Assembly (NCBI GenBank): GCA_910576795.1
Contig: CAJTIX010000004.1
Span: 647 to 64,646, forward strand
Length of the DNA: 64,000 nt
Direction of reading: 5' to 3'
DNA from: an uncultured Bacilli bacterium
Lineage (GTDB): Bacteria > Bacillota_I > Bacilli_A > RF39 > UBA660
The translations under genes and the position numbers were made by a program. The notes under the pieces are model-generated. The model searched no databases and was not told the origin of the DNA. It saw only the letters and a program-made list of their open reading frames with translations. The first letter of the stretch is position 1. The number at the start of each line of letters is the position of its first letter. Below are positions 1 through 64,000 of the stretch, one piece after another.

Positions 1-362
1 GGAAAACAATTTTTTTGAATTTTTAAACGGAACTTTGGAACAAGCAGGTTTTATTATAATACAATCCAATACTTATGTAACTACAAATCCAGTGAATCAA
101 TTTCAAGGAGTATCTGTAATTATTCAAATAGTTGCTGAAGTAGATTTGAATGTATTGCCAGACTGGTTACATAGCCATATCCAAAACTTGCAGTTTGCAG
201 ATCGCATTCGTACTTTTCAAATGAGAAAATAAAAAATTCCAATAATCATAAGGAAATCAAACTCGCAGAAATGCGATTTTTTTGTTGGATAAATTTTTTC
301 AAAAAGGTTGACAGAAAAGCTGGTGGGGGATATACTATTTATTAATAGAGAGGAAAGAGGAT

Positions 363-3071
363 ATGAACAAAAAGATAGTAATGTTATTGGTAACTGTAAT
401 TGGTTGCCTAGGATTTGCAACGAATGTAAATGCAGAAGAATATGGAACAGAATTCCAAAAATTTACGAGTGATGGAACAATCACAATTACCAGTGGTAGT
501 TTAGAAGCTAAGGGTAATTTAGTAACAGCTTATTTGCAACAATGGAATCAAAAAAATAATACACAATTTGTATTAGGAAGTTGTAATGAAGCTTATGATA
601 CATGCACAATTGCGCTCAATGATGCGAATGGCAATTATGAAGAGCATGATATTCAAATCAAATATGCAGAAAAATATAGTGATGTATTTAAAAAGATAGG
701 AACAGATGCAATCACAATTACGAATACAACCAATGGATCAGTTTCTAACATAATTTATCTACATTTAAATAATTTTTCAAATGATCAATATTCATATTGG
801 TTAGGTACATGTAATGAAGATTCTACACAATGTGATATCATTTTACGTGAAACTTATAAAATGGAAAATGGATCAACAAACAGTGTCGAAATAGAAAGAC
901 ATACTGTTAAGGTAAACTACAAAGAGGAATATAGTGAACAATTTAAGAAAATAACCAGTAATGGGACATTAACTCTATATGGAGATACCTATAGAACACC
1001 AATAGACATGATTCGTGATTATTTAGCGCCATTTAATGTGTATGCTACTCCATCATATGATAGTTACAGTGTATTTAACTGCAATGCAGATTCTACTGTT
1101 TGTGATATTGTTCGATCTACTGTTGATACAACGAACTATAATCAAAAAGAGTTAGAACGTCATGTAGTAAAAGTGACATATCAAAAAGGATATAGTGAAG
1201 AATTTAAAAAGGCCACAAATGGTTCATTGATTATAAAAAGTAATAGTATTGATCAATATACAAATTTTGTAAATATATATTTCAATCCATTCAATGCACA
1301 TGACTATGATGCTTCCAGTTATAAATCATATAACATTAGATCTTGCAATGAGGATAAATCCATTTGTGATGTTGCCTTATATGAACATACTAAACAGGAA
1401 AATGGTAATTATACAGTAAAACAACTAGAGACTCATGCAATCAAAATTACTTATAAAGAGGAATATAGTGAAGAATTCAAGAAATTAACGAATGGAACGA
1501 TTACATTACATGGAAGTACTATTGGTGAAAAAAGAAACTTATTAAGCAATTATCTCAATAGTATCACCAGCGATAGTTATTATTTTAGTGTTAGATCATG
1601 TAATGAAGATCAAACAGTTTGTGATATTGCTCTACATCAAAGTGTACAAACAGGGGATTCTTCCACCACTTATGAAGTTGAGAGACACCCAGTAAAAATC
1701 GTTTATGGTGAAGAACAATTCAGTGATGTATTTAAAAGATTAACCACTAATAATCAATTACCTATTAAATCTGTAACACCAACGGATATTGAAACAGCAG
1801 ATCTTATAGTAGGTTCTTATCTTAGAGCATTTGATACAGAAAATGGATATTTTTATGTAGGTGCTTGCAGTGATGATTACACAACTTGTGATGTTTATTC
1901 TACCGAAACTGGAGAAACCCATGCATTAAAAATTGCTTATGAAACCAATTTAGACCCTAATATATCTGCAATTGTAAATAATATGATTGCTGCATACCCT
2001 GATGGTAAAATGTTCCTATTAGAAGATTTGGAATTGATTAATTACTTGGTAAGTAAGAACTTTAAGGATAATGATTTTGGTAATGAAAATCTAATGATCA
2101 ATTTCTCTAGCGAAGCGAAAGCTTATTTAGGAAATATGACAGGTGTTTTAGATGCTAGAATGGGATGGGGTGATCCATTCACATCTGGATGTGCAGGTGG
2201 CTTTGCAATAATGTATAACAATACTATTTATGGAATGTTAAAACAAGGTGGAGCACAAAAAAATAACGTAATTTATATTTCAGATACCACTGAAAATAAG
2301 AATGAAGCTTATATTGTAGCTGCACAAAAAAGAATCAATGCATATTTAAAAAATGATAGTGTAAAAATAACTTATGGTGGTAAAGTAAGTGACTTAATTG
2401 ATATCAGTAATAAGGATGAAGTAGAATTTATATCAGAAGAGTTAGGTTATGATATTACAAAAATAGAAAGCTACTATAATTTAACTTATGGTGAAAATAC
2501 GATTCCATTCTTAATTATCAAAAATTCTTCTAAAGTAAAAGAAGAAGTTGAATACAAGAATAATGATTTTGTAACAGGAATCTCTATTGAAACAACTTCC
2601 CCAGATGTACCACTTGATACTACTATTCAAGTAACAGAAATTACAAAAGAAAATGAACAATATCAAGAAATTACATCAAAATTAAAAGTAAAAGATGCAA
2701 TTATTTATGATTTAAAATTATTCTCATCTACTGCAAAACAATTTATTTCAAAATTAAAAGATGGGTTATTCCAAGTAAAAATTCCAATTCCAGAAACTAT
2801 GTTAAATAAAGAATTAGTAGCATACTACATTCATGATGATGGAACAATTGAAGAACACCCAATTACAGTAATGGATGGACTTGCACATTTCACAACAAAC
2901 CACTTCAGTGTTTATACAATTGCTGAAAAAAGAGTAGCGGAAGATGCAATCACAGAAAATGTTCCAAATACATATGATGGAATTATGAATTATATAGGTC
3001 TTGGAATAGTAGGATTGATTGGAATATCTATTACAGGTATTACCTATAAGAAAAAAGAAAATGAATCATAG
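363..3071 (+). CDS. Large secreted, surface-anchored repeat protein. It has an N-terminal signal peptide and six ~95-aa repeats, each with a conserved Cys pair (CNEDxxxCD ... ERHxVKxxYKEEYSEEFKK). The C-terminus carries a sorting-signal-like tail: VPNTYDG, then a hydrophobic helix, then KKKENES.
   Basis: The signal peptide is MNKKIVMLLVTVIGCLGFATNVNA. The internal repeats are visible directly in the translation. The C-terminal tripartite motif, hydrophobic stretch and basic tail lie next to a sortase gene. Confidence 0.7.
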   Translation: MNKKIVMLLVTVIGCLGFATNVNAEEYGTEFQKFTSDGTITITSGSLEAKGNLVTAYLQQWNQKNNTQFVLGSCNEAYDTCTIALNDANGNYEEHDIQIKYAEKYSDVFKKIGTDAITITNTTNGSVSNIIYLHLNNFSNDQYSYWLGTCNEDSTQCDIILRETYKMENGSTNSVEIERHTVKVNYKEEYSEQFKKITSNGTLTLYGDTYRTPIDMIRDYLAPFNVYATPSYDSYSVFNCNADSTVCDIVRSTVDTTNYNQKELERHVVKVTYQKGYSEEFKKATNGSLIIKSNSIDQYTNFVNIYFNPFNAHDYDASSYKSYNIRSCNEDKSICDVALYEHTKQENGNYTVKQLETHAIKITYKEEYSEEFKKLTNGTITLHGSTIGEKRNLLSNYLNSITSDSYYFSVRSCNEDQTVCDIALHQSVQTGDSSTTYEVERHPVKIVYGEEQFSDVFKRLTTNNQLPIKSVTPTDIETADLIVGSYLRAFDTENGYFYVGACSDDYTTCDVYSTETGETHALKIAYETNLDPNISAIVNNMIAAYPDGKMFLLEDLELINYLVSKNFKDNDFGNENLMINFSSEAKAYLGNMTGVLDARMGWGDPFTSGCAGGFAIMYNNTIYGMLKQGGAQKNNVIYISDTTENKNEAYIVAAQKRINAYLKNDSVKITYGGKVSDLIDISNKDEVEFISEELGYDITKIESYYNLTYGENTIPFLIIKNSSKVKEEVEYKNNDFVTGISIETTSPDVPLDTTIQVTEITKENEQYQEITSKLKVKDAIIYDLKLFSSTAKQFISKLKDGLFQVKIPIPETMLNKELVAYYIHDDGTIEEHPITVMDGLAHFTTNHFSVYTIAEKRVAEDAITENVPNTYDGIMNYIGLGIVGLIGISITGITYKKKENES

Positions 3072-3123
3072 AAAGGGATGACGCGAGTTGTCTCTTTTCA
3101 TATAATTAAAAACAAGATTTTGA

Positions 3124-3939
3124 TTATCTTGTTTCTTTTTTGATTAACTTAGCGTGTAAAACAACTTTTTCACGATCATTATAACAGGTTGATAAAGTAA
3201 GAATATGATCATTTTCATTTATTGTGGTGTTAAAATTATGTGTACTTCTGTTCATTAACATATTTGCAAAGTCTAGAAAGTTTTGATTGTTTTTAAAGTT
3301 TGTTCGAATATAATCATTGGTTGTTGCAATATGGTATACACTAAATACTTGCCATAATGTATTTTCATACTCTGTGGATAACTTAATGACATAATTATTG
3401 GTATTATTTAACCAACCACTGGAAAGAATATTTTTTAAAGATCCAAACATTGTTGTATCTAATCTTCCATGCGCATAAATAATTGTATTTTTATCTAAAG
3501 TGGATAAATTGTTTCTATAATCTAGAAATACCCATCCTGCTGAATTGTAACTTTTATCAAAAGAATGTGTCAAATAATATTGATTATCATTTGCTTGTAC
3601 AAATGGATAATTGATGTTAGTTCCATTTACTTGAATCCAACCTACAGTAGATGGATTCATATTCTTTAGTTCCCCAAAATCCACATGAATTAAATTCATT
3701 TTGATATAATCCCAATATGGATTGGATTCCTCTACTTCTTCCACCTGTTCAACCACTTCCATATCATCTGGATCAGTTACCTCCTGGACATCTACAATCT
3801 GAGAGATTTCATCTACCATCTTTTTGGTATGCTTATTATCATTTTGCCACTGGATAATACGAATAATCGCAATGGTAATGCAAATAATAGATAGTAATGA
3901 GATACAAAGAAGAATGATATTTTTTCGCTTTAATTTCAC
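3124..3939 (-). CDS. srtB: Class B sortase (SrtB-like cysteine transpeptidase).
   Basis: There is an N-terminal TM anchor. The motif IIYAHGRLDTTMFGSL resembles the SrtB His-loop (IYGH...TMF), and LTLSTC is the TLxTC catalytic motif. Length is ~270 aa. Confidence 0.8.
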   Translation of the reverse strand: MKLKRKNIILLCISLLSIICITIAIIRIIQWQNDNKHTKKMVDEISQIVDVQEVTDPDDMEVVEQVEEVEESNPYWDYIKMNLIHVDFGELKNMNPSTVGWIQVNGTNINYPFVQANDNQYYLTHSFDKSYNSAGWVFLDYRNNLSTLDKNTIIYAHGRLDTTMFGSLKNILSSGWLNNTNNYVIKLSTEYENTLWQVFSVYHIATTNDYIRTNFKNNQNFLDFANMLMNRSTHNFNTTINENDHILTLSTCYNDREKVVLHAKLIKKETR

Positions 3940-4001
3940 TTAAATCACCTATTATTATTGTATCATGTTTTCGTTCACAAAAAAAGAGTCTTGCTTGACT
4001 C

Positions 4002-4612
4002 TTATCTGTTGTAGAATTCAACGATTAATGACTCATTGATGTCGGCATTGAGTTCGCTTCTTTCAGGATATCTTACATAAGTTCCTGTCATTTTAGCTTC
4101 ATCATATGTAATGAATTCAACACGATTATGGATTGTTTCTAATGATTGTTTCATAGCTGGATGTTCTTTGGCTTGCTCTTTGACACCAATTATATCTCCT
4201 GGCTTACATCTATAAGATGGAATATTTACTTTTTCTCCATTTACAGTAATATGTCCATGGTTTACCAATTGTCTTGCACCTTTTCTAGTAGTTGCAAATC
4301 CAATACGATAAACTAAATTATCAAGTCTGCTTTCTAGTAATTTTAAGAAATCTTCACCATGAACACCTTTTAATTTACCAGCTTCATCAAATGTTTTTCT
4401 GAATTGTTTTTCATTGATTCCATACATGAATCTTACTTTTTGTTTTTCTTGTAATTGTGTTCCATAATCTGATAGTTTTTTGGCCCTTCCATTTCCATGT
4501 TGCCCTGGAGCATATGGACGACGTGCCAATTCTTTCCCGTTTTCTAATACAGAAAACCCGAAACGACGAGATTTTCTATAAGTAGAACCAGTGTATCTTG
4601 ACATACATTTTC
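4002..4612 (-). CDS. rpsD: 30S ribosomal protein S4.
   Basis: The N-terminus MSRYTGSTYRKSRRFGF matches S4. A GGAGGA RBS lies 8 nt upstream of the ATG at 4612. The ORF-track start at 4646 is an upstream extension. Confidence 0.95.
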
Positions 4613-4760
4613 CTCCTTCTTGCGTAACACAAGAGACTATTCGCAAGTGAATAGGGTGTTTACTTTAATATTTTCGCTCTGCAGCTAGAGTTACACAATA
4701 ACCCAAATGGTAATAAACACGTTATCCGCTTCAAATAGAGCTGCTCAAGTTCAATACGCA
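4613..4760 (-). promoter_or_regulatory. rpsD 5' leader/promoter region, a possible S4 autoregulatory leader.
   Basis: The GC-richer segment ~4620-4760 is unusual in AT-rich DNA and lies directly upstream of rpsD. In Bacillus, S4 autoregulates through its leader mRNA. Confidence 0.3.
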
Positions 4761-4855
4761 GTTACAATTATATTATGTTTTTCCTTGTAAGTCAATACCA
4801 AACGCTCTATAAAAAGTTCAAAATTGGTTAAATTTACAAAAAAAGTGTAAAAAAA

Positions 4856-4874
4856 TGTCGAAATGTGGTAGAAT
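4856..4874 (+). promoter_or_regulatory. ezrA promoter. It has an extended -10 (TGgTAGAAT) with a Spo0A-box-like TGTCGAA overlapping the spacer.
   Basis: Sequence aaaaaTGTCGAAatgTGgTAGAATgat lies ~25 nt upstream of the ezrA start. Confidence 0.35.
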
Positions 4875-4897
4875 GATAATAGTATTATGATAGCGAG

Positions 4898-6631
4898 GTG
4901 ATATTTTTGGATACCATTGTTCTTATGATGATTACATTTGCAGTTGTCGCCTTTATTGCAATTTTAGTCATTTTGTTGATCATTCAAAAACGAAAAAGTC
5001 ATGTGATTAAAAAACAATTAGAACATTTGGAAGTCGAGAAAAATAAAATCGATAGTGCCCCTATTATTCCAGAACTTTCGAAAGTAGAATCTTACCTAAA
5101 AAATGAAAAATTAGAAGCGATGTATAACAATTGGACAGAACGGCTGGATGCGATTCGTAGCAATCAAATTCCAAAGATTACAGATATGTTATTAGAAGCG
5201 GATTATTCATTATCACAACAAGATTATAAAAGCACACTTTATAAGATTGCAAAATTAGAAATGGAAATTTATAAAGTAAAAACCAATTCTGACTTTTTAT
5301 TAAATGAAATCAAAGAGATTACGAGTAGTGAAGAGAGAAATCGTGCAATCATTACCAATTTGAAATCGATTTACCGGGATTTGTATCAAAAATATAGCAG
5401 TGGAAAAGATGGCTATGGTGAGATTGCAAAACCAATGGATTTACAATTTGAAAATATAGCCAAACGATTTGAAAATTTTGAAACAGCTATGGAAAACAAT
5501 GAGTTTACAGAAGTAACCAATATTATTAAATCGATTGATGAAATGTTAAAACATATGTCGGTAGTTGTAGAAGAAATACCAAGCATTATATTACTTTCAA
5601 CCAATATTTTACCAAAGAAGATGAAAGAGGCAGTGGAAGAACATAATCAGATGACCCAAGAAGGTTTTCCACTAGATTATCTGAATGTAGAATATAATAT
5701 AAAAGAGGCCAATAAAAAAATAAGCGATATCATGGATCGTGCGAAGGTTTTAAATTTAGAGGATAGTTTATTTGAACTTAAGGTACTATCTGACTATTTT
5801 GATTCTTTATTTACGGATTTGGAAAAAGAAAAAGTCAATCGATCTGAATATGAAGAAAGCAATAAAGTATTTAGCCGTAAACTGACGAAAATGAATCAAT
5901 TGATGGAGGATATATTTGCGCAAATCGATGATATTCGTAATTTGTACAATTTGTCAGATGATGATGTAAAGGTATTAAGTGATGTCAAAGAAGCATTACA
6001 AGGTTTAAATGGGGATTATAAAGTATTATTAGATCATACAGGGAATAATACATTTGCCTACTCAAAACTCACAAAAGAAATAGAGGGGCTCACAATCAAA
6101 TTATCTGCTTTAGAAGAAAATGTGGATAACATTTTAGATTCTATTGGCAGTATGAAAGAGGACGAAGTGAGAGCAAGACAACAATTAGAAGAAGTAAAAT
6201 TGATATTAAAAGAATCCAAAACAAAAATACGAGAATACAATTTGCCAGTGATTCCACAAAATTATTTTGTAGAACTTAATGAAGCACAAGTTGCAATCAA
6301 AGAAATTGTAAAAGAATTAGAGAAAAAACCAATTACCATTAGTGTTTTGAATACAAGAGTAGATACTGCAAGAGATTTGGTTTTAAAATTATACAATACA
6401 ACCAAAGAAATGATGAAAACAGCGATGTTTGCCGAAATGGCAATTGTATATGGAAATCGTTATCGCAGTACAACAGAAGAATTGGATAAATTCTTGACCT
6501 ATGCAGAAAGATTGTTCTATAAAGGGGAATATCAAAAATCGCTTGAGATTACAATTAATTCTTTGAATAAAGTAGAACATGGCATTTATGACAAATTACT
6601 TGGATTATATGCAGAAGGAGAAAAAAATTAG
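4898..6631 (+). CDS. ezrA: Septation ring formation regulator EzrA.
   Basis: It has a single N-terminal TM helix followed by ~540 aa of coiled-coil at ~570 aa total. It is divergent from rpsD as in Bacillus. The start could be TTG at 4907. Confidence 0.75.
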   Translation: MIFLDTIVLMMITFAVVAFIAILVILLIIQKRKSHVIKKQLEHLEVEKNKIDSAPIIPELSKVESYLKNEKLEAMYNNWTERLDAIRSNQIPKITDMLLEADYSLSQQDYKSTLYKIAKLEMEIYKVKTNSDFLLNEIKEITSSEERNRAIITNLKSIYRDLYQKYSSGKDGYGEIAKPMDLQFENIAKRFENFETAMENNEFTEVTNIIKSIDEMLKHMSVVVEEIPSIILLSTNILPKKMKEAVEEHNQMTQEGFPLDYLNVEYNIKEANKKISDIMDRAKVLNLEDSLFELKVLSDYFDSLFTDLEKEKVNRSEYEESNKVFSRKLTKMNQLMEDIFAQIDDIRNLYNLSDDDVKVLSDVKEALQGLNGDYKVLLDHTGNNTFAYSKLTKEIEGLTIKLSALEENVDNILDSIGSMKEDEVRARQQLEEVKLILKESKTKIREYNLPVIPQNYFVELNEAQVAIKEIVKELEKKPITISVLNTRVDTARDLVLKLYNTTKEMMKTAMFAEMAIVYGNRYRSTTEELDKFLTYAERLFYKGEYQKSLEITINSLNKVEHGIYDKLLGLYAEGEKN

Positions 6632-6763
6632 GTTTTCTTCTTTTTTCTTTTATGATCGGGAATGAAAACAACTATTTTACATAAGATAAATTGGAAGTAT
6701 CAAAAAACATTTGCAAATTTTAATAAGAATGATATAATTGATATATAATAAGGTGGTGTTCAA

Positions 6764-7246
6764 ATGAACGAAAATAAAGATCAGTTTGGTTTAGATAGTA
6801 TTAAACCTTTAGAACCAGTAGCTCCTATTCCAGAAGTAGAACAACCTTCTACCGTATATGAAACAACAGATTTTAATCCACAACCAATTGTAGAAGAACC
6901 TAGTACACAGTATGCATTTACTACAGAAGCTCCAGTAATAGATCCTGTGGTTCCAGTTACACCAGAACCAGTATCTTATACGGAAGAAGTACCTACAGTG
7001 GAGAATGATTATACATCATCCTATACGGAGATGCCTATAGAACCAGAAGTACCAACTGTGGATACTGTAAATGAACATCCAGATGCGAAAATTTCTTTGC
7101 ACAAAGATACTGAAACAGAAATAGCAGTACGTTCTAATCTTCCAGAAGAAAAAATGGATAAGAGTACTATGTGGATGTTAATATGGATATTTGTAGGGAT
7201 GTTGATTGTTATTATCGCATTACCATATTTATTTGAGTTATTTTAA
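6764..7246 (+). CDS. Hypothetical tail-anchored membrane protein with an acidic Pro/Glu/Thr-rich disordered N-terminus and a C-terminal TM helix.
   Basis: The composition is visible in the translation, the C-terminus is hydrophobic, and an AAGGTGG RBS is present. Confidence 0.5.
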   Translation: MNENKDQFGLDSIKPLEPVAPIPEVEQPSTVYETTDFNPQPIVEEPSTQYAFTTEAPVIDPVVPVTPEPVSYTEEVPTVENDYTSSYTEMPIEPEVPTVDTVNEHPDAKISLHKDTETEIAVRSNLPEEKMDKSTMWMLIWIFVGMLIVIIALPYLFELF

Positions 7247-7257
7247 AAAATCTACGT

Positions 7258-7572
7258 TTAGTAGATTTTTTCGTTTACAATCGAAAGTTCAATGATTCTT
7301 TCTATGGAGTCATCATTTTCTGCTACATTTTTATGTAATTGATGACATTTTTCACATTGATATATAATTTTATAAGTATTTTTAAATTTTTCAATACCAA
7401 TGGGTTTGAATAAACCTTTACAAGTATGCATGCGATCTCCTGGATTGATATCTACGTGTTTGGAATATAAACAATATGGACAATGATCTCGTGCTGTATA
7501 GTTGGATTTGGGGACGATTTTTCCGCAATGTTCACAAGTAAAAGATTCGTTACGCATGGTAAATTGTTTCAT
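7258..7572 (-). CDS. RNHCP-domain zinc-ribbon protein.
   Basis: It contains the C-x2-C ... RDHCPYC ... C-x2-C motifs. An AGGTGA RBS precedes the MKQF start. Confidence 0.6.
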   Translation of the reverse strand: MKQFTMRNESFTCEHCGKIVPKSNYTARDHCPYCLYSKHVDINPGDRMHTCKGLFKPIGIEKFKNTYKIIYQCEKCHQLHKNVAENDDSIERIIELSIVNEKIY

Positions 7573-7657
7573 TGGAATCACCTAATGCTATTGTATCAAT
7601 TTTCATATTTCAAATCAATTCAAAATGTGTTAAAATATATGGTGGATGTGAGAGACT

Positions 7658-8383
7658 ATGGACTATAAAATTACAATCGATGCGTTTGAAGGCCCAATGG
7701 ATTTATTGTTACACTTAATTAAATCATCCGATATTGATATTTATGAAATTGAGTTAGAGGAAATCACAAAGCAATACCTATCATACATTGAAGCGATGGA
7801 AGAATTGAATTTGAATATTGCGAGTGAATATTTGATTGTAGCAGCTGAACTCATCGAAATGAAGTCAGCTATGTTGTTACCAAAGAAAAAAACAGAAGAG
7901 GATACCTATGAAGAGGATCCAAGGGAAAATTTAATCAAACGTCTTCTTGAATATAAACAGTATAAAGAAATTACTCCTGAGTTCAAGGAAATGGAATTGG
8001 AACGAAAACAATATTTAACAAAATTACCAGATAGTTTATCGGAATATAAGGATGAGAATGCTCCAATGCATTTTGGAGATGTAGGTATTTCAGATTTGTT
8101 ATATGCATTTCAAAAGTTTTTAGAAAGAAAACAGGAAGAAAAACCAATCCATACCAAAATTACAAAAAAAGAATATTCTGTTCATGTAAGAAGTAATGAA
8201 ATTCGTAGTATGTTAAAGAAAAAGAAAAAAATAGAATTTGAAGAATTGTTTGAAATTGTGACAAAAGATTATGTCGTAGTAACTTTTTTATCCATTTTGG
8301 ATTTGGCAAAAAAACAGGAACTGGAAATTAAGCAGGAACATAATTTCAGTAAAATCATTCTATCGTTAAAAGGATGTGAGTAA
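7658..8383 (+). CDS. scpA: Segregation and condensation protein A (ScpA kleisin).
   Basis: The N-terminus IDAFEGPMDLLLHLI matches ScpA, and it is followed by scpB. Confidence 0.85.
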   Translation: MDYKITIDAFEGPMDLLLHLIKSSDIDIYEIELEEITKQYLSYIEAMEELNLNIASEYLIVAAELIEMKSAMLLPKKKTEEDTYEEDPRENLIKRLLEYKQYKEITPEFKEMELERKQYLTKLPDSLSEYKDENAPMHFGDVGISDLLYAFQKFLERKQEEKPIHTKITKKEYSVHVRSNEIRSMLKKKKKIEFEELFEIVTKDYVVVTFLSILDLAKKQELEIKQEHNFSKIILSLKGCE

Positions 8384-8948
8384 TGTGAATTTAGCAGCAG
8401 TACTAGAAGGATTGTTATTTGTAGTTGGAGAAGATGGTCTATCAATGAATCAAGCTATGGATATTTTAGAGGTAGATCAAAAAACATTGATTTCTTTATT
8501 ACAACAATTACAAGATAGTTATGTAAAAGAAGAACGTGGCATTCGTTTGAGTGCACTTGGTAATCATTTAAAATTAACGACAAAAAAGGAACATAAGGAA
8601 TATTATCAAAAATTGGTGGAAACAGAGGACGATAGTTTGCTCAGTCAGGCAGCTTTAGAAACATTAGCAATTATCGCCTATAATGAACCTATTACGAGAA
8701 TTTCAGTGGATGAAATCCGTGGCATTGGTAGTAGTCATATTATTCGTAGATTATTGTCCAAAGGTTTGATTCGTGAAACCGGAAGATCGGATGCTCCTGG
8801 GAGGCCTATTTTATATGGTGTCACTAAAGATTTTTTAGATTATTTTGGTTTATCTAGTTTGGAACAGTTACCTAAGTTAGAACCTATTGAAGAAGTTTCA
8901 GAAGAAGAAAAAGATTTATTTGAATCAAAATATCACGAAAATGAATAA
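8376..8948 (+). CDS. scpB: Segregation and condensation protein B (ScpB).
   Basis: LEGLLFVVGEDGLS ... ALETLAIIAYNEPITR matches ScpB. It overlaps the scpA stop. Confidence 0.85.
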   Translation: MSNVNLAAVLEGLLFVVGEDGLSMNQAMDILEVDQKTLISLLQQLQDSYVKEERGIRLSALGNHLKLTTKKEHKEYYQKLVETEDDSLLSQAALETLAIIAYNEPITRISVDEIRGIGSSHIIRRLLSKGLIRETGRSDAPGRPILYGVTKDFLDYFGLSSLEQLPKLEPIEEVSEEEKDLFESKYHENE

Positions 8949-9011
8949 ATTTAAAACAATAAACATTGAATTTCATATCAGAAGTATGTTATAATTTGTT
9001 TGTTGTTATTC

Positions 9012-9097
9012 GCCGGCCTGGCGGAATGGTAGACGCGATGGACTCAAAATCCATTGGTAGCAATACTGTGAGGGTTCAAGTCCCTTGGCCGGTACCA
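9012..9097 (+). tRNA. tRNA-Leu (anticodon CAA), including the encoded CCA.
   Basis: The acceptor stem is GCCGGCC/GGCCGGT and the anticodon loop is CTCAAAA. It has the long variable arm of a class II tRNA and a GGTTCAAGTCC T-loop. Confidence 0.93.
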
Positions 9098-9154
9098 TTG
9101 AGATACCAAACTCGAATTTTTCGAGTTTTAATATGCCTAAAATATGATAAAATG
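9091..9154 (+). repeat. Direct repeat copy A (att-like). It covers the tRNA 3' end ggtacca plus a hairpin terminator and aatatgcctaaaatatgata.
   Basis: It is ~85% identical to 10568-10632. Confidence 0.6.
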
Positions 9155-9251
9155 TTTATAGAGATTGAATTAAGTTTAATTAGAAACTATACTTACATGT
9201 TGTCAAATTTTTCATAGTTATAGTTTTTATTCATTAGAAAGGGATAAATAT

Positions 9252-10538
9252 ATGAAAGAAATAGAATTTCTAAAACAAACAGTTAGAGAGGCAGAAGATA
9301 TATCTATACAAGATTTTAAAGTTGAATCAAAGGGTGCTGAAAATGATTTAGTAACTAGTCTAGATTTAAAAATTGAAGATTATATTATAAACAAGATAAA
9401 GGAAGAATATCCAGATTTTAACATAGTAAGTGAGGAATATAATACTAATAATCAGGTAACTGACAATTGTTTTATTATAGATCCAATTGATGGAACAATA
9501 AATTTTGCTAATAATTTACCTTTATGGGGAATACAAATTGCTTGTGTGAAAAATGGTAATACAATAGCAAGTGTTATAAGTTTACCTCGAATAAATGAAT
9601 TTTACTATGCAGACGAAACAGGGGCATATTTAAATGATCAATTGATTAATGTTAATGAAGTTCCTATAAAAAATACCCTTTATGCAATAGATGGTAACAA
9701 TAATTTACCCTGTATGCAAAGAATGAGAAAATATTCATCTAATAGAAGAAATTATGGTGGAGTATGTGTTTCTATGGCTTTTTTAGCTGCTGGAAGAATT
9801 CATGGTGCGGTCTTTAGAAGTGACAAGCCTTGGGACTATGAACCAGGATTGTTTCTTTGTAAAATGGCTGGGGCAAGTATTAAAAGTATTGATGGTTTCC
9901 ATGCCGCTGCAATGAATGATGAATTTTTAAATATACTAGAACTTGAAACAGCTAAAAAGAAAAATGTATCTAATATATTTGTTTTACATTCTTTAAATGG
10001 AGATACTTTAAAAATGTGGGGATCTGATATAAAAGAGGTATTCAGTCAAAAAGAAATAGATGTAATATTGCCAGAATTTCCAATTAGAGCAGAATCAAGT
10101 TATGAAAAGTTTAAAAGTATATTAGAGTTTTATTATAATAATGGGGGCTTAAATAGTAATTCTATAGTTATTGCCCATTCTATTGGAAATCCATATTTTA
10201 TAAGATTTTGTGAAGAGTTTAAGTTTATTCCTAAAGCTTATATAGCAGTTGCCCCAAGAGGAGTATATGAAGGAAAAATAGAAAGAAATGATTACATAGT
10301 TGCTATTACAAAGCAATCAATTGTAAAAAGTGAGGTATTAGATTTTGTTAAAGATAATTTAAATAATAAATATTGCCTATATTCTGATGAGACAATAGGT
10401 AATATGGATGAGTTTGATAGATTTATAGAAGATACAAATGCCACAAAAATGTATTTAAAATATTATGATCATTTTGATGGCTATCATAGAATCTATAAGA
10501 TTCCAGAATTAAATGAAATTATAAATGATTTATTATAA
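9252..10538 (+). CDS. Fusion protein. The N-terminal domain is inositol-monophosphatase-family (IMPase/SuhB/CysQ-like). The C-terminal domain is a YdeN/RBBP9-like alpha/beta serine hydrolase.
   Basis: IIDPIDGTINF and WDYEPG are IMPase motifs. IAHSIGN is a GxSxG nucleophile elbow in a ~170-aa C-terminal domain. Confidence 0.6.
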   Translation: MKEIEFLKQTVREAEDISIQDFKVESKGAENDLVTSLDLKIEDYIINKIKEEYPDFNIVSEEYNTNNQVTDNCFIIDPIDGTINFANNLPLWGIQIACVKNGNTIASVISLPRINEFYYADETGAYLNDQLINVNEVPIKNTLYAIDGNNNLPCMQRMRKYSSNRRNYGGVCVSMAFLAAGRIHGAVFRSDKPWDYEPGLFLCKMAGASIKSIDGFHAAAMNDEFLNILELETAKKKNVSNIFVLHSLNGDTLKMWGSDIKEVFSQKEIDVILPEFPIRAESSYEKFKSILEFYYNNGGLNSNSIVIAHSIGNPYFIRFCEEFKFIPKAYIAVAPRGVYEGKIERNDYIVAITKQSIVKSEVLDFVKDNLNNKYCLYSDETIGNMDEFDRFIEDTNATKMYLKYYDHFDGYHRIYKIPELNEIINDLL

Positions 10539-10567
10539 TAAAAAAGTTATCGTACCCCTTACAAAAG

Positions 10568-10632
10568 GGTACCAGTTGATTGATACTCGAACTTTGTTTC
10601 GAGTTTTAATATGCCTGAAAATATGATATAAT
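10568..10632 (+). repeat. Direct repeat copy B (att-like), consisting of ggtacca, a hairpin and aatatgcctgaaaatatgata.
   Basis: It matches 9091-9154, and the two copies flank the single-gene islet. Confidence 0.6.
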
Positions 10633-10717
10633 TAACAACAATTATTAAATTGCTTTTTCAAATTTAGTAAATACACTTGCATATTAACAAGATCAATATA
10701 TATTTTTGGAGGTTTAA

Positions 10718-11320
10718 ATGGGTACATTTACTGATAATGATAAAAAAATAATTAATGATGCATATAAGATGATTTTATTTAATCTTAAAAATTATCTACA
10801 ACAATATAATGCAACAAGTGAATTAGAATACTCAAAAATAGTATTTCACATGTTGCATAGTGGACTTTTTAGTGTAAATGAGAAAGTTCAGTTTGATGAT
10901 GACTATGACTATCTTGGATTACCATCAGAAATAAGTCAAGGAGTCCATATTATGTATGGAATTTGTTGCTGCTGGCATGCTACAGAATTTCTCTACGATT
11001 TGTTATGTTTCTTAGGTTTTGATCCATCATTAATATATATATGGGTAGATAGTAATAATGGAATTTGGCATAGAGTCAATCCAGCTATAGAAAGAGTTAA
11101 TCATCAAGCAATTTTAATAAATAAAGAAAATAGATGTATTATAGATGTAGCAAATAAATTTATTTTTCAAATACAAAAAGGCGGAAAATTAAAATTGTTG
11201 AATCCGGAGTATCATGGTAATCTAGGAGACTATCAGGAAGATAATATAGCTATCATAGGTAAGATTTTAAAGAAATATTATACATATAAAGAACTTGGGA
11301 TAAGAAATGTATACTATTAA
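10718..11320 (+). CDS. Hypothetical protein, possibly with a Cys/His peptidase-like fold (GICCCWHATEF).
   Basis: It is an ORF with a GGAGG RBS. No family could be recognised with confidence. Confidence 0.4.
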   Translation: MGTFTDNDKKIINDAYKMILFNLKNYLQQYNATSELEYSKIVFHMLHSGLFSVNEKVQFDDDYDYLGLPSEISQGVHIMYGICCCWHATEFLYDLLCFLGFDPSLIYIWVDSNNGIWHRVNPAIERVNHQAILINKENRCIIDVANKFIFQIQKGGKLKLLNPEYHGNLGDYQEDNIAIIGKILKKYYTYKELGIRNVYY

Positions 11321-11444
11321 AAGTTACTGTATGTCCTTTTTAAGAATATCATTAAGATACTAAACTTGAACCTTGAAAGTGGTGCGGTTTTTATATATTT
11401 CATTTTATGTTATAATATGTATATATCAGATTGGGGGATAATTT

Positions 11445-12299
11445 ATGGAACAAAAGTTAGGGATTCCCAGCAGTGGATTTGAGTATCAAAATTTATTACA
11501 GGGTCAGGATGGATTAGAAGAATATATAAAAACAGAAAAGTTTTTAGCACAGGTATTTAATGAGGATATTCGTTCATGTGCGCCAGAATTGTTTAGTGAA
11601 AATATGTATCTTCAATTTATTAATTATGGAGATACAGAATTGGTTTATGTTTTAGAAACCAATTTAAGGCAATATACAGTTTTAGTCGGTCAACCTGCGG
11701 TCAAAAATGGAACTATTAGAAAAGAATATGATAATCTTCAATTATTAGCTGAATTAGAACCAGATGTAATTGTAAAACCGGAATATTATTTTACAAACAA
11801 TGAAAGAGAATTATATATTACTCCGTACTTTTTTCAAGCAAGGTGTATTGCCAGTCAAAATCATGGATGGGGTATTTATATACCAGAACCTTATTATCGA
11901 TTTGAAAACTTCTCTCTTGAGGAGGAATCCCTTGTAAATATTAGTATTATTGCTAATTTAGTTCGTTTATATAATGAAAAACAACAGGTTGGATTAGCCT
12001 CATGCAAGATTGGTGGCGGAGATTTTATTTTACAAAAAGAGTGGTCAATAGAGCCCAAAAGTATAGAAAATACATTGAAAAAAATGAAGTTGATTGCTGC
12101 TAGAGAATTGATCCAAACATCCTTCAATAATTATCTAGAAATGTTAAGAAATGAATTTTCTATTAGAACTTATTATAAAAGTTTAGAAGAACGAGATCCA
12201 TCTATATTCATCAATCATAAATCTAGAGTACCAATGAGGAAAGAAGACATTGATGCTGGAATTCAATTAGGAATGAAGTTAAGAAATGTTAAAAAATGA
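11445..12299 (+). CDS. Hypothetical protein.
   Basis: ORF with an upstream GGGGGA RBS. Confidence 0.4.
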   Translation: MEQKLGIPSSGFEYQNLLQGQDGLEEYIKTEKFLAQVFNEDIRSCAPELFSENMYLQFINYGDTELVYVLETNLRQYTVLVGQPAVKNGTIRKEYDNLQLLAELEPDVIVKPEYYFTNNERELYITPYFFQARCIASQNHGWGIYIPEPYYRFENFSLEEESLVNISIIANLVRLYNEKQQVGLASCKIGGGDFILQKEWSIEPKSIENTLKKMKLIAARELIQTSFNNYLEMLRNEFSIRTYYKSLEERDPSIFINHKSRVPMRKEDIDAGIQLGMKLRNVKK

Positions 12300-12330
12300 T
12301 TTAAAATGAATATAAAGGAGTTGTGTAAAT

Positions 12331-13032
12331 ATGAAACTTTCTCAAATTGATAATAGTTCGCTTCAAAATATATATCGGAATGGGAAACCAGATAGTAAAA
12401 TTATTTGTGATTTAACAGATGAGCAAATTAGCACTATTGTTTTTGGTGGAATAGCTGATAACCAAGAAAATTGCGATGTTGCTATTGTTTTTGGAAATAG
12501 TAATATGATTTTAGAAAGAACAAAGAAAGCTGTAGATATGTATCATCAAAAACGGACCAAATTATTATTATTTACTGGTGGAAGTGGTGGAGTTACAGCT
12601 AAGGAAGATGATTGTTTATCAGAAGCAGAAAAAATGGCTGATTTGGCCTTTCAATATGGTGTGCCACGAAATCATGTTTTGATTGAGAATCAGTCTAATA
12701 ATTCATTTGAAAACGTCTCTTATTCATTGAAATTATTGAAAGAAGAAATGGACATTAGTACATTGAGCAATATTATGTTAATTACATCAGATTTTCATCT
12801 CAAAAGATGTTATTCTATTTTCTTAAAATATTTACCAGATATAAAGTATTCATTAGTGGGAGTAAAAAACGGGTATTCTGATGAAGAAAATTGGATGAAT
12901 TCAGAACTATATTGGGGTTCAGGTAGAAGTATTGTTACATTTGAAGCAAATGCTTTAATTAACTATGCAAGACAATCAAAAATAAATGATTTACAGGTAG
13001 ATAATTATCCAATGAATGGAAAGCAGAAATGA
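12331..13032 (+). CDS. DUF218 (YdcF/SanA/ElyC-like) protein.
   Basis: VAIVFGNS ... LLLFTGGSGG ... ENQSNNSFENVSYS matches the DUF218 pattern. Confidence 0.6.
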   Translation: MKLSQIDNSSLQNIYRNGKPDSKIICDLTDEQISTIVFGGIADNQENCDVAIVFGNSNMILERTKKAVDMYHQKRTKLLLFTGGSGGVTAKEDDCLSEAEKMADLAFQYGVPRNHVLIENQSNNSFENVSYSLKLLKEEMDISTLSNIMLITSDFHLKRCYSIFLKYLPDIKYSLVGVKNGYSDEENWMNSELYWGSGRSIVTFEANALINYARQSKINDLQVDNYPMNGKQK

Positions 13033-14093
13033 TTTTCATGAAAAATAATGTAAAAGAAAACCAAATCTTAATCGATTGTATCCTACTTTTATTGATATGG
13101 TATGATACTCATAAAAGAGATTTGCCATGGAGAAGGGATCAGGATGCCTACCATATATGGATTTCTGAAATAATGTTACAACAAACAAGGGTAGAAGCAG
13201 TAATTGATTATTACAATCGTTTTATTCAGGAAATTCCTAATGTCAAAACATTAGCCACTATTTCAGAAGATCAATTGTTAAAATTATGGCAAGGTCTTGG
13301 ATACTATAGTAGAGCACGTAATCTTCAAAAAGCAGCAAAACAACTACTTCAGGAAGGAAAAGATGTATTACCTAGTACTTATACTGAATTACTAAAATTA
13401 CCTGGAATTGGTACTTATACCGCTGGAGCGATCGCTTCTATTGCTTATCAAGAAAAAGTGCCTGCGGTAGATGGAAATGTATTACGTGTGATTACACGTA
13501 TTTTGGGTAATTATGATGACATTGCTGATCCGAAAACCAAGACAAAATATGAAAATTTATTAAAACCATATATGCCAGAAAAAGAATCTGGAAATTTCAA
13601 TCAAGCTATGATGGAACTGGGTGCAACCATATGTATACCAAATGGTTTACCTAGATGTAATATTTGTCCAGTTGCCTCTATTTGTTGTGCCAATCAAAAA
13701 GGACTAATTGCGATGCTACCTGTGAAAACAAAAAAGCAAAAGAGAAAAACCATATCAAAGGTTGTATTTGTTTTTTGCTATGAAAATGAATATGCAATTC
13801 AAAAAAGACCAGCTCATGGTTTACTCGCATCTCTTTATGAATTTCCCAATATAGATTGTTCGATGGATTTAAATGAAGTAAAAGAATATCTTAATAATCA
13901 GGATATTTCCTATAAAAAGATTTCTCCACTAGGAAAATATAAACATATATTTACTCATTTAGAATGGGAAATGGATGGATATTTCATTGATTTGAATCAA
14001 AAAAATAATACTTATATATGGGTAACTTTAGAAGAAATGAGTACAAAATACTCTTTACCTACTGCATTTTCAAAAATTCTAAAAGATATCTAA
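13029..14093 (+). CDS. mutY: A/G-specific adenine DNA glycosylase MutY.
   Basis: It has an HhH-GPD fold (LPGIGTYTAGAI), a 4Fe-4S loop C-x6-C-x2-C-x5-C and a C-terminal NUDIX-like domain. Confidence 0.88.
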   Translation: MIFMKNNVKENQILIDCILLLLIWYDTHKRDLPWRRDQDAYHIWISEIMLQQTRVEAVIDYYNRFIQEIPNVKTLATISEDQLLKLWQGLGYYSRARNLQKAAKQLLQEGKDVLPSTYTELLKLPGIGTYTAGAIASIAYQEKVPAVDGNVLRVITRILGNYDDIADPKTKTKYENLLKPYMPEKESGNFNQAMMELGATICIPNGLPRCNICPVASICCANQKGLIAMLPVKTKKQKRKTISKVVFVFCYENEYAIQKRPAHGLLASLYEFPNIDCSMDLNEVKEYLNNQDISYKKISPLGKYKHIFTHLEWEMDGYFIDLNQKNNTYIWVTLEEMSTKYSLPTAFSKILKDI

Positions 14094-14121
14094 AAGTGAT
14101 ATGCAACTAGTTCATAAGTGC

Positions 14122-14150
14122 TTGCAATAAAATATCAATTATGCTATGAT
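14122..14150 (+). promoter_or_regulatory. Sigma-A promoter for the antisense RNA: TTGCAA-17-TATGAT.
   Basis: cTTGCAAtaaaatatcaattatgcTATGATgtatacag. Confidence 0.55.
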
Positions 14151-14156
14151 GTATAC

Positions 14157-14271
14157 AGATGAAGGAAACTTCATAAAATAAAAAGGGAATACTTAACTTT
14201 GGTGTGTTGAGTACTTACCTAAAATTGGGTTGTACTCTTAATCTATAACTGATTAGAGTACTATTTTTTTA
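14157..14271 (+). ncRNA. Candidate cis-antisense RNA (antitoxin-like), ~115 nt. It ends at a hairpin (14232-14262) followed by a T8 run.
   Basis: A promoter lies upstream and an intrinsic terminator lies downstream. It overlaps the 3' end and terminator of the convergent small-peptide mRNA and contains the GTTGAGTACTTACC box at 14206-14219. Confidence 0.45.
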
Positions 14272-14353
14272 TTTCTGCAATAATCAATAGTAGAAAGAAT
14301 AAAATGAGAATTATGTGTTGTAAAAACTTTATAATGAAAATTCTTTTTTTCAT
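14261..14353 (-). CDS. Small hydrophobic peptide, 30 aa (MKKRIFIIKFLQHIILILFFLLLIIAEIKK). It is a candidate type I toxin.
   Basis: A GGAAGGAGG SD lies 9 nt upstream. The peptide has a basic N-terminus, a single TM helix and a charged C-terminus. A promoter TTACAC-17-TATACT lies upstream on the - strand. A CUUCUU...AGGAAG hairpin can sequester the SD. Confidence 0.5.
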   Translation of the reverse strand: MKKRIFIIKFLQHIILILFFLLLIIAEIKK

Positions 14354-14516
14354 AATCTCAAACCTCCTTCCTATATAAGAAGCAGGCAAGTACTCAACAA
14401 TTAAGTTTCCCTAAAATAAGTATACAATACATTCACTAATAGTGTAATAATATATATTGTTTTCTATCAATTCATAAGTGCTTGCAATAAAATATCAATT
14501 ATGTTATCATGTATAT

Positions 14517-14629
14517 AGATGAAGGAAACTTCATAAAATAAAAAGGGAATACTTAACTTTGTCATGTTGAGTACTTACCTTAGTAAGAGTTTGTACTTTA
14601 ATCTATGCTGATTAGAGTACTATTTTTTT
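14517..14629 (+). ncRNA. Candidate antisense RNA of unit 2.
   Basis: Same promoter and terminator layout as unit 1. Confidence 0.4.
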
Positions 14630-14711
14630 ATTTCTGCAATAATCAATAGTAGAAAGAATAAAATGAGAATTATGTGTTGTAAAAATTTTATAATAAAATT
14701 CTTTTTTTCAT
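14620..14711 (-). pseudogene. Frameshifted copy of the small-peptide ORF. A 1-nt deletion gives MKKRILL*.
   Basis: Unit 1 has ...aattttCattataaag..., while unit 2 has ...aattttattataaaat.... The ORF is 92 nt instead of 93. Confidence 0.5.
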
Positions 14712-14830
14712 AATCTCAAGCCTCCTTCCTATGTAAGAAGTCGGCAAGTACTCAAGCAATTAAGTTTCCCTAATATAAGTAACAATATATTCACTAATAG
14801 TGCAATTAATTTTGAAATAAGGTGGTAAAT

Positions 14831-16006
14831 ATGAATCAATTATTAATGATCAAATATGGAGAATTAACGACTAAAAAAGCAAATCGAAATACCTTTATCA
14901 CATTGTTAACCAATAATATCAAAAATATTTTAAAAGAATATGAAATTACAATTCAAAAAGATAGAGTTCGTATGTATATTTCTTGTCACTCAAAAGATTG
15001 TAATGCCATCGTTTCAAAATTACAAAATGTTTTTGGAATTCATGGTATAGTGATTTGTCATAAAGTAAATACTAATATAGAAGATATTGAAACAAAAATA
15101 TTAGAATTATTACAAAATGAGCCATACCAAACTTTTAAAGTAGAAACCAAAAGAGCAGATAAAAGATTTCCAATTCCAAGTATGGAATTTAATAATAAAA
15201 TGGGAGGTTTTATCTTAAAAAATACAACTTTAAAAGTAGATGTTCACCATCCAGATGTACGAATTCATATTGAAATTCGTAATGAAGGAACATTCATTTA
15301 TACAAATGAAATGAAAGGAAATGGTGGATATCCAGTAGGTGTACAAGGAAAAGGCTTACTCATGCTTTCTGGGGGAATTGATAGCCCAGTTGCTGGATAT
15401 TTGTCTTTAAAACGTGGAATTGATTTAGAATGCCTTTATTTTGAGTCGCCTCCACATACGAGTTTAGAAGCAAAAAACAAAGTAATCCAACTTGCTTCTA
15501 TCATCAATCAATATTCCGGAAATATTAAGGTGAATGTCATTCCTTTTACTAAAATTCAAGAGGAAATTTATAAAAATGTTCCAGATAGTTATATTATTAC
15601 CATTATGAGAAGAATGATGTATCGTATTGCAGAAAGAGTTTGTAAACTGCATAAGTGTAAGGTAATCATCAATGGCGAAAGTGTTGGCCAAGTAGCAAGC
15701 CAAACATTAGATAGTATGGTTGTAATCAATTCTGTTACGAATTTGCCAGTGATTCGACCAGTTGCTTGTATGGATAAATTGGAAATCATTGAACTTGCTA
15801 AAAAAATAGAAACTTATGAGACGAGTATTTTACCATATGAAGATTGTTGTACTATCTTTTTGCCAAAACATCCTGTGATTTATCCAGATATAGAAAAAGC
15901 GATTGCCTATGAAAATCGTTTTGACTATGAAACATTAATAGAAGAATGCATTGCACATATGGAAACAATTACAACATTTGAAACCAATACAAGTTCTTAT
16001 TTATAA
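14831..16006 (+). CDS. thiI: tRNA 4-thiouridine(8) synthase ThiI.
   Basis: It has a THUMP domain and the PP-loop motif MLSGGIDSPVAGY. An AAGGTGG RBS is present. The GTG at 14822 in the ORF track is an upstream extension. Confidence 0.9.
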   Translation: MNQLLMIKYGELTTKKANRNTFITLLTNNIKNILKEYEITIQKDRVRMYISCHSKDCNAIVSKLQNVFGIHGIVICHKVNTNIEDIETKILELLQNEPYQTFKVETKRADKRFPIPSMEFNNKMGGFILKNTTLKVDVHHPDVRIHIEIRNEGTFIYTNEMKGNGGYPVGVQGKGLLMLSGGIDSPVAGYLSLKRGIDLECLYFESPPHTSLEAKNKVIQLASIINQYSGNIKVNVIPFTKIQEEIYKNVPDSYIITIMRRMMYRIAERVCKLHKCKVIINGESVGQVASQTLDSMVVINSVTNLPVIRPVACMDKLEIIELAKKIETYETSILPYEDCCTIFLPKHPVIYPDIEKAIAYENRFDYETLIEECIAHMETITTFETNTSSYL

Positions 16007-16029
16007 CCATAAATTACCATTAAAAAAAT

Positions 16030-16058
16030 AGTATGAAAAAAACCTCCATGGACATGAT
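16030..16058 (+). promoter_or_regulatory. Forespore-type (sigma-G/F-like) promoter: GTATG-17-CATGATA.
   Basis: It matches GHATR-N17-CATxHTA and sits upstream of the SASP gene. Confidence 0.45.
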
Positions 16059-16082
16059 ATTAGTGTACAGGAGGTGAAACAT

Positions 16083-16289
16083 ATGAAAAACAATACTAAT
16101 AAAATGGTAGTTCCTGGAGCTAAACAAGCTATCGATAAGATGAAATATGAAATCGCTAGTGAATTAGGTGTTAACATGGGACCAGATGCAACTAGTAGAG
16201 CTAACGGATCAGTTGGTGGTGAAATTACTAGACGTTTAGTTCAAATGGGTGAACAACACTTAGGTGGTTCAAATTACCAAGCTAAATAA
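16083..16289 (+). CDS. Small acid-soluble spore protein, alpha/beta type.
   Basis: [10 protein letters not shown] ... GGEITRRLV are the conserved SASP boxes. A GGAGGTG RBS is present. Confidence 0.9.
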
Positions 16290-16402
16290 TGACTATAAAA
16301 TGGACAGTGAAACGTTACTGTCTTTTTTTAGAGCTATCAAAAATTACCATCTATATATTTTATGTATTAGGGAACAATAATAGTATAAGGTGGTGAGCTG
16401 TA

Positions 16403-16600
16403 ATGAGTCATTTGAATAATAAATTAGTTGTTCCTGGATCAAAACAGGCAATTGAAAATTTAAAATATGAAATCGCAAATGAACTAGGTATCACTTTAGG
16501 AGCCGATACAACTTCTAGATTAAATGGTACCGTTGGTGGCGAAATGACAAGAAGGCTCGTTCGTTTAGGTGAACAAGCTTTAGAAAGTCAAAATCGATAA
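16403..16600 (+). CDS. Small acid-soluble spore protein, alpha/beta type (second paralogue).
   Basis: [10 protein letters not shown] ... GGEMTRRLV. An AAGGTGG RBS is present. Confidence 0.9.
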
Positions 16601-16626
16601 AGAACAGGACAACTGTTCTTTTTAAA
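16601..16626 (+). terminator. Intrinsic terminator.
   Basis: aagaacaggacaactgttcttttt. Confidence 0.7.
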
Positions 16627-16676
16627 ATGAAAAAACATTCCAATTGGAATGTTACTTACATTTGTATCCTTGTTCT

Positions 16677-17120
16677 TCAAGGGCTTTTTTTGCATCGCTC
16701 ATTTTTCCTACATCGGCTTAGAGTGATTGATGTAAGTTTTCCTTTAGCGTCTACTAAATCAAGACTTTCTTTGTCTTCATCGCTCATTTTTGTGAGATCT
16801 GCAACCATAGAAACTTTAATATTATTTCCATTTGTTTTAGTCGTTACATTAAGACCTTTTTCTTTGTATTCATCCATTTCTTGTTCCAAAGATTTTTCAA
16901 TTTCGCTCATATATGAAGAATAACTATCATCTACTTTTACATCTTGAATTACTTCCATTTTTGTAACAGTATCTTTTTTAAAGGTGATATTGATTGTTTG
17001 CTTCATATCCATCATGGCTACATTTTGGTCCATAGTACATTTTAAGGTTTTTGTACTCCCACATCCAGTTGCAAATCCCATCATTACAACTGCCAATCCA
17101 ACAGCTAAATACTTTTTCAT
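16677..17120 (-). CDS. Lipoprotein. The signal peptide is MKKYLAVGLAVVMMGFATGC with lipobox FATGC.
   Basis: A GGAGGAG RBS is present. The ORF-track start at 17147 is an upstream extension. Confidence 0.65.
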   Translation of the reverse strand: MKKYLAVGLAVVMMGFATGCGSTKTLKCTMDQNVAMMDMKQTINITFKKDTVTKMEVIQDVKVDDSYSSYMSEIEKSLEQEMDEYKEKGLNVTTKTNGNNIKVSMVADLTKMSDEDKESLDLVDAKGKLTSITLSRCRKNERCKKSP

Positions 17121-17176
17121 TTTTTCTCTCCTCCTATATATATACAATAATAAAAAATTAATTTTTTGTCAAGCAT

Positions 17177-17746
17177 TTATAAGATTTTATCCACAAGACC
17201 ATATGATAAAGATTCCTCTGCACTTAAAAAATAATCTCTTTCAGTATCTACCTCAATTGTTTTTAAATCTTTGCCTGTATTTTCAGAAAGCATATGATTT
17301 AATTTATCACGTAACTTTAAAATACGCTCTGCAGCGATTTTAATCTCAGTCGCTTGCCCTTGTGCACCACCTAACGGTTGATGAATCATCACCTCACTAT
17401 TGGGAAGACAACATCTTTTACCTTTTGTACCACTGGATAACAAAAATGCAGCCATACTTGCAGCCATTCCTACACAGATTGTGGAAACATCACTTTTGAT
17501 AAAATGCATCGTATCATAAATCGCCATTCCTGCTGTTACACTGCCTCCTGGAGAATTGATGTAGATACTAATATCATCATGATTGATGGAATCTAAATAT
17601 AATAGTTGAGCTACAATGGTGTTGGAACTCACATCATCGATTTCACCACATAAAATAATAATACGATCTTTTAATAATCTAGAGTATATGTCATAAGCAC
17701 GTTCTCCATTATTGCTTTTTTCAATTACTGTTGGCACTAAACTCAT
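17177..17746 (-). CDS. clpP: ATP-dependent Clp protease proteolytic subunit.
   Basis: [18 protein letters not shown] ... [11 protein letters not shown] ... HQPLGG are ClpP catalytic-triad regions. Confidence 0.95.
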
Positions 17747-17864
17747 GTAATCATCCTCTCTATTTATATCATAGGATAGAATTCTTTGGTTTATGCAAAA
17801 AAAGATGTGACAAAATTACACTTTTTTGATAAAATGAATGTAGTATGAGAATAAGAGGGATATT

Positions 17865-19526
17865 ATGCCAAGAACCATTAAAGTAAATTACAAAGATATG
17901 GAAACTAAAGAGTTTCCAGTAGGTGCGACATTACTAGAAATCAGCCATGCCTTTGATCGTTATTACAATTATCCAATTTTAGTCGGAAAAGTAGATAATA
18001 ATATTACGGAATTAAATGAACCAATTACAAGAAGTTGTACGGTTGATTTTTATGATAGAAGTAGTGGGATGGGAAATAGTATTTATGGTAGAACAGCTCA
18101 ACTGGTATTGATTCTAGCAATCAAGCATATTTTGGGTGAAAAAGCCGAAGTAATAATTGAACATTCGATTGACAAAGGTTTTTATTGTGAAGTGGAAAAT
18201 GCTTCAATTGATAAAAAATTAGTAAAACAAATTGAAGATGAAATGTATGAAATTGTATCACAAGATTTGATTATCCAAAAGGTGAGTGTTTCACGTTTTG
18301 ATGCGATTAAATTTTTTAAAAAGAAAAAACAGATGGATAAGGTAAAGGTATTAAGGTATATTAGTAATAGTTATATCAATTTGTATCGAATTGATGATTT
18401 ATATGACTATTTCTATGGTGAACTTGCTTATAGTACAAAACAAATAGACGATTTTAAACTCACTTTTATAAAAGACAATGGTTTTGTCTTAAGCTATCCA
18501 ACTACTTATAATCCAGAGTGTACACTAGATTATGTCCACCATGGTATGTTATTTGATACGTTTTTAAATTATACCAAATGGGGAGATCAGATTGGGATTC
18601 GCAATGCAGCCGATTTGAATGAAATTGTTTCACAGGGAAGATATAATGAATTAATTCGTTTATCAGAAGCCTATTATAACAGCCAATTATCTCGCATTGC
18701 AGATGAGATTGCTGAAAATCATAAAAAAATAAAATTAATTTTGATTGCTGGTCCTTCTTCCTCTGGAAAAACAACCACATCTAAAAAATTGGAAGTTTAC
18801 CTACAAAGCAAAGGAATCAAAACACATCAAATTTCAATAGATGACTATTTCTATGATCGGGATAAAACTCCAAGATTAGAAAATGGCGAACTCGATTTTG
18901 AATCATTGAATGCGGTTGATGTAACTTTATTTAATAAGCATTTGACAAAATTATTAGATGGAGAGAAAGTAGAGTTGCCGGAATATAATTTTGTACTTGG
19001 TAAAAGAGAATACAATGGGAAAACGTTACAGATGGGAGAAGATGATGTCATTATCATTGAAGGACTACATGGCTTAAATGATGATCTGACTATCTCCATT
19101 GAAAGAAGAAATAAATTTAAAATTTATATCAGTCCTCTCACTCAACTCAATATTGACAATCATAACCGAATTCATACCAGTGATACTAGAAAGTTAAGAA
19201 GAATTGTTCGTGATAATAAATATCGTTCTCATAGTGCAGCTGAAACACTCAGAATGTGGAAAAGTATCCGCGAGGGAGAAGAAAAGTATATATTCCCTTA
19301 CCAAGATCAAGCGGATGCGATTATCAATTCTGCTTTGTTATATGAACTTGGTATATTAAAAACGTATGCAGAACCACTGTTATTTTCGGTTTCAGAAGAG
19401 GATGAAATGTATCCTGAGGCATTACGTTTGATTAATTTTTTAAGAAATTTTTTACCGATTCCAAGTGATGATATTCCAAATGATTCTATCTTAAGAGAAT
19501 TCATTGGAGAAAGTTGTTTTCGGTAA
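17865..19526 (+). CDS. Uridine-kinase/phosphoribulokinase-family P-loop nucleoside kinase with an N-terminal TGS-like domain.
   Basis: The Walker A is GPSSSGKTTT. It has a TGS-like N-terminus and a PRK-family body. Confidence 0.6.
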   Translation: MPRTIKVNYKDMETKEFPVGATLLEISHAFDRYYNYPILVGKVDNNITELNEPITRSCTVDFYDRSSGMGNSIYGRTAQLVLILAIKHILGEKAEVIIEHSIDKGFYCEVENASIDKKLVKQIEDEMYEIVSQDLIIQKVSVSRFDAIKFFKKKKQMDKVKVLRYISNSYINLYRIDDLYDYFYGELAYSTKQIDDFKLTFIKDNGFVLSYPTTYNPECTLDYVHHGMLFDTFLNYTKWGDQIGIRNAADLNEIVSQGRYNELIRLSEAYYNSQLSRIADEIAENHKKIKLILIAGPSSSGKTTTSKKLEVYLQSKGIKTHQISIDDYFYDRDKTPRLENGELDFESLNAVDVTLFNKHLTKLLDGEKVELPEYNFVLGKREYNGKTLQMGEDDVIIIEGLHGLNDDLTISIERRNKFKIYISPLTQLNIDNHNRIHTSDTRKLRRIVRDNKYRSHSAAETLRMWKSIREGEEKYIFPYQDQADAIINSALLYELGILKTYAEPLLFSVSEEDEMYPEALRLINFLRNFLPIPSDDIPNDSILREFIGESCFR

Positions 19527-19544
19527 TAGAAAGAAGGAATGAAC

Positions 19545-20564
19545 ATGACTAGAGTTGCGATTAATGGTTTTGGAAGAATTGGAAGACTTGTTTTTCGTAT
19601 TATAGAAGAAACACCTGATTTAGAAGTGGTTGCGATTAATGATTTAACAGATGCAGAGCAGTTAGCTTATCTATTAAAATATGATACATCTCACCGTGTA
19701 TATTTAAAAGAGGATATTTCATTTGAAGGAAATGAACTGATTGTAAAAGGAAGACACATTCCAGTTTATGCAGAAAAAGATCCTGCTAATTTGCCTTGGA
19801 GGAAACTTCAAGTAGATCAAGTATTTGAATGTACAGGTGTTTTTACAGAAAAGGAGAAAGCACATGCGCATATTGATGCGGGAGCAAAACATGTCATCAT
19901 ATCAGCACCAGCTAAGGGAGATTTAAAAACGATTGTATATCATGTCAATGAACAAATTTTAGATGGCAGTGAGGAAATCATTAGTGCGGCAAGTTGTACG
20001 ACCAATTGTTTGGCACCAGTGCTTTCTATTTTAGAGCATGAGTTTGGAATCCAATCTGGATACATGACGACGATACATGCATATACAGGCGATCAAGCTG
20101 TACTAGATGTGGCTCATAAAAAAGGAATTCGTTCACGTCGTGGTCGTGCTGCAGCTGCTAATATTGTTCCTACTTCAACAGGAGCAGCAAGTGCAATAGG
20201 AAAAGTAATTCCACAGCTAGAAGGAAAGCTAGACGGAAATGCGATACGTGTTCCAACAACAACTGGTTCTATGGTGGATTTGACATTGCGTCTTAACAAA
20301 AATGTAACAGTAGAGGAAATCAATCATTGTTTTGCAAGTAACCAAAACGAGACCATCCAATATACAGAAGATCCTATTGTATCCAGTGATATCATTGGAT
20401 CTCATACAGGAGCATTGGTAGATGGCTTACTGACAGATGTTCTTGAAGTAGATGGTGAACAACTTGTAAAAGTCGTTGCATGGTATGATAATGAAATGGG
20501 TTATAGTGCCCAGATGGTTAGAACAGCTATTTATTTAGCAGGTTGTACTCATAAGGAAATCTAA
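19545..20564 (+). CDS. gap: Glyceraldehyde-3-phosphate dehydrogenase.
   Basis: INGFGRIGR forms the NAD-binding site and ASCTTNCLAP is the active-site motif. Confidence 0.97.
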   Translation: MTRVAINGFGRIGRLVFRIIEETPDLEVVAINDLTDAEQLAYLLKYDTSHRVYLKEDISFEGNELIVKGRHIPVYAEKDPANLPWRKLQVDQVFECTGVFTEKEKAHAHIDAGAKHVIISAPAKGDLKTIVYHVNEQILDGSEEIISAASCTTNCLAPVLSILEHEFGIQSGYMTTIHAYTGDQAVLDVAHKKGIRSRRGRAAAANIVPTSTGAASAIGKVIPQLEGKLDGNAIRVPTTTGSMVDLTLRLNKNVTVEEINHCFASNQNETIQYTEDPIVSSDIIGSHTGALVDGLLTDVLEVDGEQLVKVVAWYDNEMGYSAQMVRTAIYLAGCTHKEI

Positions 20565-20585
20565 AATGATTCCTTTTTTGTTTGA

Positions 20586-20603
20586 GCAAATTTATAAATT
20601 TGC
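20586..20603. promoter_or_regulatory. Perfect 18-bp palindrome GCAAATTTATAAATTTGC, a candidate operator.
   Basis: It lies in the intergenic region between gap and the pilin-like gene. It is not followed by a T-run. Confidence 0.3.
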
Positions 20604-20657
20604 TTGATAAAAAAACGAAAAAGATATAAAATAAGAATAGTTAAATAGGTGGTTTAA

Positions 20658-21959
20658 ATGAAAAAAAAGGGTTTTACATTAATTGAATTATTGGGTATAT
20701 TTACCATACTAGCTGTTATTCTTTTGATTGCAGTTCCTTCTATTACAGGATTACTTAAAAAACAAAAGGAAAATCAATATCAAAGTTTTTTGAATAATAT
20801 CTTTTTGGCAACAGAGGCTTATTTACAAAGTAACTTAGAGAAATATACAAAAAATGAATATTATGATTTTTCTATAGAAGGGGACTATATTCATATTTAT
20901 TTAGGAGAATTAATGGAACATCAATTTTTAAATTCCAATACATATGATCCAAAAACAAAAGAGAGTATAAAAGACGAAAAAGACTATACGGTACGTGTCA
21001 CATTACAAGAGGATTTAACTTACCATTATGAATTATTTCCAGAAAAATTAGAACAACCAATTATTATGTATAATAATGCACTTCCTAAAAGGGATTATAA
21101 TATAGGGGAGACAATTGTATGGTCTGATTTAGAATGGTTGGTAATGTCTAATGATGACAGAAGTGTTACGATGATATTAAAAAATAATTATAAGACTGGA
21201 ATTTTTGGAGATAGTAATGAATGGAAGAATTCTACTGTTTATCAGACGTTAAATCAGAATTTAATCAATGGAAATGAAAAAATAAAAAATGCAATTAATG
21301 AAAGATCAGTTGTATATCAAGAACAAAGTGATTCTTATATTAGACTTCCATTTTATCAGGAGTTAAGCAAAAATATCCCTAATGGAAGTAATACTGCCTT
21401 TTGGACAATGAGTCCTTATGAAAATGGCTTGTATGTAGGAATTCCTACAGGCGAAAGTGCGATAGGATATATTGCTACAAAAAGTGGAACCTATTATGCA
21501 GGAGCACACTCTTCACTTTCCGTTATCACAAAATCATCTCCAACTGAGGTGGGACAGCAAGTTTTATTTCAACAACCAAATCAGGCAAGTATTACTTATA
21601 ATAAAAGTGCAAGTATTGTAAAGAGACCAACTACATATGCTGGTCAGGGAAACCATACTTCTGCTAAACCTAAAGATTATCCAGATTCTTATTGTGGAGC
21701 TTGTCCTAATGCATATTGTGGTGCGAGAAGTGTTACATATTATAATGATACATGTGGAAGTGGTAGCTACCCTTATTATGTATTACAGTCTTGGTATAAT
21801 CCCAATTATAATACTACTACACCAGGAGTTTCCTGTGCCTCTAATACTATCTATTATGCAAATGGAAATTGTAAAGACTTTTATCAATTGACAGGTGAGA
21901 CATATGAAATTGGATATCGTCCTGTTATTACTGTACGTAAACAAAGAACAGAAATATAA
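20658..21959 (+). CDS. Type IV pilin-like (prepilin N-terminal cleavage/methylation domain) protein with a large 400-aa C-terminal domain that is Cys-rich near its end.
   Basis: MKKKG|FTLIELL is a class III signal with G-1, F+1 and E+5. The C-terminal domain shares motifs with the C-terminus of the 26437 protein (FWTMSPY ... YYAG ... GYRPVITV). Confidence 0.7.
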   Translation: MKKKGFTLIELLGIFTILAVILLIAVPSITGLLKKQKENQYQSFLNNIFLATEAYLQSNLEKYTKNEYYDFSIEGDYIHIYLGELMEHQFLNSNTYDPKTKESIKDEKDYTVRVTLQEDLTYHYELFPEKLEQPIIMYNNALPKRDYNIGETIVWSDLEWLVMSNDDRSVTMILKNNYKTGIFGDSNEWKNSTVYQTLNQNLINGNEKIKNAINERSVVYQEQSDSYIRLPFYQELSKNIPNGSNTAFWTMSPYENGLYVGIPTGESAIGYIATKSGTYYAGAHSSLSVITKSSPTEVGQQVLFQQPNQASITYNKSASIVKRPTTYAGQGNHTSAKPKDYPDSYCGACPNAYCGARSVTYYNDTCGSGSYPYYVLQSWYNPNYNTTTPGVSCASNTIYYANGNCKDFYQLTGETYEIGYRPVITVRKQRTEI

Positions 21960-21991
21960 CAAATAACCAATTGGCAACAAAGGAGTGTGCT

Positions 21992-23176
21992 ATGAAAAAG
22001 ACAATTCGTGATTACAATTTAGAAAATAAAAGGGTGATCATCCGCGTAGATTTTAATATACCAATTCAAGATGGACAGATTATGGATGATACTCGAATTA
22101 AAGCTAGCTTACCTACTATTTTATATGCAATGGAAAAAGGCGCTAAAGTTATTTTGCTATCCCATTTAGGTAGAGTAAAAACAGAAGAAGATCTAGAACA
22201 ATATAATTTACAACCCGTGGCAAAACGTCTTAGTGAATTGTTAGACCAAGAAGTCATTTTTGTGAATCAAACAAGAGGTAACTTAGTGGAAGATGCCGTT
22301 TCAAAGTTAGAGAATGGACAAGTTTTATTACTACAAAATACACGTTATGAAGATCTGAATGGAAAAAAAGAAAGTAAAAATGATCCAGAATTGGGTGCAT
22401 ATTGGGCAAGTTTGGGTGATATATTTATCAACGATGCTTTTGGAACCAGTCATCGTGCACATGCTTCCAATGTTGGAATTGCGTCACATCTTCCAAATGG
22501 AATTGGATTCCTTATAGAAAAAGAATTAAATGCTTTTGAACCCATCTTAAATAACCCAGAACATCCTTTTACCGTAATCTTAGGTGGCGCTAAAGTCAGT
22601 GATAAAATAGAAGTCATTGAAAATCTGGTAAAACGAGCTGACCAAATATTAATTGGTGGTGGAATGGCTTATACCTTTCTAAAAGCAAGTGGACTTTCTA
22701 TCGGTAAATCGTTATGTGATGAAGAACATATAGATTACTGCAAAAATGTGATGAGACAATATCCAGATCAAATCGTATTACCAATTGATAGTGTGACTGC
22801 AAAGGAAATAAGTACAGATACTGAAATACAAGAAAGATTTATTAGTGATTTCAAGGAAGATGAAATAGGATTGGATATTGGATATAATACGATTAAACTG
22901 TTCTCCCAATACATCAAAAATAGCAAGACCATTCTTTGGAATGGACCTTTAGGAATGTTTGAATTAGATCCATTTCAGAAAGGGACAGAAGCTATTTGTA
23001 AGTTATTAAAAGACAGCAATGGAATTACAGTAGTTGGTGGCGGGGATACAGCTTCTGCTGTAGAAAATCTAGGATATGCAGAATTTATGACACATATTTC
23101 AACTGGTGGTGGGGCTTCACTAGAATTGCTTGAAGGGAAACAATTATCTGGAATCGAGATTATCCATGAAAAATAA
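21992..23176 (+). CDS. pgk: Phosphoglycerate kinase.
   Basis: RVDFNIP ... GGGMAYTF ... VGGGDTA. An AAGGAG RBS is present. Confidence 0.97.
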   Translation: MKKTIRDYNLENKRVIIRVDFNIPIQDGQIMDDTRIKASLPTILYAMEKGAKVILLSHLGRVKTEEDLEQYNLQPVAKRLSELLDQEVIFVNQTRGNLVEDAVSKLENGQVLLLQNTRYEDLNGKKESKNDPELGAYWASLGDIFINDAFGTSHRAHASNVGIASHLPNGIGFLIEKELNAFEPILNNPEHPFTVILGGAKVSDKIEVIENLVKRADQILIGGGMAYTFLKASGLSIGKSLCDEEHIDYCKNVMRQYPDQIVLPIDSVTAKEISTDTEIQERFISDFKEDEIGLDIGYNTIKLFSQYIKNSKTILWNGPLGMFELDPFQKGTEAICKLLKDSNGITVVGGGDTASAVENLGYAEFMTHISTGGGASLELLEGKQLSGIEIIHEK

Positions 23177-24179
23177 AAAATCCATTATTAATATTTTGAT
23201 TCTACTTTTGATTACAGGTTGTGTTTTATATTTTTCATTGAAAGATGACTTTGAAAATATTATCCATGAAATTATTACATTAAATCCACTTTGGTTTTTA
23301 GTAGCGATTTTCCTAGTCATCTGTTATTGGCTATTCAAAGCCATAGAAGTACATCATGTGATTTGTGACTTTAAACCAGACTATACCTTCAAACAAACAT
23401 TAAGACTTACATTATCCACCCAGTTTTTCAATGCTATTACACCGTTTGCTTCTGGTGGACAACCCTTTCAAATTTATATGCTAAATAAAAGTGGTATAAA
23501 GTTAACCGATAGTACCAATATTATTATTCAAAACTTTATTGTCTATCAAATCCCACTTGTTTTTTTGGGAATGATTGCTATTATATCCAACCATTTTGGA
23601 CACTTTTTTAAAGAGGTACATCTTCTAAAATACTTAGTAACAACTGGCTTTATTATTAACACCTTGGTGATTGTAGGTTTATTCATTATCGCATTTGCTA
23701 AAAAAACCAACAAAAGAATTATGCATTTGATAATCAAATTACTTAGTAAGTTACATTTAGTCAAAAATAAGGAACAAAAAGAAACAGAATTTGAAGAATA
23801 TATCAATCGATTTCATGCAGGTGCCAAATTACTTTTTCATAATAAAAAACAATTTCTTTCTTCAATTTTGTATAATTTAATTGCTTTAATCTGTCTATAT
23901 TTAATTCCAATTGCCTTATTATTTGCGATGAGAGATTATACCAGTATGAATGCCTTTCAAGTTTTGGTTACCAGTGCATATGTCATGTTAATTGGATCTT
24001 TTGTTCCTATTCCAGGTGGAACAGGTGGACTTGAATATGGTTTTATTGCCTTTTTTGGTAACTTTGTCGTTGGAAGTAAACTAAATGCTGTTATGCTTTT
24101 ATGGCGTGCAATTACATATTATTTTGGATTAATTGTAGGTGCAATTGCCTTTAATCTAAAGGGGAGAGAAGAAAAATGA
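23166..24179 (+). CDS. Flippase-like polytopic membrane protein (UPF0104 / lysyl-PG-synthase TM-region family).
   Basis: It has ~8 TM segments, overlaps the pgk stop, and is translationally coupled to the downstream GT4 gene. Confidence 0.55.
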   Translation: MKNKKSIINILILLLITGCVLYFSLKDDFENIIHEIITLNPLWFLVAIFLVICYWLFKAIEVHHVICDFKPDYTFKQTLRLTLSTQFFNAITPFASGGQPFQIYMLNKSGIKLTDSTNIIIQNFIVYQIPLVFLGMIAIISNHFGHFFKEVHLLKYLVTTGFIINTLVIVGLFIIAFAKKTNKRIMHLIIKLLSKLHLVKNKEQKETEFEEYINRFHAGAKLLFHNKKQFLSSILYNLIALICLYLIPIALLFAMRDYTSMNAFQVLVTSAYVMLIGSFVPIPGGTGGLEYGFIAFFGNFVVGSKLNAVMLLWRAITYYFGLIVGAIAFNLKGREEK

Positions 24180-25414
24180 GAATTGGAATATTTACAGATA
24201 CCTATCCACCATTTATCAATGGGGTATCCACAAGTATTTTAATGTTGGAAAAAGCTTTAAAGAAAAAAGGACATCAAGTGTTTATTGTGACGGTAAATCC
24301 TGAAAATATGTCCTATAAATATGAAAATTATGACCATATTATTCGAATTCCTGGAATTCCTATTGGGATTTATGATTATAGATTGACAGGGATTTATCCG
24401 ATTCGTGCCATTAATAAAATTAAAAAATGGAACTTAGATGTCATTCATTCCCATACTGAATTTGGAATTGGAACATTTGCCCGTATTATCGCAAAACAGT
24501 TGGATGTACCACTGGTTCATACGTATCATACGATGTATGAAGATTATGTACATTATATTACAAAAGGTCATTTTGATAGATCTAGTAAAAAAGTGGTCGA
24601 ATATTTAACCAAATTTTACTGTGACAAAACAGCAAGTGAATTAATTGTTCCAAGTAAAAAAACATATGATTTATTTAAAGAAAAATATAAATTTGAAAAA
24701 AATATTCATATTGTTCCAACCGGAATTGATGTAGAACGGTTTTATAGGGAACGACTCAAACATGATGAATTGCTTTCCATTAAACAAGAATTAGGTCTAA
24801 AACCAGAAGACTTTGTCATTATTTATGTGGGTCGACTTGCCAAGGAAAAAAGTGTAGAAGTATTACTAGAATCACAAGTTGGACTTGTCAAAAAATATCC
24901 ACATTGTAAGTTAGTAATCGTCGGTAGTGGACCTGATTATGAACATTTTATTCAAATGAGTATAGATTTAGGAATTGCTGATTCTGTAATTTTTACCAAT
25001 GCGATTGCTTGGGAAGAAGTACCAAATTATTATGGGATTGCCGATGTTTTTGCGACCGCATCCAAAACAGAAACACAGGGACTTACAGTAGTTGAGGCCA
25101 TGGCAGCTTCTTTACCTGTTGTTTGTGTAGAAGATGAAAGCTTTAAAAATGTTGTAGTGGATGGATTAAATGGATATTTATTTCAGACAAAAAGGCAATA
25201 TCGAACTTGTATGGAATCTTTGATGGAAGATAAAGAAAAATTATTCCATATGCAAAAGCAGGCACGTATTACTGCAGATGAACATTCTCTTAAATATTAT
25301 GCCGAAAAAGTATTAGACGTATATCATAGTGCTTTAGAAGCGAAACGTAATGAGAAGAAATTTATTGATAAAGTTAAGGATGTTGTCAAGCGTGGGTTTG
25401 ATGATAAACCCTAA
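24176..25414 (+). CDS. GT4-family glycosyltransferase, similar to 1,2-diacylglycerol 3-glucosyltransferase (glycolipid synthase).
   Basis: MRIGIFTDTYPPFINGV at the N-terminus and an E-x7-E-like C-terminal GT-B fold. Confidence 0.7.
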   Translation: MRIGIFTDTYPPFINGVSTSILMLEKALKKKGHQVFIVTVNPENMSYKYENYDHIIRIPGIPIGIYDYRLTGIYPIRAINKIKKWNLDVIHSHTEFGIGTFARIIAKQLDVPLVHTYHTMYEDYVHYITKGHFDRSSKKVVEYLTKFYCDKTASELIVPSKKTYDLFKEKYKFEKNIHIVPTGIDVERFYRERLKHDELLSIKQELGLKPEDFVIIYVGRLAKEKSVEVLLESQVGLVKKYPHCKLVIVGSGPDYEHFIQMSIDLGIADSVIFTNAIAWEEVPNYYGIADVFATASKTETQGLTVVEAMAASLPVVCVEDESFKNVVVDGLNGYLFQTKRQYRTCMESLMEDKEKLFHMQKQARITADEHSLKYYAEKVLDVYHSALEAKRNEKKFIDKVKDVVKRGFDDKP

Positions 25415-25461
25415 TAGTAGTAAGTTGTAAGAAGTTGTTTGATTTTCAACTTCTTTCTTTT

Positions 25462-25468
25462 TTCGACA
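25462..25468 (-). promoter_or_regulatory. Spo0A-box-like sequence (TGTCGAA on the - strand) upstream of spo0A.
   Basis: ttTTCGACAaa lies ~95 nt upstream of the spo0A start. Confidence 0.3.
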
Positions 25469-25559
25469 AAACTAGCTAATTTTTTCTCTAGTAAAGTAAG
25501 TGTATAGTGTAGTATAATAAATCAAGATAAGCAGTATAGATTTAGAAAGGAAGACAGAA

Positions 25560-26330
25560 ATGAAACATACCAGAGTACTTATGATAGACGACAATGTAAA
25601 TTTAGTCGAAATGGTCAAGGAGTATTTTAGTAGTAGTGAACAAATTAGTATTGATTTAGTGGCTTATGATGGACAGGAGGGTATGCAGATTATTGAAAAT
25701 CAACAAGATGATTATGATTTGATTTTATTGGATTTGATCATGCCTAAAAAAGATGGAATGTATGTATTAGAAGAAATGAAAACGAGAGGAATAGATAAGA
25801 AAGTCATTGTTGCAACAAGCTATAATGCCAGTGATATTATCCGTGAAGTTTCTGAATATGGAGTCAATTATTTTTTATTAAAACCATTCGAACTTTCTGA
25901 CTTACAAAAAAGAATTATGGAAGCGACCAAAAGTAACAATGGGCAAAATAAAAATATCGACTTTTATCATAACAATTTACAAATTTCTATTACAAAGATT
26001 TTGCACGAATTAGGAATTCCTTCTCATATTAAAGGATATCAATATATTCGAGAAGGGATTGGAATTATCTATGAAAGACCAGAAACCATTGGTGGAATCA
26101 CAAAAGAATTGTATCCAGAACTTGCTTCCAAATTTGATACAACCGTATCTCGTGTAGAACGTGCGATTCGTCATGCGATAGAGGTAAGTTGGAATCGTGG
26201 CAATTGGGATTTGATGGAAGAAATTTTTGGACATAGTGTCGATATTGATAAAGCAAAACCGACCAATTCAGAATTTATTGTTACCATTGCAGATAAATTA
26301 AAATTAGAAGGAAATAAAATAGGGGCATAG
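25560..26330 (+). CDS. spo0A: Sporulation master regulator Spo0A.
   Basis: It has a REC domain (DD ... D ... K). The Spo0A_C signature is [15 protein letters not shown] ... [17 protein letters not shown] ... [10 protein letters not shown]. Confidence 0.93.
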
Positions 26331-26436
26331 GAATATGTCTTTTTTGATGAATCCAATATGTAAAATTCACTGTAATATGATAAAAATGCAATACTTTTTG
26401 TACAAAAATGGTCAAATTTAGGTATAATAAGAAAAG

Positions 26437-29289
26437 ATGGAGATGATTGCCTTGAAACCAGTTCTACTTTGTATATTAGATGGTGTTGGTATGCGAAAAG
26501 AAACTTACGGAAATGCCTTTGCACAAGCGAAAACACCTCATTTTGATCATTTATGGAAAAAGTATCCACATAGTTTTTTAGAGGCAAGTGGTACTTTTGT
26601 GGGCCTTCCAGAAGGGCAAATGGGCAATAGTGAAGTAGGACACTTAAATATTGGCGCAGGTAGAGTGGTTTACCAACCATTGCAATTGATCACTCAATCT
26701 ATTAAAGATAAAACGTTTTTTGAAAATGAAAAGCTGTTAGAAATCATTCGTCATGTAAAAGAAAATCATTCTCGGTTGCAAGTATTTGGCTTACTCAGTG
26801 ATGGTGGAATTCACTCTCATATAGACCATTTGATGGCAATCATTGATCTGTGTCAAAAAGAAAATATGCATGATGTTTATTTTCATATATTTACAGATGG
26901 TAGAGATACTCTAACCAATGTCGCACTTACTTATTTGGATCAGCTAAATGAAAAAATCAAAGAAACTGGAATTGGTAAAATCGCAACGATTACTGGTAGA
27001 TATTATGCGATGGATCGTGACAATCGTTATGAGCGTATTCAAAAAGCATATGATGCTTGTGTAAAAGGAATTGGCGAAAAATTTGAAACTTATCAAGAGG
27101 CGATTCAACATAATTATGAAAAAGGAATTACAGATGAATTTATCGAACCTGCTATACTAGATGGCAATGGTTGTGTCAAAAAAGGAGATGGTTTGCTTGT
27201 ATTCAATTACAGACCAGACCGTTTACGTGAACTTTTTTCGGCATTCACGAATCCTAAATTCAAAGGATTTAAAAGAAAAAAACTTGCGAATATAAAATTG
27301 GTTACCATGATGCCTGTCAGTGATGAAGTCATATCTGAACCGGCTTTTACGAATGAAAAATTAGATAATACGCTAGGAGAATATGTAAGTAAACAGGGAT
27401 TCAAACAATTACGCATTGCCGAAACAGAAAAATATGCACACGTAACTTATTTTTTTGATGGTGGTGAAGAAAAAGAACTTGGAAGTTGTGACCGTATTTT
27501 AATTCCATCTCCTAAAGTCGCAACATATGATTTATCTCCTAGTATGAGCGCAAATGAAATCACAGATACATTACTTGCGAAATTAGATGAAGAACGTTAT
27601 GACTTAATTGTTCTTAATTTTGCAAATGGAGATATGTTAGGACATACTGGAAATATGGAAGCCACCATCCAAAGTTTGGAAATTGTAGATACTTGTTTGG
27701 GGAAATTGTACCAAAAAATAAAAGAAAAAAATGGTGTACTTGTCGTAACAGCAGATCATGGAAATTGTGAAATAATGCTAGATGAAAATCACAACAAAGT
27801 GACTGCTCATACTACCAGTTTGGTTCCTTTTATTGTAACCAAATCGGATATTCGTTTACAGGATGGGAAACTTTCTGATATCGCACCAACAGTACTGTCT
27901 TTATTGGGACTTAGCATTCCAGCAGAAATGACAGGGAACAGTTTATTACAGGAACCTAAGAAGAAATTGGGCTTTCGTTTCTGGTTTATTTTGTTGTCAT
28001 GTGTATTTTTAATCGGTCTTGTTTTGAACTATGGATATCGTTTTTATCATTTTTACCATTTAGACCACCAAGCAGGGAATGCACAAACAAGTACATTACA
28101 TGATACTATTTTACATAATTCTCCTTTGGTTACCAGTGGAGATGGGCTTTATTTTGATCAAGATAAATATGTATTTAAAGGTATGGTCGAAACAAATTAT
28201 GTATATTATTCTAATCGTTATTTTCGTATCGTACGTGTGAATACAGATGGCTCAATTGTTTTGATTTCAGATGATATTGTAACTTCCATGGTATGGAATT
28301 ATAAAGATAGTGACTATAGCAATTCCTATATCCGTAGTTGGTTAAATAAGGGTGAAGAAGAACATACAGGCATTTTCTATCATAGTCTAGAAAATCCAGA
28401 TGCTTATATTATGGAGAGTTCTTATTGTGTCGATGCGGTAGATGGGGAAAATCTCACTTGTGAGAATACAGTGACCGATCAAGTGGGACTACTTAGCATT
28501 ACCGAATATAAAGATGCCCTTGCCCATCATAGTTATTTAAATATCGGTAAATACTGGTGGACAAGTAATCCTTCAATAGACGGACAAGTATGGTATGTAT
28601 TCAGTAAAGGTGGAATTCATTCTAAATCCAATATGAATGATGCCTATTATGCATATGGAGTACGTCCCGTCATTACCCTGAAACCAGAAGTTCATTTTGT
28701 AAGCGGAAATGGTAGTAAAGAGGATCCATATCGAATTACTGTTCCAAGCCAGCAACTCAGTATTGGAAGTTATGTAACATGGAACGATAGTATATGGAAG
28801 GTACTTGATATTACGGATCAAGACATTCGATTGATGAGAAATGAAGTACTCACGATTGATTCCAAAACAGTATCTCGCATTTTTTCCAACCGTTCGAATC
28901 GCTATGACCCAAATGATGTAGGTTCTTTAGCGTATTATCTCAACCATAATTATCTGCAGTCACTATCCAATTCTTCTTTACTCGTAGATGCTTTATGGTA
29001 TAATGGAACTTATGGAGATTCTTACAATTATCAAAATGTATATGGAAGTGAAGTACAAGCAAAAGTAGGACTTGTAGCTATTGGAAATCTTTATGGAGAT
29101 ACGGATCAATCTTTTGTTACGATGACAGGAATGCATGATGATTTACTTTACTTTGTTTCAGAACAAGGAATGTTATCTACTGCCGATATTGAAACAGAAT
29201 TTTCTGTAAAACCAGTTGTTGCGATTTCGAAATCAGTACAAATTTTGAGTGGTAATGGTAGTAAAGAGGATCCATTTGTGATAGGTTAG
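26437..29289 (+). CDS. gpmI: 2,3-bisphosphoglycerate-independent phosphoglycerate mutase (aa 1-505) fused in frame to a TM helix plus a ~440-aa extracellular domain with two SGNGSKEDP[YF] repeats.
   Basis: The GpmI motifs are ILDGVG ... NSEVGHLN ... TADHGN. There is no stop after ...MTGNSLLQE. The ORF continues PKKKLGFRFWFILLSCVFLIGLV (TM) and then a domain paralogous to the C-terminus of the 20658 protein. Confidence 0.8.
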   Translation: MEMIALKPVLLCILDGVGMRKETYGNAFAQAKTPHFDHLWKKYPHSFLEASGTFVGLPEGQMGNSEVGHLNIGAGRVVYQPLQLITQSIKDKTFFENEKLLEIIRHVKENHSRLQVFGLLSDGGIHSHIDHLMAIIDLCQKENMHDVYFHIFTDGRDTLTNVALTYLDQLNEKIKETGIGKIATITGRYYAMDRDNRYERIQKAYDACVKGIGEKFETYQEAIQHNYEKGITDEFIEPAILDGNGCVKKGDGLLVFNYRPDRLRELFSAFTNPKFKGFKRKKLANIKLVTMMPVSDEVISEPAFTNEKLDNTLGEYVSKQGFKQLRIAETEKYAHVTYFFDGGEEKELGSCDRILIPSPKVATYDLSPSMSANEITDTLLAKLDEERYDLIVLNFANGDMLGHTGNMEATIQSLEIVDTCLGKLYQKIKEKNGVLVVTADHGNCEIMLDENHNKVTAHTTSLVPFIVTKSDIRLQDGKLSDIAPTVLSLLGLSIPAEMTGNSLLQEPKKKLGFRFWFILLSCVFLIGLVLNYGYRFYHFYHLDHQAGNAQTSTLHDTILHNSPLVTSGDGLYFDQDKYVFKGMVETNYVYYSNRYFRIVRVNTDGSIVLISDDIVTSMVWNYKDSDYSNSYIRSWLNKGEEEHTGIFYHSLENPDAYIMESSYCVDAVDGENLTCENTVTDQVGLLSITEYKDALAHHSYLNIGKYWWTSNPSIDGQVWYVFSKGGIHSKSNMNDAYYAYGVRPVITLKPEVHFVSGNGSKEDPYRITVPSQQLSIGSYVTWNDSIWKVLDITDQDIRLMRNEVLTIDSKTVSRIFSNRSNRYDPNDVGSLAYYLNHNYLQSLSNSSLLVDALWYNGTYGDSYNYQNVYGSEVQAKVGLVAIGNLYGDTDQSFVTMTGMHDDLLYFVSEQGMLSTADIETEFSVKPVVAISKSVQILSGNGSKEDPFVIG

Positions 29290-29296
29290 GTGTTGT

Positions 29297-30307
29297 ATGA
29301 AAAAGAATAAAGCAATTATTTTGTTTGGTTTGTTAGATATACTCGCACTCATATTTTTATTTTTCACCTATGGTCCAATCTCTTATTTTCGTGATTTATG
29401 GATTACAACATCAATGACCACCATGAACCATAGATATTTAGCGCACGTTCTTTATAGTGATAAAACAATATACCAGGTGTTGAGTGAAAATTATTTAAAA
29501 GAAGTTGAAGAAAACACAGATACGAGTCAAATTGATTTCAGTGAAATAAAAGAACAAGAACACTATGAATCTATTTATGAGGAACAGGTTCTAAAAAAAG
29601 AAGAAGGTAATGATCTTTATAAAGTAGTACCACTTTCTGGAAGTGGATATAAAGGACATATGGTTGTAATTTATGACCCAAGTAGAGTGGAATTAGCGAT
29701 TGCGGAACATCTAGGTACCAATGGTGAAGTGTTAACGAAGATGTCAAAGCGACTATCTTTTCAAGTGGGAATCAATGCAGGTGGCTTTGCGGATGCGGGA
29801 GGAGTCGGAAGTGGTGGCATTCCAACTGGTACAGTCATTCATAATGGACAAATTATATACCGTGGTCCAGAAACAGGTTGGACTGGGGGATTAATTGGGT
29901 TTACTAACGATCATGTGTTGATGTTAACAAAAGATAGCCCTGAAGTTGCGATACAAAATGGAATGCGTGATGCGGTTGAATTTGGGCCATTCTTAATTGT
30001 CAATGGAAAACGTGCGATTGCCCGTGGAAATGGAGGCTGGGGTGTTTCTTCTAGAACAGTCATTGCCCAACGCCAAGATGGAATTGTATTATTTTTTGTC
30101 ATTGATGGTAGACAACCTGGACATAGTATTGGAATTAATATGGTGGATTTAACCAATTTGTTGGTGCGTTATAAAGCGTATAATGCAGCCAATTTAGATG
30201 GTGGTGCTTCTACTGATTTGGTGATTAATCAACAACTCATTAATAAACCATGTGGAATTGGTGGAAATGGGGAAAGAAGATTACCAAATGCATGGATTGT
30301 GAAATAG
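29297..30307 (+). CDS. Phosphodiester glycosidase family protein (DUF2233/NAGPA-like), membrane-anchored.
   Basis: It has an N-terminal TM helix. GGFADAGG ... FGPFLIVNG ... NLDGGAS is typical of DUF2233. Confidence 0.6.
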   Translation: MKKNKAIILFGLLDILALIFLFFTYGPISYFRDLWITTSMTTMNHRYLAHVLYSDKTIYQVLSENYLKEVEENTDTSQIDFSEIKEQEHYESIYEEQVLKKEEGNDLYKVVPLSGSGYKGHMVVIYDPSRVELAIAEHLGTNGEVLTKMSKRLSFQVGINAGGFADAGGVGSGGIPTGTVIHNGQIIYRGPETGWTGGLIGFTNDHVLMLTKDSPEVAIQNGMRDAVEFGPFLIVNGKRAIARGNGGWGVSSRTVIAQRQDGIVLFFVIDGRQPGHSIGINMVDLTNLLVRYKAYNAANLDGGASTDLVINQQLINKPCGIGGNGERRLPNAWIVK

Positions 30308-30377
30308 ACGTAATTGTCTATTTTTTGATACTGTTTTGTTCTCTTTTTGCATATCGTTTATTGAGGGGGTAGGTTGT

Positions 30378-31454
30378 GTGTTGAAAGGAAAGTATTCAAA
30401 ATTAGTAATCTTTATTGCAGTTCTTTTGGTGGTCATTCTTTTATTCTTTTTTCTAAAACCACGACATAAGGAAAAGAATGATCGTACTTGTTATCCACAA
30501 ATTATTTTAAAGGGCAATAAGATCGTTTCTGTTTCTGTTGGAGAGGATTATCAAGAACTTGGATATGAATTAAAAGATAGTTGTGGTGAAAATTTAGAAA
30601 ATAGACTGGAAATTCAAAGTGATTTGAAAAGTGATCAACCAGGTACTTATGAAATACTTTATAAAGTAAGCAATCAATATGGTAATTTTGTGGAGGAAAA
30701 ACGATATGTAACGGTAAAAGCGGTATCACAACTTTCTTATCAAGATGCGTATGATAATATTGATAATAAAGTACATGGTTGGGGAATTCCAAATAAAAAG
30801 GATGGAGCAAGACCTGTAGAGGCGGGAAGTGTAAGAGAAAACTTACTACAATATAATGCTTATTTAATTGGAAATGATGAGAAAAAACTATATTTGACAT
30901 TTGATGAAGGAAGCAATGATACTTATTTGGAACAAATTGTAGATGTATTAAATGCGAATGATGTAAAAGCAACTTTCTTTTTCTGTAGGAGGTATATATT
31001 GGATCATCCTGATTTGATGAAAAAACTAGTAGAAACAGGCCATTCGGTTGGGAATCATACGGCTAACCATTATCAAATGTCAAAGTATGCGACTAGGGAA
31101 GGAATTTCTAAATATTTAAGTGAAATTACAGCTGTAGAAGAGGCATTTGAACAAGTAACTGGTACTTCAATGGACCGTATATACCGAGAACCAAAGGGTG
31201 AATATAGTTATCGTAGTTTACAGATTATGAAAGATTTAGGATATAAGACTTATTTTTGGAGTGTTGCTTATTTGGATTATGCAGATGATGTCAGTAAAGA
31301 AAAAGCTTTACAAGAACTCACCTCTAGAGTTCATAATGGAGCTATTTATTTGATCCATCCTAAAAATAAAGGGAATTATGAAGCAATGGATGATTTTATT
31401 AAGACAATGAAGCAACAAGGTTATACATTCGATTTGGTGAAAAATATTCAATAA
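30378..31454 (+). CDS. Polysaccharide deacetylase (NodB-homology domain) with an N-terminal TM anchor.
   Basis: LTFDEGSND ... GHSVGNHTANH are NodB motifs. The start is uncertain, either GTG 30378 or TTG 30381, after a GAGGGGG RBS. Confidence 0.7.
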   Translation: MLKGKYSKLVIFIAVLLVVILLFFFLKPRHKEKNDRTCYPQIILKGNKIVSVSVGEDYQELGYELKDSCGENLENRLEIQSDLKSDQPGTYEILYKVSNQYGNFVEEKRYVTVKAVSQLSYQDAYDNIDNKVHGWGIPNKKDGARPVEAGSVRENLLQYNAYLIGNDEKKLYLTFDEGSNDTYLEQIVDVLNANDVKATFFFCRRYILDHPDLMKKLVETGHSVGNHTANHYQMSKYATREGISKYLSEITAVEEAFEQVTGTSMDRIYREPKGEYSYRSLQIMKDLGYKTYFWSVAYLDYADDVSKEKALQELTSRVHNGAIYLIHPKNKGNYEAMDDFIKTMKQQGYTFDLVKNIQ

Positions 31455-31599
31455 AAGAAAAAACGATTCATAGAATAATCTTTGAGTCGTTTTTAAATTG
31501 TTTCAATACGATTGTATTCTAAAAGAATATTCCCCAAAATCTAAAAAAATGTTTTTTTGGGGAATAAAATACGATATAATATAAATACAAGGAGAACTT

Positions 31600-31929
31600 G
31601 TGAAAATAAAATTAGATGATGTAATTGATGTATTGGAATTTATTAATGATGGTATAGATTCAAGTGCTTATTATAATGATAAAACAAATGAATTTATTTA
31701 TATTGATGAATATTCAGATATGAATGGTGATGAAAAAGACAATGTTTATGATACTTGCATAGGTCTTCCAACAAAATATTACATTAATGAATATGAAATG
31801 ATGGAAGAATTTATAGAAGCGATAGAAGATACTAGATTATATAATCAATTACAAATAGCAGTTAGTGGTAAAGGTGCTTTTAGAAGATTTAAAGATACTT
31901 GTATAAATTTTGATATCGCACATGATTGA
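31600..31929 (+). CDS. Small acidic hypothetical protein (109 aa).
   Basis: It is an ORF with an AAGGAGAA RBS and is the first gene of the accessory block. Confidence 0.4.
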   Translation: MKIKLDDVIDVLEFINDGIDSSAYYNDKTNEFIYIDEYSDMNGDEKDNVYDTCIGLPTKYYINEYEMMEEFIEAIEDTRLYNQLQIAVSGKGAFRRFKDTCINFDIAHD

Positions 31930-32015
31930 TATAAGTTTAGAGATGATAAATATAAAGAAATCGCCATAGATTGGTGTAATAAAAATAATATTGAATTTGT
32001 AAAGGAGGTTAAAAA

Positions 32016-32615
32016 ATGAATGAAGTATTAATTTTTAGAATTGGAATAGAAGGGTTAGAAAATAAAATTTGGAGAGAAATTGAAATTCCTAGTAGAAGAA
32101 CTGTTGCAGATTTTGCATATACAATTCTTGCATCATTTAATTCTCTTGCATATCATCTATATGATATAACTTACAAAAATAAGGTATACGATTGTTGGAT
32201 TTGTATTGATGATGATCATAGAGATATTGAATTGGTGAATGCTAATATTACGAAATTAAGCGATTTAAAATTAAAGAAAAAAGATACTATGGAAATGGAA
32301 TATGACACAGGATCAACAACTACATTTCATATTACTTATATAGGTTCAAGAAAATTAAAAAATGATAGAGAACAAGTGTTATATCCACTTGTAACAGCTG
32401 GTGAAGGATTAGGAATGCTTGATGATATGTGTGATTTTGATTTAAAGGACATTGTTGAAGATACGGATCAATTAGGTTATTCCAATCATTATTTTACTCC
32501 CGGATATGAAACAACAAAAAAATATGACTATAGAAAGTATAATATCAAAAAAGATAACAAAGAATTAAAAGGAAAAATATTAGCCATCAAAAATGGGTAT
32601 GAAGTAGGTGATTAA
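32016..32615 (+). CDS. Plasmid pRiA4b ORF-3-like (PF07929-like) domain protein.
   Basis: KIWREIEIPSRRTVADFAYTILASFNSLAYHLYDI fits the IWR ... IP ... L ... FGW ... HL pattern. An AAGGAGG RBS is present. Confidence 0.5.
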   Translation: MNEVLIFRIGIEGLENKIWREIEIPSRRTVADFAYTILASFNSLAYHLYDITYKNKVYDCWICIDDDHRDIELVNANITKLSDLKLKKKDTMEMEYDTGSTTTFHITYIGSRKLKNDREQVLYPLVTAGEGLGMLDDMCDFDLKDIVEDTDQLGYSNHYFTPGYETTKKYDYRKYNIKKDNKELKGKILAIKNGYEVGD

Positions 32616-32946
32616 TTTGGATGAACTAACTAAATTACTATTGAAAGATAAAACACCAATTTGCATTCAGAGGATTTAATTGTTAAAGAGTTGTTTGCTA
32701 AAGAAAATTAATCTATTGCCTTTTTATTTTTGTTTTGGTATATAATATTTATGCAGGGAAAAAGTATTTACACTTTTGCATGGGCACTGTCTGAATTGAT
32801 AGGGCCCTATTTTTTCTTTTATGGAGTATTGTTTAATAGAGATTTTATATCTTCTGCTTTTTCAATCAATATGTTTTTTATAAATTTTTCGCAAATAGTC
32901 AAAATTTTTCAAGTTTCGTGATATACTGAATACAAGAGGTGTAATT

Positions 32947-33261
32947 ATGGAAGAATTAACTGAAAAAATAAGAAAATTCGCAGAAGAAAGAGATTGGTTA
33001 CAATTTAATACTCCAGAAAATCTTGCTAAATCAATTGCTATTGAAGCTGCGGAATTACTAGAATGCTTTCAATGGAATAATAATTATAATAAGGATGAAT
33101 TAAAATATGAAATAGCAGATGTAATGAACTACTGCATATTATTATGCTCACAAATAGGTGTCGATCCAAAAAAAATAATTCTTGAAAAAATGAATATATC
33201 TGCTAAAAAATATCCAATAGAAAAGGCAAAAGGGGTTAGCACAAAGTATACTAAATTGTAG
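32947..33261 (+). CDS. MazG-like nucleotide pyrophosphohydrolase, a small all-alpha NTP-PPase.
   Basis: FAEERDW ... ENLAKSIAIEAAELLECFQW ... EIADVMNY is the MazG/NTP-PPase helix pair with the EExxE motif. Confidence 0.7.
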   Translation: MEELTEKIRKFAEERDWLQFNTPENLAKSIAIEAAELLECFQWNNNYNKDELKYEIADVMNYCILLCSQIGVDPKKIILEKMNISAKKYPIEKAKGVSTKYTKL

Positions 33262-33280
33262 TTTTAAGGAGATGTTTATC

Positions 33281-35056
33281 ATGGAATTAGCCAATCCTAT
33301 TATTAAAAAAATAGAAGATAGTGAGTTGGGATTAAATAAATTTGAATTAGAAATAAATGCTTGTAAAAATAAAAATGAGAAAAAAGTAATAAAAGATTAT
33401 CCAACTGTATATATTCATACATGGAAAAGAAAAGAGGTCTATGAGGTATATATAGGGGAATCCAATGATATATTTGAGAGAACAAGAGAGCATTATAGAA
33501 ATAGAAAAGTTCAAGGAAAATGGCAGAAAAATTTAAGATTAAAGGATACTGATTTATATGTGATAGGACATGAACATTTTAATAAATCATTAACACTTGA
33601 TGTTGAAAACAGATTAATGCATTATTTGACTGGTGTTGAAAATGTTAGAAAGGTCCATAATGCGAGGGGAAATCCCCAAAATCAATACTACACATCCAAT
33701 GAATTTGATCAAATATTTCATAAAATATGGTTAAAATTAGGAGGATATAATAACGAACTATTTCCTTTAGAGAGTAAAATAATTGATTCTGCAATCTTCA
33801 AGGCTTCCCCATTACATAAATTGACAAAGAAACAACAAGCTGTAAAAGAATTAATAGTAAGTAAAGTGATAGAATCATCATTGACTAATAAGACTGGCCA
33901 ATTAATATTTGTAGAAGGAGAGGCTGGTACTGGTAAAACGGTATTAAATAGCAGTACTTTTTATGAATTATGTTGTATGAGTGAAACATCTGTTGAAAAT
34001 GATATTAACCCTATTACTAAACCATTAAAATGTTGCCTAATTGTTAACCATAAAGAACAGAGAAGTGTATACCGACAAATATTCAAGAAATTATGTATTG
34101 AAAATGGAGATTTAGTTTATTCACCAACTACTTTTATTCATAAATATGATGTTAATCATCCTATAGATGTAGTATTTGTAGATGAAGCACATTTATTGTT
34201 AACGCAAGGCAAACAATCATACACGGGAAAAAACCAATTACAAGATATTTTAAATAGAGCAAAGGTTACAATTATAATGTTTGATACGAATCAAATTTTA
34301 ACTGCTGAACAATATTGGGAATATAAACTTTTAGAAAAGTATAGGAAAATGGCACAAGATAACAATAATCACATTGTTCTTACAGAACAATTAAGAATTC
34401 ATGCGAACGATAAAGTGATTAAATGGATTGATGACTTTACGAAAAAAGGGATTGTTAATAAATTACCGAAAAAACTAGGAAATTATGATATTGAAATATT
34501 TGATACGCCAAAACTTTTGGAGAATAAAATAAAAGAAAAAGCAAAAAATAAAAATTCAAAATTATCTAGGCTAGTTGCAACATATGATTGGAAGTATAGT
34601 TCTTCACATACAAATAATGGAAAACCTTGGGAGGTAACTATAGATAAGTGGCATAGGTCATGGAATTATGAAGTTGCAAAGAACTTTAGTAGAAACGAAA
34701 ACAAAGGAATTAAAGATAAATCTTGGGCTGAACAAGATCATACAATTAATGAGGTTGGTTCAATATTTACAATTCAAGGTTTTGACTTAAATTATGTTGG
34801 AGTAATTATAGGACCATCGGTAAAATATCGAAATAACAAAATCATCTATTGCCCTGAATTTAGTTGTCATGAAAAAGCTGTCCAAAATAGGAAATTATCC
34901 GATGGTACCTATAAAAATTTTGGAGAACTATTAATAAGAAATCAATTGAGAATATTAATGACAAGGGGTGTTAATGGTTTATATATTTATGCATGTGATG
35001 AAGGATTAAGAGAACATTTAAAAAAATGTGCTGAAAAAAGGTATGTATGTGAATAA
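33281..35056 (+). CDS. GIY-YIG-like N-terminal domain fused to a DUF2075/Schlafen-like P-loop ATPase (helicase-like). It is a candidate defense protein.
   Basis: VYIHTWKRKEVYEVYIGESNDIFERTREH is GIY-YIG-like. The Walker A is VEGEAGTGKTV and the Walker B is VVFVDEAHLL. The C-terminal MTRGVNGLYIY is typical of DUF2075. It lies 19 nt downstream of the MazG-like stop with its own AAGGAG RBS. Confidence 0.65.
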   Translation: MELANPIIKKIEDSELGLNKFELEINACKNKNEKKVIKDYPTVYIHTWKRKEVYEVYIGESNDIFERTREHYRNRKVQGKWQKNLRLKDTDLYVIGHEHFNKSLTLDVENRLMHYLTGVENVRKVHNARGNPQNQYYTSNEFDQIFHKIWLKLGGYNNELFPLESKIIDSAIFKASPLHKLTKKQQAVKELIVSKVIESSLTNKTGQLIFVEGEAGTGKTVLNSSTFYELCCMSETSVENDINPITKPLKCCLIVNHKEQRSVYRQIFKKLCIENGDLVYSPTTFIHKYDVNHPIDVVFVDEAHLLLTQGKQSYTGKNQLQDILNRAKVTIIMFDTNQILTAEQYWEYKLLEKYRKMAQDNNNHIVLTEQLRIHANDKVIKWIDDFTKKGIVNKLPKKLGNYDIEIFDTPKLLENKIKEKAKNKNSKLSRLVATYDWKYSSSHTNNGKPWEVTIDKWHRSWNYEVAKNFSRNENKGIKDKSWAEQDHTINEVGSIFTIQGFDLNYVGVIIGPSVKYRNNKIIYCPEFSCHEKAVQNRKLSDGTYKNFGELLIRNQLRILMTRGVNGLYIYACDEGLREHLKKCAEKRYVCE

Positions 35057-35074
35057 ATTTATTATAAACAAGCA

Positions 35075-35104
35075 AAAGATACATTTTAATGAGTATCTTT
35101 TTTG
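35075..35104 (+). terminator. Intrinsic terminator after the DUF2075 gene.
   Basis: aaagatacattttaatgagtatcttttttgg. Confidence 0.65.
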
Positions 35105-35224
35105 GTTTCTGTAGAATTTGGCATAATATCATGGACAAAATTGGTATTTAGTTTTCTTGTTAAGATTTAAAATATATTAAAGAATAAGTGTTGTTGCATT
35201 TATTTGTAATTGAATTGGTAAAAT

Positions 35225-35253
35225 TTGACAACAATAAGATTTGACTTTATAAT
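35225..35253 (+). promoter_or_regulatory. Consensus sigma-A promoter of the jet operon: TTGACA-17-TATAAT.
   Basis: TTGACAacaataagatttgacttTATAAT lies 25 nt upstream of the jetA RBS. Confidence 0.7.
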
Positions 35254-35277
35254 AGCGCATAAAAAAGGGGTGAAATA

Positions 35278-36636
35278 ATGTTTAATTTGTTTGATTTGAT
35301 ACCTATGAATTTTTTTAATATATTTGTAGGAGCCAATAGAGTTATTTATGCAGATATCTTATTTATTCTTTTTGCAAAAATGAAATCTATGAATAGTTAT
35401 ACAATGTATAAAGAAGAATTTATTGACATTATTGAAAACTATTTAATTAGTAACGCGATTGAAATAGAGGAATTAGATATAGAAAGTAAGAATCCTAGAA
35501 CTACGGCTACTGCGATTTTTAGAAAATTAAAAGAACTAGGCTGGATCGACGTAGAATATGATGCTGTGCAACAACAATTAGTTAATTTTGAGGACTATGC
35601 AATTTCTGTTTTAAATAATTTATTGGAACTTAGCAAAGATAGTACATTTGAATTAAGTAGTAAGGTATATAGTATGTATATGAATTTAAAAAATATAGAT
35701 CTTGAACGTGGATATTTGACAGTGTATACAGTTTATAAACAAGCACGCGATTTGATTGATAAATTGAAAAGTTTAAATTCGAATATTCGTAAATATATTA
35801 AGAAAATGATTCAATTAGATCAAAAAGATGAAGTACAATATTTGAATTGTGTTTTAAATCAACTATTTAGCGATTATAAAGAGAAGATTATCGATAAAGC
35901 TTATTACTATATGAAAACAAATGATAATCCCAGAAAGTATAAACAGGCGATTGAAAGCATATGTGAAAGGTTAAAATATGATGAGGCAAGCAGTAGGGAA
36001 CTGATAAATCAAATTATGACAAAAGATGAACTAGATGCAGATGAAGCCCTTAATAAATTAGAAGAAATGCTTAAATTTATAGAAGGCTCTTTTGATGAAG
36101 CAATTGATTTGATGCAGATAATTGATGAAAAAAATGCCAAATATATCAATGTTGCAATTGATAAAATCAAGATTATTTTAAATCATAATACTGATATTGA
36201 AGGACACTTATTACATATTTTGAAAAATTTTGATTTACTACAACCTGAAGATATAAATTCTCACTTTTTTGATAGAAGAAATATTATGCACAGTTCATTA
36301 TACACAATAAAAATGAGAAAAAAAGAGATTGAACCACAAGAATTAAAACAAAAAAATATCAATTATATGAAGGATCATTCTTTATCAATCTTGAAAGAAA
36401 ATGTAAAATACTGCAAGCGAAATATCCAAAAATATGTAATGCAAAAATTGGAAAAAAAAGATTCATTGACAATAGAAGATTTTAACATTTCATTAAAAGA
36501 AGAATTTATTAAATTATTGCTTATTATGATTTATGAAAGTGATAAAAGTTCTAATTATAGAGTGATATGGGATAAAGAAGAAATGAAAGCATATGGCTAT
36601 ACGACAAGACAATTTATAATAGAAAGGAAAAAATAA
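35278..36636 (+). CDS. jetA: Wadjet JetA / MksF-like (kleisin-like, DUF3375-like) subunit.
   Basis: It is 452 aa, the first gene of a 4-gene operon of 452/212/1058/395 aa with overlapping stops and starts. Its position and size match JetA. Confidence 0.7.
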   Translation: MFNLFDLIPMNFFNIFVGANRVIYADILFILFAKMKSMNSYTMYKEEFIDIIENYLISNAIEIEELDIESKNPRTTATAIFRKLKELGWIDVEYDAVQQQLVNFEDYAISVLNNLLELSKDSTFELSSKVYSMYMNLKNIDLERGYLTVYTVYKQARDLIDKLKSLNSNIRKYIKKMIQLDQKDEVQYLNCVLNQLFSDYKEKIIDKAYYYMKTNDNPRKYKQAIESICERLKYDEASSRELINQIMTKDELDADEALNKLEEMLKFIEGSFDEAIDLMQIIDEKNAKYINVAIDKIKIILNHNTDIEGHLLHILKNFDLLQPEDINSHFFDRRNIMHSSLYTIKMRKKEIEPQELKQKNINYMKDHSLSILKENVKYCKRNIQKYVMQKLEKKDSLTIEDFNISLKEEFIKLLLIMIYESDKSSNYRVIWDKEEMKAYGYTTRQFIIERKK

Positions 36637-36637
36637 T

Positions 36638-37276
36638 ATGGAAGAAATTTTAGAAGCATTTATGCATGATTATAAATTATTAAGCGAGAAAGAAAAAGAA
36701 AAATTTGCCGAAATTGTAAACAAATTACTAAATATAAATTATATGACAAGTCATAAAGCGGAGGACACATTAAACTATCAATTTATTGAAAATCATATAG
36801 ATTGCTTTAAAAATTACTTTAATATTGTGCATATAGAATTGTGTTTATATAAACAAACTAAAACAATTGTTTTGAAGACAGAATATATGAACAAATTGAA
36901 TTTGAATAAACTGCAAAGTATTATTTTGTTGATTATAAGGCTTTTGTATTCACAGAAATTGAAAGAAATTAGTATATTAAATGATGTAATTATAAACGTT
37001 GGCGAAATTCGAAATAAATATGAAAATATAGGATTTGTAGGAGAAGAAAAATTAAATGTGGTAAAATTAAAAGACTGTCTTCAAATTTTTAAAAAATACA
37101 ATTTAGTGAATTATAGAGGACAAAATATTTACGAGGATGACTTTGCAATTACTGTATATCCAACCATACAGTATGCAGTTTCTATTGATAATATTGAAGT
37201 GTTAGTTCAAAAAATTAATTGTTATAAAGAAAAGAGTGACCAAAATGAAGAAATTAACGAAGATCAAATTGATTAA
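36638..37276 (+). CDS. jetB: Wadjet JetB / MksE-like subunit.
   Basis: It is 212 aa and sits between the jetA and jetC homologues. Confidence 0.7.
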   Translation: MEEILEAFMHDYKLLSEKEKEKFAEIVNKLLNINYMTSHKAEDTLNYQFIENHIDCFKNYFNIVHIELCLYKQTKTIVLKTEYMNKLNLNKLQSIILLIIRLLYSQKLKEISILNDVIINVGEIRNKYENIGFVGEEKLNVVKLKDCLQIFKKYNLVNYRGQNIYEDDFAITVYPTIQYAVSIDNIEVLVQKINCYKEKSDQNEEINEDQID

Positions 37277-40200
37277 TTGGTATACCTTTGAAAATGAAAC
37301 AATTGACTTATATGGGAATTGTCTAATTTCGGGAGCGAATGGAAGTGGCAAATCTACTTTATTAGATGCCATACAATTTATATTAACCGCTGGTGGAACA
37401 CAGTTTAATAAAGCAGCAGATGAGAAAAGTAAGAGAAATCTAGAAAGCTATGTAAGAGGAAAAATAGGAACTGCCAATAAAGAGTATTTAAGAAATGGTG
37501 ATGTAACATCTTATGTTGCTTTACAATTCCATGATTATGAAACGAAAACAAAAGATATAATTGGAGCTTGTATTGAAGTTTCATCTGGATTTAAACCTAA
37601 AAGGATATTTTTTAGAATTTCAAGTATGGACATAAACGATGAAATCTTTATCGAAAAGAATAAACCGAAAACAATGGTAGAATTTAGAAGGGTACAATCT
37701 ATTGAAATATTTGAAACAAAAGGTGAAATCAAACAAATGATACGAGCTATTTTGGGTGTTTGCAGTGATAAATACTTCGAATTAATTCCAAGAGCCTTGG
37801 CATTTAAACCAATTGATGAAAATCTAGATAATTTTGTCAATGATGTATTACTTTCTGAAAAGGAAATTGATTTACATAGTCTTCAACAAAATATTCAAAA
37901 TCTAACGGAACTACAGGAAATTATTAAGAATGAAGAGAATAAGATAAAAGAATTGGAAAAATTAGAAAAAGATTATGAAAGTTATAAGAATTGTTTATCG
38001 CAAAAGAAATTTTACGATTGGGCTAAACTACAATTTCAGATATTAAGTAGACAAGAGATAATTCAAAAATTAGAAGCTATGATTCATAATTTAGAAGCTC
38101 AACATACTGATAAAACAAAAAATATTGAATTAGAAGAAATATCCCTTGCTTCTTTAGAACAAGATATTGATAATTATAAAAAATCCAATGAAAGCAATTC
38201 TGATTTTAACATACAGGATCAACTCCAGAAAGATATTTTGAAATTAAAGGAGCAACATGAGAATTTCAAAAAGGAATATAAAATGTATCAAAATTATTTT
38301 GAGAAAGAAATAAAAATTGCTCAAAATATAAAGTGTCATATTTTAGAAAAGGTAGAACTAAATCAAATTGAAGCATTAAATAAATGTCTTTATGAATATA
38401 AAAAATATGTAGAAAGTAAGAAAAGGGAATTTCAAACGAATTACCATCAATATGAGGATAGAGAAAAGGAAGTTTCTGATAAAATTAATATTTGTGATCA
38501 AAAATTAGAAAGGTTACATAAAAAGCAAATGCCATATGAACCCCATATTATTTGTTTACAAGATGAAATTAAAGTATACTTGAGTGAAAAATATAATATT
38601 AATGTTGAAGTGAGACCATTATGTGAATATATTGACATTACAGATGAAAAGTGGCGAGATGCAATAGAGGGGTACTTGAATACACAACGTTTTGATTTAA
38701 TTGTGGAACCACAATATTTTGATGATGCTTTAAATGTATATGAATCTATCAAAAAAGAAAAGAAAATTTATGGTGTTGGTTTAGTAAATGTTAAAAAATT
38801 AGATTTAGAGGATATAATAGAAAATACATTGGCTACAAAAATTAAATCGAATTATAATTATGCCTATTTATATGCAATTAAAATATTAAATAAGGTCGTA
38901 TGTTGTGAAGATATTAATATGCTAAAAAGTTATAATAATGCCATTACACCCACCTGTATGGCTTATAGAAATCATGTCGCAAGACAGATCAATCCAAATG
39001 TTTATCAGGATTATTACATTGGTACGCAAGCGTATGAAAAGCAATTATCAAAATATACAAAAGTCCAAAAAGAATATAATACATTATTACAGAATATACA
39101 ATCTACAATGAAAAATTACAATAATCAATTATTACAAATACAGGAAAGTAGAATAGATGAGTTATTACGAGATATCACCGTATTGAAACGATATAATAGA
39201 GTGAACGAAGAAATGAATCAAAAACAAGATGACTTAAATAAGATGCAAACAGATGGTCTAGTGTATGATATGATGCAAAAATTAAATGAATTGTATGCAA
39301 AATATGAAACTAAAAAGAAAGAAATAAATCAAATAAAAGATGAAAAAAGAAAACTAGAACTCCAGATTGATGAAAATAATGAAAAGTTAGACATGTTGTA
39401 TAAAGAATTAACTACTATCAAAGACAGTGTTACAGAAAAAGAAGTAGACTATGAAGAAAAAATCAAAAAAATATCATATTCACAAATTGATAATTTGTAT
39501 TCTAAAAATGAAATCATATTAATGCAACTTCAAACTTCTATTGAAAGTTTACAAAGTAAATATAATGAGCAATATGAATATGATGAAATTCCTTCTATTG
39601 ACACTGTCCAAAAATATATTACTACGTTATATCAAATTAGAGAAAAAGACATTGTCAAATATAAAGCAGATAGTGTAAATTTTCAAACGCAGTGTCGAAA
39701 CAGTTTTGAAGAAGATTTTATTAGTCATTTAAGAAATAATATTATTAGTGCACAAGGAGAACTCAAAGAATTAAATAGAGCACTAAAAAATAAAAGATTT
39801 GGTCAAGATGGTGAAAAATATGAATTTGTGTTTGAACAGAGTGATGATCCTGAATTAGCAAAATATTATGAGATTATTATGAGTGGAAAAGATTATACAG
39901 TGCATAGTTTATTTGATGAAACTTTAACTCAGGATCAAAAAGAACAAATGGAAGAATTATTTAGAAAACTTACGACTCCATCTGAATATGTATCTACTTG
40001 TCATTATACGGATTATAGAAAATATATGTCTTATGACATAAGGGTAACAAAAAATAATGGGGATTCTTATAAGCTTTCTCATGTTGTAAGAGAAAAAAGT
40101 GGGGGAGAAACACAAACGCCGTTTTACTTCATTATTGCATCCTCTTTTGAGCAACTTTTAAAGTCGGGAATACGTAAAGGGTCTATTGGATGTGTCGTAT

Positions 40201-40412
40201 TGTTGGATGAGGCTTTCAATCGAATGGATGAATCTAGAATTGAAGCAATGATGCACTTTTATAATGAGTTAAATATTCAGCTTTTAATAGCTGTTCCTCC
40301 ACAACAGCTTCCAAGCATTGCCCCATATGTCAATACCAATTTGTTGATTGAAACAAAAGATTATGATTCGTTTGTGATCCCTTATAGAATAGAGGATTTA
40401 ATGGATGAATAA
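37245..40412 (+). CDS. jetC: Wadjet JetC / MksB-like SMC-family ATPase.
   Basis: The N-terminus LINWYTFENETIDL ... ISGANGSGKSTLLDAIQFIL is the Walker A. A long coiled-coil middle follows. The C-terminal signature/Walker B/D-loop is VVLLDEAFNRMDESR. Confidence 0.85.
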   Translation: MKKLTKIKLINWYTFENETIDLYGNCLISGANGSGKSTLLDAIQFILTAGGTQFNKAADEKSKRNLESYVRGKIGTANKEYLRNGDVTSYVALQFHDYETKTKDIIGACIEVSSGFKPKRIFFRISSMDINDEIFIEKNKPKTMVEFRRVQSIEIFETKGEIKQMIRAILGVCSDKYFELIPRALAFKPIDENLDNFVNDVLLSEKEIDLHSLQQNIQNLTELQEIIKNEENKIKELEKLEKDYESYKNCLSQKKFYDWAKLQFQILSRQEIIQKLEAMIHNLEAQHTDKTKNIELEEISLASLEQDIDNYKKSNESNSDFNIQDQLQKDILKLKEQHENFKKEYKMYQNYFEKEIKIAQNIKCHILEKVELNQIEALNKCLYEYKKYVESKKREFQTNYHQYEDREKEVSDKINICDQKLERLHKKQMPYEPHIICLQDEIKVYLSEKYNINVEVRPLCEYIDITDEKWRDAIEGYLNTQRFDLIVEPQYFDDALNVYESIKKEKKIYGVGLVNVKKLDLEDIIENTLATKIKSNYNYAYLYAIKILNKVVCCEDINMLKSYNNAITPTCMAYRNHVARQINPNVYQDYYIGTQAYEKQLSKYTKVQKEYNTLLQNIQSTMKNYNNQLLQIQESRIDELLRDITVLKRYNRVNEEMNQKQDDLNKMQTDGLVYDMMQKLNELYAKYETKKKEINQIKDEKRKLELQIDENNEKLDMLYKELTTIKDSVTEKEVDYEEKIKKISYSQIDNLYSKNEIILMQLQTSIESLQSKYNEQYEYDEIPSIDTVQKYITTLYQIREKDIVKYKADSVNFQTQCRNSFEEDFISHLRNNIISAQGELKELNRALKNKRFGQDGEKYEFVFEQSDDPELAKYYEIIMSGKDYTVHSLFDETLTQDQKEQMEELFRKLTTPSEYVSTCHYTDYRKYMSYDIRVTKNNGDSYKLSHVVREKSGGETQTPFYFIIASSFEQLLKSGIRKGSIGCVVLLDEAFNRMDESRIEAMMHFYNELNIQLLIAVPPQQLPSIAPYVNTNLLIETKDYDSFVIPYRIEDLMDE

Positions 40413-41592
40413 ATATACCGATTTAATTTTGAAGAAATTATTAAAAAAATATGAGAATAGTAAAATTTCTAAAGGAGAAACAAAACGAACTGTAAATATA
40501 TTTATCAAATTTGATTTAAAAGAAATGAAAGATTATGTAAGTGAGGATAGTTACAAATATGAATCTGAAATCCTAGAAGCAGTTGATTATTTAAAAAATA
40601 AACATTATATTTGTGTAGAAGAGAAAAATCATCGTATTCAAAGAGTTATTTTAAATATAGAGTGGGTAGATTCCGTTTACGCAGAATTGCATTTAGAAAA
40701 TCCTATAAAGAAAAATATATCCTACATGAGACAATTAAACCAGCATATAGATAAAGGCCAATTAGTGCATAATTTTTGTTGTAAAATGATGGATAAATTA
40801 GAACATTTTGAATCTGTTAAATCTTATTTTAATTCGGAAAATGAATTAAGAGATATATTGATTACCTTGGAGTATTTAGAAAATCAAAAAAATGAAATTA
40901 GTGAAAGAAATTTTAGTGCAAAATACTTGAATGACTCTAAAAAATTAGAACATATGGAGGGAAAAATATTAAAGATAGTAAAAGAATGTAGTATGGAAGA
41001 TTTTACAGATGATTCATATTTGGAACATTATAATGTGTATAAAAATCCTACGCAGGTTTATATACGTGGATATGGTATTTTTAAAATTTTTAATCAAATT
41101 GTTGATTTAAGTAAAATGGGAAACGAATTGGTTTTATCTAGTAATCAATTAAAGGATTTTTCTGTAATAGAGTTGCCCATATCTAAAGTAGTTACAGTTG
41201 AAAATCTTACAACGTATTATAATATACCTTACAAAGATAGTTGTGTTGTATATTTAGGTGGATTTCATAATACAATTCGTAAAGAATTATTGTGTAAGAT
41301 TTATCAATTTAATCAAAATTTGCAATTTTATCACTGTGGTGATATTGATGCAGGTGGATTTTACATTCTAAATCATTTAACACAAGATACCAAGATTCCA
41401 TTTATACCTTATTTTATGGATATAGAAACATTAAAAACTTATAAAATGTATGCAAAAAAATTGTCAGATGAAGATAGAAAAAGATTAGCAGATTTAATGG
41501 AAATAAAAGATTTATATATATATTATGATATTTTTGAGTATATGTTATTACATAATATGAAATTAGAACAAGAAAATATTATATATAAATAA
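40405..41592 (+). CDS. jetD: Wadjet JetD / MksG-like Toprim (topo VI-A-like, DUF2220) nuclease subunit.
   Basis: VVTVENLTTYYN carries the Toprim Glu and YHCGDIDAGGFYIL carries the DxD. It overlaps the jetC stop. Confidence 0.8.
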   Translation: MNKYTDLILKKLLKKYENSKISKGETKRTVNIFIKFDLKEMKDYVSEDSYKYESEILEAVDYLKNKHYICVEEKNHRIQRVILNIEWVDSVYAELHLENPIKKNISYMRQLNQHIDKGQLVHNFCCKMMDKLEHFESVKSYFNSENELRDILITLEYLENQKNEISERNFSAKYLNDSKKLEHMEGKILKIVKECSMEDFTDDSYLEHYNVYKNPTQVYIRGYGIFKIFNQIVDLSKMGNELVLSSNQLKDFSVIELPISKVVTVENLTTYYNIPYKDSCVVYLGGFHNTIRKELLCKIYQFNQNLQFYHCGDIDAGGFYILNHLTQDTKIPFIPYFMDIETLKTYKMYAKKLSDEDRKRLADLMEIKDLYIYYDIFEYMLLHNMKLEQENIIYK

Positions 41593-41905
41593 CACGTTGT
41601 GCTAGTAAAAAGGAGAATAGAAAAACCATTCAAAATATGGTACTCTTAATTTGAAAAAATAATAATGAGACCTGAACAATATTTATTTGAAGCTTTAGAA
41701 GGAAATGAAACAGTAATAAAAGAGTATGTGAAAAACCAAGGTAAACAAGATGGGGAATATAAGCAATTTAGGCGACATCGCTATAAAAGATACCCCGCAC
41801 TCGTAGAGTGACAATCATCCTTTGGATGATTAAAGCTTGCTCCGGGGAGTTTCATTGTACCCAAATTGGGCAACTTACATATAATGACTTAGGAGGAGAT
41901 TATAT

Positions 41906-43120
41906 ATGAATAATTTTCAAGTTGTTGTAGATGCTGGCCATGGAGGGAGCGACCCAGGTGCTGTAGCAAACGGTGTTCAAGAAAAAGATTTGAATTTACA
42001 AATAGCTCGTTATATGTATGAACAATTTCAAAACAAAGGAATTCCAGTTACACTAATTCGTAGTACAGATGAAACCATTAGCCCAACAGAACGTGTCAAT
42101 AGAATACTTGCTGCTTATGGAGATAATCCCAATGTCATTGTAATATCAAATCATATCAATGCATCTGGTTCAGCAACTTCAGGAGCAGAGGGTGCTGAAG
42201 TTATTTATGCCTTAAGAAATGATGATACACTTGCTAAAAACATATTACAAGCATTAGGAAATGCAGGTCAAGTTGTAAGAACTTATTATCAAAGAAGGCT
42301 ACCAAGTGATACCTCAAAAGATTATTATTTCATTCATAGAAATACAGGAAGTACACAACCTGTTATTGTAGAATATGGATATATCGATAATCCAACTGAT
42401 TTAGCGCGCATTCAAAATAATTATAAAAAATATGTAGATGCAGTAGTCAATGCCGTAATCGCAACCGAACAAGGTGCAACTATCCCATCTACTCCAGGAA
42501 CAGGGACTTCTTATGTGGTAAAATCAGGGGATAGTTTATGGAGTATCGCAAACCGTTATAATACCACTGTAAATGCCATTAAAAACATGAACAATCTAAC
42601 GAGTAATGCATTATCTGTAGGACAGGTATTACAAATTCCAACAAGTACATCTACAGGAACTGGAAATACGTACACAGTCAAATCAGGAGACAGCCTATGG
42701 AGTATCGCAAACCGCTATAATACCACTGTAGATGCGATTAAAAACGCGAATAATTTAACTGGCAATACCCTATCTATTGGGCAAGTACTCAGAATTCCAA
42801 CAAGTACTTCTACGGGAACAGGAAACACATACACAGTCAAATCAGGAGACAGCCTATGGAGTATCGCAAATCGCTATAATACCACCGTAAATGCAATCAA
42901 AAATGCCAATAATTTAACCAGTGATTCCTTATCGATAGGACAGGTATTAACCATTCCAACCAGTACCTCTACAGGGAAAACAACTTATACAGTTAAATCA
43001 GGAGATAGCTTATGGAGTATTGCGCAACGTTACAATACGACTGTAGATGCGATCAAAAATGCAAGTGGAATTATTAGTAATAACTTAAGTATTGGGCAGG
43101 TATTAACCATTCCAAATTAG
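41906..43120 (+). CDS. N-acetylmuramoyl-L-alanine amidase (Amidase_3) with four C-terminal LysM repeats.
   Basis: VVDAGHGGSDPGA ... NHINAS are Amidase_3 motifs. There are 4x YTVKSGDSLWSIANRYNTTV ... IGQVL LysM repeats. Confidence 0.85.
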   Translation: MNNFQVVVDAGHGGSDPGAVANGVQEKDLNLQIARYMYEQFQNKGIPVTLIRSTDETISPTERVNRILAAYGDNPNVIVISNHINASGSATSGAEGAEVIYALRNDDTLAKNILQALGNAGQVVRTYYQRRLPSDTSKDYYFIHRNTGSTQPVIVEYGYIDNPTDLARIQNNYKKYVDAVVNAVIATEQGATIPSTPGTGTSYVVKSGDSLWSIANRYNTTVNAIKNMNNLTSNALSVGQVLQIPTSTSTGTGNTYTVKSGDSLWSIANRYNTTVDAIKNANNLTGNTLSIGQVLRIPTSTSTGTGNTYTVKSGDSLWSIANRYNTTVNAIKNANNLTSDSLSIGQVLTIPTSTSTGKTTYTVKSGDSLWSIAQRYNTTVDAIKNASGIISNNLSIGQVLTIPN

Positions 43121-43198
43121 AAACGGGCTTGTCCGTTTTTTTGTGATATGACATTGTAAAATCTATATTTTTTAGATATAATAAAATTGGTGATTTTT

Positions 43199-44176
43199 AT
43201 GTGGAAGATAGGCGATGTAACAATTCAAAACAAAATAGTCCTTGCCCCTATGGCAGGTATTTCCAATAGCGCCTATCGAACCATTATCAAAGAAATGGGG
43301 TGTGGGTTAATCTATGCAGAAATGGTAAGCGATAAGGCCATTGAATATGGCAATCAAAAAACCATAGATATGCTTTATATGACAGATTATGAACGTCCCA
43401 TTGCGCAACAAATATTCGGTTCTGATAAAGAATCCTTTGTAACAGCTGCCAAATATATTTATGAAACTATGCACCCTGACATCATTGATCTCAACATGGG
43501 ATGTCCAGTTCCGAAGGTTGCCTTGCGTGCACAAGCTGGAAGTGCTTTATTAAAAGATACCCAGAAAGTATTTGAAATTGTAGAAAATGTAGTAAAAGCA
43601 GTACCCATTCCTGTTACGGTAAAAATCAGAAGCGGTTGGGATTCTAACCATATCAATGCAGTTGAGATTGCCAAAGCAGTGGAAAAAGCAGGTGCCAAAG
43701 CGATTGCGATTCATGCAAGAACGAGAAGTCAAGGGTATAGTGGAGCATCCGATTGGCAGATCATCAAAAAGGTAAAAGAAAGTGTACAAATTCCAGTCAT
43801 TGGAAATGGAGATATCCTATCTTGCTATGATGCAGAAAGAATGCTAAAGGAAACTGGTTGTGATGCCGTTATGATAGGAAGAGGGGTACTTGGAAATCCA
43901 TGGCTCATCCGTGACTGTGTCCACTATTTAGAAAAGAAAGAAAAGCCTATTCCTGTTTCTCCAAAAGAAAAAATCAAAATGATGTTAAGACATTTTAAGC
44001 TTTTAATGGCAAATAAGAACGAAAAGGTAGCTGTCTTAGAAATGCGTAGTCATGCTGCTTGGTATTTAAAAGGAATTCCAGGAACGAGTGAACTTAAAAA
44101 TCAAATATTTCAAACAAAAACGAAAGAGGAATTAAAATCTTTATTAGAACAATTTGAACAAACCATAGAAAAATAA
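43199..44176 (+). CDS. dus: tRNA-dihydrouridine synthase.
   Basis: LAPMAGISNSAYR ... DLNMGCP ... KIRSGW are Dus motifs. Confidence 0.88.
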   Translation: MWKIGDVTIQNKIVLAPMAGISNSAYRTIIKEMGCGLIYAEMVSDKAIEYGNQKTIDMLYMTDYERPIAQQIFGSDKESFVTAAKYIYETMHPDIIDLNMGCPVPKVALRAQAGSALLKDTQKVFEIVENVVKAVPIPVTVKIRSGWDSNHINAVEIAKAVEKAGAKAIAIHARTRSQGYSGASDWQIIKKVKESVQIPVIGNGDILSCYDAERMLKETGCDAVMIGRGVLGNPWLIRDCVHYLEKKEKPIPVSPKEKIKMMLRHFKLLMANKNEKVAVLEMRSHAAWYLKGIPGTSELKNQIFQTKTKEELKSLLEQFEQTIEK

Positions 44177-44240
44177 TAGATTTTCCGTTACTATCATGAT
44201 ACAATAAAGAAAATCTATATCAAAAATAAGAGGTGAAAAT

Positions 44241-45719
44241 ATGCGAGAATTAACAGAACAAGAACAAGTAAGAAGAGAAAAAATAGAAAGTATAAGAGAG
44301 TTTTGCAATCCATATCCAGAACGATATGAAGTTACTCATTCATTAAAAGATGCAGGTACACTTTCAGACGAAACTACAGATGTTTCGGTTGCAGGAAGAA
44401 TTATTTTCATGCGTAAAATGGGAAAATTGAGTTTCATTCGTATTCGTGATTTAGAAGGTGATTTGCAACTAGAATTTAAAATTGATGTTGTAGGAGAAGA
44501 ACAGTATCAATTCTTTAAAAAACAAATCGATACAGGAGATTTTATTGGTGCTAAGGGTGAAATTTTTACCACGCAAACAGGTGAAAAAACATTAAGAGTA
44601 CATACATTTTCTTTTTTAGGAAAGGCCCTAAGACCACTTCCCGAAAAATTCCATGGTCTTGTAGATACAGAATTAAAATATCGTCAAAGATATGTGGACT
44701 TAATTATGAATGAAGAAAGTAGAAAGGTATTTTTAGGTAGAAGCAAATTTTATAACTTTTTACACCGTTATTTAGCGGAACACGGCTTTTTACAAGTTGA
44801 AACACCAATCATTCAAACGGCAGTATGTGGAGCAAGTGCAAAACCTTTTTATACACATCACAATGCGTTAGATTTAGATTGTAATTTACGAATTGCACCA
44901 GAAACCTATCTAAAACAATGTATCGCAGCAGGCTTTAGTCGTGTATATGAGGTTGCGAAGTGCTTCCGAAATGAAGGAATGGATTCAGAACATCTTCAAG
45001 AATTCACACAAGTGGAATGGTATGCATCTTATTGGAATTATGAAGATAATATAAAATTTTATACAGGATTTATCAAAGCCTTGTTATTAGAATTAATTGG
45101 AACCACCAAAGTAGAGTATCAAGGACGTACCTTAGATTTTGGAAAAGAAAATTGGGATCGCATCAATTATTGTGAAACCATGGAAAAAGTACTTGGATTT
45201 GACTTTCTATCTATTGAGGAACCACAAGAGTTAAAAGAAAAAATAATTGCTTCTGGATTATTTACAGAAACAGAATTAGAGGATTACAAATCATTAAGCC
45301 AAATTATCGATTTTGTATACAAGAAGAAAATTCGTGCCAATATTGTAGATCCAACCATTATTTATAATTATCCTAGTGTTTTAATCCCACTTGCCAGAAG
45401 AAATGATGAGGATTCAAGAAGAATTGATGTATTTCAAGTAGTAGCTGCCGGAACAGAATTGTGCAAAGCATATTCAGAACTTGTCAATCCAATGGAACAA
45501 CGTGCAGCCTTTGAAGGACAATTGAAAGCAAAATCACAAGGTGATGATGAAACAATGGAAATGGACGAAGACTTTTTACTTGCGATGGAACAAGGTATGC
45601 CTCCTATTTCGGGACTTGGCTTTGGAATTGATCGTTTGATGATGTTAATTTATGATGTAGCTTCTGTTAGAGATGTTGTGTTATTTCCAATGATGAAACC
45701 AATTGAAAAGGAAAACTAA
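44241..45719 (+). CDS. lysS: Lysine--tRNA ligase, class II.
   Basis: It has an OB anticodon-binding domain and class II motifs (FRNEG, GLGFGIDRL). Confidence 0.95.
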   Translation: MRELTEQEQVRREKIESIREFCNPYPERYEVTHSLKDAGTLSDETTDVSVAGRIIFMRKMGKLSFIRIRDLEGDLQLEFKIDVVGEEQYQFFKKQIDTGDFIGAKGEIFTTQTGEKTLRVHTFSFLGKALRPLPEKFHGLVDTELKYRQRYVDLIMNEESRKVFLGRSKFYNFLHRYLAEHGFLQVETPIIQTAVCGASAKPFYTHHNALDLDCNLRIAPETYLKQCIAAGFSRVYEVAKCFRNEGMDSEHLQEFTQVEWYASYWNYEDNIKFYTGFIKALLLELIGTTKVEYQGRTLDFGKENWDRINYCETMEKVLGFDFLSIEEPQELKEKIIASGLFTETELEDYKSLSQIIDFVYKKKIRANIVDPTIIYNYPSVLIPLARRNDEDSRRIDVFQVVAAGTELCKAYSELVNPMEQRAAFEGQLKAKSQGDDETMEMDEDFLLAMEQGMPPISGLGFGIDRLMMLIYDVASVRDVVLFPMMKPIEKEN

Positions 45720-46252
45720 TGTATTTAGCAGTTGTAAGACATGGAGAAACCATTCGTAATATTGTTGGACTTGTACAAGGAGATACCGAATCAATGCTTT
45801 CGGAACGAGGGAAAGCGCAAGCCAGAGAGGTCAAAGAAAAACTAAAAAATCAAACATTTGATATTGTATTTTCTTCTCCTTTATCAAGAGCTTATCAGAC
45901 CGCTGAAATTATTATGGATGAGGAAATTCCTATCATAATTGATGAAAGACTGAATGAACGAGATTATGGGGATTTTGAAGGTTATACGAGAGAAGAATTT
46001 GATTATGTGGATTATTGGAATTTTGATTATAATTTGAAAGAGAATCATGGTGAGAGTGTACAACATCTTTGTATGCGTGTGGATGATTTTTTAAGAGAAA
46101 TCAAAGAAAAATATAAAGATCAAAAAGTACTTGTTGTCACACATAGTGGAGTTGCTAGAGCAATTTATTATTGCATTCATGGCATACCCGATGATGGGGA
46201 TATGAGTATTGTCGACATTCCAAATTGTACAATTATGGAATATCATATATAG
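45719..46252 (+). CDS. Histidine phosphatase family protein (phosphoglycerate-mutase-like).
   Basis: VRHGET ... SSPLSRA carries the RHG motif. Confidence 0.8.
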   Translation: MYLAVVRHGETIRNIVGLVQGDTESMLSERGKAQAREVKEKLKNQTFDIVFSSPLSRAYQTAEIIMDEEIPIIIDERLNERDYGDFEGYTREEFDYVDYWNFDYNLKENHGESVQHLCMRVDDFLREIKEKYKDQKVLVVTHSGVARAIYYCIHGIPDDGDMSIVDIPNCTIMEYHI

Positions 46253-46267
46253 TGAAAGGGTGAATTT

Positions 46268-47458
46268 ATGAAAGTATTATCAGTAAATGCGGGTAGTTCT
46301 ACACTAAAATTTCGTTTGTATGAAATGCCTGAAGAAAAAGTATTAGCGAAGGGTGCATTTGAACGAATTGGGTTAGAAAATGGTATTTATAATATCAAAA
46401 TGAACGATGAAAAAATAGAAAAGTCTCTCAATATGAAAGATCATGGAGATGCTGTACAGGCTTTATTGAAAGAATTAGTAGAACAACATATGATTGAAAA
46501 TCTGGATGAAATTGGAGCTGTTGGTCATCGTGTAGTACATGGAGGCTCTAAATATGCCAAAAGTGTAATCATTGATGATGAAGTAATGAAGGAAATTGAA
46601 TCTATTTCTGATTTGGCGCCATTACACAATCCTGCCAATTTAATTGGGATTCGAGCATTTAAAGAAGCAATTCCTAATGCAATTCAAGTAGCTTGTTTTG
46701 ATACAGCTTTTCATCAAACAATGGACGAAAGAAATTACTTGTATCCAGTACCATATGAATGGTATACCAAATATGGAGTTCGTAAATATGGATTCCATGG
46801 TATGAGCCATAAATTTATTACGGAAAAGATGAAATCTATTTTAAACTCAGAAACGCCAAATTTAATTATATGCCACATTGGAAATGGAGCAAGTATCTCT
46901 GCCGTAAGAGAAGGAATTTGTATCGATACCTCTATGGGATTTACTCCAAATGCAGGAATTATGATGGGAACGCGTAGTGGAGATATTGATTATACAATGA
47001 TTCAGTACTTGAAGAACAAAATGGATTCTAGTTATGAAAGTATTGATAGTTTACTCAACAAAGCAAGTGGTTTAGAAGGAATTGCTGGTAGAAGTGATTT
47101 AAGAGATTTGGATGATGCTTTCCTTGCAAAAGAACCAGCCGTTATTCTTGCTTTTGCTATGTATACTGACCGAATTGTGGATTATATCGCTAGATACTAT
47201 GTCAAATTAGATGGTCATGTAGATGCGATTTGCTTTACCGCAGGTGTAGGTGAAAACGATTCTATTATTCGTGCAGAAGTTCTTAAGAAATTAACTTGTT
47301 TAGGAATTCTATTAGATGAAGAAAAAAATAATGCAACACTTTGTAGAAAAGGTGTAGAAGGTATTATTACAAGAGATGACTCTAAAATTCCATGTTATGT
47401 ACTTGGTACAGATGAAGAGTTGATGATTGCAAGAGATACTTATGATTTTGTAAATTAA
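46268..47458 (+). CDS. ackA: Acetate kinase.
   Basis: VLSVNAGSSTLKF ... VVHGG ... CFDTAFHQTM ... FHGMSH. Confidence 0.9.
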   Translation: MKVLSVNAGSSTLKFRLYEMPEEKVLAKGAFERIGLENGIYNIKMNDEKIEKSLNMKDHGDAVQALLKELVEQHMIENLDEIGAVGHRVVHGGSKYAKSVIIDDEVMKEIESISDLAPLHNPANLIGIRAFKEAIPNAIQVACFDTAFHQTMDERNYLYPVPYEWYTKYGVRKYGFHGMSHKFITEKMKSILNSETPNLIICHIGNGASISAVREGICIDTSMGFTPNAGIMMGTRSGDIDYTMIQYLKNKMDSSYESIDSLLNKASGLEGIAGRSDLRDLDDAFLAKEPAVILAFAMYTDRIVDYIARYYVKLDGHVDAICFTAGVGENDSIIRAEVLKKLTCLGILLDEEKNNATLCRKGVEGIITRDDSKIPCYVLGTDEELMIARDTYDFVN

Positions 47459-47544
47459 TATTGTTTAAAAAATGATAAGATACAATTTAGAAAGTTATAA
47501 TGCAAAAATAAATATTTAGTTATTTGTAAAAGAAGGGTAATAAT

Positions 47545-47913
47545 ATGAATCAAGGAATTTATCAAATAGGAATGTTATGTAAGCATTTCAAAGGAACTAC
47601 GCTTCAAGAAAAAAATATTTATCGAATAGAACGAATCGATGTGGATGGAATTTCAATTATGGGGAAGGATGTAATATATACAGGAGATCATCCTAATTTA
47701 GAGAATGTGCATCATTTGATTATATATTCTAATATATTTCAAGAAGATAAAATATTTGCACGTGAATATGAAGATTTAGCACATATATTACCTAAAGAAA
47801 AACAAGAACAATTTCATCAAATGCGTAGGGTGGAGCCATTAACAGAAGAGGAAATTTTTGAAATTGGAACAGATATCTTCCGACAGAAAAAGAAAGAAAT
47901 GTATCGAAAATAA
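47545..47913 (+). CDS. DUF1653-like small protein.
   Basis: GIYQIGMLCKHFKGTTLQEKNIYRI resembles the G.YRHYKG..Y DUF1653 core. Confidence 0.45.
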   Translation: MNQGIYQIGMLCKHFKGTTLQEKNIYRIERIDVDGISIMGKDVIYTGDHPNLENVHHLIIYSNIFQEDKIFAREYEDLAHILPKEKQEQFHQMRRVEPLTEEEIFEIGTDIFRQKKKEMYRK

Positions 47914-48005
47914 AAATATGGTTGAAAAAAGAACAGATTGTTGTTCTTTTTTGATTTCCTAACATTTATATAGTATAATAGTAGTGGTAGAAAGAAGGAT
48001 AAATC

Positions 48006-49187
48006 ATGAAAATTATGTCAATCAACGCAGGAAGTAGTTCTTTAAAATTTAGTGTCTTTGATATGGATTATTCTACTTGTATTGCAAGTGGTTACTTTGA
48101 AAGAGTTACTTTACCAAATAGTTTTTATACAATAAAATACAATGGAGAAAAAATAAAAGAAGAAATCGATATGCCAACACATAGGATAGCGGTTGAGGTA
48201 TTATTGGATCGACTTGTTTCCTTACATATTATTGATTCCTTAGATGAAATAGGTGGTGTAGGTCATCGTCTTGCCCATGGAATGGATAAATATAAACATT
48301 CTGTCTTAATTACAGATGAAGTCATTCAAGATTTAAAAAGCTATATTCCACTCGCACCATTACATCTTCCAGCCCATATATTGGGAATTGAAGTCATGAA
48401 AGAAGTATTACCAAATATTCCTATGATAGGTGTTTTTGATACAGCTTTTCATCAAACCATGGATCAAACGAAATACATTTATCCAGTGCCATACGAATGG
48501 TATACAAAATATGGTGTCCGTAAATATGGATTTCATGGAACGAGCTATTGTTTTATTAGCAAACAAATTCCAAGATTACTTGGCAAACAAGAATATAAAG
48601 CAATTATTTGCCATTTAGGAAGTGGGGGTTCTATCGCACTTGTTCAGAATGGAAAGTGTCTAGATACTACAATGGGCTTTACCCCTCTTGCAGGAATTAT
48701 GATGGGTACCCGTAGTGGGGATATTGATCCTTCTATCGTTGCATATATGGTAGGACAAACAGGAAAACCGATAGATGAAATTATGAATGACTTGAATAAA
48801 CATTCTGGTTTCTTAGGTTTGAGCGGGAAATCCAGTGATTTTAGAGATATTTATGAAGGTGTAAAAGCAAATGATGAGAATTGTATTTTGGCGTTTCATA
48901 AATATGTCGATACGGTTGTCAAATATATTGCAGAGTATTATGTAGAAGCAAGTGGCGTAGATACCATTGTATTTACTGCAGGACTTGGAGAAAATGCGGT
49001 AGCTGCAAGGGAGGTAATTATAGAAAGACTTGCTTGTTTAGGTATTTATCTAGATCACGAGGCAAATCAAGTAACAGGAGAAGAAATTTGTATTAGTTCT
49101 AAAGATTCTAAAGTTTCTGTTTATGTAATTCCTACAAATGAAGAATTAATGATCGCACAAGATACGTTAGAAATTATTGGTGGATAA
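48006..49187 (+). CDS. Second acetate/propionate kinase family paralogue.
   Basis: IMSINAGSSSLKF ... FDTAFHQTM ... FHGTSY. It is ~45% identical to the first copy. Confidence 0.85.
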   Translation: MKIMSINAGSSSLKFSVFDMDYSTCIASGYFERVTLPNSFYTIKYNGEKIKEEIDMPTHRIAVEVLLDRLVSLHIIDSLDEIGGVGHRLAHGMDKYKHSVLITDEVIQDLKSYIPLAPLHLPAHILGIEVMKEVLPNIPMIGVFDTAFHQTMDQTKYIYPVPYEWYTKYGVRKYGFHGTSYCFISKQIPRLLGKQEYKAIICHLGSGGSIALVQNGKCLDTTMGFTPLAGIMMGTRSGDIDPSIVAYMVGQTGKPIDEIMNDLNKHSGFLGLSGKSSDFRDIYEGVKANDENCILAFHKYVDTVVKYIAEYYVEASGVDTIVFTAGLGENAVAAREVIIERLACLGIYLDHEANQVTGEEICISSKDSKVSVYVIPTNEELMIAQDTLEIIGG

Positions 49188-49188
49188 T

Positions 49189-50154
49189 ATGACCAATCGA
49201 GTACTAAAAAAAATATATCGTCAAATTAAAAAATATGATACCATTGTCATTGCACGTCATGTTGGACCAGACCCAGATGCGGTAGGAAGTTCGATGGCTC
49301 TTAAAGAAATTATTTTGAATACATTCCCACATAAAAAGGTATTTGTAGTTGGATGTCCTGTTAGTAAGTTCCGATATATGGGAATGCATGATAAAATGAC
49401 AGAGGATTTGTATCAAAAATCATTATTGATTGTGACCGATACCCCAGATCAAAAAAGAGTAGATGGTGTAAATACAAATCTTTTTGCCTATAAGATTAAA
49501 ATAGACCATCATCCATTTATTGAAAAGTTTGCCGATATCGAATGGATTGATGAGAACGCTTCTAGTGCCTCTCAAATGGTTATGGAACTAACCTTTTCAA
49601 CCCCCTTAAAAATGACCAAGTCGGCAGCTGAAAAATTGTATATTGGATTAGTTGCAGATACCAATCGTTTTCTTTTCTACTATACTACTCCAAAAACTTT
49701 TGATTTAGTTTCTAGGTTACTAAAGGAAACCAAAATTGATTTTTCGAAATTATATGAAAATTTGTATATCAGACCATATAAAGAAATCAAATTTGAAGGA
49801 TATATTGCCAATCATTTTATCATAACTGAAAATGGATTTGCCTATATCAAAGTGACAGAGGATATTTTAAAAGAGTATGATCTGGATGCTGCTACTTCTG
49901 GAAATATGGTAAATGAGTTTAATTATATTGATGAAATGCTTGCCTGGGCGATATTCACTGTAGATAAAAATAACGAAAATATTAGGGGTTCTATTCGGTC
50001 TAGAGGACCTGTAATTAATGAGGTTGCAAGTCTCCATGGTGGTGGAGGACATATTTATGCGAGTGGAGTTCGTTTAAAAACATTTGATGAAGTAGATGCA
50101 TTGATTCAAGATTTGGACAATGCTTGCAAAGAATATAAAAAGAATATGGAATAA
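49189..50154 (+). CDS. nrnA: DHH/DHHA1 phosphoesterase, bifunctional oligoribonuclease/pAp phosphatase NrnA-like.
   Basis: ARHVGPDPDAVGS is the DHH motif, and GGGH is in the DHHA1 domain. Confidence 0.8.
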   Translation: MTNRVLKKIYRQIKKYDTIVIARHVGPDPDAVGSSMALKEIILNTFPHKKVFVVGCPVSKFRYMGMHDKMTEDLYQKSLLIVTDTPDQKRVDGVNTNLFAYKIKIDHHPFIEKFADIEWIDENASSASQMVMELTFSTPLKMTKSAAEKLYIGLVADTNRFLFYYTTPKTFDLVSRLLKETKIDFSKLYENLYIRPYKEIKFEGYIANHFIITENGFAYIKVTEDILKEYDLDAATSGNMVNEFNYIDEMLAWAIFTVDKNNENIRGSIRSRGPVINEVASLHGGGGHIYASGVRLKTFDEVDALIQDLDNACKEYKKNME

Positions 50155-50167
50155 ACCATATCTTTTT

Positions 50168-50623
50168 TTATAAATATTCTTTTAATAATTCAATGTTTTC
50201 TTCTTGAAATTTCAAAAGAGATTTTGCTAACTTATGAATATCCTTATTTACTTCCTTTTCAAAATGGTCTAATCTTTTTTGAATATCAATCGTACCCATT
50301 GTCATACCACGAATGAGTAAGTCAGCAATTTTACTATCGCTATTGTCTTTCATAACCTCCATTTGCATAGAAACATCGGCCATGAGAGAAGCAAATATGC
50401 CTTTCGTTTTCGGTTCTACCTTATTCTTTTTCAGTAATTTTTCACTTTCTTTATAAAAAGATTCATATTCTTTTAATTCTGATTCCAATATTTTTTTAAT
50501 TTTGTTATCTTTCTCTTTTAATAATTTTAGTAACTTTTCACTTGATTTCATTCCCATATCTGCACAGGCATATATGTATTCCAATAGTTCTAAACTTTCA
50601 TCCATATGATCCATTCCTTTCAC
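50168..50623 (-). CDS. Hypothetical protein, last gene of a 3-gene minus-strand unit.
   Basis: ORF only. Confidence 0.4.
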   Translation of the reverse strand: MKGMDHMDESLELLEYIYACADMGMKSSEKLLKLLKEKDNKIKKILESELKEYESFYKESEKLLKKNKVEPKTKGIFASLMADVSMQMEVMKDNSDSKIADLLIRGMTMGTIDIQKRLDHFEKEVNKDIHKLAKSLLKFQEENIELLKEYL

Positions 50624-50655
50624 TTTTAGTATGGATCAAAAGAAAATTTTGATAC

Positions 50656-51048
50656 TTATAGATTTGGATTGGATATTCCTGAAATAATACTATATTGTTC
50701 TCCTTGACTTTTGATTACAACATACAAAACAATAAGTGTTGAGATAAGTGAAATTTCAGAAGCAATCACTTGCAAGTTAAAGTTTTCTATTTTTTCTCCC
50801 TTAATTTTGGCTAGTTCTCTCGTTTTATAACTTGCATATAGAAAAACAAGCGTTAAAATAACAACTAAAAATCGGTTGAAAATAGAAAGATTTCGATTTT
50901 GTTTGTCCGTAAATATTTTATTCAAATGTAAAACATCCATTTTATCATTATAAGTAAGAAAAATAGAAATGATTAAACTACCAATATAAACAATAGTTGC
51001 GATTAATTGTAGATCGAGTAGTTCAGCTTCTTTTTTTTGTGTATTCAT
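50656..51048 (-). CDS. Hypothetical membrane protein (4 TM).
   Basis: Hydrophobicity pattern only. Confidence 0.45.
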   Translation of the reverse strand: MNTQKKEAELLDLQLIATIVYIGSLIISIFLTYNDKMDVLHLNKIFTDKQNRNLSIFNRFLVVILTLVFLYASYKTRELAKIKGEKIENFNLQVIASEISLISTLIVLYVVIKSQGEQYSIISGISNPNL

Positions 51049-51076
51049 ATTGTATTATATTAATCCGTGAGACACA

Positions 51077-52369
51077 TTAGAATTCTTTTGTGTACTTCCT
51101 TAATTGCTCAATTTCTTTCAGTTCACTTACGGTAACAAATTCAAATCCTTGTTTTTGTAATGTTGGAATTATTTTTTTAAGTGCATCCACTGTTCTTTTA
51201 TGGGTATCATGCATGAGAATAATATCTAAATCCTTTGTTTTTTCTGTTGCTTCTTTTACAATACGATCTACTGATTTATATTTCCAATCACTGGTATCCA
51301 CTGTCCACATCACAATATCAAGTGATAATTGCTTCCTTAACTTTTGACTGATGGAACCGTAAGTAGGGCGAATTAAGGTTGGTGTAAATCCAGTAGTAGA
51401 TTGGATGATTTCTTGCGTTTTCTCAATTTGTTCTTTTAAATCAGCTTCTGTTAATTTGGTAAGCCATTTATGATTGTAGGAATGGTTTCCAATCTCATTT
51501 CCATAAGAAACCATTTTCTGCATTGTATCTTTATATATCTCTACTTTATTACCGATGACAAAGAAGGTTGCAGATGCATCATTTTCTTTCAAAATCTCTA
51601 AAATTTCATTTGTATACTTACTTGGACCATCATCAAAGGTAAGTGCTACCACTTTTCGTTCTGGATCTATGATTTTATTGGGTGTAAATAGTTTCACAGT
51701 AGTATCAATCTGGACTTCTGGTTCAATCGGAAGTTTCAATTGTAGTTCTTTTAAAGGTATTTCGATTTTTAAAATGTCACAATAAGATGCCGCAATTTGT
51801 GCAGGATTGAAATAAATGGTAAGTGTTTCATGATCAAAAGTAAACAAAGGATAGTCATATTGTTCTGTAATGGTTGCTTTTACTTCATCTAATAAAATAC
51901 AATCTTTATATTTTTGAAATAACGCAGTTTTGAGTAGTCCTACAAATTTTGTAAAATCTTTTTCTTCAATCAAATCATGTATTGTAAGGAATCTGTTTTG
52001 TTTTTGATCAAATACATAGCTTTTCATATAATCATTTGGATTTGCAAGCTTAGAGCTATTGATAAAAATATGAAGGGTAATATTGATATAGCGATCATTT
52101 ACAATTTCATAAGTATAGTCAATATTGAGCTCAGATTGTTCCTCTATATCATCAAAATTTTCATATTCTTTCTTGAAATCATGATATATCTCTTCTACAT
52201 CCTTTTGAATTGTTTGATCTAATTTAGAAATAGTAGTAACAGGATAATTAATACCAATCAATATATTTTTTTCTTCTTCAATAATGGTATCAATTCCTTC
52301 ACTCTTTTTCTGCTCAGAACAACCCGTTATCAGGAAAAAACAAATTATTAAGAAAAAGTACTTTTTCAT
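51077..52369 (-). CDS. Lipoprotein polysaccharide deacetylase (NodB domain) with an N-terminal accessory domain.
   Basis: The signal MKKYFFLIICFFLITGC carries a lipobox. ALTFDDGPS ... NHSYNH are NodB motifs. An AGGTGAGAA RBS is present. Confidence 0.75.
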   Translation of the reverse strand: MKKYFFLIICFFLITGCSEQKKSEGIDTIIEEEKNILIGINYPVTTISKLDQTIQKDVEEIYHDFKKEYENFDDIEEQSELNIDYTYEIVNDRYINITLHIFINSSKLANPNDYMKSYVFDQKQNRFLTIHDLIEEKDFTKFVGLLKTALFQKYKDCILLDEVKATITEQYDYPLFTFDHETLTIYFNPAQIAASYCDILKIEIPLKELQLKLPIEPEVQIDTTVKLFTPNKIIDPERKVVALTFDDGPSKYTNEILEILKENDASATFFVIGNKVEIYKDTMQKMVSYGNEIGNHSYNHKWLTKLTEADLKEQIEKTQEIIQSTTGFTPTLIRPTYGSISQKLRKQLSLDIVMWTVDTSDWKYKSVDRIVKEATEKTKDLDIILMHDTHKRTVDALKKIIPTLQKQGFEFVTVSELKEIEQLRKYTKEF

Positions 52370-52471
52370 TTTCTCACCTATATCAATATATTCAGGTAAT
52401 ATGGATAACATACGGGTGTTTTATCATCGTTCCTTTTTCTATTTGACCATATGATATGGTAGGGTGATTTT

Positions 52472-52810
52472 ATGTATGTAATTCCGGAAAACTTGCTACA
52501 GATTTTATTTGTGAGCATGGTATTTAGCGTAGTTTTGATGGCACTGATTCAAAAGTTGAAAACATTTACATTGATCAAAAAGAAATGGCATATTTGGATA
52601 TTAAATCTAATATTCGCATTTGTATTAGGAATTCCCTTTGGTCAGATGTTTTATCATTTATCTATTCTAGAAAGTGTATGGGTTGGAGTTTTTAGTTTTA
52701 TTGGGGCATCTAGTATTTATGATCAGTTAGAAAAATATAGTCCTGTATCTTTAAGTGATGTGAATGCGAAGTTGGAAAAAGAAAAAACAAATATAGAAAA
52801 GGAAATATAA
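52472..52810 (+). CDS. Hypothetical small membrane protein.
   Basis: Three hydrophobic segments. Confidence 0.4.
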   Translation: MYVIPENLLQILFVSMVFSVVLMALIQKLKTFTLIKKKWHIWILNLIFAFVLGIPFGQMFYHLSILESVWVGVFSFIGASSIYDQLEKYSPVSLSDVNAKLEKEKTNIEKEI

Positions 52811-52917
52811 TTTGCTTATTTTCAAAAGAAAATACATAAATCTATTGATTTTACCTTTGAAAAATGTTATTCTGTAAGTGTAAGCAAGATAGCTTATTAA
52901 AATGAGGAGGTAAATTT

Positions 52918-53190
52918 ATGTCAAAAGCAGAATTAGTAAATTTTATAGCTGAAGAAACAGGGTTAACAAAAGCTGACGCAACTCGTGCTTTAGATGCTAT
53001 GCAAAAAGGTGTTGAAAAAGGATTAAAAGAAAGTGGTAAAGTAACTTTAACTGGTTTCTGTACTTTCACAAGTAAGAAAAAACCAGCTACTACTGGACGT
53101 AATCCAAGAACTGGGGAAACTGTTCAAATTGCTGCAAGAACTGCTGTTACAATCAAAGCTGGTTCTAAATTAAAAGATGCTTTAAACTAA
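52918..53190 (+). CDS. hup: DNA-binding protein HU.
   Basis: MSKAELVNFIAEETGLTKADA ... TGRNPRTGE is the HU arm. A terminator gaaactgaaaagtttctttttttc follows. Confidence 0.93.
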   Translation: MSKAELVNFIAEETGLTKADATRALDAMQKGVEKGLKESGKVTLTGFCTFTSKKKPATTGRNPRTGETVQIAARTAVTIKAGSKLKDALN

Positions 53191-53270
53191 GAAACTGAAA
53201 AGTTTCTTTTTTTCTGGTTTATAATAGGTATTATCTAGTTGAGATGATATAATATAGTTATATAAGAACA

Positions 53271-54077
53271 TTGCTTGATAGAGGTGAAATGAAAATGATA
53301 GATATCCAAAAGGCACGGGTTGCTTTTAAAAAATTTTTAGGAAGATATCGTGATAAAGATAGTTTAGGATTTCATTTGAAAGTGGTTCACACTTATCATG
53401 TTGTAGAGAATGCAAAAGAAATTGCTACAAAATTAAATCTATCGGAAGAGGATATTCATTTAGCAGAATTAATTGGATTATTACATGATATTGGACGTTT
53501 TGAAGAGATAACGTTTTTGAAACAATTTGATAGTGTGAGTTTTGATCATGCATCATATGGAGTAAAAATGTTATTTGATGATAATTTAATAAGGGATTTT
53601 ATAGAAGATAATTGTTATGATGAAATTATAAAATCAGCAATTTATAATCATAGTAGATTGGCAATTCAAGATGGTTTAGATGATCGGAGTCTATTACATT
53701 CAAAGATTATTCGGGATGCTGATAAATTAGATAATTTTAGAGTGAAGCAAGAAGAAAAAATAGAAGCAATTTTTCCTGGAAAAGTAAATAAAAAGGAGGA
53801 TTTAGAAAATTCAATCTTATCGGATAAAGTATACGAAACTGTTATGCAAAAAAAGTGTATCAATATTCATGATAGAATAACAGTGCTAGATTATTGGGTT
53901 TGTGTATTGGCGTTTATTTTTGACCTAAATTTTAAAGAATCTTATCAAATTGTTAAAAACAATAATTATGTGAATATTTTAATAGATAGATTTCAATATC
54001 ATGATTTAGAAACTAGAAAAAGAATGGAAAATGTAAGAACGATACTAAATGATTTTGTCGATAGTAAAATAAATTAA
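53271..54077 (+). CDS. HD-domain phosphohydrolase.
   Basis: H ... LLHDIGR ... D is the HD motif. Confidence 0.65.
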   Translation: MLDRGEMKMIDIQKARVAFKKFLGRYRDKDSLGFHLKVVHTYHVVENAKEIATKLNLSEEDIHLAELIGLLHDIGRFEEITFLKQFDSVSFDHASYGVKMLFDDNLIRDFIEDNCYDEIIKSAIYNHSRLAIQDGLDDRSLLHSKIIRDADKLDNFRVKQEEKIEAIFPGKVNKKEDLENSILSDKVYETVMQKKCINIHDRITVLDYWVCVLAFIFDLNFKESYQIVKNNNYVNILIDRFQYHDLETRKRMENVRTILNDFVDSKIN

Positions 54078-54098
54078 ATTATAGTAAGTGGTGATATT

Positions 54099-54749
54099 AT
54101 GTATGAGGTAGCGCTCTCTTTACTCAAAAAAATAAATGAATTCGGATATGAAGCTTATATAGTTGGTGGATATCCAAGAGACCAGTATTTAGGTTATCCT
54201 AGTACTGATATTGATATCTGCACTTCTATGCTACCAAATCAAATGATAGAGAATTTTCATATAATAGAAAACAGGAGTCAATATGGTTCTTTGATTATTG
54301 AAGAAAAAGGCTTTTTATTTGAAATAACGACTTATCGCAGAGATTATTATGATAATAATCGGTATCCTGAAATTGAATTTGTGGATACTCTAGAAGAAGA
54401 CTTACAGAGAAGAGACTTTATCATGAATACCTTATGTATCAATTCTAGTGGAGAGTATGTAGATAGGTTAGGAGCAATCAAAGATATACAAAATAAGACA
54501 ATTCGTATGATTGAAACTCCCAGTGAGAGATTAAAACAAGATCCACTTCGGATGATACGTGCAATTCGTTTCGCATCCAATCTCAATTTTGAAATTGAAG
54601 AAAATTTACGTGAAAGTATCAAACAAAATAGACAATTGTTGCATACCTTATCTATATCCAGAATCCAAAAAGAACTTGCAAAAGTTTATAATTTAGAAAA
54701 ATGGGATGAATGGATCGAAACACTTGATTTAAAGGACTATTTGCCGTAA
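54099..54749 (+). CDS. Short nucleotidyltransferase of the poly(A) polymerase/CCA-enzyme head-domain family (216 aa).
   Basis: GGYPRDQYLG ... DIDI ... RRDFIMNTL are PolyA_pol head motifs. It lacks the body and tail of full-length CCA enzymes. Confidence 0.6.
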   Translation: MYEVALSLLKKINEFGYEAYIVGGYPRDQYLGYPSTDIDICTSMLPNQMIENFHIIENRSQYGSLIIEEKGFLFEITTYRRDYYDNNRYPEIEFVDTLEEDLQRRDFIMNTLCINSSGEYVDRLGAIKDIQNKTIRMIETPSERLKQDPLRMIRAIRFASNLNFEIEENLRESIKQNRQLLHTLSISRIQKELAKVYNLEKWDEWIETLDLKDYLP

Positions 54750-54769
54750 AATAGTAGCTATGAATTAGG

Positions 54770-55426
54770 GTGGTTTCTATGATGGAAAAAGTAATCAATT
54801 TACTCAAAGAAAGTACAATGCAAATTCCTAAGTTATTACTTCTCAATTATAAAAAATTTGGATGTAATGAAAAAGATTTGATTGTTCTTATTTATTTATA
54901 CAATGAAAAAGATATGGGGTTTAATCCTAAAAAGATTAGCGATTCTCTTAATATTACGTTGCCAGAGGTTCTAGAAACAATCGATCATCTTTCTAGTAGT
55001 GGATTAATAACGATTCAACTAAAAAAAATGAATGGCGTTCGAGAAGAACAAATTGTATTAGATGGTTTATATGAAAAAATGGCTTATTTGGTATTAAATG
55101 AAGAGGAAAAGGAAAATAAAACTAAAACCATTTATGATTTATTTGAACAAGAATTTGGCAGAACTTTATCGCCAATGGAGTATGAAATCATTGGTGGTTG
55201 GCGTGATGCTGGATTTGAACAGGATGTGATTGTCCTTGCCTTAAAAGAAGCAACCTATAATGGTGTATCCAATCTTCGTTATATTGATAAAATATTGTAT
55301 GAATGGAAGAAAAAGGGAATTCATACAAAAGAGGATGTAGAAAAAGATAGGGCCTCTTATCAAACAAAAAAGGTTGAAAAAAAGGAATTATTTGATTATG
55401 ATTGGTTGAATGATCACGATGAATGA
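54770..55426 (+). CDS. dnaD: DnaD-domain replication initiation/membrane attachment protein.
   Basis: It has a DnaD C-terminal domain (LSPMEYEIIGGWRDAGFEQDVIVLALKEA ... YIDKIL). The dnaD-nth adjacency is as in Bacillus. Confidence 0.7.
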   Translation: MVSMMEKVINLLKESTMQIPKLLLLNYKKFGCNEKDLIVLIYLYNEKDMGFNPKKISDSLNITLPEVLETIDHLSSSGLITIQLKKMNGVREEQIVLDGLYEKMAYLVLNEEEKENKTKTIYDLFEQEFGRTLSPMEYEIIGGWRDAGFEQDVIVLALKEATYNGVSNLRYIDKILYEWKKKGIHTKEDVEKDRASYQTKKVEKKELFDYDWLNDHDE

Positions 55427-56045
55427 GGTAATGAATTATTTAGATAGGTTGATACCTAATCCTGTATGTGAATTAGAATTTCATAAGGATTATGAGTTAT
55501 TGATTGCGGTTATGTTAAGTGCCCAAACAACAGATAAAAGAGTCAATATGGTAACACGCGTATTATTTAAAAAATATCCCAATTTAGAAGCTCTCAGTGA
55601 AGCCGATATAGAAGATGTAAAGCAAATAATCCAATCACTTGGTACTTATCATAAAAAGGCTAGCAATGTTATTTTAATTGCGCAATCTTTATTGAAAGAA
55701 CAAGATGGAAAAATACCAAATGATCGTACGTATTTAGAAAGCTTACCTGGAGTTGGAAGAAAGACAACAAATGTCGTTTTGAGCATTTTATATAATGAAC
55801 CATGTATAGCTGTGGATACACATGTATCTAGAGTAAGTAGACGTTTAGGATTTGCAAGGGAAAATGATGATGTTTTAATCATTGAAAAAAAGTTAACAAA
55901 AAAAATACCAAAAGATTCTTTGAATAAAATGCATCATCAATTGGTATTATTTGGAAGGTATTATTGTAAGTCAATCAATCCTTCTTGTGAACATTGTCAA
56001 TTAAAAGAAATGTGTAAATTTTATAACAAAAAGAAAAAAAGATAG
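55410..56045 (+). CDS. nth: Endonuclease III.
   Basis: It has an HhH-GPD fold (LPGVGRKTTNVVL) and a 4Fe-4S cluster C-x6-C-x2-C-x5-C. Confidence 0.9.
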   Translation: MITMNEVMNYLDRLIPNPVCELEFHKDYELLIAVMLSAQTTDKRVNMVTRVLFKKYPNLEALSEADIEDVKQIIQSLGTYHKKASNVILIAQSLLKEQDGKIPNDRTYLESLPGVGRKTTNVVLSILYNEPCIAVDTHVSRVSRRLGFARENDDVLIIEKKLTKKIPKDSLNKMHHQLVLFGRYYCKSINPSCEHCQLKEMCKFYNKKKKR

Positions 56046-56073
56046 TTATTGAAGCTATCTTTTTTGATTGCAA

Positions 56074-59052
56074 TTATGTAGTTGGTTTCTCTGTTGTTCC
56101 TTGTGGTGGTTTTTCTGTTGGATTAGAAGGTTTCTCTGTTGTTTTTTCTTTTACAATAATGGTTCTTGTTAAAGAATCTGTAAATTTTTTATAGGTAATA
56201 CTATATGTGATGGTATAAGTTTCCGCTTTATCAGTTTTGATTGCGGTAACTTCTTTTCCATCTTTGGTTTTGATTGTCTTTTTTATGGTTGCTTTATCGG
56301 TTACATTGGTCAAATCTTCTAATACAGTAACGGCAGGAGATGGTTCTTTGAATGAATCACCAACTGTTAAGTTCATTGTTTTTTGTCCCACTAATTCTGT
56401 TGTGATTACTGTTTCTACCTCGTCTAAAGATATCTTTGTTTCTGCACCAACACTCATATTGGCTTTGAAATTGGTATAAGCCGTTTTTACAACATATGTG
56501 GTAGGAGATTTTGAAGTAATTGGAATATCAATAGTGGTTTGATCTGTTGTTTTAATTAATGTCAGTTCTCCTTTAGAATCTTTGGAATATACCTGATAAA
56601 CAACTGTTCCTAACTGAGCACTATTCGCATTTTTTCTATTATTAATCAATTGATTGATTCCATTTTCGCTAGTTGCGATACTTCTTGCCCATGCACTAAT
56701 TGTTTCATCTTTGATTGCGTTAGGAACTACTGCATCCCAAGTAAGTGTTAACGTTTTCTTTTCGATCTTGGATTTTAAATTGGTTACATTTTCTAGTGTA
56801 TTATAACGATCAGATACTTCTGTTGGTTCTGTTCCAACTTTAAATAATTCTACAATACGCATATCGGCTGGGGTATATGGGCTTGGTAATTTTACAGGTT
56901 CTGTTTCTTTTTCGATTTCAACTTCTATTACACCACTTGGCTTTATCCAATCAACACCAGTTCTAAAGATTCCCTTTCCGACTGCTTGGAATAGTCTTCG
57001 ATGTCCTGTTGAATAAGAGTTGCTTGTATAATCACAATTGTTTCGATCCTTATATCCATACCATACGGAAACTGCATAATCAGGAGATACTCCATTTACC
57101 CATAAATCATTTACAGAATCATTCGAGAAATTAGGGCATTTATTGAATACAGATTGATCATAATTTGTTGTACCTGTTTTGGCACCATAAACAGCTCCAT
57201 TGATATATGCTTGATTATATAATCCACCTTGTGCTGAACTTTTTAATAGGCTAGTCATAATATAGGCTGTTTCTTCACTCATTACCCTTGTTTTGTTAAC
57301 TTTCTTTTCTGTGACTTCTCCTGTATCACGATCTATAATTTTGGTATAACTATGTGGTGTAATATAATATCCACCATTTCCAAATGCCGCATAAGCAGCA
57401 GCCATAGATTTTGGGGACTCTCCTGTATATCCACCAATAGAGTGTGCTTCATGTAATGAACCATCGACTCCAATTTCAGGACTTAGATTTAGACCAAGAG
57501 CAAAATTTTTGATATTGCCATTTTGGTTTTGTTGGAAGGCTTTTAAAGCAGGAATGTTACGAGATTGTGATAGTGCCTCTCTTAGTGTAAGAAGTCCATT
57601 ATATCGTCGATCCCAGTTATTGATTCTGGTTCCATTGGAATATGTATATTCTTCATCCATGTATAATTTAGCAGTTGACCAATTTTCAAATTCAATACCA
57701 GGAGCATAATCATAAATTGGTTTTGAAGTGGAACCGATTTGTTTAATTGTTTCAGTTGCTGTATTGAATTGTGTTAAGTTGGTACGATTGCGACCTGCAC
57801 CAACCGCTAAAATCGCACCAGTTTTATTATCTAGAACGACAATTCCTGCATCTACTTGGTCATTCTCCCAATCATAAAGTTCACCATTCATGACACGATT
57901 GATATAAATTTGTTTATCTGGGTCTAAAGTCGTCCAAATTTCCATTGGATATACATATGGATTTTTACCAGTATCTTTGATGACTTCTTTGACTACCATA
58001 TCGATAAAAGGTTCATAATCTTCGTTTTCAGAAACCGTTTTTGTGTATAATAATTTATCTACAGTTAATGCATTTGCTGCTTCTCTTTCTTCATGTGTAA
58101 TATATCCATGTCGTTCCATTAAGTAAAGTACTGTTTTTCTTCTTTCTTCTGCAAGTTCTGGATTTCTGTTAGGATCATAAGAATTTGGTGCTTGGAATAA
58201 ACCGGCAATCAAAGCAGCTTCTGCAACATTGATATCTTTTGCGGATTTTCCAAAATAGGTTTGACAAGCTTGTTCTACACCGTATGCACCACTACCTAAA
58301 TAGTTAGAATTGATATAGAATTCAATAATTTCTTTTTTGGTATATTTTTTTTCAACTTGGAAGATTGCCATATAGATATCCGTGAATTTTCTTGTAATGG
58401 TTTGATTGGTTGAAGTAAAGTTATTTTTAACCACCTGCATGGTTAAAGTGGAAGCCCCACCACCACTGTGGGTCAATACTTGTTTCACACTTGCGACCAA
58501 AAATCTTGGTAAATCAAATCCGTTGTGTTGGAAAAACCTAGAATCTTCGGTTGCGACAATCGCATCTACTAATATTTCAGGAAGTTCATCATATGATATT
58601 TTTTCTCTTTTTTCAGTTCCTAATTTTGTAATAATGGTTCCATCAGGTCGATAAAGGATCGTCGATTCTTGACGATATAAGTTGTCAGGATTGAATTCAG
58701 GTGCGTTTTTGACAATATATGAAGCAAATGCAACACATGCACCAATGATTAAGATACCAATAGAAAAACAGATAATCAAAATGATTTTTAGAATTTTATT
58801 TCTTTTTCTTTTTTTCACATTGGTAGAAACCTTCTTCTTTGATTTATTTTTCGCAATCAAGGGTTTTGTTTTAGAAGGGTTTCTTTTCTTTTTTCTCGTT
58901 TGCAAGAAATTTGGTAAAAATAAGATCACGTCCGCTACTCCAATAATAAGAAATGCTTTTAACCATCCAATCGCAAAACAACCTGTAATAAAAGCAACAA
59001 GACTTACCATTAAAATTACAATTGTTTCCTTGTGTTTTAATAATTTTTTCAT
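56074..59052 (-). CDS. ponA: Class A penicillin-binding protein (bifunctional glycosyltransferase/transpeptidase) with a long C-terminal extension and a Pro/Thr-rich tail.
   Basis: The GT51 motifs are EDSRFFQHNGFD and GGSTLTMQ. The transpeptidase motifs are STSKP, KTG and SxN. It is co-oriented with an overlapping recU upstream. Confidence 0.9.
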   Translation of the reverse strand: MKKLLKHKETIVILMVSLVAFITGCFAIGWLKAFLIIGVADVILFLPNFLQTRKKKRNPSKTKPLIAKNKSKKKVSTNVKKRKRNKILKIILIICFSIGILIIGACVAFASYIVKNAPEFNPDNLYRQESTILYRPDGTIITKLGTEKREKISYDELPEILVDAIVATEDSRFFQHNGFDLPRFLVASVKQVLTHSGGGASTLTMQVVKNNFTSTNQTITRKFTDIYMAIFQVEKKYTKKEIIEFYINSNYLGSGAYGVEQACQTYFGKSAKDINVAEAALIAGLFQAPNSYDPNRNPELAEERRKTVLYLMERHGYITHEEREAANALTVDKLLYTKTVSENEDYEPFIDMVVKEVIKDTGKNPYVYPMEIWTTLDPDKQIYINRVMNGELYDWENDQVDAGIVVLDNKTGAILAVGAGRNRTNLTQFNTATETIKQIGSTSKPIYDYAPGIEFENWSTAKLYMDEEYTYSNGTRINNWDRRYNGLLTLREALSQSRNIPALKAFQQNQNGNIKNFALGLNLSPEIGVDGSLHEAHSIGGYTGESPKSMAAAYAAFGNGGYYITPHSYTKIIDRDTGEVTEKKVNKTRVMSEETAYIMTSLLKSSAQGGLYNQAYINGAVYGAKTGTTNYDQSVFNKCPNFSNDSVNDLWVNGVSPDYAVSVWYGYKDRNNCDYTSNSYSTGHRRLFQAVGKGIFRTGVDWIKPSGVIEVEIEKETEPVKLPSPYTPADMRIVELFKVGTEPTEVSDRYNTLENVTNLKSKIEKKTLTLTWDAVVPNAIKDETISAWARSIATSENGINQLINNRKNANSAQLGTVVYQVYSKDSKGELTLIKTTDQTTIDIPITSKSPTTYVVKTAYTNFKANMSVGAETKISLDEVETVITTELVGQKTMNLTVGDSFKEPSPAVTVLEDLTNVTDKATIKKTIKTKDGKEVTAIKTDKAETYTITYSITYKKFTDSLTRTIIVKEKTTEKPSNPTEKPPQGTTEKPTT

Positions 59053-59621
59053 GATTTTCCTCCTTCAAAGTAAATTGTATCTACCCAAGACAAATAATCT
59101 ATTCTTGGATTTATTTTCTCTGTTATAAGATATCCATTCTCTTTTATATAATCATATGGAATTGATTTTCGTGTTTCTTGTTCTATAAATGTAAATAGTG
59201 TTTCTCCCTTTAATAAGAACGTTTCTTGTTTTTGTGTGAAACGGATGATAAAAAAACCAATTCCACCGTGATGAATGATTTGTTTCATATGCACAATTTG
59301 GTGATTGTGTATATTATTGAGTGGGAACCGTTCTTGTTTGGTTTCCTTGGCCTCAAAATCAATATATTTTCCTCTATAAATACCATTGTAATCAGTTGTC
59401 GATGGTGTTTTGAAGTAAGCTTCTTTAATTACTGCTTCCTTTCGATTTGGAAAATCTACTTTGGTAATGGTAATTGGAGTCGGTTTTTTATATATAACAG
59501 CAATATCTTCTTCTCTATAATAAACATTTGTGATGTTAATATCTTCTTCTAATGACATACCACGATTTCCGTAGTGAATTGTTTTTTTTGTATGTTGTTT
59601 GATACCTGTGGGATACTTCAT
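59049..59621 (-). CDS. recU: Holliday junction resolvase RecU.
   Basis: GMSLEEDINITN ... YIDFEAKETK are RecU motifs. The recU-ponA arrangement is present. Confidence 0.85.
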   Translation of the reverse strand: MKYPTGIKQHTKKTIHYGNRGMSLEEDINITNVYYREEDIAVIYKKPTPITITKVDFPNRKEAVIKEAYFKTPSTTDYNGIYRGKYIDFEAKETKQERFPLNNIHNHQIVHMKQIIHHGGIGFFIIRFTQKQETFLLKGETLFTFIEQETRKSIPYDYIKENGYLITEKINPRIDYLSWVDTIYFEGGKS

Positions 59622-59900
59622 TTTATCACCATTATCATTATACTATAAAAAATGATAATTTACTATAAAATTTATGGTAAATGAATAAAATGTCATTTTA
59701 TAAAAAATACATATTTTTTCTAATTTTGTCGAATGAATCAAAATAAAATTTATTTTGTGTTAGAGTAATAGTAGGTGATGCTATGAAAATGGATAGAAGG
59801 TTAAATCAATTGTTTGATGAGATGCTAGAGGATATTAAATATAGTAAAATTGCTGCTTTTGCAAGAACGTTACATCAGAAAGAAGCGAGAAAAAAAGAAA

Positions 59901-61595
59901 CTATTCACTCTTAGTTTCTTTTTTGTTTTTCTTAATATCCATGATTACAGGTAATATAATTGGTTTTCTACCCGTTTTTTCATATGCATATGTAGATAAT
60001 TGTGTGATGATTTCTTGTTTCATATCTGCATAATTGATTGGTGGGGCAAGTTTGGATAGAATTGCGTTTTTACAAATCATTTCTAAATGTTTGAGCAATT
60101 CTTCATTTTCATTGACAAGTACAAATCCCCTTGTAGTGATATTGACTTTTCCAAGTAATTTCGCACCTCTTGTATCAATGTTTGCAATTACAACAATGAT
60201 ACCATCATTGGCCATAATTTTTCTGTCTTTGATCACAGCTGCTCCAATATCCCCAATGCGATTTCCATCAACATAGATATCACCTGCTGGAATCATACCT
60301 GCTTTTTTGATATTTCCTTTATACATGGATAAAATTTCGCCATTTCCTAAAATGAAGGTATTTTCTTTCGGAATTCCACATAGAATACCCAAATCAGCAT
60401 GCTGCTTTAGCATTCGATATTCACCATGAAATGGCATTAAATATTTTGGTTTCATAAGTCGGATCATTAATTTTAACTCTTCTTGATATGCATGACCAGA
60501 GGTATGAATATCACTTAAAGAGGTATTGGTGTATACATCGACACCTTGTAAGTATAACTTATTAATGGTTCTAGAAATACTTAGTGCATTTCCAGGGATT
60601 GCGGATGATGAAAAAATCACGGTATCATCTGGTTGTAATTTAATGGAGCGATGTACGCCATTGGCAATCCTTGATAAGGCTGCAAGCGGTTCTCCTTGAC
60701 TACCTGTACAGAGTAGACAAACTTGATTGGCTGGCAAATGATTGGCCTCTTCTGGTGTGATGAAAATATCTTTGTTTTTGATATATCCACCTTGTATGGA
60801 AATTTCAATGTTGTTTTCCATACTTCTTCCAAATGTCGCGATTTTTCTACCATTTTTTTTACAAGTATCAACAATGTGTTTTAACCGGTAAATATTAGAA
60901 GCAAAGGTAGCGATAATGATTCTACCACTTTTTCTTCTAAAAATTTCTTGTAATGCATGATCGACACGAGATTCACTCGCACTCATGCCTTCATTTAAAG
61001 CGTTGGTACTGTCGCTCAGTAATAGTGTCACACCTCTTTTTCCAATCGCAGCCATTTTATGAATGTTTGCCATTGGTCCAATTGGAGTAAGGTCAAATTT
61101 GAAGTCTCCTGTTGTTACTACAGTTCCATTTGGTGTTGTAATACAAATTCCATGAGAATCCGGAATGGAGTGTGTAGTTCTAAAAAATTCTACTTCAATG
61201 TATTTGAATTTTACTTTGGTTCTTTCGTCATATACCACAATATTTTTATATTGAATATTTCTATCTTCTAATTTTTTCTTAATCAAACCAACTGCTTGAT
61301 TTGGCGCATAAATGATAGGAATATTAACCGTTTGTAATAAAAATGGAATTGCTCCAATATGATCTTCATGACCATGTGTAATAAATAAGGCTTTGATTTT
61401 AGTTTCATTCTTTTTTAAAAAAGAAAAATCTGGAATGACATAGTCAACACCCATCAATTCTCCTTCTGGAAAAGTAATACCCGCATCCGTTATAATGAGT
61501 TCGTTATTATGCATTACACAATACATATTTTTTCCGACTTCACCAAGGCCACCTAACGCAAAAATTTTGGTGTCCTCGTTGTTAAAAAATTTCAT
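59901..61595 (-). CDS. rnj: Ribonuclease J.
   Basis: It has a metallo-beta-lactamase domain (HGHEDHIG) followed by beta-CASP and C-terminal domains at ~560 aa total. Confidence 0.92.
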   Translation of the reverse strand: MKFFNNEDTKIFALGGLGEVGKNMYCVMHNNELIITDAGITFPEGELMGVDYVIPDFSFLKKNETKIKALFITHGHEDHIGAIPFLLQTVNIPIIYAPNQAVGLIKKKLEDRNIQYKNIVVYDERTKVKFKYIEVEFFRTTHSIPDSHGICITTPNGTVVTTGDFKFDLTPIGPMANIHKMAAIGKRGVTLLLSDSTNALNEGMSASESRVDHALQEIFRRKSGRIIIATFASNIYRLKHIVDTCKKNGRKIATFGRSMENNIEISIQGGYIKNKDIFITPEEANHLPANQVCLLCTGSQGEPLAALSRIANGVHRSIKLQPDDTVIFSSSAIPGNALSISRTINKLYLQGVDVYTNTSLSDIHTSGHAYQEELKLMIRLMKPKYLMPFHGEYRMLKQHADLGILCGIPKENTFILGNGEILSMYKGNIKKAGMIPAGDIYVDGNRIGDIGAAVIKDRKIMANDGIIVVIANIDTRGAKLLGKVNITTRGFVLVNENEELLKHLEMICKNAILSKLAPPINYADMKQEIITQLSTYAYEKTGRKPIILPVIMDIKKNKKETKSE

Positions 61596-61782
61596 AAATA
61601 CTCCTTTCTTCTCGATTTGAAATCTAACGTATTACATTATAACTGTTTTTTTGACTTTTGTAAATGACCAATTTTTTTATTGCACTATTAGTGAATAAAT
61701 AGTATAATTGAGATGGGAATATTTGACTGTTGAGTACTTACCAAATTTCTATTCTAAAGAATAGGAAGGAGGTTTGATTTTT

Positions 61783-61863
61783 ATGAAAAGAAGAGAAAAT
61801 TTTCAATTTATAATTATCATTTTATTAATAGTTTCAATTATGATTCTATGCATAAAAAAATAG
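61783..61863 (+). CDS. Small hydrophobic peptide, 26 aa (MKRRENFQFIIIILLIVSIMILCIKK). It is a candidate type I toxin.
   Basis: A promoter TTGCAC-17-TATAAT (61680-61708) lies upstream. An SD GGAAGGAGG lies 9 nt upstream, with a CTATTC/GAATAG hairpin abutting it. The complement of the 5' box, GGTGAGTACTCAAC, lies in the 3' end. Confidence 0.5.
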   Translation: MKRRENFQFIIIILLIVSIMILCIKK

Positions 61864-61966
61864 CACTCAATCTTCAGATTCAGTGCTTACACTAAAATTA
61901 TTAGGTGAGTACTCAACATGGAAAAGTTAAGTATTCCCACTTTATTATATGAAGTTTCCTTCATCT
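61853..61966 (-). ncRNA. Candidate antisense RNA of copy 3.
   Basis: A - strand promoter TTGACA-17-TACTAT lies at 61973-62001. A hairpin at 61863-61888 plus a T-run on the - strand overlaps the last codons of the peptide ORF. Confidence 0.4.
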
Positions 61967-62140
61967 ATATACATAGTAGCACAAATATATAATCATGTCA
62001 ATTTTCTTGCATTATGAATGAATGTTTTTTGAAAATATAGCCTTGTGAATAAGTACATAAAAATGTAACGTTTTTACTTGATGTTTTTGTTTATTTTCGG
62101 TACAATATAATTAGGGTAAAAGAATAGAAAAGAGGGCTAT

Positions 62141-64000
62141 ATGTTTAATTTTTATAATCCAACGCCGATTACAGCGGCTAAGAATACATTAGATCCTGAT
62201 CTGCTAAAAAAAATGGATGCCTATTTTAGAGCAGCCAATTATTTATCAGTTGGACAACTTTATTTACTGGATAATCCCTTATTACGTGAGCCTTTAAAAA
62301 AAGAGCATATCAAACGTAAAATTGTAGGACATTGGGGAACTGTACCTGGACAAAATTTTATTTATGTCCATTTAAATCGTGTCATTCAAAAGTATGACTT
62401 AAGTATGATTTATGTATCTGGTCCTGGACATGGTGGAAATGCGATTGTTTCTAATGTCTATTTGGAAGGTAGCTATAGTGAAGTTTATCCAGATGTCAGT
62501 CAAGATCTAGAAGGTATGAAAAAACTATTCAAGCAGTTTTCCTTTCCTGGAGGAATTTCTTCCCATGTCGCACCTGAAACACCAGGTTCTATCAATGAAG
62601 GTGGAGAACTTGGTTATTCTTTGGCGCATTCTTTTGGGGCTGTATTTGATAATCCAGATTTGATTGCTGCTTGTGTCATTGGAGATGGAGAAGCTGAAAC
62701 AGGACCACTTGCGACCTCTTGGCACTCTAATAAATTTTTAAATCCCATTACAGATGGAGCCGTTTTACCTATTCTACATCTAAATGGCTATAAAATTAGT
62801 AATCCAACTGTTTTTTCACGTATTTCTGAAGAAGAATCAAAAAAATTCTTTGAAGGATGTGGATGGAAACCTTACTATGTAGAAGGTGACGATCCAATGG
62901 TAATGCATGAAAAAATGGCTTCTGTTCTTGATCAAGTGATTCAAGAAATTCAAGAAATTCAAACACACGCACGTACAACCAATGATGCTTCAAGACCAAT
63001 GTGGCCTATGATTGTATTCCGTTCACCAAAGGGTTGGACAGGTCCAAAAGTAGTTGACGACAAACCAATTGAAGGAACATTTCGTGCTCATCAAGTACCA
63101 ATTTCAATGGACAAAGAAGAACATATTGCCATGTTAGAATCATGGATGAAAAGTTATCATCCAGAAGAACTATTTGATGAAAATGGAGCTTTATTGAAAG
63201 AATTAAAGGAACTCGCGCCTACTGGCAATCATCGTATGGGCTCTAATCCACATACCAATGGAGGACTTTTATTAAAAGAACTGAGAATGCCAGATTTTAG
63301 AAATTATGGTCTTACTGTTGAAACACCAGGAGCAGTAGAAGCACAAGATATGTTGGTACTTGGTAATTTTGTAAGGGATATTTTTGCTCGAAATCAAGAA
63401 GAACATAATTTTCGTATTTTTGGTCCAGATGAAACAATGTCCAATCGTTTGAGTAAAGTATTTGAAGAAACCAATCGTGCTTGGAATGTAGAAACAAAAG
63501 AAAATGATGAATTTTTATCTCCAGATGGTAGAGTTATGGATTCCATGCTCAGTGAACATTTATGTGAAGGCTGGTTAGAAGGATATTTATTAACAGGTCG
63601 TCATGGCTTTTTCGCAAGTTATGAAGCCTTTGTGCGTATTATTGATTCGATGTTTAGTCAACATGCCAAATGGTTGAAAGTGACCAAAGAATTGCCTTGG
63701 CGCCAAAAAATTGCGTCATTGAATTACATACTTACTTCTAATGTTTGGCAACAAGATCATAATGGATATACCCATCAAGACCCTGGATTTCTAGACCATG
63801 TTGCGAATAAAAAGGCAGATATTGTACGCATGTATTTGCCACCAGATGCGAATTGTTTATTATCGGTATTTGACCATTGCATTCGTAGTAAGAATTACGT
63901 CAATGTCATTGTCGCTTCCAAACATCCTCGTCCACAATGGTTAACCATGGAACAGGCCATTCGCCATTGTACGCAGGGAATTGGAATTTGGAATTGGGCA
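62141..64000 (+). CDS. xfp: Xylulose-5-phosphate/fructose-6-phosphate phosphoketolase. It is 3'-truncated by the window end.
   Basis: [15 protein letters not shown] ... [11 protein letters not shown] ... GPGHGG are the TPP-binding and Xfp signatures. An AAGAGGG RBS is present. The ORF is open to the window end. Confidence 0.9.

What the first reader, a model, noticed from the sequence alone, without database searches (positions are those of the whole stretch)
35225..41592. Complete Wadjet/MksBEFG-like (jetABCD) condensin-type anti-plasmid system with its own consensus promoter.
Four overlapping genes of 452/212/1058/395 aa match JetA (kleisin-like), JetB, JetC and JetD. JetC is an SMC-like ATPase with Walker A GANGSGKST, a long coiled coil and Walker B/D-loop LLDEAFNRMDESR. 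JetD is a Toprim protein with catalytic E in VENLTTY and DxD in GDIDAGG. A perfect TTGACA-17-TATAAT promoter precedes the operon and a terminator separates it from the upstream genes. The family is already described, but this is the clearest defense system in the window and it anchors a defense island.
Basis: partly seen in the sequence, partly recalled or inferred. Interest (0 to 1): 0.6.

Follow-up and report, generated by a model that had tools for sequence, protein, structure and literature searches.

The report
Intact type I Wadjet anti-plasmid operon
This is an ordinary but complete four-gene Wadjet (JetABCD) system, a known bacterial machine that recognises and cuts small circular plasmids, sitting in a variable, low-GC slot of an uncultured gut bacterium's chromosome.

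Summary
Four co-directional genes at 35278-41592 match full-length type I Wadjet profiles: JetA1 (1.7e-83), JetB1 (7e-50), JetC1 (3e-272) and JetD1 (4e-104). Pfam agrees. The refutation test fails: SMC, RecF and Rad50 models match only the P-loop, far below their cut-offs. JetC has Walker A, signature and Walker B motifs and matches solved JetC chains. A confident JetD model (pLDDT 91) resembles topoisomerase VI-A. Its E266, D313/D315 and E388/E390 are invariant in 40 homologues and fit the motif pattern of experimentally validated residues. The perfect TTGACA-17-TATAAT promoter is real, and a -10 box in the same position recurs in distant homologous operons.

Corrections:
- jetA and jetB abut; they do not overlap.
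- jetC probably starts at ATG 37245, giving 1055 aa.
- The upstream "terminator" is a weak AT-rich hairpin.
- Wadjet is the only recognised defence system in the window.

The "island" idea holds in another sense. The roughly 10.4 kb, 26% GC segment is absent from 52 related loci. Close relatives carry type I restriction-modification systems or serine-recombinase elements at that site.

This is a new, divergent member (52% identity or less) of a known kind. Function is inferred, not shown.

The parts
35225..35253 (+). Sigma-70/SigA-type promoter of the jet operon: -35 TTGACA at 35225-35230, 17-nt spacer, -10 TATAAT at 35248-35253. A short leader follows, with the SD AAGGGGTG about 7 nt before the jetA ATG.
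   Evidence: It scores 12/12. It is the only perfect match in the window, against 0.09 expected. A TATAAT box at the same distance from jetA, followed by a similar leader (TATAATAGCGCA...AAAAAGGGG), is present in homologous operons L055-L058, whose proteins are only 40-50% identical.
35278..36636 (+). jetA: kleisin-like subunit, 452 aa.
   Evidence: PADLOC JetA1 1.7e-83, residues 3-451 against profile 4-466 of 467. Pfam PF18982 JetA 3.9e-78, 263 bits against a cut-off of 26.
36638..37276 (+). jetB: KITE/MukE-like subunit, 212 aa. It starts 1 nt after the jetA stop and has its own SD (AAAGGAA).
   Evidence: PADLOC JetB1 7.2e-50 over the full length. Pfam DUF4194 61 bits against a cut-off of 32.7; MksE 22.4 bits is below its cut-off of 27.
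37245..40412 (+). jetC: SMC-like ABC ATPase, 1055 aa from ATG 37245 (the longest ORF starts at GTG 37236 and gives 1058 aa). Walker A G30-T38 (K36), signature SGGE 952-955, Walker B LLDE 986-989 (E989). It overlaps jetB by 32 nt.
   Evidence: PADLOC JetC1 3.2e-272, 904 bits, residues 4-1055 against profile 1-1090 of 1097; JetC2 scores only 24.8 bits. Pfam AAA_29, AAA_23 and SbcC_Walker_B. Direct phmmer hits to solved JetC 8as8 (7e-9) and 8dk1-8dk3, with SGGE and LDEAF aligned. Gene callers give 1055 aa. The SD AAGAG lies 8 nt before ATG 37245.
40405..41592 (+). jetD: Toprim nuclease subunit, 395 aa. E266 (VENLTTY), D313/D315 (GDIDAGG), E388/E390 (KLEQEN). It overlaps jetC by 8 nt, and the SD AGAGGA lies 8 nt upstream.
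   Evidence: PADLOC JetD1 4.1e-104, residues 1-393 against profile 1-406 of 409. Pfam JetD_C 85.9 bits against a cut-off of 22. The residues are invariant in 40 homologues. The AF2 model has pLDDT 91, with E266 and the DxD at the ends of beta-strands. The best Foldseek matches are TopoVI-A 2zbk (4e-8) and 1d3y (8e-8).
35074..35110 (+). Weak hairpin followed by a T-rich tail, 18 nt after the stop of the upstream helicase gene. It is a possible but unconvincing intrinsic terminator.
   Evidence: The fold gives a 9-bp stem (2 G-C pairs) and a 10-nt loop; the 61-nt context folds at -8.9 kcal/mol, z = -1.13. The terminator scan did not detect it.
31455..41855 (.). Low-GC variable segment (about 10.4 kb) that contains the jet operon plus orf109, a PRiA4_ORF3-like gene, a MazG-like gene, the GIY-YIG/Schlafen-helicase gene and orf48. 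These neighbours are not part of Wadjet.
   Evidence: GC is 26.4% against 31.6% for the rest of the window. DNA homology with relative L041 resumes at window 41855, about 50 nt before the amidase gene. None of the 52 related loci has jet genes here. The left boundary is inferred only from the GC drop after the deacetylase gene.

Best explanation
This is a complete and apparently intact type I Wadjet (JetABCD, also called MksBEFG or EptABCD) system, transcribed as one operon from its own strong promoter. Its mechanism is inferred from the characterised type I systems. JetC dimers, closed by the JetA kleisin and bound by JetB KITE subunits, form a dimer-of-dimers SMC motor that loads on DNA and extrudes loops using ATP. 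On a small circular DNA the extrusion runs to completion and the motors stall. That activates the JetD Toprim nuclease, which cuts the plasmid. Linear DNA and the much larger chromosome escape. The expected outcome is restriction of small circular plasmids entering by transformation or conjugation. What is shown here: gene content and order, family membership, intact catalytic motifs, the JetD fold, the promoter, the translational coupling, and the location in a variable chromosomal slot. What is inferred: expression, complex assembly, loop extrusion, specificity for circular DNA and the anti-plasmid phenotype.
For: The four proteins match JetA1, JetB1, JetC1 and JetD1 over their full length at E-values of 1e-50 to 1e-272, and Pfam JetA, DUF4194, SbcC_Walker_B/AAA_29 and JetD_C above curated cut-offs. 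JetC hits the solved E. coli GF4-3 and P. aeruginosa JetC chains, with the signature and Walker B motifs aligned. Its E989 aligns with the Walker B glutamate of E. coli JetC, most likely E1022, whose EQ mutation abolishes activity. JetD E266 and D313/D315 are invariant and sit at Toprim strand ends in a pLDDT-91 model. That model's best PDB matches are TopoVI-A 2zbk and 1d3y. In the literature, JetD E248/D290/D292 are equated with 1d3y E197/D249/D251, and E248A abolishes restriction. E388/E390 fit the position and E-x-E pattern of the conserved glutamate pair E349/E351 of MksG. The same operon architecture, gene sizes and overlaps, and a -10 box in the same position, recur in loci encoding the nearest homologues. 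The neighbours are unrelated housekeeping genes and the segment is lineage-variable, as expected for a horizontally acquired defence cassette. [quoted passage not shown]
Against: There are no functional data for this operon or for any close relative. The nearest JetD in a database of 5.8 billion proteins is 52% identical, and JetA, JetB and JetC are 40-50% identical to their nearest operon-mates. JetA, JetB and JetD do not reach any solved Wadjet chain by sequence, even when JetD is searched as a clade profile. The solved JetD chains did not appear among the Foldseek hits. The coiled-coil arms and hinge of JetC were covered only by profile alignment and were not modelled. The JetB N-terminal IFDR motif reported to contact JetD is not evident by eye in MEEILEAF...
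Confidence: 0.92

Rival explanations
1. The operon is cargo of an integrated mobile element and serves mainly in competition between mobile elements, by excluding rival plasmids, rather than as host-selected immunity. The biochemistry would be the same; the beneficiary would differ.
For: The nearest homologous operons sit among mobile-element genes. L056 has an IS110 transposase, Fic, a Mob_Pre relaxase, Mrr and a serine recombinase. L058 has ParB, sortase, SSB and a T4SS pilin. In close relatives the same chromosomal site holds serine-recombinase elements. The segment has lower GC than its flanks. The promoter travels with the operon.
Against: No integrase, recombinase, relaxase or bounding repeat was found in the window's own segment. 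This reading is therefore untested for this copy, and it does not change what the system is.
Confidence: 0.2
2. It is a housekeeping MksBEF/MukBEF-like condensin that organises the chromosome, with the fourth gene unrelated to its function.
For: JetABC subunits are structurally closest to MukBEF. JetB gives a weak MksE match of 22.4 bits.
Against: The MksE match is below the Pfam cut-off, whereas DUF4194/JetB1 is well above it. The fourth gene is a full-length JetD with an intact Toprim site and is translationally coupled to jetC. The operon is absent from all 52 related loci at this site, which is not expected of an essential chromosome organiser.
Confidence: 0.03
3. The 1058-aa protein is an SbcC/Rad50/RecN-type repair ATPase or a Lamassu LmuB, and the cluster is a repair system or a different SMC-like defence system.
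For: Pfam SbcC_Walker_B and AAA_23 domains are present. There are weak N-terminal matches to LmuB (28 bits), RecF, Rad50 and SMC models.
Against: Those matches cover only about 50-80 P-loop residues and score 16-32 bits against cut-offs of 172-1087. JetC1 covers the whole protein at 904 bits. No Mre11/SbcD or LmuA partner is present; the partners are JetA, JetB and JetD.
Confidence: 0.01
4. The operon looks intact but is inactive: silenced, or a recent relic.
For: No expression or activity data exist. The source is a MAG.
Against: There are no frameshifts or internal stops, and all catalytic residues are intact and invariant. The operon has a consensus promoter and well-placed ribosome-binding sites. 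An identical copy was assembled independently from a second dataset (L002, ERR3199523).
Confidence: 0.05

Closest known systems
Type I Wadjet JetABCD of E. coli GF4-3 and P. aeruginosa PA14 (structures 8as8, 8bfn, 8q72, 8dk1-8dk3)
   Same: It has the same four subunit families in the same order. JetC matches these chains directly, with the Walker A, signature and Walker B motifs aligned. The JetD Toprim E...DxD triad follows the same motif pattern as E248/D290/D292. PADLOC assigns type I.
   Different: It is very divergent. JetA, JetB and JetD are not detectable against these chains by sequence. The host is a low-GC Firmicute-like organism. JetC is about 40 residues shorter than the 1096-aa E. 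coli JetC chain.
Type I Wadjet of Bacillus cereus Q1 (the founding type I system, tested in B. subtilis) and native JetABCD of Clostridium cellulovorans 743B
   Same: These are Bacillota type I systems with the jetABCD operon. The JetD Toprim glutamate is required for plasmid restriction (B. cereus E226A). Native deletion raises plasmid uptake by about 1e5-fold.
   Different: The nearest named Clostridium JetD in the search (P0077, Clostridium sp. ZS2-4) is only 38% identical.
MksBEFG of Corynebacterium glutamicum and EptABCD of Mycobacterium smegmatis
   Same: These are homologous four-subunit anti-plasmid systems. MksG is a divalent-cation-dependent nuclease with a TopoVI-A-like Toprim domain, Mg-binding residues E236/D279 and a conserved glutamate pair E349/E351. 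That pair is mirrored here by E388/E390, alongside E266 and D313/D315.
   Different: MksG Y258, proposed as catalytic in actinobacterial proteins, is reported not to be conserved in JetD, and equivalence was not tested here. The hosts are actinobacteria and the sequences are distant.
MukBEF / MksBEF condensins
   Same: They share the SMC-kleisin-KITE architecture and, presumably, the loop-extruding motor.
   Different: They have no nuclease subunit and a housekeeping role, and they are not found in variable islands. Here JetD is present and coupled to jetC, and the MksE model scores below its cut-off.
Topoisomerase VI subunit A / Spo11
   Same: This is the best structural match to the JetD model, covering CAP-like and Toprim domains over 238-304 aligned columns. 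It has the same Mg-binding triad.
   Different: JetD hydrolyses DNA and leaves free ends rather than forming a covalent tyrosyl intermediate, and no equivalent catalytic tyrosine is known in JetD. Sequence identity is only 9-17%.

Membership tests
Wadjet type I (JetABCD) | Four co-directional, contiguous genes in the order jetA-jetB-jetC-jetD | tested here: met
   The ORFs lie at 35278-41592. The junctions are +1 nt, -32 nt (or -41 nt from the GTG start) and -8 nt. The same layout is found in homologous loci.
Wadjet type I (JetABCD) | JetA kleisin-like protein of the JetA family | tested here: met
   PADLOC JetA1 1.7e-83 over the full length. Pfam PF18982 263 bits against a cut-off of 26.2.
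Wadjet type I (JetABCD) | JetB KITE protein (DUF4194, MukE-like) | tested here: met
   PADLOC JetB1 7.2e-50. Pfam DUF4194 61.1 bits against a cut-off of 32.7.
Wadjet type I (JetABCD) | JetC SMC-like ABC ATPase with Walker A, signature and Walker B motifs | tested here: met
   GANGSGKST at 30-38, SGGE at 952-955 and LLDE at 986-989. They align to solved JetC 8as8. JetC1 scores 904 bits.
Wadjet type I (JetABCD) | JetC long antiparallel coiled-coil arms and a hinge dimerisation domain | tested here: inconclusive
   The only evidence is indirect. The JetC1 profile is covered at positions 1-1090 of 1097, and residues 7-500 align to 8as8. No structure or coiled-coil prediction was run.
Wadjet type I (JetABCD) | JetD with a Toprim domain carrying the conserved glutamate and DxD motif | tested here: met
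   E266, D313 and D315 are invariant in 40 homologues. The Toprim/TopoVI-A fold is supported. Pfam JetD_C and PADLOC JetD1 both match.
Wadjet type I (JetABCD) | Assignment to type I rather than type II or III | tested here: met
   All the best PADLOC models are JetA1, JetB1, JetC1 and JetD1. The only type II model hit, JetC2, scores 24.8 bits against 904 bits for JetC1.
Wadjet type I (JetABCD) | Restriction of small circular plasmids; ATP-dependent cleavage of circular but not linear DNA | not testable with these tools
   This needs transformation, conjugation and in vitro cleavage assays. Reference behaviour is described.
MksBEF/MukBEF housekeeping condensin | Three-subunit SMC complex without a nuclease, conserved in the lineage | tested here: not met
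   A coupled JetD gene is present. MksE scores 22.4 bits, below its cut-off of 27. The operon is absent from 52 related loci at this site.
SbcC/Rad50/RecN/RecF repair ATPases | Score above the curated equivalog cut-off, with a partner nuclease (SbcD/Mre11) | tested here: not met
   The best scores are 16-32 bits against cut-offs of 172-1087, over the P-loop only. No SbcD/Mre11 gene is adjacent.
Lamassu (LmuB SMC-like defence) | Full-length LmuB match with an LmuA effector | tested here: not met
   LmuB scores 28.3 bits over residues 7-66 only. No LmuA-like gene is present.

The most novel reading that the evidence does not exclude
The 10.4 kb segment is one allele of a lineage-wide defence and mobile-element hotspot just upstream of the amidase-Dus-LysRS block. 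Besides a divergent Wadjet clade that travels with its own conserved promoter and leader, it carries an undescribed two-gene defence module: a MazG-like NTP pyrophosphohydrolase plus a GIY-YIG/Schlafen-type DUF2075 helicase. That module recurs next to restriction genes on Lactobacillaceae plasmids.
Probability: 0.3. Interest if true: 0.45.

Novelty: new member of a known kind. Interest (0 to 1): 0.2.

Why it matters
The finding adds little for Wadjet biology. It is a textbook type I operon, although it comes from a poorly sampled, uncultured gut Bacilli/Tenericutes-like lineage and is 52% identical or less to any other sequence. Practically, it predicts that this organism and its relatives will resist small circular plasmids, which matters if they are ever cultured and engineered (compare the C. 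cellulovorans result). It also marks a chromosomal hotspot where relatives swap in restriction-modification systems or recombinase-borne elements. The neighbouring pyrophosphohydrolase-helicase pair there is a reasonable candidate for a defence module that has not been described.

Tried and rejected
These searches found nothing or nothing useful:
- A single-protein scan of 185,579 species-representative genomes with JetD found no relative.
- JetD found nothing in the phage collection. On plasmids it found only distant copies at 30% identity or less.
- phmmer of JetA, JetB and JetD against PDB gave nothing meaningful.
- The 40-sequence JetD profile against PDB gave only two marginal hits to designed proteins (E about 1e-3, residues 150-225), judged spurious.
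- Rfam found only a tRNA in the window and no RNA element near the operon.
- No direct or inverted repeats bound the segment, and no recombinase lies in it.
- The terminator scan found none in 34800-42100.

Two leads were considered and rejected:
- The PADLOC 'REase_II' hits elsewhere in the window turned out to be the MutY and Nth repair glycosylases, so they are not part of any island.
- Literature searches for the DUF2075/MazG or DUF2075/GIY-YIG pairing found nothing relevant.
Full report
**Observation.** The region holds four co-directional ORFs of 452, 212, 1058 and 395 aa at 35278-36636, 36638-37276, 37236-40412 and 40405-41592. In JetC, numbered from ATG 37245, GANGSGKST is at 30-38, the ABC signature SGGE at 952-955 and the Walker B LLDEAF at 986-991. 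In JetD, VENLTTY is at 265-271 and GDIDAGG at 312-318.

The promoter TTGACA-17-TATAAT at 35225-35253 scores 12/12. It is the only perfect match on either strand of the window, against 0.09 expected by chance; 9 of 100 shuffles gave at least one match. It lies 24 nt upstream of the jetA ATG and is followed by the SD AAGGGGTG.

Three details need correcting.
- jetA and jetB abut with a 1-nt gap rather than overlapping. B/C overlap by 32 nt (41 nt from the GTG start) and C/D by 8 nt. Each downstream start has a well-spaced SD, which indicates translational coupling.
- jetC most probably starts at ATG 37245, giving 1055 aa. The SD AAGAG lies 8 nt upstream, public gene calls use this start, and the JetC1 profile begins at residue 4 of the longer ORF.
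- The upstream "terminator" at 35074-35101 has a 9-bp stem with two G-C pairs and a 10-nt loop, followed by TTTGGTTT. The terminator scan did not find it, and it is no more stable than shuffled sequence (z = -1.1). It is possible but weak.

**Identity.** PADLOC profiles match all four proteins end to end: JetA1 1.7e-83, JetB1 7.2e-50, JetC1 3.2e-272 (904 bits, profile positions 1-1090 of 1097) and JetD1 4.1e-104. Pfam gives JetA (PF18982, 263 bits), DUF4194 (61 bits), AAA_29/AAA_23/SbcC_Walker_B and JetD_C (86 bits), all above gathering scores.

NCBIfam models for SMC, RecF, Rad50 and related ATPases match only the P-loop at 16-32 bits, against cut-offs of 172-1087. LmuB matches only residues 7-66. 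Type II JetC2 scores 24.8 bits against 904 for JetC1, so the system is type I.

JetC also hits the solved E. coli GF4-3 and P. aeruginosa JetC chains directly (7e-9 to 8e-7), with the signature and Walker B motifs aligned.

**JetD active site.** JetD does not reach solved chains by sequence, either alone or as a 40-member profile. In that alignment E266, D313, D315, E388 and E390 are invariant. An AlphaFold model built from the alignment is confident (mean pLDDT 91) and places E266 and the DxD at the C-terminal ends of beta-strands, as in Toprim folds. Its best PDB matches are topoisomerase VI-A: 2zbk at 4e-8 and 1d3y at 8e-8.

**Mechanism (inferred by homology).** Type I Wadjet is a dimer-of-dimers SMC motor made of JetC plus the JetA kleisin and JetB KITE subunits. 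It is thought to extrude DNA loops. Completing extrusion on a small circle activates JetD, which cleaves the DNA. Linear DNA escapes restriction. [quoted passage not shown] Nothing in this operon argues against the same mechanism, but none of it was tested here.

**Source and divergence.** The exact JetD is on record from MAG GCA_949959195.1 (contig CATLIT010000004.1). It was also assembled independently from ERR3199523. The flanking genes (Spo0A, iPGM, Dus, LysRS, two acetate kinases) and the related loci place the genome in an uncultured animal-gut Bacilli/"Tenericutes"-like lineage.

The family is large, with 1044 proteins at E of 1e-5 or better. Even so, the next-nearest JetD is only 52% identical, and JetA, JetB and JetC are 40-50% identical to the nearest operon-mates. 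Those homologous loci keep the same gene sizes and overlaps. They also keep a TATAAT box at the same distance from jetA, followed by a similar leader (TATAATAGCGCA...AAAAAGGGG).

**Context: is this a "defence island"?** Within the window, no other ORF matches a recognised defence system. The two "REase_II" hits are the MutY and Nth glycosylases, 20 kb or more away. The jet operon does, however, lie in a roughly 10.4 kb segment of 26% GC, against 32% elsewhere. None of the 52 related loci has this segment at the site. More distant relatives have Spo0A-iPGM or NAGPA next to Dus.

The three closest relatives (Dus 82-84% identical) share the amidase-Dus-LysRS block, but each has different cargo just upstream:
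- L041 has a complete type I restriction-modification system (HsdR, HsdM, HsdS) plus a PDC-S50 Schlafen/AlbA_2 protein.
- L004 has an HsdR and a serine recombinase.
- L003 has a serine recombinase and an FtsK-like protein.

Homology with L041 resumes at window 41855. The site is therefore a variable hotspot for defence genes and mobile elements, with Wadjet as this genome's occupant. No recombinase or bounding repeats were found in this copy.

**Side observation.** Immediately upstream in the same segment, a 104-aa MazG-like pyrophosphohydrolase and a 594-aa protein are separated by 10 nt. The larger protein has a weak N-terminal GIY-YIG match and a strong Schlafen-group-3/DUF2075 helicase domain (1.2e-88). 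They have no convincing PADLOC match. They are not linked to Wadjet in other loci.

The same pairing occurs on two Lactobacillaceae plasmids, next to type I restriction-modification subunits, an integrase, a DEAD-box helicase and a DUF2357 protein. Literature searches found no description of it. It is a candidate two-gene defence module and is arguably more novel than the Wadjet operon.

**Verdict.** This is a new, divergent member of a well-described kind. Interest is low for Wadjet itself and modest for the hotspot and the neighbouring gene pair.

Noticed in passing
window 32947-35056: A MazG-like NTP pyrophosphohydrolase (104 aa) lies 10 nt upstream of a 594-aa GIY-YIG(weak)/Schlafen-group-3 DUF2075 helicase, in the same low-GC segment as Wadjet. 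There is no convincing PADLOC match. The same gene pair occurs on Lactobacillaceae plasmids NZ_CP028230.1 and NZ_CP117984.1 beside restriction-type genes. It is not linked to Wadjet elsewhere. It is a candidate undescribed defence module.
   Followed up: partly
L041 1386-8640; L004 108-8670; L003 3830-8713 (same chromosomal site as window 31.5-41.9 kb): Close relatives share the amidase-Dus-LysRS block but carry different cargo upstream. L041 has type I HsdR/M/S plus PDC-S50 (Schlafen AlbA_2) plus a RidA-GNAT fusion. L004 has HsdR plus a serine recombinase. L003 has a serine recombinase plus an FtsK-like protein. This points to an integration and defence hotspot.
   Followed up: yes
window 35248-35277; L055 about 4754-4813; L056/L057 about 4770-4824; L058 about 4755-4803: The -10 box and leader upstream of jetA (TATAATAGCGCA...AAAAAGGGG) are conserved at the DNA level, although the encoded proteins are only 40-50% identical. 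The promoter seems to move with the operon.
   Followed up: partly
L056 1878-21188; L058 11300-21194: The nearest Wadjet homologues sit among mobile-element genes. L056 has an IS110 transposase, Fic, a Mob_Pre relaxase, an Mrr-like nuclease and a serine recombinase. L058 has ParB, sortase, SSB and a T4SS pilin. This suggests the clade is carried by integrative or conjugative elements.
   Followed up: no
window 13029-14093 and 55410-56045: The PADLOC model PDLC03398 ('REase_II, type II nicking endonuclease') hits these two ORFs at 5.8e-28 and 4.9e-16. Pfam shows they are HhH-GPD repair glycosylases, one MutY-like with a NUDIX_4 domain and one Nth-like. These are false defence calls.
   Followed up: yes
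window 26437-29289: A 950-aa protein fuses a complete cofactor-independent phosphoglycerate mutase (residues 7-493) to a long C-terminal extension containing DUF6273 (residues 605-749). This is an unusual architecture for iPGM. In relatives L008 and L037 only about 500 residues match.
   Followed up: no
window 41593-41905: The 313-nt spacer between jetD and the amidase gene contains a called 48-aa ORF (41665-41811) with no family match, and an 8-bp hairpin (AATCATCC/GGATGATT, read by eye at about 41814-41833) without a T-tract. No clear terminator ends the jet operon, and Rfam finds nothing here.
   Followed up: partly
window 31600-32615: Two small genes lie at the left end of the variable segment: a 109-aa ORF with no credible family, and a 199-aa PRiA4_ORF3-like protein (PF07929, 7e-18), a family first named from a plasmid. 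Their function is unknown.
   Followed up: no
window 363-3071 and 20658-21959: Two large ORFs of 902 aa and 433 aa have no Pfam match at E of 1e-5 or better and no PADLOC match.
   Followed up: no
window, one ORF among those in alignment A2 (not located): One ORF outside 24-46 kb gives weak Cas3/Cas3-HD PADLOC matches (about 1e-7), most likely a generic helicase or HD-domain protein. It is not among the 20 ORFs scanned individually.
   Followed up: partly
window 46268-47458 and 48006-49187: Two acetate-kinase paralogues are separated by a 122-aa ORF of unknown function.
   Followed up: no
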